Source: Octopus vulgaris
Taxonomy: Eukaryota
Length of the DNA: 64,000 bases
NCBI GenBank assembly: GCA_951406725.2
Contig: OX597817.1
Span: forward strand, 165,416,001-165,480,000
Reading direction: 5' to 3'
Shown: piece after piece, positions 1 through 64,000 of the stretch
Numbering within the stretch: position 1 is the stretch's first letter
Layout: each line of letters opens with the position of its first letter
Translations under genes and position numbers: made by a program
The notes under the pieces: generated by a model
Told to the model about the DNA's origin: nothing
Seen by the model: only the letters and a program-made list of their open reading frames with translations
Database searches by the model: none

Positions 1-20
1 CACACTCACACACATATATG

Positions 21-52
<32 letters not shown>

Positions 53-182
53 TAGTTATAAATATATATGTACGTGTGTGTATATGAATGTATGTACGTT
101 TGTGTATGCGTATGTTTAGATGTACACGACACACGTATGCATGGGTGAATATATACAACTGGTACTACTCAGTAAATGTACA

Positions 183-533
<351 letters not shown>

Positions 534-761
534 TTGCCTGTTTGTCTATCTGCCCCTCTCTCTTTCTATATATATGTGTGTGTATGTGTGTGTGTGTGTG
601 TGTGTTAGTCCATATGTGGGTGGTTCATGAATTTTTCCGCGGGATTCCAAGTTTGAATTCATTAAGCGGTATTTTGGGTATATATATATACATTCATACA
701 TACATACATACATACATACATACATACATACATACATACATACATACACACATATATATGA

Positions 762-1132
762 ATGGCTGTGTGGGAAGAAGCTTCCTTCCTAACCACATGG
801 TTCCGGGTTCACTGTGGGCGAGTGTCTTTTACTATTGCCTCGGGCCGTCCAAAGCCTTGTGAACAGATTTAGTAGACAGGAACTGAAAGAATCCCGTCGT
901 ATATATTAATGTATGTATTTGTGTGTCTGTTTATCGCCCCACCATAGCGTGACAACCAATGTTGGTGCGTTTACGTTCCAGTAATCTAGCGGTTCGGCAA
1001 GAGAGACCGATAGAATGAGTATTAGTCTTACAAAAAATAAATCCTGGAGTCGCTCGTTTGACTAAAGGCAATGTTCCAACATGGCCGCAGTCAAATGACT
1101 GAAACAAGAAATAAAAAAAAAGAATAAAAGAA
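762..1132 (+). mobile_element. SINE type A, diverged copy
   Basis: tggctgtgtgg...ggttccgggttca head and catggccgcagtcaaatgactgaaacaag tail, shared with about 20 other copies in the window. Confidence 0.85.
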
Positions 1133-1159
1133 CATATATTCATACATATATATATATAT

Positions 1160-1262
<103 letters not shown>

Positions 1263-1466
1263 TTACTTTATATAATTAAGGGCTCAGTAAAATAATTTAC
1301 TTTGCCACATACTGAAATTTTTAGAAATAGCAGCCCCCAAAATTTTTTCTTTAGCCATTTCTAGTGCTTTAAGAAGAATCTCCCTGAAAGTGCTTACTCA
1401 AAAATAATTCACGTATATATGGAGGGAAAACAACAAAATATCACAAGTGCAAAGATATATATATAT

Positions 1467-1676
1467 AATCGGTGGACGCACGCAGTCCTCCAGTGGTACC
1501 CGCGTGAGCGGAAAAGACCACCCGGAAGACCTCCACGACGGTGGAGTGACTATTTCAAGAGGACGATTGGGATCACGTGGATGAGAAAGGCGCGATCCAG
1601 AGAGCAGTGGACAGCGTGCTGTGACCAGCGGTGTCAAATGGACGCCTGGCGGACTGGTCGGTCAAAGTGATCAAAG

Positions 1677-1678
<2 letters not shown>
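1467..1678 (+). mobile_element. 5'-truncated RTE-clade LINE 3' end inserted in (TA)n
   Basis: Encodes RWTHAVLQWYPRERKRPPGRPPRRWSD...WMRKARSREQW, a typical RTE ORF C-terminus; stop at 1670, then a short tail repeat. Confidence 0.8.
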
Positions 1679-1714
<36 letters not shown>

Positions 1715-1940
1715 TTAATTAATAAATTTTAGGGTAGCAATAAATTCTAGAAAAATTCTCCGCTACCAGCGGTCAAATGACAAAGAAAAAAAAAAGTCAA
1801 TAGACTATATAATATACATTCAAACATATAAGGGATGGCTATAATAGGACATCCGACTCACTAGAAAGAGCAGCTAAACTCCAAACCATTAATAGTTGTA
1901 ATTCTGAAATGGAAAGAGAAATAAAAATGTTTACCTCTCG

Positions 1941-2033
1941 TTTCTGGACTATGCATAGTTTCGGCAATCTTTCGTAAATAAATAAAATAAAATAAAATTT
2001 ATTTAACACTGGAGTTGCACTCATTAGCAGAAA
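1941..2033 (-). ncRNA. Type-I hammerhead-like motif with core mutation
   Basis: Minus strand: tttctg-CTAATGA-gtgcaa...ttgcc-GAAAC-tatgcata-GTC-cagaaa; perfect 6-bp stem I, palindromic stem III, CTGA>CTAA. Confidence 0.7.
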
Positions 2034-2459
2034 AGCCAAGGACTACCATATATTCACAAGGCGATAACGAGCATGCCTCGAGTCTATATGCTATAGACTT
2101 TCAAAATCAACCGCATTTGCGCGGTTCTCTCAGCAGTAAATATAAACTGCCGATTTAATTTCAAAATTAGCCAAAAAAATCATTAATTAATAGATTTTCA
2201 GAATTAATTTACGCAGAGCTATTCATCGTTTAAATCATGGTTCGTTTTGTTCTCTTCCTTTATGATCATCTTATAATCATCTCATAATAATGACCTTTAT
2301 GACTCGTATTACTACCTCAGTCAATCTAAATGTATATATTTGTCACTACCTGTCATAAATAGCCTTTTTCTATTTGCAATGTGCATTTTCGTTGATTTTT
2401 CATATTTTGACTCTTACATTTCCACGTGTATTTTATATTTTATTTTCGTAACATATTTC

Positions 2460-2530
<71 letters not shown>

Positions 2531-2763
2531 TATATCCAAGCTGATATCGCTCATCTGTTCTGGTATAATCCAAGTTATGGCTTACCGAATCGAATGGTGA
2601 TGAATAATTCGACGGAAACATTCCCAATGTATTTCATCCGATGGGTAAAGCCTGGGTTCGCTTCGTTGAATTATAAACCGTTTACAGAGTGTATATCTAA
2701 CACAATTCAAATAAATAAGGAGAATAATATATCTGCGCAGTTTTTATTATTACAACTAATTAT

Positions 2764-3020
2764 AAAGGCGGCGAGCAAGTAGAGTCGTTAGAATACCGGG
2801 CGAAATGCTTAGCGGCATTTCGTCCACCCTGACATTTTGAGTTCAAATTCCGCCGAGGTCGACTTTAGTTTTCATCCTTCCGGGGTCGATACTTTAAGTA
2901 CCAGTGAAAGACTGGGGTCAATGTAATCAACTAGTCCCTTCCCCACCAAATTTCAGCCCTTGTGCCTAAAGTCTCTTCCCCACCAAATTCCAGGACTTGT
3001 GCCTATAGTCTACTAAGGAT
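2764..3020 (+). mobile_element. SINE type B
   Basis: aaggcggcgagc head, gagttcaaattc B box, gccgaggtcgacttt...catccttccggggtcgat central domain. Confidence 0.85.
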
Positions 3021-3542
3021 TGTTACAGTCAATTATACGGCAAATTTAATTTAAATCTCTGTGCGACATAAATTTCTGCTGCATGGAAAGCTTGCAATGT
3101 GCTTTACATTTGCATTCAGTTCGTTGATCTGGTTAAGAACCTGTGCAACTTTGTCCAAGGTGTTGCCATTAATATAGTTTGAAGCGAACTGAACTATGAT
3201 GTTTTAGATAGTATAACATTTAGCTGGACGCGATAGTTTTTGAGTGTACAGAATGCAAGAATAGTTAGTAACCTGATATGGCTATAAAATCTGTTATCAG
3301 ATTGACCCTATGATGACCCTATGGTTTAAATTTCGAATCATGAATGCTAGATCCTAAACTAGGTCAGAATATATTTCATCCACTAGCCTTAAGCGAAATG
3401 AATAGGAATAACTTTCTGTGATAGATGTATGCAATTAAGGGTCACTAAGTCAAATATAATTCTGAAATATAAGATATGTGAAATTCACTTGTAAGGCAAG
3501 TGTACTGTACGCAATATGTTAGAATAACTTCCACCTAAAGTA

Positions 3543-3642
3543 NNNNNNNNNNNNNNNNNNNNNNNNNNNNNNNNNNNNNNNNNNNNNNNNNNNNNNNNNN
3601 NNNNNNNNNNNNNNNNNNNNNNNNNNNNNNNNNNNNNNNNNN
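3543..3642. other. Assembly gap (100 N)
   Basis: Run of N. Confidence 1.
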
Positions 3643-3916
3643 TGTGTTTATTCTCTCCCTGCCTGAGGTTACCGTGGTCTTTTTCGTAGGCTTTTCTTTT
3701 CGCGGATAAACCTAATCTTGCTTTTTACATTTTAAAAATTCTTCTGTGGTACACGATCCTTTTTGATCGTCTTTTTTTCGATCCTGTTTGATCGGAATTT
3801 TACCTTTTTTTCTCATTTCTTTTCCCTTTTAGTTTTTCCTTTTCGAAAAGAAAATCTCTACATTTGTATTTGTCCCCGTTGTGTTCAGCCCTGTATAACC
3901 AATAAAGGAAGTTACA

Positions 3917-3917
<1 letters not shown>

Positions 3918-3998
<81 letters not shown>

Positions 3999-4070
3999 CC
4001 TACCTACCTACCTATGTATGTATGTATGTATGTATGTATGTATGTATGTATGTATGTATGTATGTATGTA
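3918..4070. repeat. (TATC)n-(TACC)n-(TATG)n compound microsatellite
   Basis: Visible tandem repeat. Confidence 0.98.
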
Positions 4071-4437
4071 TGTGTTAGTGTATAAAGGATATAAAAGCTG
4101 TGTTGTGAGTAAACAGAATTTAGATTTGTGTAAATATAGTTGAGAGATAGTTGACCTGTGAAAAAAACTGTTTTCACAGCGGTTTGCCGTTGAGAAAAAT
4201 TCTTGCGTTAGGTAATAAGTGTTAAAAGTACCAACAGTCATTTTACTGCGCCCGTTGACTTTCACCAACACCAGGTAACACAAGAGAAGCAGCTCTGGAA
4301 ATCTTTGCTTTCTAATAAAATATCGACCTGTGAAAACGTTTTTTTTCACAGGTCAACTATCTCTCAACTATATTTACACAAATCTAAATTCTGTTTACTC
4401 ACAACACAGCTTTTATATCTTTTTATACACTAACACA
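4071..4437. repeat. Fold-back element with near-perfect ~97-bp inverted arms
   Basis: 4071-4167 is the reverse complement of 4340-4437 with about 2 differences; continued by (TATG)n on the left and (CATA)n on the right. Confidence 0.95.
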
Positions 4438-4533
4438 TACATACATACATTCATACATACATACATACATACATACATACATACATACATACATACATAC
4501 ACACACACATACATACATACATACATACATACA

Positions 4534-4609
<76 letters not shown>

Positions 4610-4681
4610 CACACACACTTGAAAATAGATGCGTGGCGTTCATTCAGATAATAATATAAATAATACGTATATGCATATATA

Positions 4682-4791
<110 letters not shown>

Positions 4792-4898
4792 ATCGAAGGC
4801 AGCATATTCTTTGTCTATCTCCTTACCTTTTTGGAGATCTTAGGTAAAATTATACTAATATGTCCATCTGTTTTAATTTGATTAAATCCTATGTCTTT

Positions 4899-4967
4899 AT
4901 GCAGCTGAGGATTGCTCTGCATTTAAAATTGATCTAATGGTTGCATTTTTCAACGGTCGTACTGCAT
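4899..4967 (+). ncRNA. Degenerate hammerhead-like motif (GAAA box lost)
   Basis: atgcag-CTGAGGA-ttg...caa-cggtc-GTA-ctgcat; perfect 6-bp stem I; lies in a ~200-bp island between (TA)n tracts. Confidence 0.5.
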
Positions 4968-4995
4968 TGCATCTGGCTTTCCTTGTTGCTTATTT

Positions 4996-5038
<43 letters not shown>

Positions 5039-5046
5039 CATATAGT

Positions 5047-5141
<95 letters not shown>

Positions 5142-5689
5142 CGGTATATAGGTATGTATACGTAGAAGCGAAAACTTTATTTCGTGTTAATGAAACAATA
5201 CTTCCGACTTGGATGTCTTTCTAAATTTCCTACATGCCAACAGAATAACCATTTGTTTCTGCATTTGCTATAATCTTTTACTCCACTAAGCCCTCTCCCC
5301 CACGTTTCTCTTCCTCCCTCCATCTGTCTATCCCTTTCAAAAAAAAAAAAAAAAATGAATGAGTAGATAGATAAATAAATAAATAAGATAAAAAAAACAG
5401 GAACATATGTTTGTCTTTCACGTGGAGAAATATTGCAATCAGGAAAAAATAGCAAGTGAATATTTCATAAACAAAAATAAGTTCTCGCAAAATGAAGAGC
5501 AGTTGATTTACTGCGCACTGTGATCTGCAAAACGATTAATGTTTCATCAGAGAAGTTAGCTGATACTGCATTCGTAAATCGGTACGAAGCTATTGCTGTA
5601 TTAAATAATAGTTTCACACCTCTTTAGTGCCAACTCACTTATAGATTGAGAAACTGCAACGACTGTAACAGCTGCCGTAGAACAAAAAA

Positions 5690-6830
<1,141 letters not shown>

Positions 6831-6842
6831 GTATATATAATA

Positions 6843-7102
6843 AAGGGTAAAGACCCCCTTCGGTCATGAATGACCATGGGATTGCACCTAGAAAGTTACC
6901 CTCCTAGACACAAGTCCGGGCAAGGTTGTTTATGGAAGACCAGCAGTCGCCCATGCATACCAGCCTCCCCTCTCCACGCCACCAGTGTTATCCAAGGGAA
7001 AGGCAACGGCTGATACAGCTTGGCACCTGTGACGTCGCAACTCATTTCTACAGCTGAGTGAACTGGAGCAACGTGAAATAAAGTGCCTTGCTCAAGAACA
7101 CA
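6843..7102 (-). mobile_element. SINE type D, 5'-truncated
   Basis: Reverse complement of the body and tail of the full copy at 50406-50758. Confidence 0.9.
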
Positions 7103-7490
7103 TATATATAATATATACACAATATACATACGTACAAACACGTATATTGTTTTTCTTTAACTAACTTATTAACAGAGCTAAACTCTTTATTAAAACTGTT
7201 TAAACAATTCTCTTCGAGCCACCCCTATATCTAAAACAACACACAATGAACAATAGACGTTAAAATTAGGGAGAGGGGATATACAAGAAACAATAACAAT
7301 AGAAATGTCCCTACCCCGATCAGAACCGGAAGCAACAAGAACAACAACAAAAACACCATATACAAAGAACATCCATTAGATTATACATAAAAGTGTTTGT
7401 CAAATCTTAGAATACGACAGACTATTAAACTTCTCTGTCAGCAGTGGTGAATATGTCAGACGTTGGGATAACAAGATACAATAGGAGCAC

Positions 7491-7563
<73 letters not shown>

Positions 7564-7618
7564 GGTGGTGGTGGTGGTGGTGGTGGTGGTGGTGGTGGTG
7601 GTTGTAGTAGTAGTAGTA

Positions 7619-7666
<48 letters not shown>

Positions 7667-7785
7667 GCTGCTGCTACCACCACAGCCACCACCATCATCA
7701 TCGTCATCGTCGTCATCGTCGTCGTCATCATCATCATCATCATCATCATCATCGTTGTCGTCGTCGTCGTCGTCATCGTCATTGT
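7491..7785. repeat. Mosaic trinucleotide array (TAG/TGG/TAC/CAT/CGT)
   Basis: Visible tandem repeat. Confidence 0.95.
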
Positions 7786-8959
7786 CCTCTTCTTCCCCCT
7801 CATTATAGCCATCACCAGTACTATAAGGTGATCGTAGCTTTCTCTGCCAAAACAACAATGAAAACCCCATTCTCTGACGCTAATTCTCAGAAATTGGTCA
7901 AATGGGGAAATTTATTTCCGTGGTTGTTTTTCTGCTGTCGACATTGTTTTTTTTGTTGTTTAATCTTTAGTCATCTTCTCTCGAGGTAATCCCGTGTTAC
8001 GCCTTCACCAGATGATCTCCTGTCACAAGTCTACAGGCTCATTAAACCAGAGCTTATTTCACTTTCAATAGTATATTAGCGACCGGTAGCTAAATACACA
8101 CACCTAAACAGAGATCAATCCATCACTGAGTTATTCTCCCTGCTACAGTTGATACTCATTTTCAGCTTGTTGTACTGGGTGTACAGCTGACACATAGCAA
8201 AAATATTCAGTCATTTGGGCACTAGTGCTTCAGAAAACTGATACTCATTTCGTGTACAGAGCACAAAACGAACTGTTTCGTCAGACACCAAGTAAACAGA
8301 TACAGTCGCAAATTGGAGCCAGTCCTTGCGCAGGTAAAAAAAAAAGAGAGTGAAAACGAAAGCTTGCATGGTACGGTCATGTGTCCTGTCACAACTATGC
8401 GTCCAAAACAATTTTTAAAGGCACAGTTCAGGGAGGGCGAAAGGGAAGCAGATGGAGAAAATCCTAGTTTGTCAGCATCAAGGACTGGACAGATCAAAAC
8501 ACTGCAAACCTGCTATGCATGGCAGAGGACAAAGACCAGTGGCGACAGTTGGCTGCAAAATGAGGGGTTTTGCTAAAAAAGAAAAAAAAATGAAAATGAA
8601 TGAATTTAAGTGCTAGCGGATCGTGACCACGACTTCTACAGTAATGCGTCCAGCACCGTAGCAACAATGCCAGGTGCCTTTATATCCCCCTTGAAGATAG
8701 ATGCATTGTATTACGGCTGATATGGTGCTAAAAAAAATAATGTTTTCACTTGATACTAGTATCAATTATATTTATATTCACAGCTTTGTGGTTTTGTAAG
8801 CATATTCAGTCGACACCAGTACTTGATTGATTATATATTTTATGGACCTCAACAAAAATCTTAAGCTCGTTAAGACTTGAACTTAGAACGTAAAAAGGGT
8901 GGGAAAAAGTGCCGCAGACGTTTTGTGCACCACTCCACCGATTCTAATAGTAATAGATA

Positions 8960-9452
8960 TCGATTTCAAATTTTGACACAAGGCTAGCAATTTTGGAGGA
9001 AGGATTAAGTCTATTACATCGACCCCAGTGTCAACTGGTACTTATTTTATCGACACCGAAAGAAGGAAAGGCAAAGTCGACCTTGACGGAATTTGATCTC
9101 AGAACGTAAGGATGGACAAAATGCTGTTAACCATTTTTCCCAGCATGCTAACGATTCTGCTAGGTCACCGCCTTTATAGTAACAGATATTATCAATAATT
9201 TTTCTAAGATCAGTTCAAGTCAATGATAAATAATAATTACGGTTTCGAAGTTTAGAACAAGCCTAGCAGTTTAAGTGGAGGGCGCAAGTCGATTACATCA
9301 ACCCCAGAGCTCAACTAACATTCTATTATTGATCCCGAAAGGATGAATGGTAAAGTGGACCTCGGGGAATTTAAACACAGAAAGTAAAGTCGGAAGAACT
9401 GCCACTAAGCATTTTGCCCTAATCTCTAACGATTCTGCCAGCTCGGTGCCTT
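8960..9452 (-). mobile_element. Two diverged SINE B copies
   Basis: Homology to B consensus (ggcaaagtcgacc, acgattctgccagctcg). Confidence 0.8.
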
Positions 9453-9565
9453 AAAAATAAATATTAATAAAAAAAAAAGAAATAGGCAGGATTAGACAAT
9501 GTAGTCTGGGCCGCAGTGTACTCTTTCTGATTGTCGAAGCACTGAATATCATGGACGTTCTATGC

Positions 9566-9910
9566 CAGCGATTTCCAACCGGGGTCCATGATGCCCCTGA
9601 GGGTCCGTATAAGATTTTTTGGGGTCCATACAACAAAATGGTAAACTGGGGATCTACAATAGTATTTTTAGGGCCCCCGAAAAAATGTTGCTTCAGAAGT
9701 GTGTATTGGTATGTATCGCAAGAAACGGGTTTCTTTCTCTAGCATTTAACGTAGTTCAACCTACGCAAGTTAATGTGCGAAATACCAAATAAGAATTTTG
9801 AAAGAAATATCTATAAAACTCGTTTGCAAACATCGCTTGGTTGTGAGGTGCTCCAGAATGAAATAGCAATTAAAAGTATCCTTAGATAAAAAGTGGTTGA
9901 AAGCCCCTTA
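9566..9910. mobile_element. hAT-like MITE
   Basis: Ends cagcgatttccaacc / ggttgaaagcccct resemble cagtggttctcaacc-type TIRs; a related copy lies at ~52090-52740. Confidence 0.55.
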
Positions 9911-10679
9911 TGCCAAAATCTAAAGATACATAACTTTCCTTAGAAATAAGGAGATAGTCATGATTATCGTCTTGTGATATACAGAACACAATGTGAAGCG
10001 AAGCTATTATGCTAAACACACAAATCATAAGTGTCAGTGATATTTTCCATTGGTTCGTAGTCGATATATCGGTAATATGTGAATTGTGGTCCTTAATGCT
10101 TTCGTTTTGAGTATTAGGAATAGTGTAGTCGATATCAGTTTTGAAATTCGGGGATCAACGGTATACAAATAACGAAATACATTTTTTTTCGCTAATGCTT
10201 TACCATAGCATCAATCTGATATATAACAATAATGCAACAGACAGAATACCTATAAAAAAAAGAACAATTTGATTTCAAATTTTGGCACAAGGCCAGTAAT
10301 CATGGCGAAAGTTTCTCTCTCCACCATTCGATCGCCACAAACATAATCGTTATCACCTTTACAATCTGTCATTAGCTCCACTAATACTATCCTCTCCGCC
10401 TTAATAACATCTCACCAATTATAAATTTACTATTATAAATTTACTACCGCTACTCATTTTACCGACCCCGAAAGTATGAAAGGCAAAGTAAACCTCGGCG
10501 GGATTCGAACACAACGTAAAGACAGACGATATGCCGCTAAGCATTTTGCCCGGCGTGCTCACGATTCTGCCAGCTCGCCGCCTTAAAAAGCAATTTAAAG
10601 ATGATAATTTACAGTAATTCTGAGATTCACATCACTGGCATAGGCTGCAATATTTTCAGGCCCCAACATTTTTATCATC

Positions 10680-11041
10680 GTTATCCTTTTTCTTCTTCTC
10701 CTCCTCCTTCTGCTCGTCATCGTCGTCATCCTCTTCCATTCTCATCCTCATCACCATTACCATTCCCATCATTCACCCATCAGCATCACCACCACTATCG
10801 TCAAGAAGTGGAGGTGATGGTGGTAGTAGCGGTGGTAGTTGTAGAGGTGGTGATGATGGTGGTAGGGTGGTAGTGGTGGTGGTAGTAGTGGTGGTAGTTG
10901 TAGTGGTGGTGATGGTAGTGGTGATGATATTGGTAGGGGTGGTAGTGGCGGTGGTGGTGGTGGTGGTGGTGGTGGTGGTGGTGGTGGTGGTGGTGGTGGT
11001 GGTGGTGGTAGAAGTGGTAGTGCTGTTACAGCTGCTGTTGC

Positions 11042-11075
<34 letters not shown>

Positions 11076-11110
11076 ACTGCCACTGCTGCTGCTGATGATG
11101 ATAATAATGA
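10680..11110. repeat. Low-complexity trinucleotide mosaic (CAT/GGT/GCT)
   Basis: Visible tandem repeat. Confidence 0.9.
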
Positions 11111-11716
11111 CCTGTGTCTGTGGTGAAACGAAAGACTAGAAATCGTATCTCTCTCTCTCTACGAAACAATACAAAAGCAGAGAAAGAAAAAAACAAAAAA
11201 AAAACACAAATACACAACAAACAAACAAATAAATAAAAATACAATGTCTGAAGTGTTGAGATAGACCAAACAAGACTGTTAGTGGAGCCAAGCTTCTATC
11301 ATACACATCGCCATCGTGTCATTTTCTACTAAGTTTATCTCAGTTTTCGCCTTTTTGTCTTCGCAGTTTCGGCGCTTAATTTAGATTAGCAAGTCTCATC
11401 TATATAGAGCAGATGGCTCAGCTAACCGCCCGATGGTGTTCTGCTGGCTTGCTGGCTTTCGTTAAAAGCAATTTATGAGAACTGTTAAGCCTTCTAAAAC
11501 TCTGCTACGTTCTCCATTTTCATGTTGGATTTCGTTAATGATGTCGACTTAGCATCGATGGTATTGAGTAAAGAAAGCCATTTGGATAACGGAAAAAGCT
11601 ATGTACTTAGGTGGAGGTTAATACATCCATTTACACCTGGTGATCTTCTTCTTATCTTTGAGCCTTGTTTGTTTCTCTTGTATATAATGTTATATCATAA
11701 TATTTATGGTGGTGGA

Positions 11717-12050
11717 AGGCGGCGAGCTGGCAGAATCGTTAGCACGGCTGCCGTTACGTTGTGAGTTCAAATTCCACCGAGGTCAACTTTGCCTTTCATC
11801 CTTTCGGGGTCAATAAATTAAGTACCAGTTACACATTGGGGTCGATGTAATTGACTTAATACCTATGCCTGTCCTTGTTTGTCCCTTATATGTTTAGCCC
11901 CTTGTGGGTAGTAAAGAAATAGGTATTTCGTCTGCTTTTACGTTCTGAGTTCAAATTCCGCCGAGGACGACTTTGCCTTTCATCCTTTCGGGGTCGATTA
12001 AATAAGTACCAGTTACGCACTAGGGTCGATACAATCGACTTCATCCGTTT
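11717..12050 (+). mobile_element. SINE B with a tandem second unit
   Basis: Head followed by two central domains joined through gaaataggtatttcgtc. Confidence 0.9.
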
Positions 12051-12528
<478 letters not shown>

Positions 12529-12603
12529 ATACATTTGCGTTGTTTCTTCGCTTCGTCGTCTCTACTGCCACAGCTTTTGTGTCACTAAAAGTGCAAGATT
12601 AAT

Positions 12604-12830
12604 ACCTATTTCTTTATTACCCACAAGGGGCTAAACATAGAGGGGACAAACAAGGACAGACATAGGTATGAAGTCGATTACACCGACCCCAGTGCGTAAC
12701 TGGTACTTAATTTATCGACCCCGAAAGGATGAAAGGCAAAGTCGACCTCGGCGGAATTCGAACTCACAAGGTAACGGCAGACGAAATACGGCTACGCATT
12801 TCGCACGGCGTGCTAACGTTTCTGCCAGCT
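12604..12830 (-). mobile_element. SINE B
   Basis: Homology to B consensus. Confidence 0.9.
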
Positions 12831-12849
12831 TTAATACCATCTCAACCCA

Positions 12850-13510
12850 GCTCTAGACAATGTTTCCGTTTGTCGCCTGTTGTCCTACAATCCATTTGCT
12901 GTCCCATCACATTGATTGCAGACAAGTTCCCCGAAGCTATGATGGTCATTGGGTGTGTCTCCTGTGAGGGTGATGTCATGTGAACCCACATCTTTGAACA
13001 GAGTCTTAAGCTCAATTCAGACGGCAATGTGAATTTGCTGGAGACTGTAGTGAAACGCTGGCTAGAGAGTGTTGGTGCTGGAAAACCACATGTACGACAA
13101 CACGAATTGGCTCCTTGTCATGCCTCTGGATCGAATCAGAAATAGTTGTCAGAGAATTTCTACAACTTTATCGTCCCAATTTCTGGCGTCCAAATTGTCT
13201 TAATTGTAATTCCCTGGATTACTATGTGTGGGGCGCTGTTGAGAAAGGCACCAAACTTTCTTCCAGCAAACAAGCAGTGCCGAGCTGGTAACCCAAGATT
13301 GAGGAGATGTTCGCAAACCTTCTCAGGTCCCGGAGCCGTCTTAAGGCCGAGGTAGAATTTGAAGGCGGTTACTTTGAGTAAAATGTTATTTCCCAACTAT
13401 AATCTAGTTGATATTTTTATATTTTTCAAAATACTATTACTTTGGATAGGATATTGTGCTTTTTTTTTTTTTTCTCCTTTTATGCAAACTGTTAAATTTA
13501 GCCCGAAAAT
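12850..13510 (+). pseudogene. Decayed Tc1/mariner-superfamily transposase (DD37D/maT-like)
   Basis: Pieces MVIGCVSCEGDVM, LAPCHASGSNQK*LSENFYNF and NCNSLDYYVWGAVE resemble the QQDSAPCH...WPPNSPDxNPLDYxVW motifs; stops and frameshifts. Confidence 0.75.
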
Positions 13511-14591
13511 AATATGTGCACATACATATACATGCAATTAAAAAAGTACGTTGTCAGCAAAAGTACAACTTTGAAAGTTTTAGACAGAACAAAGAAAAAA
13601 AAAACACAGATTTTATCGATGTATTATGATATCAATGCTAAACTTCCTGTTTTCAAATATTTTATACTATATTACATTAGATTCCATATCCCTTTGAGCA
13701 ATCAATTACAGGAGTCTTAGCTGCATATGTTACCAATTGTAACTGCAACATGCGAAATCCAGTTTTTCACTTCTAGGTTTTCATGTCTCGTACACAGCAG
13801 AAATACAGAAATATATATATGTATGAGTGTGTGTGTGGATGTGGATGTGCGTGTGTGTGTTTGTATTTATGTACACGCAGTATTTTGATATGAGCTATAA
13901 TAGTTTCATGCTGTGGAAACACAATAATTCAGCATAATTATATATCGTGCCTTGTGTTTCTTAGCAATCCTTCGGGCTCGAAACTATTAGAAGCTCATAT
14001 TTAAATACTGTGTATATTAGATTGATATTCCCCCTCTCACTAGATGGTGTACATTTTTGTTGATCCTAACGGAACAACAAACTATACAACACACACACAC
14101 ACGTAATTATTTGCTGTCTATTGTTATTTATAAAGTATGAGAATAATTACTATAAGACGAGAGAGAGAGAGAGAGGGAGAGAGAGAGAGAGAGAGAGAGT
14201 GAATGTTCTCAAGGGAAGAGAACCGTTTCAGGATTTATCTATCTGCTTCTCTCTTCCTCTCTCTGCCTCTGTCTCTCTCTCTCTGTATATATATACATAC
14301 AGAAATGTGTAATGGTGTCTGTCTGTGCGTGTTTGGGGGTCACTCTAACTCCTCCCTCACTGTCCTACCGATTTTAATGATATATCACTCTCAACGGGTC
14401 ACGGTACACCCAAAAGTTTGATTGCGATTTCAGACGGCCCAGTATGTAGGAGTATGTCGAAAGAGTTAACCGGGTAAAATCCCTGCCTAACGAGAAACTG
14501 GTAATAGTTGGCACAGGGAACGTAGAAGATTTCAGTACAATGTCAGAGGTGGGTTTAGCTTCAACACCGAAAACACGAACAGCGCCGGGTC

Positions 14592-14670
<79 letters not shown>

Positions 14671-14671
14671 C

Positions 14672-15053
14672 AGGCGCAGGCGTGGCTGTGTGAAAAGAAA
14701 CTTGCTTTCCAATCACATGGTTCCGGGTTCAGTCCCATTAGGTGGCACCTTAGACAAGCGTCTTCTACTATAGCCTCGAACCGACAAGGTCCTTGTGAGT
14801 GGATTTGGTAGAGGGAAACTGAAAGATATGAATACGCATATATCTGTGTGTCTGTATTTGTCCACCCACCATCACTTGACAACCGATGATGGTGTATTTA
14901 CGTGTACGTAACTTAGTGGTTCGGCAAAAGGGCCAGAGATAATATGCATAAAGGTTACAAAGAATAAGTCCCCGGGGTTGATTTGTTCGACTAAAGGCGG
15001 TGCTCCAGCATGGCCGCAGTCAAATGACTGAAATAAGTAAGAGAATAAAAGAA
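14672..15053 (+). mobile_element. SINE A, full length
   Basis: Complete head to tail. Confidence 0.9.
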
Positions 15054-16244
15054 TACATATACACAGACATGACAGAAGTAAATAGACACCCTTCTAATCG
15101 TTCAGATTTATTTAAATCTGAAATTATGCATTCAAATTATTAATTATTATAATGTGAATAATTAATATTGAGTAGACATACCTTTTGCATGGACCCTATT
15201 CGGAATACTACTGATCAGATGACAAATATTCTCTTGAATTGTTTTCCAATTTTCATGCAGTAATCTCAAAAGATCTGGCGTTGAGGAGCTCAAAGCCAGA
15301 TCTTTTGAGCTCATTTGGTTTCTACACAGAAGCAAATAGGGGATGACACTTACTGACCAAAGACAAAATAACTTTTGTTACACAGTGTAATTGCCAAGTA
15401 GAAAAGCTGGCAATACTTGAGCATGAGGTTAAAGCACTAGTAGTCGGCTTCGCCCGAGCCCGCGCTCGTGACTCCGATGTTCGTCGTGGCGCCTTCATAT
15501 TCGATCGGACATCAGCATGTCATTGGTGATTACGCAACCTAAAATTTTAGCTCCAATAAGGCTTTCTCAACATCTCACTATCTTACTGACATGAGCCAGA
15601 GACAAACAAATGCAAAATATCCAGGGCCATTTTGAGTCGCAGTTCAGGAATGTGGGAGTGACATGAACTGAAGCGTAAGCAAAAGTCCCCCATAATGTCC
15701 AAAACCGTTTTCTGCTTATCCGGTTTTATATCAGAGTGGTCTTCTCCTGAAGACACCCTTTAACAAAAGCCGGTTGATGTCTGGCAACCTTCCAGCATGC
15801 CAGACACCAAGTTGGACTTCCTGAGGGCGCATGCTATTGCTAGATAGTCGTTCAATCTACACTGGATACATCCATCTTTCGGACACGTCATGTTTTAATT
15901 CTGCTGGGTCTCTAACAACCCTACTAACCAGGGAAGCCTAGGTGGTGAGGGGGTGTCGGTTCAATCACTGGCGACTAGGCTATGCAACAGGTTGCATGGT
16001 CACAGGAATGAATACGTCATCAAAATTGTAACTAATCAAAAATTAGATCCGTGTCCATGAAAACATATAGGTGTAGGAGTGGCTGTGTGGTAAGTGTGAT
16101 AACATGGTTCTGGTTTCAGTCCCACTGCATGGGCAAGTGGGCAAGTGTCTTCGACTATAGCCTAGGACCGACCAAAGCCTTGTGAGTGGATTTGGTAGAC
16201 GGAAACTGAAAGAAGCTTGTCGTATATATGTTTATATATATATA

Positions 16245-17030
16245 TGTATGTATATTCTCTTTAGAAATTTATTGAAACAAATTATACATGTTCTTTTTTA
16301 CAGAGGAAAATGAAAGTAAATCTTCATGTTTCAATGTAAGTACCAGTGGCGTCAACTAGTTTCTTCAAATGGCCAGTGATGGAATGAGCAATCTTCTGGA
16401 GGACATCAACTGAGACATCATTGGGAACCTTCTGAATCCGTGTCTCCAAGTGCTCCCGCGTGTGAGGTTTTGTCTTGTACATCTCTTTTGTGTAACTCCA
16501 CTGGTAAAAATCACATGGAGTAAGATCTGTACTTCTTGGAGTTCTGGACTTCTGGACGTCTGCGGTCACAGTCTTCAGGTTTTACCTCCTGCACGCAATG
16601 GGGTTTTAATGGACGAAAATTCATGCAAAACCGTATGTACTGTGTGTCTTGTTAGTCCACTTTCACGAGCTGATCGGGATGTGGTTGGACGGTCACTTCT
16701 TGCATCGTTCCCAGAACCGTTGTCATCAGCTTCTTTGCATGACAACTTTATACTGTCTCCGGACGTAGTGTTGCATGCTTACGTTTCCATGCACGCCACC
16801 ATCTCTAAAACAAAACAATGGAATTCCACACTTCATAGCGGGCTGCTATCTTAGCTCGCTCCTGAACAGTCAAGCGATCAACCATCTGGAAAGTAAGAAA
16901 GAAGACAATAAGACAATAGGAAATCCCATTAATGGTGTCTGTTTAAAAAATGTTTCCCTCAGGACTTCAGTGATACTAAAACTTCTATAAGCAATTTTTA
17001 ATGCCTATTTATTTTCCACCCACTCTATAC
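16245..17030 (-). pseudogene. Internally deleted Tc1/mariner-superfamily transposon
   Basis: ORF 16324-16569 PRSTDLTPCDFYQWSYTKE-MYKTKPHTREHLETRI matches the WPPRSPDLTPCDFFLWG C-terminal motif. Confidence 0.75.
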
Positions 17031-17267
17031 ATGTACGTCTGTGTGTGTGTGGGGGGGTTGTGTGTGTGTGTGTGTGGGTGTGGGTGTGTGTGTGTGTGTG
17101 TGTGTGTATACTTACATACATAAATGTGTATTTATCTTTCATGTTTTCTCACTTCTCACAAGCCTGGTAATTCTCGGTCTTTTTTGCCGAAACCCAAAAC
17201 TTCAACACTGGTGGCTCAGTCATGGTGAGGGAACAATCAAAAACTCAGCGACATACACATACACTAG

Positions 17268-17298
<31 letters not shown>

Positions 17299-17412
17299 CA
17301 AATACACACGCACACAGACACACACACCCACCCACTCACGCATACACACATACTCACACACACATACATATCTGTATATGCATGCATATATGAACATGTA
17401 TATACGCGCATG

Positions 17413-17457
<45 letters not shown>

Positions 17458-17477
17458 GTATAAAAAATATATATATA

Positions 17478-17592
17478 AAAATACAAAATGGGACAAGAAC
17501 GCAAGACATTCAAATAGACGACACAAAAAACGGACGGGTCATTCGAAGCCTCTAATCTTCAGTCAAGAACCGGATCATCCTCGCAATTTCGG

Positions 17593-17596
<4 letters not shown>
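17478..17596. repeat. (TA)n-embedded dispersed repeat, second copy at ~27272-27500
   Basis: gggacaagaacgcaa...cttcagtcaagaaccgg.tcatcctcgcaatttcggctgat occurs in both copies. Confidence 0.85.
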
Positions 17597-17648
<52 letters not shown>

Positions 17649-17844
17649 AACACACACGCACGCATGCATACACATATATGTATATGCATGTATGCATGCA
17701 ACTTCCCCAAAGTTTAGTCCCAAATCTTCGCTCGGTTTGAGCCTATAGTAAAAGACACATGACCAAGATGCCACATTATGGGACTGTACACGGAACCATG
17801 TAGTCGGAAAGCAAACTCCTTACCACACATCTACACCTGTGCAT

Positions 17845-17910
17845 AGATACATACATACATACATACATACATGCATGCATAATGCATGCATACATACATA
17901 AATACATACA

Positions 17911-17944
<34 letters not shown>

Positions 17945-17950
17945 CATACA

Positions 17951-17984
<34 letters not shown>

Positions 17985-18983
17985 CATACATACATACATA
18001 CATACATACATACATACATACATACATGCATGCATACATACATAAATACATACATACATACATACATACATACATACATACATACATACATACATACATA
18101 CATACATACATACATACATACATACATACATACATACATACATACATACATACATACATACATACATACATACATACATACATACATACATACATACATA
18201 CATACATACATACATACATACATACATACATACATACATACATACATACATACATACATACATACATACATACATACATACATACATACATACATACATA
18301 CATACATACATACATACATACATACATACATACATACATACATACATACATACATACATACATGCATACATACATAACATACATACATACATACATACAC
18401 ACACACATACATACATACATACATACATACATACATACATACATACATGCACATACATACATACATACATACACACATACATACATACATACATACATAC
18501 ATACATACATACATACATACATGCATGCATACATACATACATACATACATACATACATACATGCACACATACATACATACATACAAACATACATACATAC
18601 ATACATACATACATACATACATACATACATACATACATACATACATACATACATACATACATACATACATACATACATACATACATACATACATACATAC
18701 ATACATACATACATACATGCATGCATGCATACATACATACATACATACATGCATGCATACATACATACATACATACATACATACATACATGCATGCATGC
18801 ATGCATACATACATACATACATACATGCATGCATACATACATACATACGTACATACATACATATATACATACGTACATACTTACATACATACATACACAC
18901 ACACATACATACATACATACATACATACATACATACATACATACATACATACATACATACATACATACATACATACATACATA
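17845..18983. repeat. ~1.1-kb (TACA)n array
   Basis: Visible tandem repeat; source of the MYVC/HTYI ORFs. Confidence 0.99.
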
Positions 18984-19276
18984 CCCTATAATGAAATCCG
19001 TCGGAAAGATAATCCCGAGGACAAAGAAATAAGAACCTACAGTATGGCAGAAGCCATAACTACGTACAATAAAAAGGTATCTTGTGGAATGTCCAGGGAT
19101 GACTTCAATAAAATGTAAGCACAATGGACCTGATATAATGATTTGGGATTAAAGAAGAAAAACTGTGTACAGTTGTGGAAATCAGCTGCCCAGCGGATAT
19201 TAGCATAAAATTGAAGATCAGTATAAAAAGGGAGCACCTATGCTGAACTATTGAGAACTATATGAGAGCATGTCTA
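18984..19276 (+). pseudogene. Fragment of a restriction-like-endonuclease non-LTR retrotransposon (R4/Dong-like)
   Basis: Frameshifted YNEIRRKDNPEDK...WNV/TSIKCKHNGPDIMIWD*/EEKLCTVVEISCPADISIKLKIS/TYAELLR fits the RPD...E.xCP.D...K RLE motif. Confidence 0.75.
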
Positions 19277-19991
19277 GATACATACATACATACATACATA
19301 CATACATACATACATACATACATACATACATGCATGCATGCATACATACATACATACATACATACATACATACATACATACATACAAACATACATACATA
19401 CATACATACAAACATACATACATACATACATACATACATACAAACATACATACATACATGCATGCATACATACATACATACATACATACATACATACATA
19501 CACACACATACATACATACATACATACATACATACATACATACATACATACATACATACATACATACATGCATGCATACATACATACATACATACAAACA
19601 TACATACATACACACACACATACATACATACATACATACATACATACACACATACATACATACATACATACATACATACATACATACATACATACATACA
19701 TACATACACACATACATACATACATACATACATACATACACACATACATACATACATACATACATGCATGCATACATACATACACACATACATACATACA
19801 TACATACAAACATACATACATACATACATACATACATACATACACACACACATACATACATACATACATATATACATACACACACACATACATACATACA
19901 TACACACACACATACATACATACATACATACACACATACATACATACATACATACATGCATACATACATACATACATACATGCATACATAC
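19277..19991. repeat. ~0.7-kb (TACA)n array
   Basis: Visible tandem repeat. Confidence 0.99.
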
Positions 19992-20522
19992 TTAATAGCA
20001 AAAATACCCTGTGGCTGGTGTTAAAATTCCATTGCAGGAGCCTGTCTGTTTTTCTCCATATCACTACTTGACAACCGCTGTTGTTCTCTTTACGTCCCCG
20101 TAACTTAGCTGTTCGGCAGAGGAGACCGATCGACTAAGTACCAGACTTTAAAAAAGAGTAAATCCTGTTGCTGATTTGCTTGAATAAAGTCCTTCGAGTT
20201 GGTGCTCTAGCATGACCGCAGTGAAATAACTGAAGCAGATGTAAGAATAAAGACTACATACACACACCCACACACACACACACACACACACATATATGTC
20301 TAAATATAAAATACGCATGCATATTTATATATATCTATCAGTGTATGTGTATACACACACATGCGCGCATATATATATATATATATAGGTCGACTTTGCC
20401 TTTCATCCTTTCGGGGTCGATAAATTAAGTACCAGTTACACACTGGGGTCGATATAATCGACTTAATCCGTTCGTCTGTCCTTGTTTGTCCCGTCTGTGT
20501 TTAGCCCCTTGTGGGTAGTAAA

Positions 20523-20588
<66 letters not shown>

Positions 20589-20662
20589 CATGTTTAAATG
20601 TAAAGAATGTATGTATATTTATGTATATCTATCATTGTATGTATGTACATACACACACACAC

Positions 20663-20704
<42 letters not shown>

Positions 20705-20720
20705 GTACATACATACGTAT

Positions 20721-20763
<43 letters not shown>

Positions 20764-20878
20764 CATGTTTAAATGTAAATTATGTATGTATATTTACGAT
20801 TATCAGTGTATGTGTGTGTATATATATGTATATGTATGTATGTATATGATATATACATGTTGAAATGTAAGGTATGTA

Positions 20879-20914
<36 letters not shown>

Positions 20915-20959
20915 CATAGATGAATGTTTAAATGTGATGTAAGTATATTCATGTATATC

Positions 20960-21019
<60 letters not shown>

Positions 21020-21364
21020 GTAAATATATGGGTGCACTTGTACCTAAAGTTCTGTGTGCCGTTTAATCAAGCTTTGAAACTTTCGTTAAAATTTTACGTA
21101 CACGAACTTCACCATCCACCACATAACATAGAGTTTACCGTAATTATCTCCCTTACACCTTCTAGCGCTTATAAACTATTTCCCCAACGATGAAAACGTC
21201 TGGAAGGGGAAAGCGTTTGATAGAGATAACGTTGATGCTTATACAGCAGAGTGTACAGTTTCACGATAGTAGAACACATGTTGATGTGTGTTGTACAAAT
21301 TATGTCTCGGGTACCAAAGAAATGCAAAATTTTTTAGTCAGCTTATTTGAAGATTTCTGACTAG

Positions 21365-21483
21365 GCTTACGGCCATATCACGTTGAAAGAATCGGTTGTC
21401 GTTCGATCACCGTAGTTAAGCAACGTCGAGCCTAGTTAGTAATTAGATGGGTGACCGCTTGGGACACCTAGGCGCTGTAAGCG
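21365..21483 (+). rRNA. 5S: Orphan 5S rRNA copy, probably a pseudogene
   Basis: gcttacggccatatcacgttgaa...cgatcaccgtagttaagcaacgtcgagcctagttagta.tt.gatgggtgaccgc.tggga...gctgtaagc; ~119 nt, complementary ends, several substitutions, no T4 terminator. Confidence 0.9.
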
Positions 21484-21494
21484 TCACACATTTA

Positions 21495-22172
21495 TAGGCC
21501 CAGGACTGGCTGTGTGGTAAGCGGCGAGCTGGCAGAAACGTTAGCACGCCGGGCAAAATGCGTAGCCGTATTTCGTCTGCGGTTACGTTCTGAGTTCAAA
21601 TTCCGCCGACGTCGACTTTGCCTTTCATCCTTTCGGGGTCGATTAAATAAGTACCCGTTACGCACTGTGGTCGATACAATCGACTTAATCCGTTTGTTTG
21701 TCCTTGTTTGTCCTCTCTGTGTTTAGCCCCTTGTGGGTAGTAAAGAAATAGGCTTGCTTACCAGCCACACGGTTCCGGGTTCAGTCCCACTGCGTGGCAC
21801 CTTGGGCAAGTGTCTTCTACTATAAGCCTCGGGCCGACCAAAGCCTTGTGAGTGGATTTGGTAGACGGATACTGAATAAAAAAAGGAGCCCGTCGTATAT
21901 GTGTGTGTGTTTGTGTGTGCGTGTGTGTGGTGCGTGTGTGTGTGTGTGTGTGTGTGTGCGTGTGTTTGTGTATCTGTGTTTGTCCCCACAACATCGCTTG
22001 ACAACCGATGCTGGCGTGTTTACGTCCCCGTAACCTAGAGGTTCGGCAAAAGTCACCGATAGAATAAGTGCTAGGCTTCCTAAGAATAAGTCCTGGGGTC
22101 GATTTGCTTGACTAAAAGTGGTGCTCCAGCATGGCCACAGTCAAATGACTGAAACAAGTAAAAGAGTAAAAG
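21495..22172 (+). mobile_element. SINE A with a SINE B (21521-21750) nested in its head
   Basis: A head breaks at tgtgtggtaa and resumes at gcttgcttaccagccac after a complete B. Confidence 0.9.
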
Positions 22173-22361
22173 GGTGGGCGCAGGCGTGGCCGTGTGGTAA
22201 GACGCTTGCTTCCCTATCACATGGTTCTAGTTTCATCTCACTGCGAGGCATCTTATGCATGTGTCTTCTACTATAGCCTCGCGCCGACCGAAGCCTTGTG
22301 AGTTTGATTTAGTAGACAGAAACGGAAAGAAGCCCTCCGTATATATATACACACATAAATC

Positions 22362-22472
<111 letters not shown>

Positions 22473-22681
22473 ACTTATAACTGTCTGTCTCTCAACTTTT
22501 GCTGGGTCTTCCCTGTTGCTGTCAAATGCTGTGAAATTGTAAAATTACCTCAAAATTTTCAAATTTGATATACTGGAATAATTTTCCACGTTAAATCCGA
22601 TTTTTTTATTTATTTGTTCCAGAAAAAACAGAGAAAAATGTTACTGAGGTTTGTGTGTGTGTGTGTGTATATGTACACACT

Positions 22682-23040
<359 letters not shown>

Positions 23041-23339
23041 GATATAAAATTAAGTTCCGTTGAACTTAGGTACTTAAATTGAGGCACCTTGTTTGGTCGG
23101 TATAATCCGAACACCCAAACAATACTAATTGAATTTTGAATATCAAGACTGTGTGCAGGAGTATTGTACCTGATATTCCTGCCATGTGTGCAGAAAACGC
23201 AACCCGCCTGAGTGAAGATATCCACTCTTGGTAGTACAGACGTGTGCTTTTTATAAAAATGCTTTCTATAGTATATCCGAAGTGTAAATTCCGTGCATGA
23301 ACTAAAGGTCGGAGGCTGACGGGATAAACTACTCGCATC

Positions 23340-23987
23340 AACTTGCAGGTAGTAATTTTACCCTGTACTTATTCTTAGTACAAGTTTTGAAGAGTGCAGT
23401 TCGATTTCAACAGTTATTTTCTCAAAGCTATGATAAAAGTGACAAAGGAGAATATTCGGCATATTTTGCTTTATGAGTTCAATAAATGCAGCAACGCAAC
23501 GGAAAGTGCGAGGAATATTAAATGCAGTATATGGGGATCGGACAATAAGCGCAAACCATTGTCAACGGTAGTTCCAGGGATAACGAGTAGGAAACTACAG
23601 CCTAGAAGACGAGCGTCGTCCTGGAAGAACTGTAGAGCTTGATGAGGATGTCCTGCAAATCCTGATGGAAGAAAATCTCACCGTAACTGTTGAAAAACTA
23701 GCAGAGAAGCTTGGATTTGGTCATTCAACGAGTCATCGACACCTACGTGCAATTGGAAAAGTCAACAAATTAGATCAATAGGTTCCTCACAAATGTTCTG
23801 TGTCTAATCGTCACGGATAAATGAATTTTGGAAGAGGGCCTTGCAAGTCTATCAGATAGAAAGAAAGAGCATTGTAGAAAATGAAGGAGAGTATATTTTA
23901 GATTAAAACAGAACTTTCTTTAACTTAATTTTGAAATATAAAAGAAGTGCAAAAAAACCCCGCATTATTTGTGGGATAACCCTAGAT
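23340..23987 (+). pseudogene. Internally deleted mariner element
   Basis: MIKVTKENIRHILLYEFNK..NATESARNI, SLEDERRPGRTVELDEDVL..., GKVNKLDQ*VPH (mariner HTH and WVPH); TIR-like cgcattatttgtgggataaccctaga at the end. Confidence 0.85.
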
Positions 23988-24166
23988 ATATATAAAAATA
24001 TGTGCAATAATATATCATAATGATATTTTACTCTTTGATTTGAAGCAACAATTTTTAAATACAAACAAATGACTGAAAACTCCAAGTAGAATCTAACCCA
24101 CAAATCAACGTTAACACGGCTCCTTGCACATCCGATTAGGCCAAACGCTCACCCATCAATTTCAAC

Positions 24167-24214
<48 letters not shown>

Positions 24215-24439
24215 CAAACCTGAGGCGTTAGAATAATGTAAAAATAAGAACCAAGGTTAAGAAAATCACGTTCGCATTTATATTTACTCAGCCCTAGCAC
24301 CAACATGCATGAATTTCTCCAAGAGTATATTCAAAACATCAATCATATCAAAGATATATAGATATATAAAAATATAGAGAGTTATCAATACATTAAAAAT
24401 ATACATATAAAAGTATATAAATATATGTATATATATACA

Positions 24440-24820
24440 TTAAAATATATTGAAAAAATAAATACATATATAGGTCAACTTATAGATTACAAAACGAAGC
24501 CAGTTAATAATTCTACAGCCGTTCCGGTTGTCCAGTCAAATAAAATATATTTACATTCATTATTGGACACCACCTCCTTCATCAGGGTAAATAAATTTCT
24601 AAAAAGGCTTATATGTAGGAGGTGGTGTCCAATAATGGATGTAAATGTCTTTTTATATAACTGGACAACCGGAACCCCAGAGGCGGCTGCAGGTTTATTA
24701 ACTGGCTTAGTATCACCCAAACTTTTTATATTATAAACTCTTGCCTCTTTTTATGACTTCATTTTATAATCTGTAATCGACCTATATATGCATTCATTTT
24801 TTTCGATATATTTTTAATAT
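24440..24820. repeat. Diverged inverted repeat carrying a degenerate hammerhead motif
   Basis: Arms ~24440-24578 and ~24617-24820; minus strand CTGATGA-aggaggtggtgtcca...tggacaacc-GGAAC-ggct-GTA at 24514-24585. Confidence 0.8.
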
Positions 24821-24840
24821 ATTTATTTTTAATATGTTTT

Positions 24841-25045
24841 AAGGCGATGAGCTGGCAGAAACGTTAGCACTCCTGGTGAAATGCTCAACGTATCGGGCAA
24901 TAAGCGTATCTGAGTTCAAATTCCACTGAGGTCGACTTTGCCTTTCATCCTTTCGGGGTCGATAAATTAAGTGCCAGTTGCGTACTGGGGTCGATCTAAT
25001 CGACTGGACCCTCCCCAAATATTTTGGACCTAGAGTAGAAAGGAA
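24841..25045 (+). mobile_element. SINE B
   Basis: Homology to B consensus. Confidence 0.85.
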
Positions 25046-25180
25046 TATATATTTTTCTGTATCTATATATGTTTGATGTATTGAATATACTTTTGGAGAA
25101 ATTCATGCATTTTGGGTCAAGGAGTGAATAAATGTAAATGTATATGTGCATTTGATTTGCCTAACTTCTACATTATGTGT

Positions 25181-25564
25181 GTGGAGGCGCAATGGCCCTG
25201 TGGTTAGGGCAGCGGACTCGCGGTCGTAGGATCGCGGTTTCGATTCCCAGACCGGGCGTTGTGAGTGTTTATTGAGCGAAAACACCTAAAGCTCCACGCG
25301 GCTCCGGCAGGGGATGGTGGTGATCCCTGCTGTGCTCTTTCACCACAACTTTCTCTCACTCTTTCTTCCTGTTTCTGTTGTACCTGTATTTCAAAGGGCC
25401 GGCCTTGTCACTCTCTGTGTCACGCTGAATGTCCCCGAGAACTACGTTAAGGGTACACGTGTCTGTGGAGTGCTCAGCCACTTACACGTTAATTTCACGA
25501 GCAGGCTGTTCCGTTGGTCGGATCAACCGGAACCCTCGTCGCCGTAACCGACGGAGTGCTTCCA
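25181..25564 (+). mobile_element. SINE type C, full length
   Basis: tRNA-like head (tggccctgtgg A box, ggtttcgattcc B box); near-identical copies at 37583, 47615 and 52282; flanking acattat repeat. Confidence 0.95.
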
Positions 25565-25571
25565 CATTATA

Positions 25572-25607
<36 letters not shown>

Positions 25608-25858
25608 TGTGTGTGTATGTCTATGTATGTGTGTGTGTGTGTGTCTCGACAAACATACGTATGTAAGTGTGTATGTATATAAATCAACACGCCCAGGAAT
25701 TAACTACAATGATATCCATTTGTGGCAGCTGGTAGCATCACGAGTTTTACCTACGAACATAGTCATTTGCGTACCAAGAAATACAAGAAGAAATGTTTAG
25801 GTGAGGTGCATCGTTTATTTCTTGCTCTCTCGATATATATATATACACATACTCAATG

Positions 25859-25916
<58 letters not shown>

Positions 25917-25943
25917 ATCTATCTATCTATCTATCTATCTATC

Positions 25944-25991
<48 letters not shown>

Positions 25992-26261
25992 GTCTATCTA
26001 TCCATATATCTCTCTGCATATAGCTAGCTATATAGGAGTACATATGTGTACATATATACAAACCTACATGATAGCTGTTAACCATCTACGGTGACATATG
26101 CCTTCAGTCCATTACGAGTATTTCATTGAGTATTTTCTCCTTTAGAGTTACGACCGAATATACAGGTGTTGTTAGAAAGCAAGCTATAATCTTTTTAATG
26201 TGAGTAGTAAAAGGTCTTTTTCAGTGTCAGTCCCACTCTCTATACAGCCTGTGTATCCCTC

Positions 26262-26313
<52 letters not shown>

Positions 26314-26357
26314 CTTACATATAAGAGAGAGGGTACGTACGCCGCTATATATATATA

Positions 26358-26757
26358 TAGGCGTAGGAGTGGCTGTGTGGTAAGTAGCTTGCTTACCAAC
26401 CACATGGTACCGGGTTCAGTCCCACTGCGTGGCACCTTGGGTAAGTGTCTTCTACTATAGCCTCGGGCCGACCAAAGCCTTGTGAGTGGATTTGGTAGAC
26501 GGAAACTGAAAGAAGCCCGTCGTATATATGTATATATGTATATATATGTGTGTGCGTGTTTGTGTGTCTGTATCGCTTGACAACCGATGCTGGTATGTTT
26601 ATGTCCCCGTTACTTAGTGGTTCGGCAAAAAGAAACCGATAGAATAAGTACTAGGCTTACAAAGAATAAGTCCTGGGATCGATTTGCTCGACTAAAAGGT
26701 GGTGCTCCAGCATGACCACAGTCAAATGACTGAAACAAGTAAAAGAGTAGAAGAGTA
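26358..26757 (+). mobile_element. SINE A, full length
   Basis: Head, CORE-like ggcaccttgggtaagtgtctt, internal microsatellite, tail. Confidence 0.95.
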
Positions 26758-26774
26758 TATAAATTATATATTAA

Positions 26775-27179
<405 letters not shown>

Positions 27180-27194
27180 TTATATATATATATA

Positions 27195-27272
<78 letters not shown>

Positions 27273-27507
27273 AACTGGGACAAGAACGCAAAACATTTAG
27301 GAGACGATACAAAAAAGCACGGACATGTCATCCGAAGCCTTCAATCTTCAGTCAAGAACCGGTTCATCCTCGCAATTTCGGCTGATTAATCTTGAGATTG
27401 CTCCATTTTGGCCAGCGCCAATGAAAAACTAAGCTAAGCGCATTAGATTCCTTGGAAGAAAGCTTCGAATGTTTACAAAACAAGGACGGAAAAACATCGT
27501 AAAATTG

Positions 27508-27692
27508 TAGTTTCGATTCCTGGATCGGACAACGCGTTGTGTTCTTGAGCAAAACACTTCATTTCACGTTGCTCCAGTCCACTCAGCTGGCAAAAATGAG
27601 TAATCCTGCGACGGACCGGCGTCCCGTCCAGGTGGGAAATATGTACGTCATAGACTCCGGGAGTCCGTATGAGTCGAGAAGGTAACTTTATT
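27508..27692 (+). mobile_element. SINE with D-type core and a V-domain-like segment
   Basis: gttgtgttcttgagcaaaacacttcatttcacgttgctccagtccactcagctg followed by cctgcgacggaccggcgtcccgtccaggtgg. Confidence 0.7.
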
Positions 27693-28624
27693 TTAATTTA
27701 CCTGCCTATAAAGACATGCCAGTTTACATCATGGGATGCAAACAAAGTCGTGGGTATTACACCAGAGGTTTCCTTCCTCCAGAGAGATGTCGAAACAAAG
27801 ACTAGAACTTTTTTTACTCCTAGTTGTTAGACTGACATTAATTCTAATGAGTACATCTGTTTATAGTTTATCATTATTATTATTGACCGAAAACCTCGAT
27901 GGGGTGCAGAATTCGAAAATCAAATTCATTTTTCTCGAGAACGCACTGTTTCAGAGCCTTTCGGTGACACACACACACACACACACACACGCGCACGCAC
28001 ACACACACACGCACACTCACACATACACTGTCATTCAAAAAATCGATGTCATATTCTGCCCTCAGACACACTGCAGGCCGAGGATTGAACTTCAGTCATT
28101 GCTATCACGCAGGCTTTTATTTAGGTGTAGCGTATCAAGGACTGGAAGATGTGACTTGAAGGAGATTTAGCTGCTATTTCTAACTTGGTAATCGACTATA
28201 TAAAGCACCATCAACCTCGATGACAGTATTGAGGAATTTATACGTCATGGAAGTCAGGAAACCGTACCTTATGAGTCGGTATGACACGAAAAGGTAACTT
28301 TACCTTACTTTACCTGCCTATAAAGACATACCAGTTTATACCATGGGATGCGTACAAAGTCGTGGGTATTACACCAGAGGTTTCCTTCCACCAGAGAGAT
28401 GTTTAAACAAAGACTAGAGTATTTTCACTCCCAATTATTGGAATGACATTGTCTCTAATGAGTACATTTGTCCTTTGAAAGGTTTTGCTTTTCATCTTAA
28501 CGGAAATCCATCCTCCTTTCCAAGTTATTTTGTCGGTGTCAGCCCGATTTGTAACTGGTTGTAGTGGCTTACATGTTACCAGTCTCACCAAGGCTGACCT
28601 GATATAACATACATACATACACAT

Positions 28625-29010
28625 GCGCAGGAGTGGCTGTGTGGTAAATAGCTTGCCTACCAACCACATGCTTCCGGGTTCAGTCCCACTGCGTGTCACC
28701 ATGGGCAAGTGTCTTCTACTATAGCTTCGGGTTGACCAAAGCCTTGTGAGTGGATTTGGTAGACGGAAACTGAAAGAAGCCAGTCGTATATATATATATA
28801 TGTTTGTGTGTCTGTGTTTGCCCCCCCCCACTCAACATCGCTTGACAACCGATGGTGGTGTGTTTACGTCCCAGTCACTTAGCGGTTCGGCAAAAGAGAC
28901 CGATAGAAAAAAGTACTTGCCTTAGAAAGAATAAGTCCTGGGGTCGATTTGTTCGACTAAAGACGGTGCTCCAGCATGGCCACAGTCAAATGACTGAAAC
29001 GAATAACGTA
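28625..29010 (+). mobile_element. SINE A, full length
   Basis: Homology to A consensus. Confidence 0.95.
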
Positions 29011-29017
29011 GAGAAAA

Positions 29018-29580
29018 ATACATACATACATGCATACATACATACATACATACATACATACATACATACATACATACATACATACATACATACATGCATG
29101 CATGCATACATACATACATACATACATACATACATACATGCATACATGCATGCATACATACATACATACATACATACATACATACATACATGCATACATA
29201 CATACATACATACATACATACACACATACATACATACATACATACATACATACATACATACATACATACATACATACATACATACACACACACACATACA
29301 TACATACATACATACATACATACATACATACATACATACACACACACACATACATACATACATACATACATACATACATACATACATGCATACATACATA
29401 CATACATACATACATACATGCATACATACACACACACACATACATACATACATACATACATACATACATACATACATGCATACATACATACATACATACA
29501 TACATGCATACATACATACATACATACATACATACATACATACATACACACACACATATACATACATATATACAAACATA
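29018..29580. repeat. (TACA)n array
   Basis: Visible tandem repeat. Confidence 0.99.
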
Positions 29581-30182
29581 TTCACACAAGTGGAATTATC
29601 ACAAGTTCCATCCGCAAAATTTTCACTCAGAAAGCATTGGTCGAACCGAAAAATTTATTGAAGACATTACCCTAAGCTATCTTCAAGGAATACCTCGATT
29701 CGACTAATGCCTTGTGAGTGAACATTTAAAGGATGAAATTTGTGCTAAATTCACTAGTATGAATATGAATGTATGTATGTGTATATGTATGTATGTATTA
29801 TGTATCTATGTTTATATATGTATGCAGCCATTGTGCATACATTATGCATAAATTATGTGTGTCCATTGGGACTAAAAACGAAACCACATGGTTTAAAACC
29901 GAATTTGTGAATCATACAGTCTTCGCCAACCATTTTCGATATCTCCAGCTAGCACTGTTTAACATTGTGTATATACTTGCTTGCAATCATGAATTATGAA
30001 TTTCAGTGTTATGCACTGCATCGTTGACACGGATATCCAGAGTCGACGCACAAATGCAAATATTTGTTATTTCTTAAAATTGATATATCAGAGTTTTAGC
30101 AGCCATTGTACTTTATGTAGATGTTACTTAAAAAAGATGTACAGATGCTAAAGAGGTATGCTTGTAATTTTACAGGTTGAAA

Positions 30183-30252
30183 ATGTATTTTGCATTCTGT
30201 ATCATTATGGCAATATCAGTGATGATTGATATAGCATCACCCATGCCTCAAG
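30183..30252 (+). CDS. Candidate first coding exon encoding a signal peptide (MYFAFCIIMAISVMIDIASPMPQ); exon 30176-30252
   Basis: Acceptor ttttacag at 30175, aaaATG, hydrophobic stretch, consensus donor AAG|gtaagt in phase 1; non-repetitive context. Confidence 0.55.
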
Positions 30253-30429
30253 GTAAGTAACACATTTGCACATTATCCAAATGTTCTTTTCGTTCACCTC
30301 ATGATAGTAGACCTATATTTGATTATGATAGTAGACCTGTATTTGATTATTAAATGTACAGCATATATGGTGTATAGAATATATAATCGCTTATCATATA
30401 TTAGAGAATATATGATATAAACACAAACA

Positions 30430-31700
30430 ATTTTACAATCAGCCAAATTCTGTGGTAATATCTGTGAGCCACGTTTAAACACATTCAACGAATACACCGT
30501 GTTTTTATAGCAGATATACAGCTTATAATAGAGACCTTCCATTGACATTGCTCTTGCATCTTCTCCTTTGTCCTGTTCTTGCCGCTAAGGCTATCATCTT
30601 TACGACATGTTCTCTTCAGGAGTTCCACAGAATTCAACAGTACGTTATAGCGAGCGTACTTTCGCTTGGCTGTGACTCTCGAAGACATAGAAGCAGTCAG
30701 ACACAGAGTTTTGCGTTTACAGCTCGTTAACAGACAGAAGCATCATTATTTTGAGCCGTAAACACAAAAATCATGTCACTACCAGCTTCTGCATCATTCA
30801 AAGGTATAGCCAAATGAAATCACACCCGTTTAAAACGTACTCGCTGATTCAAAGGGTTCACAGAAGCTACTTCAAGAAATGGAAATACTCGACAGTGATT
30901 TCTGCTCCAAACATGCAGCCATTCTATCCTATTATCTACCCAACTATCAATGCTGATTTTCATATCATGAATGTGATGGAAATCACGATAAATACTGGTT
31001 TCTCTCAAGACATCCAGTATATCTTAAATCTTCTAAGACAATTTGTGCAATCGTAACGACTGGAGACTCACTTTGCTGTGTCGCTTCAATCAGCGCAAGC
31101 CAGTTTTGCAGAGAGTAACTTCTTTATCACAGTTCACAACCGCCATATATAACCCACACTCAGTACTGGGAATAATGAAATAGTCTTTAAAAGAACCATC
31201 TTCGTAACAGTAGCTTATTTTGTCATTGATATCAACCAATAATTAATTTTCTATGAAAACATTGATAATGAAATAAGATTTGGTGGACGAGAGATCCACC
31301 AAAATTTGGATCTTATGCTATAAAATAAAACACGTAAACCTTGGGAAAGTTTATTGAAAGTAAATTTCTACTCATATCATTAAAATGTTCAATTATGTCT
31401 TGCATCGCTATAACTCCACCATTACCTTTCCAATTCTTGCACGCGATAATTTGCTCATTCTTTTCTCTTAAAACTGTTACTTTCTGGAATTCCTTCTCTT
31501 CTCATCTCTCTTAGAGATATCAATCCGTAAAAATGCTTATTTAGTTACCCCTGCTGGTAACTTATTATGTATTGGTTTGAGAAAATAAATTAGATTTCTA
31601 AATTGACATAATTTTCATTTACATTTTGAAATATTGATTTCTACACGTTAGACTTCTAATGTAACGCTCTGTCGTCCATGCATTTGTCTGATAAAGATCA
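30430..31700 (-). pseudogene. Possible heavily decayed piggyBac-like transposase
   Basis: Faint, ordered remnants: MSRN near 31375, and KRTCRK...KVS..C..C...CLNVAH resembling the Cys-rich C-terminus; many stops. Confidence 0.3.
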
Positions 31701-31954
31701 ACGTAAATAAAAGGATAGAGTTCATACAAGCAAAGGTTTTGAATTAAGATAAAGGAAACAGATTTAAAAGAATCGTGTGCGCGTGTGCGTGTGAGCGCGT
31801 GTGTATGTATGGTGTGTAACTGGCAGAATTGTTAAATTACCGGCCAAAATGCTTAGCGACATTTCGTCCGTCTGAGTTCAAATTCCGCCGAGATCGACTT
31901 TGCCTTTCATCCTTTCGGGGTCGATAAAATAAATATCTGTTGTTGTAATCGACT

Positions 31955-32017
<63 letters not shown>

Positions 32018-32372
32018 AAAAAATAAACTAGTTAGGCAAACGTGTCTACAAAGTATAGTTACAAAGAGAAACAAAGATGGAAGTTCATCTGTGTACCATA
32101 AAGCTACGAGATTGAATTAAACTTAGGACTTAGACAAAAGCAGATAGGAAATGAATACCATGTACATGTACTTTGATTTTCAAACACCATACACTGGCAT
32201 TAAAGCGTCTATGTTATTTTCTAATTTTGGCAGACTTAACTGTTACGGATTGTTATAAAGAATGCAAAAACACTTTTCATCGTGAAGGTGAGGAGCAAAT
32301 GAAAGAAACAAAGTTTTATTCTTTGAAGTGCCTTGTTTATTGCCGAACTTTTTAAACAGCTGTAATTTATTA

Positions 32373-32413
<41 letters not shown>

Positions 32414-32564
32414 GGGTCAAGACCCCAAAGATCACTTCTGGATTGCCTATTCTCTATAAACTTTATGTATTTTAAGTGAAATATATAATTAAAATGAAAT
32501 TCTTACTAGTCAGTTATAAATTTGTTCCGATTTCAATTACTTTATTCAAACAGAAATTTCAGAA

Positions 32565-33100
<536 letters not shown>

Positions 33101-33107
<7 letters not shown>

Positions 33108-33477
33108 TAAATTAGAGATAAAACCACTATTAGGCAAATCATACAATGAAAAACTTAAGCCAATACATAAGATTAATTAATTTAAATTATTTTAAATATA
33201 TATCAAAATTATAAAAAAAAGATAATTAGTATAACACTACGATCGTTTCATGGCTGTCCAATTCTTAAAATTTCGAGTTACAGTCATTCTTCAGGTGATT
33301 AAAATATTTAACTTAGCGAGGTTTAATGTATTGGCTTAAGTTTTTCATTGTATGATTTGCCTAATAGTGGTTTTATCTCTAATTTAATATAATATAATAT
33401 TTTACTATAAAATTGGATTCAATCCTAAATCTGATTTTTTCCCTGTAAGTTTGGATTTATTCCCTAATATTTTATTA
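33101..33477. mobile_element. (TA)n-embedded element with perfect 66-bp inverted repeats enclosing a hammerhead (Penelope-like pLTR remnant)
   Basis: 33103-33168 is the exact reverse complement of 33326-33391. Confidence 0.85.
33235..33297 (-). ncRNA. Minimal type-I hammerhead ribozyme motif
   Basis: cac-CTGAAGA-atgactgt...acagccat-GAAAC-gatc-GTA-gtg; core nucleotides intact, palindromic stem III. Confidence 0.8.
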
Positions 33478-33760
33478 TATATATATATATATATAATTTG
33501 AGGATGTGTCAACCTCATGAAGGGATGGCTGGATCCAAGGAAATACTGCTTCAATATCTAGTATTTTGGAGGAATGAAATTGCCTTAAAACAATAGGTAT
33601 ATATTAAGCAAACAGTTTATGTCCAGTTAAAAGATGAAAAGAAAATGGAGATAAGGAAGTTAGCAATTATTTATTATTAAGAAATTGGTCAGATTCGCTT
33701 CTTACAGACTTTTCAATTGATACTCAATAATTTAATTACAAATTTGTACGTTAAATTTAT

Positions 33761-33890
33761 ACCAACCACATAGTTCCGGGTTCAGTCCCACTGCGTGGCA
33801 CCTTGGGCAAGTGTCTTCTTCTATAGCCTCGGGCCGACCAAAGCTTTGTGAGTGGATTTGGTGGACGGAAACTAAAAGAAGCCCGTCGTA

Positions 33891-33929
<39 letters not shown>

Positions 33930-34180
33930 GTGTGTGTATGTGTGTGTATGTGTGTGTGCGTGTTTGTTTGTGTGTCTGTGTTTGTCCCCCTAGCATTGCT
34001 TGACAACCGATGCTGGTGTGTTTATGTTCCCCGTCACTTTGCGGTTCGGCAAAAGAGATCCGATAGAATAAGTACTGGGCATACAAAGAATAAGTCCCGG
34101 GGTTCGAGTTGCTCGATTAAAGGCGGTGCTCCAGCATGGCCGCAGTCAAAATGACTGAAACAAGTAAAAAGAGAAAAGAG
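33761..34180 (+). mobile_element. SINE A, 5'-truncated
   Basis: Begins at accaaccaca. Confidence 0.95.
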
Positions 34181-34447
34181 AATATATTTAGTATAATTTC
34201 ATCAGCGAGAAAAAATGGTGTTACCCGGGGATGTTTGTATGTGGGCTTACCAATTCATTTCAACAGACAAAACGTTACGGTTTATTATTTGTATTATTAT
34301 ATACTAAAAGTGAGGGCTTTAGATGTAAATTTAATATTTACTTAATATTTACTGAGTATTAATTGAAGCAGCTGTAAATGAAGATGATTAATTTGCTGTT
34401 AATAACAATTATCAACTTCCTAATTTCCATGTTCTTCTTTTTCTTTT

Positions 34448-34850
34448 GAGTGGCTGTGTGGTAAGTAGCTTGCTAACCAACCACATGGTTCCGGGTTCAG
34501 TCCCACTGCATGGCATCTTGGGCAAGTGTCTTCTGTTATAGCCCCGGGCCGACCAATGCCCTGTGAGTGGATTTGGTAGATGGAAACTGAAAGAAGCCTG
34601 TTGTATATATGTATATTTATATGAGTATGTGTGTAAATGTTTGTGTGTCTGTGTTTGTCCCCCTAGCATTGCTTGACAACCGATGCTGGTGTGTTTATGT
34701 TCCCCGTCACTTTGCGGTTCGGCAAAAGAGACCGATAGAATAAGTACTGGGCTTACAAAGAATAAGTCCCGGGGTCGGTTTGCTCGACTAAAGGCGGTGC
34801 TCCAGCATGGCCGCAGTCAAATGACTGAAACAAGTAAAAGAGTAAAGAGT
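34448..34850 (+). mobile_element. SINE A
   Basis: Homology to A consensus; tail-to-tail with the next copy. Confidence 0.95.
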
Positions 34851-34869
34851 ATATGTTTTATATATATAC

Positions 34870-35280
34870 TTCTTTTACTCTTTTACTTGTTTCAGTCATT
34901 TGACTGTGGCCATGCTGGAGCACCGCCTTTAGTCGAGCAAATCGACCGCAGGACTTACTCTTTGTAAGCCCTGTACTTATTCGATCGGTCACTTTTGCTG
35001 AACAGCAGAATTGTGAAGCGATGTTGGGGGTGACAAACACAGACACACAAACATATACACATACATACATATATATATATACATATATACGACGAGCTTC
35101 TTTCAGTTTCCGTCTACCAAATCCACTCAGAAGGCTTTGGCCTGCCCGAGTCTATAGTAGAACGCACTTGCCCAAGGTGCCACGCAGTGGGACTGAACCC
35201 GGAACCATGTGGTTGGTATAAATTTAACGTACAAATTTGTAATTAAATTATTGAGTATCAATTGAAAAGTCCTACGCCTA
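34870..35280 (-). mobile_element. SINE A whose A-box segment is replaced by ~54 bp matching 33707-33760
   Basis: Minus strand taggcgtag-gacttttcaattg...aaatttat-accaaccacatgg. Confidence 0.85.
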
Positions 35281-35291
35281 AGTTAACTAGC

Positions 35292-35363
35292 CTCCCCGGC
35301 GGGGAATCGAACCCCGGTCTCCCGCGTGACAGGCGGGGATACTTACCACTATACTACCGAGGA
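35292..35363 (-). tRNA. trnD-GUC: tRNA-Asp(GTC)
   Basis: TCCTCGGTAGTATAGTGGTAAGTATCCCCGCCTGTCACGCGGGAGACCGGGGTTCGATTCCCCGCCGGGGAG; 72 nt, canonical cloverleaf, A and B boxes. Confidence 0.95.
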
Positions 35364-35830
35364 TTGCCTCGGTAGTATAGTGGTATACTTTAAGGAAATT
35401 ACTTCTCCCCAAATACTAGGTATTGAACCAGTATTTCCTTGGATGAAACCATCTCTTCATGAGGTTAACACAACCTCTAATCGAATATGAATGTAAATCG
35501 GTGCATTGTTCATTGTATTATGTCGTCTAGCTGGCATCTGTATCGTCATAAATGCATCATAATTTAACCAGCTGTTACAAACGTCAACCATTTCAATTCA
35601 GGTATTTCATTTATTATTATTCAGTTTTACATAAACAATAAGTCTTGACAAGATCTGAATATAAGGCAAAGTCATAAATACATGCACTGCTATATATGTA
35701 TATATACACCTAGGTCAAGAAATAGTGATGTCTAAGGATGCAAGTTAGTAATTAGTATCATCTTTGAAATAATATATACTGTGTATAAATGTATTTTGTA
35801 GTGGGTGACCAAGATTTCAATGCATATATA

Positions 35831-36303
35831 CCGTAAATCCGCGAGTATAATCTGCATTTTTTCCCCAAAATTTAAAGGTCAAAATCTCTAGTGCGTACTA
35901 TATACGGGGTTAAAAATGAAAATTATTTTCTAAGCAATGTCCGGCAATGTTTATTCAGACGCATTTTGTGATGTCGGGCGCGAAAATACCTTGAACTAAG
36001 CCTGAAGGCAATGAACTCATAAAAGAATCATCCGTAACTTGCAGTAAGCAACATTTATTAAACGTTATTACTGTTATTTGTTTATTTTCTGCAAACGAAA
36101 TGCACAAAAAAGCTACACGTTTGCATTATGTTATATATACAATAACAATAAAGGACGTTACCGTATTCATTTTTACAAACCAAGGACGTTATATAGACCT
36201 CCTTGACTCAAGTTAGAGAAGGTTTAGGTTTTTCAGAGGTACAGCCCCCTAAAAATCCCCTGCTTATTATACTCAAGGGCGGATTATACTCGAGGATTTA
36301 CGG
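35831..36303. mobile_element. Non-autonomous Tc2/pogo-type DNA transposon
   Basis: ~25-bp TIRs ccgtaaatccgcgagtataatctgc / gcggattatactcgaggatttacgg, flanked by TA on both sides. Confidence 0.9.
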
Positions 36304-36426
36304 TAGTTAGATTTCACAAATGATGAACAACGTTACGAAGATAAACATATCTTAATGAATGGAATGTCTTCATGTTGCCAGAATAGGAATGCTTAAAAAT
36401 AATATTAACTATATTGTGAGTAAGGA

Positions 36427-37304
36427 TACGGGAGTACCCAAAAGAAACCGGAATTTTACAATACTATTTTATTCACTTAGTTTATCATGTTTACACTTTT
36501 ATCGCTTTCAAAGTATTCTCCACTTTGAAGCAATGCATCGGTCTAGGAGCGTTTTCTACAATTCGAAGCAGTGCTGGAACTCTTTCGAAGTGATACGTTT
36601 TAACACCTCCGTGGTTTTTTTTTTTTTTTTTGTCTTCACTTCTTCCACATATGCAAATTCCGTAGCACCAGCTTTCGTCACCTGTGATAACCGTCGGAAA
36701 AAAAGTCCAGATCAACTTCCAACTGTTCTTTCAGTTCACGACACGCATTTAGTCGTGACTGCTTTTAATTTGTAACACAAATTTTGCTACAACGCTTTTC
36801 ATTCGCAATTCCCCGCTCAAAATTCAGTGGATACACCAGTCACATCAACAAGTTCGTCAACTCTTTGGCGACCATCCTCGAAGATCAGTTCGTGAATTTT
36901 GGTGATGTCTTCATTCGTTCGAGAGGTCGACGGTCACTCTGAAAGAGGTTGGTCTTCAAGAGAAAAGTGACCATTCTTAAAGTGTGAAAAACCACTCGTA
37001 AACTTGTGTTTTACTCATGGCAGCGTCCTTGTAAGCTGTTTGAAGCATGACATCTGTTTCAGCCCTCGTTTTTACCCAGCAGAAAACAGAATTTCGTTTC
37101 AGCCACTGCAAAAGTCAACGAACAGGAGAGAAGCACGGCAAAACAGAGACGTACCACCTAGCAAGTACGACCTCACTGGACGACGCTGGCCGGTAGACTG
37201 ATGCCCAAGGGTTGTATCAAGTAGCTTCTAGCGGTGGAAGCCTGAACTACAATGGTTTTGCCCCATAGAGAACGCTTCCGGTTCCTTTTGGGTACCCCTT
37301 CATA
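36427..37304 (-). mobile_element. Internally deleted mariner element with both TIRs
   Basis: TIRs gtacccaaaagaaaccggaa / ttccggttccttttgggtac; encodes TVITGDESWCY (first catalytic D) and GHFSLEDQP... Confidence 0.9.
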
Positions 37305-37582
37305 CAATAAATACAAACAGATAATGTTCAGATTCGAGCAGATACCTAAAATCCAATAACAAATGATGGGAAACGGAACCTGGGAAACAATACCTAGCTA
37401 TGGGCAATGTAGCGGTCGCACTAATGAACTATATTAGGTGAAAGTTTGCTTTAAGCAAGCAATATAACCCCTTCTACATTTTTTAGTTTTGGGATTTTCA
37501 GAAAAGTTTTGCGAATTTATATTCTACGCACGGGTATTTATACGATTATGCAAAAAAAGAAAATGATCTGGTGCACGATTTA

Positions 37583-37968
37583 GGAGGAAGCACTCCGTCG
37601 GTTACGGCGACGAGGGTTCCGGTTGATCCGATCAACGGAACAGCCTGCTCGTGAAATTAACGTGTAAGTGGCTGAGCACTCCACAGACACGTGTACCCTT
37701 AACGTAGTTCTCGGGGATATTCAGCGTGACACAGAGAGTGACAAGGCCGGCCCTTTGAAATACAGGTACAACAGAAACAGGGAGTAAGAGTGAGAGAAAG
37801 TTGTGGTGAAAGAGTACAGCAGGGATCACCACCATCCCCTGTCGGAGCCTCGTGAAGCTTTAGGTGTTTTCGCTCAATAAACACTCACAACGCCCGATCT
37901 GGGAATCGAAACCGCGATCCTACGACCGCGAGTCCGCTGCCCTAACTACTGGGCCATTGCGCCTCCAC
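37583..37968 (-). mobile_element. SINE C with 10-bp TSD
   Basis: gcacgattta at 37573-37582 and 37969-37978. Confidence 0.97.
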
Positions 37969-38176
37969 GCACGATTTAAGAACTACTTTGCTGTCATTTT
38001 TAGTACATTTCGTGACCACCTCATTTGTTTGTCAGACTAACGTATTGATGTTCCATTGCTGGGATTTAAGCCCCAAAATTCAGACTGTCCATTTTAAACA
38101 GTGATTTTAAAGAAGATTAGGAAAATTAAAAGAAAACAATTTTTTATGGTCGTGTGAATTTCCTTGTGTAGAATAC

Positions 38177-38321
38177 TATTAGGTTGTCCCAAAAGTTCGT
38201 AAACACTTGCGAAAATTGAATTTTTACTCGCCAAGTACTAACAAAAACAACAAAAATTATTCCTCAAAATAAAGACCATTATTTTCCAAGACTTTCTACG
38301 AACTTTTCGGACAACCTTATA
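38177..38321. mobile_element. ~145-bp mariner-type MITE
   Basis: TIRs aggttgtcccaaaagttcgta / tacgaacttttcggacaacct with TA ends. Confidence 0.85.
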
Positions 38322-38394
38322 ATTTGCAAAACTTTTCTGAAAATTACAAAAAATAAAAAAAATTATGAAGGATTAATGCAGAATTCCGCCCTAT

Positions 38395-39530
38395 ATTCTT
38401 TTCTAATCTAGGCGCAATGCAGAAAATTGTGGGGGAGGGGGCCAGTCGATTAGATCGACTCCAGTACGCAACTGGTACTTAATTTATAGAACCCGAAAGG
38501 ATGAAAGGCAAAGCCGACCTCGGCGGAATTCGAACTCAGAACGCAGCGGCAGACGAAATACTTATTTCTTTACTACCCACAAGGGGCTAAACACAGAGGG
38601 AACAAACATGGGCAGACAAACAGACTAAGTCGATTATATCGACCCCAGTGCGTAACTGGTACTTAATTTATCGACCCCGAAAGGATGAAAGGCAAAGCCG
38701 ACCTCGGCGGAATTCGAACTCAGAACGCAGCGGCAGACGAAATACCTATTTCTTTACTACCCTCAAGGGGCTAAACACAGAGAGAACAAACATGGGCAGA
38801 CAAACAGACTAAGTCGATTATATCGACCCCAGTGCGTAACTGGTACTTAATTGATCGATCCCGAAAGGATGAAAGGCAAAGACGACCTCGGCGGAATTCG
38901 AACTCAGAACGCAGCGGCAGACGAAATACCTATTTCTTTACTACCCACAAGGGGCTAAACACAGAGAGAACAAACATGGGCAGACAAACAGACTAAGTCG
39001 ATTATATCGACCCCAGTGCGTAACTGGTACTTAATTGATCGACCCCGAAAGGATGAAAGGCAAAGCCGACCTCGGCGGAATTCGAACTCAGAACGCAGCG
39101 GCAGACGAAATACCTATTTCTTTACTACCCACAAGGGGCTAAACACAGAGAGAACAAACATGGGCAGACAAACAGACTAAGTCGATTATATCGACCCCAG
39201 TGCGTAACTGGTACTTAATTGATCGACCCCGAAAGGATGAAAGGCAAAGCCGACCTCGGCGGAATTCGAACTCAGAACGCAGCGGCAGACGAAATACCTA
39301 TTTCTTTACTACCCACAAGGGGCTAAACACAGAGAGAACAAACATGGGCAGACAAACAGACTAAGTCGATTATATCGAGCCCAGTGCGTAACTGGTACTT
39401 AATTGATCGATCCCGAAAGGATGAAAGGCAAAGTCGTCCTCGGCGGAATTTGAACTCAGAACGTAACTGCAGACGAAATACGACTACGCATTTCGCCCGG
39501 CGTGCTAACGTTTCTGGCAGCTCGCCGCCT
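38395..39530 (-). repeat. SINE B with a 184-bp internal unit repeated head-to-tail (6 cores)
   Basis: gaactcagaacg at 38532, 38716, 38900, 39084, 39268 and 39452; single head at ~39480-39530. Confidence 0.97.
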
Positions 39531-40170
39531 TCCGCTCTTTATTAACATTAATAAGCGATTAATGGGCAGAGACATCAACAACAAAAGTAGGACTTTTCGC
39601 TTCGTATATAGAATATGTGTGTTAATAAATTATCTACCAAAATGTTTTTAAAAATCATCTCCTGCGAAGGTACTGAATTGCGTTGTGCAAAAAAAGCAGT
39701 CGAGCCTAGAGAAAGGGAGGGAACTCACATGGCGTCTCTTTTTTTTTTTTATTTATCTATTTGACTCAGTAAATCAAATATTTTAAGAAGCAGAACGCAA
39801 CCCAATTTTGATAACGAGCAAAATTATGCTATTGCCACAGCAGTTGTTTCTAAAAATGTAAAAATAAAAACCTAAAGCTTGCTGATATTATTTAGGACAC
39901 TTAGTTTTATTTTTATACGTAACCATTAGCAGAATGCTGTGCTTAAATTAATCTACAGGGCAAGTTTTGAGAACTGATAACGAATAGCTTGAATCAATAA
40001 AGCAGAAATATTGCTAGAGAACACAATTTCTAATAAATACTTGAATATTTCAAATGTATCTCATAACCGATTTTTTCTTTACTGCGACACGCACGCACAC
40101 ACACACACACATATGATACGCATACACATTCACACAGACGAAACACTCACATGTGCGTGTGACAATATCT

Positions 40171-40201
<31 letters not shown>

Positions 40202-40205
40202 TATA

Positions 40206-40236
<31 letters not shown>

Positions 40237-40239
<3 letters not shown>

Positions 40240-40620
40240 CGCAGGAGTGGCTGTGTGGTAGTAGCTTGCTTACCAACCACATGGTTCTGGGTTCAGTCCC
40301 ACTGCGTGGCATCTTGGGTAAGTGTCTTCTGCTATAGCCTCGGGCCGACCAATGCCTAGTGAGTGGATTTGGTAGACGGAAACTGAAAGAAGCCTGTCGT
40401 ATATATGTATATATATGTGTGTATGTGTGTATGTGTTGCTTGACAACCGATGTCGGTGTGTTTACGTCCCCGTAACTTAGCGGTTCGGCAAAAGAGATCC
40501 GATAGAATAAGTACTGGGCTTACAAAGAATAAGTCTCGAGGTTGATTTGCTCGACTAAAGGCGGTGCTCCAGCATGGCCGCAGTCAAATGACTGAAACAA
40601 GTAAAAGAGTAAAAGAGTAA
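40237..40620 (+). mobile_element. SINE A, full length
   Basis: Homology to A consensus. Confidence 0.95.
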
Positions 40621-40634
40621 ATATATATTTATAC

Positions 40635-40683
<49 letters not shown>

Positions 40684-40771
40684 CACATAAGTATGTATGT
40701 ATGTATGGTTGGTGTGTTAATTAAAAAGGCATTAAAATGATTCTCCTTAGACACAATATATATATATATAC

Positions 40772-40809
<38 letters not shown>

Positions 40810-41169
40810 TAATATAAATATATAGGTATATGCATATATACATACATACATATATGTACATACCTACTTATATATGTATATATACATGCATATATGGGTA
40901 CAGGACATCAAAAAAACGTTGACTAGAATAGAGAAACGAAAACAAAAAAAAAAACATAGAAAACGAACTTTTTTTTCGAACAACGGAAAAAACAGAGAAA
41001 CGTGACATGCAACATAAAGAATATTCTCCTTCATCAGTTGTCTACGTATGTATATGTATAGAAATTCAGGGTGAGTACTTGATAATTGTAAGCACCTGTA
41101 TATACCGTTTGGTGGTGTAGGTGGTGGAGTAAATTAATCAAAAAAAAAAAACATGATGCCAAGGATTCA

Positions 41170-41247
41170 GCGGTACATATGTTTCGGGCCTTTATTAGAC
41201 GGATTTATAACAATGTATAATGTGTGTCTATGGCCTTCTTCAGCCGC
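41170..41247 (-). ncRNA. Minimal type-I hammerhead ribozyme motif
   Basis: gcgg-CTGAAGA-aggccatagac...gtctaataaaggccc-GAAAC-atat-GTA-ccgc; intact core, palindromic stem III, A:C at the base of stem II. Confidence 0.8.
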
Positions 41248-41664
41248 GCACAACTACTACCTCAAGGACATGTATTACATCAAGAATTCTACGTTGGGGA
41301 TGCAAATCCTCTCATTCGCGTACGACATAATGCGGCAACAGCATAAATATGAAGCGTCCATCTCGTCCTTCTCTCAATGTAGAATGAGGAAGTTTGGATG
41401 TTGAGGTAATATAAATAAATGAATAAATAAATATATACATATATAAAATACAGACAGACGTGAAGGAACCTGGTAATAAGAGCAAATAGGGATAAAGATG
41501 GAGGGGCGAGAATTCAGGACGAAGGATAAAAAAATATATAAAATGTGTAAGTATAGAAAAGATATAGAGATATAAAAAATATAAAAATATAAATGAATAT
41601 AAAGGTATAAAGTTATAAAAAAATAAATTAAAAAAAATATGTATATGTATTTTTTTTTTTTAAA

Positions 41665-41984
41665 GACTCCGCCGGTTACGACGACGAGGGTCCCAGCTGA
41701 TACGATCAACGGAACAGCTTGCTCGTGAAATTAACGTGCAAATGGCTGAGCATTCCACAGACACGTGTACCCTTAACGTAGTTCTCGGGGATAATCAGCG
41801 TGACACAGAGAGTGACAAGGCTGACCCTTTGAAATACAAGTACAACTCATTTTTGCCAGCTGAGTGGACTGGAGCAACGTGAAATAAAGTGTCTTGCTCA
41901 AGGACACAACGCGTCGCCGGGAATCGAACTCACAACCTTACGATCATGAGCCGAATGCCCTAACCACTAAGCCACGCGCCCTCA
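41665..41984 (-). mobile_element. Chimeric SINE: D-type head and core, C-type tail
   Basis: Core matches 50490-50550; tail matches 25380-25560. Confidence 0.9.
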
Positions 41985-42249
41985 TATGTATATGTATAAA
42001 TATATATATATATACATATAAATAAATAAATAGATATATATACACATAAATAAATACACACACATACAAAACGTTTCGGGGGTAAATTTGACGATATTTT
42101 GTCACCCTTTTTGGAGAAGCGTTTGATATATTTATGGGTAAACATTCAAAACAGTTAACGGCATTGGGACAATAAGATTACATTTGTACCTGTGAAAACC
42201 TTGGCTGACACTCAGGCCTGGAACCTATCTGAATATTGTAAAATAATTC

Positions 42250-42640
42250 TCTCTTTTCACTGTTGCCATGCTGCAGCATCACGTTTAAACGAACAAATCG
42301 ACCTCAGGACTTGTTCTCTTTGTAAGCCTAGTACTTATTCTATCGCTCGCTTTTGTCGAACCGCTAAGTTACGGGGACGTAAACACACCAGCATCGGTTG
42401 TCAAGCGATGTTGAGGGGACAAACACAAGCATACAAACATATACACACACATACATACATAAATACATACATACGACGGGATTCTTTCAGTTTCCGTCTA
42501 CCAAATCCACTCACAAGGCTTTGGTCGGCCCCAGGCTATAGTAAAAGACACTTGCCCAAGGTACCACGCAGTGGAACTGAACCCAGAACCATGTGGTTGG
42601 TAAACAAGCTACTTGCCACACAGCTACTCCTATGCCTATA
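42250..42640 (-). mobile_element. SINE A
   Basis: Homology to A consensus. Confidence 0.9.
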
Positions 42641-42849
42641 TCTCTGCATCATCATGATTCCCGCCGTGTATCAAAAGGCCGACATCATGGCTGCAGTTCA
42701 ATTATTATGTTTTGCCTGTCATTCTACTCCTTATAACTCCTTTTCCTTCAACCCGTAATTTTTATTCTCTCACTAACTCTCTAGCTGTTACCGCCCTCTC
42801 TTTAATATATTCCTCTCTACGGACAACGAAAAACTAGCTAACAATTCGT

Positions 42850-43260
42850 TAGCTGTCAAAAACGTTAGCAAGCCGGGCGAAATGCTTAGTGGTATTTCGT
42901 CTGCCGTTACGTTCTGAGTTGAAATTCCGCCAAGGTCGACTTTGCCTTTCATCCTTTCGGGGTCGATAAATTAAGTACCAGTTACGCACTGGGGTCGATA
43001 TAATCGACTTAACCCATTTGTCTGTCCTTGTTTGTCCTCTCTGTGTTTAGCCCTTTGTGGGTAGTAAAGAAATAGGTATTTCGTCTGCCGCTACGTTCTG
43101 AGTTCAAATTCCGCCAAGGTCGACTTTGCCTTTCATCCTTTCGGGGTCGATAAATTAAGTACCAGTTACGCACTGGGGTCGATATAATCGACTTAATCCA
43201 TTTGTCTGTCCTTGTTTGTCCTCTCTGTGTTTAGCCCTTTGTGGGTAGTAAAGAAATAGG
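42850..43260 (+). mobile_element. SINE B with two tandem units
   Basis: Two near-identical ~184-bp units. Confidence 0.95.
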
Positions 43261-44031
43261 TTAGATCGTTCGCTATCAATATATATTATGTTGGTGCTGA
43301 CTCCAAAACGAAGAAGTCTTCCGCTTACAACGTATGGTTCTTTCTTTTCTTTAGAATGTATATTATTTATAAGTTACGAAAATGTTGACCGTAACTCAAG
43401 GTAACAAAGACATGAATACAATGAAGATACATTAAAATTTCTTTTTAGCTCGTCAGCTGTTATACATGCTAGGTACTTTTAAGTACTTCTATATCACATG
43501 TCTGTCAGTTATTAACTCACTCAAAGACAACCTAACCAACGTTTATCATATTACTTATTTCGAACACATGTTCACACATCAGATGATTTGTGCTCAAAAA
43601 TGCTTACTGCAAAGACAACGTAGCTATTAAATCCATAGTTTTGTTGAAAACGTGCTATTCTACTACCAGATAGCGCATCTTTCAAGTTTCATCCATCTGT
43701 TCCTCGCATATATACATATACGACAGGCTTCTTTCAGTTTCCGTCTACCAAATCCACTCATAAGGCTTTGGTCATGCCGAGACTATAAAAGGAGACACTT
43801 TCACAAAGTGCTACGCAGTGCAACTAAACCCGGAACCTTGTGGTTGGGAAGCAAGCTTCTTACCACACAGCCACACCTGTACCTACGATGAACACGAGTT
43901 TATAATCATTTGTTCCAAAGTATGTTTCACCAGTGCGGTTGTTTGAAACTGTACAAAGGATTTTTCTGTGAGCTTAGCCACAGCGGCTCATCACGGAACA
44001 CTTGAACTGCATAACAGGAGTTAATATAATA

Positions 44032-44319
44032 TGATTTTGATGATTTTGATTTTTACAGTTTCAGCTCATGAGCTGTGGCCATGCTGGGGCACCGCCATTT
44101 GGTTTGCTACATGATTTTACCTCACAAGTGCTTTTTAGCAACTGCCATTTGGTGCATGAGAGAGTTCGATGCAGCTGCCCTCATCTGCACCTCCTGCCGT
44201 GAAGTTGGTTCATCCGGGACACCTGACAGGAAGAGATCCAGTCCTACTTTAAAGACATCCGCATCTACACCATGCAGGTCCCTCAGGTTCTTCGGGAGGA
44301 TATTGAAGAGCTGTGGGCC
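44032..44319 (-). mobile_element. CR1/L2-group LINE 3' end with a tail resembling SINE A
   Basis: Encodes GPQLFNILPKNLRDLHGVDADVFKVGLDLFLSGVPDEPTSRQEVQMRAAASNSLMHQ; 3' UTR ggcggtgccccagcatggccacagctcatgagctgaaact plus (aaaatc)n. Confidence 0.8.
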
Positions 44320-44791
44320 TTATATATATATAGAAATTTCGAGAAAACAATAGAATAAATAAAAAAAACAGTAAAGTTTCGAATGTTCTGCAAAAAAGAC
44401 TTAGTGAGAGTGGAATGGAAACGAAGAAATTTAGTAGTTAAAAGTATTTCCTTATGTAATAGGGAAATATTTGATGACTTTTAAACAATTTGCTGATTCA
44501 TTTTTACATGTTACAAACATATTTTTGTCAGATAACTTAGTTTTAAATTATCAGCCAGAAAATAAGCCCGTCATATGTATATTTTAAACAATTTGTGCTG
44601 ATTCACATAAACGAAAATTCCAATAGTCACCATGTATATTATGTTTTCAACAAGTTTCCTATTTTCTTGTACTTTGCAACTAAAATCACTAGCGTTCAAC
44701 AACAAACTTGCGTAATAAAAGCCATCAAGTTTTTTTCAGTTACAATGCACGTAAAATCGCTGTTCGAAGTTTTTCTATTTTATCATTATAA

Positions 44792-45175
44792 CTAGCAGTA
44801 TCGCCCGGCGTTGCTCAGGTTTGTAAGGGAAATAACTATAAAGCATTTTTAGAGAGTTATAGCCAAAAAATAGCAAAAAAATGGAAAAAAATGATGGTAA
44901 ATTTTTTTTGAGAGTGAAAAAAGGTGGAGTTGCGTCCCCTAGACAGTTTGCGGTTTGATTTCTGATTCTCAACCCCATGTCGAATTTATCGATTTTTTTT
45001 CAGAACTGGGGGAACTTTTCAAAATTTTCGCTACGTTAGTTTTGAATTATGACATTGGGCTATGTGTGTGTCAAGTTTCATCAGAATCGGTTGAAAGCCG
45101 TGGTCAGGGTGAGGGTACAAGCAAACAGACACCCAGAAACACGCACAGACAAACTGCCGTTTATATAGAGAGAGA
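44792..45175 (-). mobile_element. Non-autonomous Helitron-like element
   Basis: Minus strand A|TC...gcaacgccgggcgatactgCTAG|T: 5' TC, 3' CTAG with GC-rich subterminus, inserted between A and T, no TSD. Confidence 0.75.
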
Positions 45176-45229
45176 TGTAGCAAGCATAATTTTTAAAATG
45201 AGGTAGTTTTTGAGAAGCATTGTGACGTA

Positions 45230-45940
45230 TAACTTTAAAGAATATAGTTGTGTAAATCCAGAACAATTTGAGAAGGTACAAATACAAATATACAATGAAA
45301 AGAAAAAGAACATAGTTGGAGTTTTACCTTGTATTTCTGTATATTGGGGTGAAGCCCCACTTCTTCAGGGCATTCGGAAAAGCGGTGCTCGGAAAAAGTT
45401 TGTTACTCAGATGTTTGTCTCCCACGCCCCACCCTCACACATCTGCTGAACAAACTTTTTTCCAACCACCGCTTTTCCTAATGTCCTGAAGAAAGCCTTT
45501 ACACCGGAAAATAGAAAAACGAGGTAAAACTGCAACGCTGTTCTGTTTTCTTTTCATTTTGTAGTTTACATTGTGACCACCGTGACCGACCAGGCTATCA
45601 GATGTTGCTACACATCGCTAGTCACAATGCGCTTCGCATTGATTTAGCCTTCAAATGGCGCCACCCCGCTGGCTAAGCGAGCAGGCCAACAGAAGAAAGA
45701 GTGAGAGAAAGTTGTGACGAAAGAATACAGCAGGGATCGCCACCACCCCTGCCGGAGCATCGTGGAGCTTTAGATGTTTTTGCTCAATAAACACTCACAG
45801 CGCCCGGTCTGGGAATCGAAACCGCGATCCTATGACCGCAAGTCCGCTGCCCTAACCACTGGGCCATTGCGCCTCCTCATAGTTTACATTATACCTTCAC
45901 GAATTGTTCCGGATTTACACAACTACATTCCTCATAGTTT
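45230..45940. repeat. Diverged ~180-bp inverted repeat interrupted by a SINE
   Basis: ~45230-45414 versus 45439-45572 plus 45891-45940; each arm contains cCTGAAGA. Confidence 0.85.
45573..45879 (-). mobile_element. SINE with C-type head and an alternative RTE-like tail; 11-bp TSD
   Basis: TSD tagtttacatt at 45562-45572 and 45880-45890; tail resembles 1613-1675. Confidence 0.9.
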
Positions 45941-46322
45941 TTGAAAATAGTAATCCCTACCTTAACAATACCAAAATATTGGAAATTAAGTCTTTCAAAA
46001 ATAAACCTTCCCAAAATGAAGAAACAAGTGTAATGTTATCTTCTGCGATCACTATAATGACTGGACAAGTTGGGGGCAATAAAGATCGGAGATGCTTTGA
46101 TCCATGCAAAATCTGCAGAAGCTACTCGGAGGTTTTGCAAGTTTATCTTCTAAATTCATCGCAATGTTGTCTCGAGGTTACAGTCGTTTCGCCTTTTAGT
46201 CTGAACACTTTACCTGAGTCGGGCAGCGAAAGTGTCTCCTACTATAGCCTCGGTCTGACCAAACCCTTATGAGTGGATTTGGTAGACGGAAACTGAAAGA
46301 AGCCCGTCGTATATGTATATAG

Positions 46323-46535
46323 GCGAGGTCTGATCAATAAGTATCCGGACTGTTGCTATAGTAACGAAGCTAAAGCACGCAAAGTAAAGCTGCTTGGAAA
46401 AGAATGACCTTGAGCTCTGTTGTGGATGCACACTAAATTTTAATGTTCTAGCTCACTTCCGCTGTTTACAGCAGTGCTTGGAAAGAACGTGTGTAGCGTG
46501 TGATCGTCGCATTGACCATGACAGAGAAAGTTGTC
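46323..46535 (+). mobile_element. Mariner-like 5' end fragment
   Basis: cgaggtctgatcaataagtatccggact TIR-like start leading to ATG ACA GAG AAA GTT; no partner TIR seen. Confidence 0.45.
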
Positions 46536-46905
46536 ATGGTGATACCTGAATTTGTCTTTGCTCATAGGAAGATTCCACTTACAGTCTCTTATCAAGAATA
46601 ACCATTTCAAGGTAGTTTCAACCGCCATTGCTATCTTCTTAATGACATTTTTCAGTTGTTTCAATTTCTGCTAGAAATAGCGCACCGATCAATCTGGAAG
46701 GTCGCAGTTACAGACTCCAATAGTGAATTATGCTGAGAAAAATCACATCATTTTAGTACATTAAACAAAATGTTTGTGTGTATTTTATCTTAAAAGCATA
46801 AGTCAACAATTGGTATTAGTATTACTATACGTACTGGCATTTTTAACAGATGAAAGCAATTCTCGCATTACACTGAACAAATGAACATTCTCATTCTTAT
46901 AGCTT

Positions 46906-47373
46906 ATCATCATCATTGTTCGACCGTGGTCGAGACAATGGAATTTACCATGCTACGCCAGACTTCACGGTCCATCATGGCATTACGGAGGTCCTGTTGC
47001 TGGATGCCTGTATCCCTGGAGATTACATCAGGGTAGGAGAGTGTGCGCCCTCTGGTATTGCGAGTAGATGGCTTCCAGAGGAGAAGAGTAGAAATTACTT
47101 CTTTTTCAGCTCTACAACAATGTCCAGCCAACTGGACTCTCCTACCTTTCACAAGAGATGACACAGGTGGTAGTTTCCCATATATTTGCATTTTGGTTGG
47201 ATGGCGCTTCCACGAGAGATTTTGAACTCTCATAAGGAGGCGAGTGTAGGTTCCATCCAACCGCCTCTCAAGCTTCTTTGATAGCGTCCAGGTTTCTGAG
47301 CCATATAGTAGAATTGGTTCGACTGTGGCTTTGAAGATTTCAAGTTTGAAGTTTGAAGATTTCAAGTTTGAAG
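46906..47373 (-). mobile_element. 5'-truncated RTE-clade LINE (ORF C-terminus)
   Basis: Open frame KLEIFKATVEPILLYGSETWTLSKKLERRLDG...RRVQLAGHCCR...MMDREVWR; (TGA)n tail; ~22-bp tandem duplication at the 5' junction. Confidence 0.9.
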
Positions 47374-47614
47374 TCTATACTGCAAGGCCTCACATACATA
47401 CACTGTCCAATCTTAGGTGATTTGGCTCTATATTTGTCTTTGCCAGCCCAACCACTCGTTCTCACCCATCCAAGTTCTGACTTTAACAACAGGGCTAAAA
47501 TGTTGCATTTTTACCGTCCGGCCATATTTTGTGGACCGCACCTAATCTCCTTTATGGTTAGTGGCCGGCTGGTTCAGGACAAAACGTATAGATGATTCTT
47601 CCCTCAACTGCTGA

Positions 47615-48010
47615 GTGGAGGCGCAATGGCCCAGTGGTTAGGGCAGCGGACTCGCGGTCATAGGATCGCGGTTTCGATTCCCAGACCGGGCGTTGTGAGT
47701 GTTTATTGAGCGAAAACACCTAAAAAGCTCCACGAGGCTCCGGCAGGGGATGGTGGTGATCCCTGCTGTACTCTTTCACCACAACTTTCTCTCACTCTTA
47801 CTTCCTGTTTCTGTTGTACCTGTATTTCAAGGGGCCGGCCTTGTCACTCTCTGTGTCACGCTGAATATCCCCGAGAACTACGTTAAGGGTACACGTGTCT
47901 GTGGAGTGCTCAGCCACTTACACGTTAATTTCACGAGCAGGCTGTTCCGTTGATTCGGATCAACCGGAACCCTCATCGTCGTAACCGACGGAGTGCTTCC
48001 ATCCATCCAT
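47615..48010 (+). mobile_element. SINE C, full length
   Basis: Near-identical to the other C copies; (atcc)n tail. Confidence 0.95.
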
Positions 48011-48385
48011 ATATTGCTGTTTTCCTTTTGCGGGTTACACCTTTTCTTACATCTTTAAGATCCACTTATTTCAAAATTAGAACCATAGGCTTGTAGCTTG
48101 TTATCATTATAACGTCTTGCTTTTGCTTTAGCGAGAACTTTTAAGGCAGACTAGAACGTCGTGCCAGGATGTAAATGCCCACAAGGCACCTCTATGATAT
48201 ATGCAGTTAGAGAGATCAACTACTGAAACATGAGACTGAAAGTAGAATAGGATTTAGGTGATTAGTCCGAAATGATCAGGAAGTATATGATACAGATGCT
48301 TGTATCATCAACTTAAAGCACTGAAAATATTAAAATATATGGTGACCAATGGAGAAGGTTTGTGTAAGCCAGAATCATTGAAGAC

Positions 48386-48769
48386 ATTATTTACATTATT
48401 TACATTCGATAGATATTTGTCCTCATCTTGTTTGTTGTTAACACAACGATTCAGCTGATATAACCCCCAGCCTTCTTCAGGTGTCTTGGGGAAACTTCGA
48501 ACCTGGGTTCTAATTTCTAAGGTATTTTTCTATGTTATTATTTTTTTTTTAATAATTATTATTGTTATTATTATTATTGTTGTTGTTATTATTATTATTG
48601 GTGGTGGGAGTGGTAGTGTTGTTGTTAGTGTTCAGGTCACTGCTTGGAATCGAACTCGGAATCTTGAGGTTAGTAGCCCGCGCTCTTAACCACTACGCCA
48701 TATGCAAATGTCGAATTTAAATAATGTAAATAATGTACATAATTCCTCATCTCTTAAATATAGAACTGT
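48386..48769 (-). mobile_element. TSD-bounded composite: tRNA-like head, (AAT)n-rich spacer and hammerhead motif, with inverted end
   Basis: 12-bp TSD atcattgaagac (48374-48385, 48770-48781); A box tggcgtagtgg and B box gagttcgattcc in ~48633-48702; gacac-CTGAAGA-aggctg..cagct-GAATC-GTT-gtgtt at 48440-48485. Confidence 0.85.
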
Positions 48770-49076
48770 ATCATTGAAGACGTTGCAGACACTGTAAGAG
48801 AAAGAAAATTTAGATAAAGGATGAAAACATTCAATTATGATATAATATTTACTAGCAGTAAGTACCCAGCGGTGCCTGGCTTCATTAAAAACTAAATCAA
48901 ATTACACCGGTGACTACAATGTATTTATAATTTCCGATTCTCTTCAGAAATAGACTTCGTCTCGAATTTAGCGGGAGAGATGGAATGTAGAGTGCTGTAC
49001 TAAACACTGAATTTTAATCGTGGATGACTGGATTATGTCTGTGTGTATGAGTGTGTGTGTGGATGTGTGTGTGTGT

Positions 49077-49113
<37 letters not shown>

Positions 49114-49212
49114 TGAGTGTGCGTGTATGTGTCCGTGTGCGCGTGCGTGCGTGTTTATGTATGTGTGTGCGTGTTTGTGTGTCTATCTATTATCTATCTA
49201 TCTATCTGTCTG

Positions 49213-49290
<78 letters not shown>

Positions 49291-50405
49291 TAATCCAAAC
49301 GGGAAAACAGAAAAAACAACAACACGTGGAACAATTACAGTATTATTATTATTAGGCGCTCAGGAAAATGGAATATACACACATTCATTCACACACACAC
49401 ACACACGCGCATGCACACATTCACACACATGTTAATATATATATATATATATATATATATAGTATCGCGTTAAATTTCTACTAACCTCTTGAAGTATTTC
49501 AAATTTTCAGATTCTTTTCAGATTTTCACAAATATAGCTGATAATGAACATCACATCAATTTTCCTTCTTTTTTATGAAAATAATACAAAGTTGCATCTA
49601 GAATATAATTTTCGCCAGTCGGAAGCCTCCATTACCGGCTTAGCAGAAGTCGAACGCGTGTGTGTGTGTCTACGGCAACCACACAAATACAAAGAAGATG
49701 AAACTTTTACGTGCTCGCTCGACCTGCTAGAAATAGACTCCCATCTTGCTTAAAGTGATTCATAACGTCTAGAAAACAAAACGGACGGAACGTTGTGCTA
49801 TAGCACCATATATTTAATCGCTTGAGATAAACCCAGGCGTTTTCCATTTGTTGAGCGCTATTAATAATATCTAAATGAAAGTCAATCTCCGTTAAGACTG
49901 ACTTTATCGAACACACGACGCTTAAATCACTTGCTGCTGGGCAGCGGAGATCGACATTAAATGTAATTTCTCTTTTCTTATAAAATTGTAAACAAAGTTT
50001 AAAGAAAAACATGGTGGCAATGATGGAGAAAGAATTGGGGGAAAACGCTGTAACTGTACGAAATATAGTGTCGATGATGATGATGATGATGGTTTTAATG
50101 GTATTCTTTGTTCATCACCGAACTTTGCAGGAAGATTTAGCTGCTACTCGAGAGATTACGTAAAGGTGTCATCTTCTTCGTGTCGGTGAGACATGTGCGA
50201 CTTCCACTCTGTCGGCAATGGATACTTCAGATTGGCTATAATTGCACAATTTCAACTCCATCTAACAATTCTTTTAGTTAAATTCTAGAAAAGGAAATTA
50301 ATGCGAACTTTGCATCAGCATGCAAAACTGTTAGGTTGTCAAGAAAGCTCTTGCGGTTTTTAACCTTTAAATTCAGATGCACATATCTCAGCTCATATCT
50401 CAGAT

Positions 50406-50758
50406 GTGAAGGCGCATGGCTCAGTGGTTAGAGCGTCGAGCTTACGATCGTGAGGTTGTGAGCTCGAATCCCGGACCGGGCTGCGTGTTGTGTTCTTGAG
50501 TAAGGCACTTTATTTCACGTTGCTCCAGTTCACTCAGCTGTAGAAATGAGTTGCGATGTCACAGGTGCCAAGCTGTATCGGCCCCTTTGTCTTTCCCTTG
50601 GATAACATCTGGTGGTGTGGAGAGGGGAGGCTGGTATGCATGGGCGACTGCTGATCTTCCATAAACAACCTTGCCCGGACTTGTGTCTAGGAGGGTAACT
50701 TTCTAGGTGCAATCCCATGGTCATTCATGACCGAAGGGGGTCTTTACCTTACCCCTTT
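50406..50758 (+). mobile_element. SINE type D, full length, in a mariner-like remnant
   Basis: tRNA head (tggctcagtgg; agctcgaatccc), CORE-like gtgttcttgagtaaggcacttt; flanked by repeated catatctcag. Confidence 0.92.
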
Positions 50759-51456
50759 ACATATCTCAGCTCAAGCAAAACTTTATTAATCAAAATAAAC
50801 ACCATCAGAATCAATACACTTTTGCCAACGCGAAACAAGTTTATTTATGTGGACCATATTTACAAGACCTATGCATATCCAGTTCAACATTACTGATAGT
50901 TGAGAAATCATACAATTGAAAAGAGAACTTTATGAAAATTTCCAGTTGATACTCGAAGGTTTTTGTATTATACCAAAGAGTAAACATGGTGTAACCATTT
51001 TTTTCCATACTATACTAAAAAGTATCCCAGCATTTCTTCTCCAGTTTTTAAAGTCAGTTGAGTGGTATTTTAGAGGAATTGAACTATTTGCGTTTGACGA
51101 TTAAAAATAACTGAATAAAGCTTTATTTCTTCTTCGTTGGCTTGGTAACATGAAATGTGGTGAATGTGGTGTATAAAACCAGGAGAAACAATGACGATAT
51201 TTCGTCATAGCTGAAAGTAAGCAGGAGGCACTCGCGTCAAACTAAGGAATTGAAGATATATGAGCTCACTTATTGAAATCAACGTAGTTAAGACACATAA
51301 ATATATCAGATATTATATTGTGCGATTTGATCTATAAATCACACATCTAACAGTCAACACGTGTTCTATACATCTATGTATTACTCGATAATAAAACTAG
51401 CTTAAAAGCTTCTTTACATTATTACCGTTCTTATAGAAAGGTACTTTAAGTTGCCT

Positions 51457-52040
51457 TGGCAGAAACGTTAGCACGCCGGGCGAAATGCCTAGCAGTATTT
51501 CGTCTGTCGCTACGTTCTGAGTTCAAATTCCGCCGAGGTCGACTTTACCTTTCATCCTTTCGGGGTCGATTAAATAAGTACCGGATTCGCACTGGGGTCG
51601 ATATAATCAACTTAATCCGTTTTTCTGTCCTTGTTTGTCTTCTCTGTGTTTAGCCCCTTGTGGGTTGTAAAGAAATAGGTATTTCGTCTGCCGTTACGTT
51701 CTGAGTTCAAATTCCGCCGAGGTCGACTTTACCTTTCATCCTTTCGGGTCGATTAAATAAGTACCGATACGCACTGGGGTCGATATAATCAACTTAATCC
51801 GTTTTTCTGTCCTTGTTTGTCTTCTCTGTGTTTAGCCCCTTGTGGGTTGTAAAGAAATAGGTATTTCGTCTGCCGTTACGTTCTGAGTTCAAATTCCGCC
51901 GAGGTCGACTTAGCTTTTCATTCTCTCGGCGTCGATTAAATAAGTACCAGTTACGCACAGGGGTCAATATAATCGACTTAATTCCTTTGTCTGTCCTTGT
52001 TTGTCCCCTCTATGTTCAGCCCCTTGTGAGCAATAAAGTA
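51457..52040 (+). mobile_element. SINE B with three tandem units
   Basis: Three central domains at ~182-184-bp spacing. Confidence 0.95.
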
Positions 52041-52281
52041 ATAAGATTTATGGGAGATCGTAATCCATATAAGGTAAACGAAGTTCTACCACAATGGTTC
52101 TCAACCGGGATCCAAATGAACCCAAGGATTCTATATGAGATTGGAGCGGGGGCACACAAACAAAATAGCAAATTGGGGATCCATTGTAGTATATAAAGTG
52201 TCTACGAAAAATAGACTTAGGTGTATTTATTGCAAGAAACTGCAAAATTTCTTTCTCAAATGTTTTACATAGTCCAACCTA

Positions 52282-52668
52282 GTGGAGGCACAATAGCCCA
52301 GTGGTTAGGGCAGCGGACTCGCGGTCATAGGATTGCGGTTTCGATTCCCAGACCGGGCGTTGTGAGTGTTTATTGAGCGAAAACACATAAAGCTCCACGA
52401 GGCTCCGGCAGGGGATGGTGATGATCCCTGCTGTACTCTTTCACTACAACTTTCTCTCACTCTTACTTCCTGTTTCTGTTGTACCTGTATTTCAAAGGGC
52501 CGGCCTTGTCACTCTCTGTGTCACGCTGAATATCCCCGAGAACTACGTTAAGGGTACACGTGTCTGTGGAGTGCTCAGCCACTTACACGTTAATTTCACG
52601 AGCAGGCTGTTCCGTTGATTCGGATCAACCGGAACCCTCGTCGTTGTAACCGACGGAGTGCTTCCACC
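52282..52668 (+). mobile_element. SINE C with 15-bp TSD, nested in a hAT-like MITE (~52090-52740)
   Basis: acatagtccaaccta at 52267-52281 and 52669-52683. Confidence 0.97.
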
Positions 52669-52777
52669 ACATAGTCCAACCTACACAAGTTAACGTGCGA
52701 AAAACAAAACAAATTTTTAAAGAAATTTCTAAAATAAAAAAAAAAAAACAGTGTATAAAGATTATATTTAAAATTTA

Positions 52778-52848
52778 AGCTTAAAGGTTCAGAGCACCGC
52801 GACGCGTAATCACGGAGGTGTGAGTTCGAGTCTCATAGCCGGCCACCA
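52778..52848 (+). pseudogene. tRNA-Thr(CGT)-like remnant
   Basis: Anticodon arm ccgcga-cgCGTaa-tcacgg, T arm gtgag-ttcgagt-ctcat, ends ...gccggccaCCA; 5' acceptor strand missing. Confidence 0.5.
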
Positions 52849-53016
52849 ATACTTTTTTCTGCAAAATAGGGGTAGCTTATCCTGTTCAGGCTATATTATT
52901 AGCATCATCCTCCGTTTGGGAATTTAAAATCACTTCTTGAACTTTCGAAGACATCTCAACGCTTCTAAAAGCAAACTTCGTTTGTTTTTTTACGTTCATC
53001 GTAATTTGAATTTATA

Positions 53017-53077
<61 letters not shown>

Positions 53078-53143
53078 GTTGTTGTTGTTAGAGAGAGAGA
53101 GAGAGAGGGATAGATAGGTTGATGGACAGACCGACAGACAGAC

Positions 53144-53199
<56 letters not shown>

Positions 53200-53209
53200 T
53201 GATTGATAT

Positions 53210-53266
<57 letters not shown>

Positions 53267-53352
53267 CTGATATATAGATAAACATGCATATATGCACATA
53301 TACATATGTATGTGTATGTGTGTGCGTATGTGTGTGTGTGCGTGTGTGTGTG
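53017..53352. repeat. (ATT)n-(GA)n-(GATA)n-(TG)n compound microsatellite
   Basis: Visible tandem repeat. Confidence 0.97.
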
Positions 53353-55732
53353 AATTAGAGTGCAGAAGGCTCATTTTTGCCATTCCAGACACAGAGATTC
53401 TTCAATTTAGGGAATCATTTAAGACTTGGTCTCAAAATTTCGTCGCGCTGCCTGTAACCTGTTCACGGACACAGCCGTGGTATTAGATCAAATCACTTGC
53501 AAAACAAGTCAGCTCCAAAATATGTGGTATATGTGTATGTGTGTATGTATGTATGTATGTATGTATGTATGTATGTATGTATGTATGTATGCATGTATGT
53601 ATGTATGTATGTATGTATGTATGTATGTATGTATGTATGTATGTATGTGTGTGTGTGCACGCGTGTGTGTGTGATGTATAAATGACTTTCTGTATATGTG
53701 TATATGTCTATTTGCGTATACATGAGGTTGAGCAAGGGACAATATTTGAATGTATATATTTCCAAGAACTTCCCACTGAATAGTGACAATATATTCGCAT
53801 ATATAATTTAATTTATAGATTTGGAATTTTAACAGAAATCAACATGAGTATAAACTTATCAGATTTATAATCTTGAACTCTACCAGGATATTACATGCAG
53901 CAGATAGTATTTTTCAAATCTGAAATTTTGTTTTACATATTCAATATTTTATTTCTTTGCACGTTGCAGAGTATAAATCTAGTAACATTTGTTACAATTA
54001 AGACATTATATTTAAAATTTAAATCTAGATTTTAAGCAATAAGTATTGACTGCTACATGCCCTTCATTAAGACGTAGATTTGTCGCAGCATCTATCGGAT
54101 TTCCTAATCTCTATTTAATAAGAAGTGGTAAAACTATCAAAATACAAGGACCTTGAAATTGAAGTATTCAAGATGTGGAGCCTGAGTGTGACACACTAAT
54201 ACTAGTAATTGGAGAATTAGGCATCAATTTTAAAATATGAAAAGAAATAAAGAAACCATACCAGGTCTCACAGCACTACAACCTACCACAGAAAGAGCTC
54301 TGCTAAGAAGAGCCTACATCTGGCGCATGACACTATCAAGTCAAGAGTTACCGACTTTAAATGCACATACTACAAAATATACCGGACTTCAGGACACTAT
54401 TGGACTACACGCCAATCATGTAATTTCCCTCGTGTTTAACCGAGATTGCTAAGTGCGTCAATAAAACCACGGTCTTAGACAAGACTATTCATCACTTAGA
54501 CAAACCTTATCATTGTAGATCCTCTTAGTAATTTTATGTAGTATAGGAAAAGAAAGACTGACTAGCTCATCTATCTGTACCGACTGTGTGACTTTTATAC
54601 ACCACTGAAATTCCGACATCATCACCTGATGAATAAAATTTGTTTGCGTGCATAACATATCGTCTACGCTATTCTATCATACCCAGAACAAAGGCAAAAT
54701 AATTTGGTCCCCTGCTTAGACAATGACCAGTAATGATCATTCAGGATCTTATACTGTTGTGGCTGATGTCAGCATCATCATCATCATTAAGGCGAACTGA
54801 CGGAATAGTTACCGCGGCAGCCAAAATGCTTCGCGGCATTTCATTCATCGCCAACGATACACACGCGGTCACACTAATAATGATAATGATAATAATCTAT
54901 GTATGTGTGTGTATCTGTGTTTGTCCTCCCACGACCGATGCTGGTGTGTTTATGTTTCCCATAACTTAGCGGTTCGGCAAAAGAGATCGATATAATAAGT
55001 GCTAGGCTTACAAAGAATAAGTCTCGGGATCGATTTGTTTGACTGAAAACCCTTTAAAGCAGTGCTCCAGCATGGCTGCAGTCAAATGACTGAAGCAAAT
55101 AAAAAAAAAATAAAAGACTAGTTAAAATTATACAAACTAAGTGAAGTCTTACCTACCTAGGGCTAAACACCAATAATATCGAAAGTGCTAATGTTCTGAC
55201 ATTGTCACATCTGTCGAGATATAGCATAAATTAGATCTGGTCTAAGGTTTGCGAAACTGTAATTCAAGGAAGACAAGAGAGCAGCTAATTATTTCATGGG
55301 TTATTATAATTATACTAATTAGTCTGTAATTAATAGGCAGGGACGGGGGATTGCTACCAACCTTTAATATACATATATTTTTTAATGGTTGTCTGTCTTA
55401 ACAGGCGGAGCTCCAGGCGGCTGTTGTTGCTATCGCCAAGAAGATTGGATAGTATTACATACACAAAACATATGGTATGGAAATTCTTTTAATTGACATG
55501 TGCCTGACTTGGGATTGGATAAGGTGGAAGGGGAAATGTAGTGTGGTGTAAAGCTTCGTGAACGTGGTGGAGATAGGATGGTGGTGGAGTGGAGGCGACC
55601 AAAAGAAAAAAGGGAGACAATCGTGTAGCAGAGACAGAAAAAAGGGCAAGTGTGTTAGCGAAAGATAAGAGTATAGTCATAGAGTAAGTACGAAGACGTG
55701 CCGTAGCTCGTAGCGTTATGGTGACCGATTAC

Positions 55733-55808
<76 letters not shown>

Positions 55809-55922
55809 TTTATTTTCAGTGTGCGAGTGTTAGGGGAAACGTCATGGATATGCAGAATGATGGCGGATTATTTCCAAAGAAACATAGCAAGAGTTTGTGT
55901 GTGTATCAATGTGTGTGTGTGC

Positions 55923-55955
<33 letters not shown>

Positions 55956-56261
55956 TAAGAGAAGTAGCGGAGAGTGAAAGGGAGAGTGAATGCGATAAGG
56001 TATAATTGGGTTGTTGGGGAGTGAGTGATGAATGCATGCAGAGAAAAATACGCAAGAATAGGAAGGAAGTTTGAAAAGCTAATGGTGTTCATTGAAAAGA
56101 AGAAAGCGAATCATAATAGAGGAGGAGAGAGGGGGAGGGAGGATGGGGAGGAGGGAAGAGAATGATGTTTGTTAAAGCGAGAGAGACTATTGGGAGATTA
56201 TTATAAAGAAAGCAGATTTTGTTCGGAAAACATACTAAAGAAAGGAGAAATTACTGGGGAA

Positions 56262-56485
56262 AAGGCAATCGAAGGAGAGGGGCTATCTCCGTCCGGGTTG
56301 CGGATCCGTGGAATAAGCTGCCGGACGAGGTAGTGAAGATGCCGACGACCGCTCGGTTCAAAGTCTCTCTTGATCAGAAATGGCCTGAACTCTTTGCATG
56401 AACACCCTCCCTGTACATAACTCCATGTCCCCCTACATGGCCTTGCTTTTTGCTTTTTGAGCCAAAAAATTAACTAACTAACTAA
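56262..56485 (+). mobile_element. CR1-like LINE 3' end
   Basis: RRRGAISVRVADPWNKLPDEVVKMPTTARFKVSLD fits the RV..WN.LP..VV......FK..LD CR1 C-terminal motif; (taac)n tail. Confidence 0.8.
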
Positions 56486-58769
56486 GGAACAGATAGAGTA
56501 TCGGTAGAATAGTTTTTAAAAAAGGGGTAAAAGGTGAGGTGGTCCTTTAAGGAAAGAGGTCAGTGGAATTATATTTTAAAGAAGGAAGAAATTATCGGTT
56601 GTATTTAAGAAGACCACTTGTATGTTAAGGCTACCACTGCATTCTGTCTCCTCACGCCGGAGTCGATGTCTCATCAGGCGGTGAATCAGATCTCTAGCTG
56701 TTTCGGCCCTTTTCACTGCGACACCAGAGCTTCCTCGGAACGCCCACCGATATGGGTTATAAAATTCCTGCACAACGGCACGAGTTTTGTTGAGTCAGAT
56801 GCTGCGACTCTTGGTTAGATGCGTTTACTAACCTCAACGCTCTTTCGTACTGTATCACTAGTCCACTCTTTTAAGCCAGTTGTACTGGCTTGCATTCTGA
56901 ACGGCTTCCGTCGATTTTCTGCCAGCATTTTTTCTCTCCTTTTCTTTCTACTGATAATGATATATTTAAATGAAGCGACAGATATTCTTGAAGCAATTAT
57001 TTCATGTGGAATTAAATATATAATAAACAGAGAGTATAAGATCAACTATTTTAATATCACATCAATCCTCCTCAGGCGCAATATAACTGCAACTATTACA
57101 TTTTGTTATCAGATTTTTACACAATATCCAATTCTCCTTTTTCTCTCATATATATGTATGGATTTATGTATGCATGCATGCATGCATACATGTATGTATG
57201 CGCATGTGTGTGTGTTTGTGTGATGATCACTCACTCGTTACCAAGGAAAACTGTTTCAGATCATTGAGAACATTGTGCACTGAAGCAGCAATGTCCGTAC
57301 AAAATCTCAATGTCTGTGCCAAATTTTAGGTCCAATAAATCCTTCTCTTAGAAACATTATTTAACAAAAGCTAAGTCGTGCCTCATTCCCAGTGATCTTC
57401 CAGCCAGTCAGACACCGACCCGGAATTTCTGAGCGTCTGTGCTATTTGCTAGATAGGCGTTGTATACACTGGGTTCATTCGCCCTTTTCCTAGGTCTTGT
57501 TTTTAGTCCTGCTGGGTTTTCAGTAACCCTCCTCATAAGACTAGCTTGATGGGTGGGGGATGTCTGTTTAGTTGCCAACAACTCGGCCATGCAACAGGTT
57601 GTACTGGATTCTGTATTGCCTGTAGCACTCATGAGAAACATCAGGTGACCAGAGAGAGAGAGAGGAAGTGAGAGAGAGAGGGAGAGAGAGAGACATTTGC
57701 ATATGCACGCGCACACAAACACACACAAACTCACATATCTATGTATATACGTATGTCTGCATATATTCGTGTATTTCTATAATATTAGTCCTTGCAAATT
57801 AGCAAATTATCTTCATTGAGGATACGACCGCTGATCTTCTGTCAAGGTCACTAAAATATAACCACTACACATATAAAAGCAGGAATTCGAAGATCATATT
57901 TCCTGATCTCTCATGATACCAGCACATAATAATCATGGCTAAATCTGTCTCTCTGTGTTGAGACTGTCCCTTGAGATATAGAAATACTTCAACTATTGTT
58001 AATTGCTGATCAAGTACACATTACAGCACTAATGTTAGTACTAGAAATTTCTGAAAAGTAACACCAACTTTCTCAAAGCCGACATAAGCATATTGTTTCT
58101 TTTCTGTGGTGTTTCTACCACTCCTTCAAAAGTTTCTCCTGCTTTGGATTAGTAAATTGTACGTAATATCCTTTCTCACCTCTGTTTTATTAATGTTTCT
58201 CTCCTCAGTCACATTGCTTAATATTTATTTATCAAAGATCTACAACTTATAGGTGCAGGAGTGGTTGTGTGGTAAGTAGCTTACTTACCAACCACATGGT
58301 TCCGGGTTCAGCATAACAAATATATAAAAAAGACACGACAGACTAATCGACAGAAACGAAGCAAAACCTACTGAACAAACCCACGCCGAGAAATATAAAA
58401 GAGGAGAAGTACCGAGTAATCCGTGTTCACGCCTAAGAATGATTGTGGAATGAAACTCTTGTCAGAAGAAAGTAAATTAATTTACCAAAAATTGTATATT
58501 CTACATATATTAATAGTTATCGCCAAGCTAATATGGCAGTCCAGAAATATAGGACGAATGCTGCCGTTGGTTAGCTCCAAGAGGCCATCGCCTCTAGCTA
58601 GCTATGTGACACACGAACCTATGTCCATTATAACCTTCGAACAGGGAAGGTCAGCCGCTTTGCTGGTCAGGCATCTGCAGACTAGTTTCAGGCTATTTGC
58701 CCCTTATCAATGAAGAGCAGCCGAACCCAGCTACAATTTGTATTAAGCACTGATTTGTTATTCACCTAT

Positions 58770-58814
<45 letters not shown>

Positions 58815-58874
58815 CATGTGTGTGAATGCGCGTGCATGTGTGTGCGTCGTATGCGTGTGTATGTATGTGTAAAT

Positions 58875-59093
58875 GTATTTCTTTACTACCCACAAGGGGC
58901 CAAACATAGAGGGGACAAACAAGGACAGACAAAGGGATTAAGTCGATTACATCGACCCAGTGCGAAACTGGCTCTTAATTTATCGACCCCGAAAGGATGA
59001 AAGGCAAAGTCTACCTTGGCGGAATTTTGAACTCAGAACGTAACGACAGACGAAATACCGCTAAGCATTTCGCCCGGCGCGCTAACGTTTCTG
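58875..59093 (-). mobile_element. SINE B
   Basis: Homology to B consensus. Confidence 0.9.
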
Positions 59094-59118
59094 CATGTGT
59101 ACATGTAGGATACATATA

Positions 59119-59160
<42 letters not shown>

Positions 59161-59430
59161 GGTATATGTGTATGGGTGTATATATAGTTTATTATATTAT
59201 TATTATTTTTTTGTTTTGTTTTATATTTTATATTTTATATTTTATATTTTATATTTTATATTTAATTGTTGATAGGTTTATTTTAGTTTATATATTGTTT
59301 ATATATTGATTATATATGGATTATATATAGGTTATATATGGATTATATATTTATATTTTTTCATTCATACTTTAATTGTTTTAAAATTATTATTTGTATA
59401 TTTTAAAATATTGATATTTTAGATTGAAGT

Positions 59431-59473
59431 CCACCTGAAGATTGTCGATCAAGACAAGAAACGATTGTAGTGG
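59431..59473 (+). ncRNA. Minimal type-I hammerhead ribozyme motif (43 nt)
   Basis: ccac-CTGAAGA-ttgtc-gatcaa-gacaa-GAAAC-gatt-GTA-gtgg; perfect stems I and II, intact core; AT-rich island between (TA)n tracts. Confidence 0.85.
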
Positions 59474-59560
59474 CGGTTTTTTTGACTATTTATTAAAATT
59501 TTATGTATTGATTAAGTCTTTCCTTGTTTGTTTTGCAAAATAGTGGTTTTGTCTCTAATA

Positions 59561-59603
<43 letters not shown>

Positions 59604-60158
59604 AGATAGACTAACGGACCGAAAGTGAGAGCGAGAAAAAGAGAGAGAATTCAGACTTTATAAAGTGTCAAATTTAGCACAATATTTAAATCGTTATTAT
59701 ACCCTATACTAAGCATTCGTGTAGATTTACATGCGCACGTGGTGTTTATAAAAATGCGTAACATATATATTGCACAAATAATTTCTACTAGAATTCGTAT
59801 GCCAATAATATTGCAATTAAACGAGAATGTGCGGAAGAAACCTAAGGCGGAGTTAGCAATTGAAACCATGTGTTAGTGAGAGTAAACATTGGTTTCAAAT
59901 TTTGACACAAGGCCAGCAATTTCGGGGTATGGGTAAGTCGATTATATCCACCCCAGTGCACAACTGGTGCTTATTTCATCTTATTTTATCGACCGCGAAA
60001 GGAAGAAAGACAAAGTCGACCCCGTTGGAATTTGAACTCAGAACTCACAACGGATGAAATGCCGTGAAGCATTTTACCCACCGTGCTGGCGAATCTACCA
60101 GCTTGCCGCGCTTTAGTGTGCGTAAATAATTAAAAAGTCCTTTGCGTATGTACAAACA

Positions 60159-60220
<62 letters not shown>

Positions 60221-60785
60221 CACACAAACACACACGCAGACGCACACAGAAACGCACACATACGCTCATACACACAGAGCTGCCTATTGGGCAGTTGAAG
60301 GGGGAAGGAGAAAGGGACCATATACCGGTGAAGATATGGCAAGGGACTAGGTGAGATGTGTTAATGGAGTTGGGTGTCACCTGAAATGAAGTGTGCTGTT
60401 TGGCACAGAATGGTACCACTCGAAGAACCCATTTCGCCTGACAAACTTTGAGCGAACAAAGATAACATCATATATATATATGAAGTAGTAGCACACGAAG
60501 TACCATTATTTGCTGGAAATAGCAGTGGGTAACCGGTCGGCACTAGGTAAAGCTTCACTGAATGTATAAGGGCAAAGATGTGTGCGGGCGGAGAATATAA
60601 AAAAATTGCATTACCTCTAGGTAGAAGGCTAGAGCAATGGATAACTTAATACTCTAGTTTCAAACTTCTCAGAATACGTGTATAAATGTAAATCTGATTG
60701 GGTCTCTTCAGTTAGGTCTACCAGGAATGAATAAATTTAAAATATTCGCTACATCAATGACTCGGCCGATAGTCCCAGCTATAAT

Positions 60786-60930
<145 letters not shown>

Positions 60931-61049
60931 TCGGAAATGTGTGCTTTATATGCTTAAAAGCAACCAGCATTAACTAAATAAAATCTTTCTAAAAAGATAA
61001 ATGTTCAAATGTAGTGTTGAATATTATTTATAATAATTTTATTAATAGT

Positions 61050-61602
61050 AAGGCGGCGAGCTGGTAAAGACGTTAGCGCGCCGTGCAAAACGTTTAGCAG
61101 TATTTCGTCTGTTCAAATTCCGCCGAGGTCGACTTTGCCTTTCATCCTTTCGGGGTCGATAAATTAAGTGCCAGTTGCGTACTGGGATCGATCTAATCGA
61201 CTCCCCGAAAACATGGGGCCTTGTTCCTAGAGTAGAAATGAATAATTTCATTGATAGTGATTTCGAAATTTCGTCCATAGTGTAGTTTATTCAACCTGAG
61301 ATTTATCAGTAAATGTTGAAACTTCAACTAAGTAACGGGAACATAAACACACCAGCATCGGTTGTCAAGCAATGCTAGGGGGACAAACACAGACACACAA
61401 ACACACACACACACGCATATATATATATACATATATACGACGGGCTTTTTCAGTTTTCGTCTACCAAATCCACTGACAAGGTTTTGGTCAGCCCGAGGCT
61501 ATAGTAGAAGACACTTACCCAAGGTGCCACGCAGTGGGACTGAACCCGGAACTATGTGGTTGGTAAGCAAGCTACTTACCACACAGTCACTCCTGCGCCT
61601 AT
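61050..61602. mobile_element. SINE B (+, 61050-61240) and SINE A (-, 61330-61602)
   Basis: Homology to consensus copies. Confidence 0.9.
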
Positions 61603-62024
61603 ATATATGATATCTAATTATCTTTCTCTCTATATATATAATTATTTGGGGGGGAACGGTGCATCTCGAAGCAGATAAAGCTATAAATAATAGTTTGTAA
61701 AAGTTGGGTTAAAAAACCCTTGGACAGAAAAAGTCGAAGATAGTGTAATGAACTCGAACCCACATCCTCTGTAAACAACATAGAGAGATAGATAAATAGG
61801 TGTGTTTGTGTATATAAGAGAGAGAGAATCTGTTTCAGTAATTGGTTGGGAGTTTATTTATCGACCTCGAAAGCTAAAATTACTTGAACGCTATTTGAAC
61901 TCACTGCATAAACACACATACGTATACCTAAGTATGAACTTATGTAAGCACATGTATTTTGTGTGTGTATATAAATACAAGTATCGACAGAAAACAAGAG
62001 GTTAATAGGCCGATGAATCTATAT

Positions 62025-62604
62025 TCTTTTCTACTCTAAGCATAAGGCCTGAAATTGTGAGGGAAGGGGCAACTCGATTAGATCGACTCCAGTACGCAAC
62101 TGGTACTTAATTTATCGACCCCGAAATGATGAAATGCTAAGTCGACCTCGGCGGAATTTGAAATCTGAACGTAAAGACAGACGAAACACCTATTTCTTTA
62201 CTACCCACAAGGGGCTAAACACAGGGGGAACAAACAAGGACAGACAAACGGATTAAGTCGATTACATCGACCCAGTGCGTAACTGGTACTTATTTAAATC
62301 GATCCCGAAAGGATGAAAGGCAAAGTCGACCTCGGTGGAATTTGAAATCTGAACGTAAAGACAGACGAAATACCTATTTCTTTATTACCCACAAGGGGCT
62401 AAACATAGAGACAAACATGGACAGACATAGGTATTAAGTCGATTATATCGACCCCAGTGCTTAACTGGTACTTAATTTATCGACCTCGAAAGGATGAAAG
62501 GCAAAGTCGACCTCGGCGGAATTTGAACTCAGAACGTTACGGCAGACGAAATACCGCTAAGCATTTCGCCCGACGTTCTAACGATTCTGCCAGCTCGCCG
62601 CCTT
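62025..62604 (-). mobile_element. SINE B with three tandem cores and a terminal alternative tail
   Basis: Same architecture as 38395-39530. Confidence 0.93.
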
Positions 62605-63943
62605 CGGTAAATTCATATTACTGATGTATAAACTGCTCGCTGTAAAATTTCTTTAAGAACATATAACATACTGTTGTGTGTGTTTATTGAGCGAAAAAAA
62701 CACCTAAAAGCTCCACGAGGCTCCGGCAGGAGGTGGTGATCCCTGCTGTACTCTTTCACCACTCTAAAGGTGGTGCTCTAGCATGGCCGCAGTCAAATGA
62801 CTGAAACAAGTACCAAAAAAAAAAAAAAAAAAAAAATACTCCAATGATTCAAATATTCAGCTCCATTATATTAGGTTTCTTAATACGTCGTAGCGGATTA
62901 GATTTTCGGGCAACGTTATATTAGACCGGCAGTAATTAACAAGACTCATGAGTAAGTTAGTCCCTAGGGTGTTTTAACTTGGTAACGGAAATCACATGAT
63001 GTATGTCTTAAAATGTTACTGAATCCAGTGTGTGTAAAATTTGTAGGTTTCGGTATATGTTTAACGGAACTTTAAGGTTGTCATGAGTTAAAATACGTAA
63101 ATAATTGCTTCCTTGTGGCATCAATAATTAAACTCATTGAGGGCGGTTGGTTGTGGATATGAAAACTCGTTAGAGCGTCGGAAAAAATGTCATGTGATGC
63201 TTCTTACTTACGGTCTCTCACGTTCTGAGTTCAAATCGTACCGAATTCAACTTTAGTTTCCATGGTTTATTTATGTATTTTATTTATTTTTTTTTACTTG
63301 TTTCAGTCTTTGGATTGCTGCCATGCTTGGGGGAACTACCTTGAAGGTTTTCTTTCTATTTTTTTTTTTTTTTTTTTTTTGAGCAAATCGAAGCCAGTAC
63401 TTACTTTATTTTCAGCCTGCTATTTTAATTTTTTTAATTTTTTTTTTAATTTTGCTGAAGTGCAAAACTTACGGGAACATAAACAAACCAATACCGGGTG
63501 TCAGGTGGACAAATATTTACACTCACGCATACACGCACACACACACGCACACACACACATGCGGTTGGCAACGAGAATTGTCTGCCATTGGCACCGGAAC
63601 TGCCAGATCACGTGATTTCGACGTACTCTGATTTCGACGTTGATCACTGAGTAAATTGATTACATCAACTTACTACCTCCCCCGAAATTGCTGGCTTTGT
63701 GCTAAAATCTGAGACCAGCATTTACTGCGGATTTCATCTGAAGGGAAAGGAGTCGATCAATTATAAATTGCTACTCGTATCCCTAAACAATACGAAAACT
63801 GATTTGCAGCCGAAACATGTGTAGAAATTAAAGGAGATCCACAAATGGTATTTATTCTTACTGCTTGTAATCCCATTTCAGGATAAGTTAAATTCAATTC
63901 TCCAACGAATAGTCAGCTTCTACTATGCTTCTACTTCTCATTA

Positions 63944-64000
63944 TGAAGGCGCCTGGCTTAGTGGTTAGGACATTCGGCTCACTATTGTAAGGACGTGAGC
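63944..64000 (+). mobile_element. D-type SINE head cut by the window edge
   Basis: tgaaggcgcctggcttagtggttagg matches the heads at 41984(-) and 50406(+). Confidence 0.8.

Follow-up and report, generated by a model that had tools for sequence, protein, structure and literature searches.

The window, that is, the whole 64,000-nt stretch of Octopus vulgaris DNA analysed here, carries at 48386-48769 a compact repeat unit in which an A/B-box head, an (AAT)n-rich tract and a hammerhead-like motif follow one another on the minus strand, with an inverted copy of the terminal segment beside them and a TSD around the whole (Table 1). The initial annotation had read all of these parts from the sequence and they are indeed present where it placed them, including the 12-bp TSD, which is exact and matches at 14 of 15 positions when extended. 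The body of the unit terminates at a short 3′ end (body ~150) and its hammerhead, read on the minus strand from 48485 to 48440, runs GACAC-CTGAAGA-A-GGCTG-loop-CAGCT-GAAT-CG-TT/GTGTT, the slash marking the predicted cut. The core of this copy is mutated (A15.1>U and a G-U at 10.1-11.1), position 15.1 being A in 105 of 108 copies, and the start-codon position at 48514-48512 reads ATT, not ATG. The fold of the window monomer is unremarkable (z -0.5 to -0.9), and Rfam scans gave neither a hammerhead nor a tRNA match at the unit among the matches listed.

Table 1. Coordinates of the repeat units, their parts and other features in the window
Feature	Position	Strand	Remarks
TSD, left copy	48374..48385	n/a	12 bp, exact
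TSD, right copy	48770..48781	n/a	
Inverted short arm	48711..48769	+	body positions 130-175, including the ~25-nt PLE "tail"
tRNA-like head of pLTR	48631..48705	-	
A box	48700-48690	-	TGGCGTAGTGG
B box	48655-48647	-	GTTCGATTC
(AAT/AAC/CAC)n spacer	48536..48630	-	length varies between copies
pLTR body	48386..48535	-	5′ UTR end plus initial codons of the PLE ORF
Type I minimal hammerhead motif	48440..48485	-	predicted cut between 48445 and 48444
Second copy, sense arm	32661..32955	-	head begins 2 nt upstream of tRNA position 1
Second copy, inverted arm with tail	32954..33050	+	body ~89/91-174
5S rRNA match	21365-21483	+	86.1 bits, above Rfam gathering score
tRNA-Asp(GTC)	35292-35363	-	
~184-bp tandem units	~38400-39530		another abundant repeat family
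Pieces related to the ~184-bp repeat	42860-43260, 51450-52040, 62030-62770		
Assembly gap, 100 N	3543-3642		from N count and self-alignment break

The second copy aligns with the window unit at 73% (E 9e-68) and is embedded in (TA)n sequence, where a TSD is not discernible. Its sense arm has the (AAT)n tract and, as had been described, keeps GAAA while the CUGA box is deleted; by eye, most of the A box is gone too. Its inverted arm begins 1-3 nt upstream of the predicted cut, hence near the cleavage site as claimed.

Both copies belong to a large family. A head 20-mer has 4,372 and a tail 20-mer 11,770 exact matches genome-wide (reversed controls 0), and scaling the latter by per-site conservation gives an estimate of about 33,000-50,000 arms. 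The 34-nt intact core has 2,774 exact matches genome-wide against none for its reversed control, thus the hammerhead motif is not a product of chance. Among 108 copies that were not chosen on the ribozyme, 57 keep every core position and 34 of the copies keep the stems as well; the commonest letters form a complete core, which indicates that the core of the source was intact and bears out both the intact ancestral ribozyme and the complete consensus core that the initial annotation had anticipated. In the genomic copies, core columns are conserved exactly as non-core ones are (0.94 vs 0.94), pointing to neutral decay. Median divergence across 77 bodies is 5.1%, equivalent to ~15 My should the octopod rate given in PMC13282606 hold here. 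A second hammerhead, suspected by eye in the tail, was dropped as it is without CUGA.

These parts had been interpreted as a candidate SINE-retrozyme, that is, a separate non-autonomous element transcribed by Pol III, self-cleaving, circularising and moved in trans by an unrelated PLE. The unit is instead the pLTR of a Penelope/Poseidon-type PLE, flanked by the 3′ end of the PLE ORF upstream and by its 5′ end downstream. A search selected on the ORF gave 28 non-self loci; five stop before the ORF end, and the 23 that reach it all run on into the head (21 of them independent). No headless ORF end was found among these 23 copies, nor in five further ones (one a repeat), and exact 20-mer counts fall from that of the head to 1,013 at the ORF end, ~60 nt upstream. 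In several loci selected on the hammerhead, the end of a GIY-YIG ORF was likewise seen just upstream of the head, and the ORF-head junction is spanned by contigs from runs that bear the labels of two other organisms. At the other side, a search with the 5′ part of the ORF gave 28 loci, 10 of which have the body immediately upstream of the ORF, and 27/29 and 24/30 head-selected loci have the body downstream of the head, confirming that head and hammerhead are consistently linked. The complete pLTR-ORF-pLTR layout, where head, (AAT)n, hammerhead and tail precede the ORF and a further head follows it, was found in three of ten extended regions (L181-L183). Since the hammerhead and the tail make up the first ~52 codons of the ORF, and the pLTR is joined to the ORF on both sides, the unit does not constitute a separate family. 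The tail, then, can be matched to a PLE pLTR, and the idea of mobilisation by a PLE holds, yet the mobiliser is the unit's own element and not a partner acting on a separate non-autonomous one.

Even so, short units greatly outnumber ORF-bearing ones, and at one place there is a tandem array of headless hammerhead units, both of which would suit a separate SINE-retrozyme. This array (L002, G000:C30:17290166-17293290) has six hammerhead-bearing units 188-197 bp apart with one tRNA-like head in front, and is a retrozyme-like array born from the pLTR. A reading as a non-LTR retrozyme spreading by tandem arrays fails, L002/L012 (one place) being the one multi-unit array among the first 90 loci; apart from a few partial tandems, the commonest form there is an inverted pair. 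A tRNA-derived SINE, in the sense of a distinct non-coding family with a LINE-type 3′ tail, fails as well: the unit encodes the N-terminus of its autonomous partner. The tRNA-derived head with A and B boxes is what a SINE has, whilst the partial-tandem pLTRs, the inverted 5′-truncated copy, the one-ended tail and, at the sequence level only, the hammerhead motif in the pLTR are those of EN+ PLEs. Judging from their 5′ ends, the short units may yet have acted like SINEs.

The PLE itself can be followed through its copies. One natural copy (L166) has an ATG in the body from which an open frame extends through hammerhead and tail into the RT. Across 60 copies (826 columns), no stop codon is common to more than 27% of them and, there being no majority stop, the source ORF was open and encoded a protein of ~830 aa. 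No intact ORF was found among 116 matches, the longest open frames being 569-572 aa; pairwise identity between ORF copies is 87% at the median and 94% at most. RT and C..C..H..H motifs are visible in the translations, so that a single ORF holds an RT followed at the C-terminus by GIY-YIG/CCHH. RVT_1 reached E 2.7e-6 on the PLE protein, below the curated cut-off, Pfam GIY-YIG gave no score on the pLTR-linked protein, and a PDB search with it returned remote RTs only. The RT-EN linker is without the CxxxxCxxC Zn-finger that a Neptune-type control from the same genome has and that is present in Neptune/Nematis (PMC8557442); such a linker fits the Penelope/Poseidon type, the clade placement being drawn from motifs. 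The hammerhead-coded peptide recurs in relatives of ~55% identity, its pattern being matched in 3 of 39 long relatives. The N-termini of four related PLE proteins (P0003, P0124, P0149, P0120) spell the hammerhead core in frame (PDDG...KR), making the ribozyme visible at the protein level. Another relative, P0006 (53% identical), falls in a cluster with proteins that take their names from the barnacle Amphibalanus amphitrite.

The Pfam GIY-YIG matches obtained belong to other, Neptune-type PLE families, which are unlinked to the unit and served as controls. One such family (L251-L255) has many open frames of 781 aa and is apparently young; no CTGA-type hammerhead with the family pattern was found within 1.5 kb of its endonuclease.

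The head is tRNA-like in both its boxes and its overall sequence. A sister head is colinear with the genome's tRNA-Arg(TCG) at 48/71 positions (z 8.3), the best of 36 distinct tRNA sequences, with the isotype being tentative as ~8 isotypes were sampled; the Rfam tRNA model gave no score on the head. The A box is intact in 39 and the B box in 43 of 62 heads. For Pol III, a T4 run is a terminator. Sense-strand runs of at least four T occur at only 0.39/kb in 54 copies of the element (87 kb aligned; 2.65 kb element), none of them shared by more than three copies, although T3 runs reach 6.7/kb in the same copies. In comparison, runs of at least four T occur at 1.0-5.9/kb in six PLE ORFs of the same genome while the median is 4.0/kb over 80 related loci, or 2.3/kb in the 31 with similar T content, and the Poisson P for zero T4 runs is 0.002-0.007. 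The scarcity concerns canonical and non-canonical terminators alike and extends throughout the element, non-coding pLTR included. Synonymous codon shuffles gave P0 values of 0.12-0.55 in four open segments, none significant singly, and a fifth segment has three T4 runs but overlaps an inverted flank. T4-free controls without a head do exist (5/80 loci; 2/41 among stretches of at least 1,400 nt), and two of them, L374 and L351, have T-runs elsewhere. None of the 80 related metagenome loci showed an A and B box pair downstream of the match, many of them having little or no downstream sequence, and an Rfam scan of seven T4-poor control loci gave no matches. Taken as a whole, the scarcity of T4 runs is suggestive of Pol III transcription. 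Three unstranded RNA-seq runs showed equal depth on both strands, roughly tracking copy number, with no pile-up of beginnings or ends at the PLE head start or at the cut site.

Insertion anatomy provides a second view of the templates. The 12-bp TSD of the window unit is typical: TSDs measure 10-13 bp, and of the 85 insertions in which both ends can be recognised, 44 have a duplication of at least 10 nt, versus 6% of random pairings. The arms stand head-to-head, one with a long and one with a short 3′ end; these ends cluster at body 144-150 (short) and 172-175 (long), and 61 two-armed insertions comprise 53 long/short, eight short/short and no long/long pairs. The 5′ ends were classified in 123 arms anchored on the tail and taken from the first 17 Mb of C1 (97 of 100 listed places). 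Thirty-five end in the body, 20 inside the head, 36 at the head boundary and six in the ORF, the other 26 being without a head within 700 nt and hence without a class. Forty-two arms thus extend as far as the head start: the stops of 35 lie in the interval from +9 to -10, with a cluster at -2 to -7, one lies at -26, and the remaining six arms pass the head start and run 118-1,127 nt into the ORF. A weak excess of body-internal 5′ ends surrounds the cut at 91/92, with 8/35 at positions 89-95 (P 0.005; 0.04 without two internal deletions), which counts in favour of a self-cleaving retrozyme. Yet the majority of arms extend across this site; cleavage was thus not the main route of spread and the hammerhead seems mostly uncut in templates, while a few per cent of arms may derive from cut RNA. 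Moreover, the 3′ ends lie at the two internal start sites of the PLE and not at the hammerhead. With the identical unit being the pLTR of an ORF-bearing element, coding its N-terminus, and with no headless ORF ends in the copies counted above, the separate SINE-retrozyme is largely refuted and we consider it very improbable.

A more serious alternative concerns the head. It could be a passenger SINE fragment within the pLTR of a PLE transcribed by Pol II, the 5′ ends arising from fold-back or annealing at a palindrome or from RNA processing at the tRNA-like fold. A 12-bp palindrome, native to the ORF-head junction, does lie at the head boundary and many copies have short fold-backs there. The 36 head-boundary arms have a symmetric partner in 11 cases, an asymmetric one in 14 and none in 11; as only 11/36 are symmetric, annealing at the palindrome explains a minority at most, with fold-back still a possible source. 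The T4-free control loci and the absence of Pol III transcript ends from the three unstranded RNA-seq runs also agree with a passenger head. On the other hand, 25 of the 36 stops are asymmetric or partnerless, and the stops concentrate at -2 to -7, which is where a pre-tRNA-like start would fall. The source has its two boxes intact and spaced as in a tRNA, and terminators of both kinds are scarce element-wide, even in the non-coding pLTR. A passenger head is, on these grounds, an unlikely account of the family.

The best explanation, and a fairly probable one, is a PLE pLTR with a tRNA-like head that provided Pol III-made templates, on which cDNA synthesis stopped at the RNA 5′ end. Initiation by Pol III would lie ~2-7 nt upstream of the first tRNA position, whether the pLTR is solo, 3′ or 5′. 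The PLE protein would nick both DNA strands 10-13 bp apart, and reverse transcription would be primed from two internal sites close to each other (body ~144-150 and ~175), in the manner demonstrated in vitro with the anole element (PMC11167929). Upon halting at the RNA 5′ end, the cDNA would give head-to-tail units of ~280-400 bp joined head-to-head, the hammerhead being mostly uncut in these templates. The short templates are likely Pol III products, and the full-length RNA is possibly one as well. The latter step is less certain: the whole 2.7-kb element, being without T4 runs, could also be a Pol III transcript, or the protein could come from Pol II read-through and the templates from Pol III. 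In its strongest form, the proposal is an autonomous retrotransposon whose entire 2.7-kb RNA, with an ~830-codon ORF purged of T4 terminators, would be a Pol III product driven by the tRNA-derived promoter that its terminal repeat contains; we offer this tentatively, as a doubtful extension. If true, one locus would be a SINE and its own partner at once. Translation of an uncapped Pol III RNA, which the Pol III model leaves unexplained, is thereby raised as a testable question.

Apart from its head, the element closely resembles known PLEs; the hammerhead, the inverted arms, the one-sided tail (PMC8557442) and the 10-13-bp TSDs are all known PLE traits. Like the Poseidon PLE of Anolis carolinensis (PAc; PMC11167929), it has a pLTR-ORF-pLTR layout, an RT with a C-terminal GIY-YIG and a hammerhead that overlaps the ORF start; in PAc too, uncut RNA is the main substrate, two adjacent internal RT start sites define the "tail" and both strands are nicked and extended. 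The strict long/short pairing of arms gives in-genome support for such priming from both nicked strands. It differs from PAc in that the ATG lies upstream of the whole core, with the cut ~70 nt into the ORF as against 26 nt, and the available text of PMC11167929 mentions no tRNA-like or Pol III head. The octopus ribozyme is of the PLE minimal type throughout, with an extra nucleotide between A9 and G10.1, a G10.1-C11.1 pair, a palindromic 15.2-16.2 and a 5-bp helix I, its sole difference being the upstream head; low activity and action as a dimer are expected of this type (PMC4209133).

What is unusual is that the pLTR of an element coding for protein contains a head with A and B boxes that resembles tRNA-Arg; the ribozyme and the insertion traits were already known. 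Retroelement Pol III promoters are linked with short, non-coding parasites. Named octopus SINEs include OK, OR1, OR2 and "Twin". A small-RNA-derived Pol III promoter in the terminal repeat, probably from a SINE insertion, is also found in TRIMp3 elements (Cassandra, Helenus, Ajax), which unlike the octopus PLE are non-coding LTR elements of at most 1.3 kb, and a paper of 2024 argues that the autonomous partners of these elements have to rely on Pol II, with sharing of the repeat unlikely (PMC10886601). That argument would meet a counter-example in a coding PLE that has a tRNA-like head, 5′ stops at this head and no T4 run common to its copies. Schistosome Sm-alpha similarly joins a Pol III promoter to a hammerhead in a short repeat (reviewed in PMC6765202), and retrozymes were proposed to be pLTR derivatives (PMC7229834; bioRxiv 10.64898/2026.07.22.740005). 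Sm-alpha and non-LTR retrozymes are described in these three sources as non-coding, tandem and processed by cleavage, whereas the octopus units are mostly dispersed inverted pairs that span the cut site and are identical to the pLTR of a coding element; they offer a direct path from a PLE to SINE-like or Sm-alpha-like units. No tRNA-derived head in a PLE pLTR was found in the open full-text literature, including the available text of PMC13282606, PMC7229834, PMC3531059, PMC4758252 and bioRxiv 10.64898/2026.07.22.740005, though a Repbase or Dfam entry may exist. In annotation, the estimated 30,000-50,000 PLE-end arms are liable to be labelled as SINEs.

Finally, at L007 and L086, upstream of the body, and probably similarly at L078, another retroelement has its 3′ end directly against the (AAT)n spacer. 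This retroelement, at L007 and L086, has a restriction-like endonuclease C-terminus and presumably resembles R4/Dong. Such insertions at the spacer may account for some of the headless arms.
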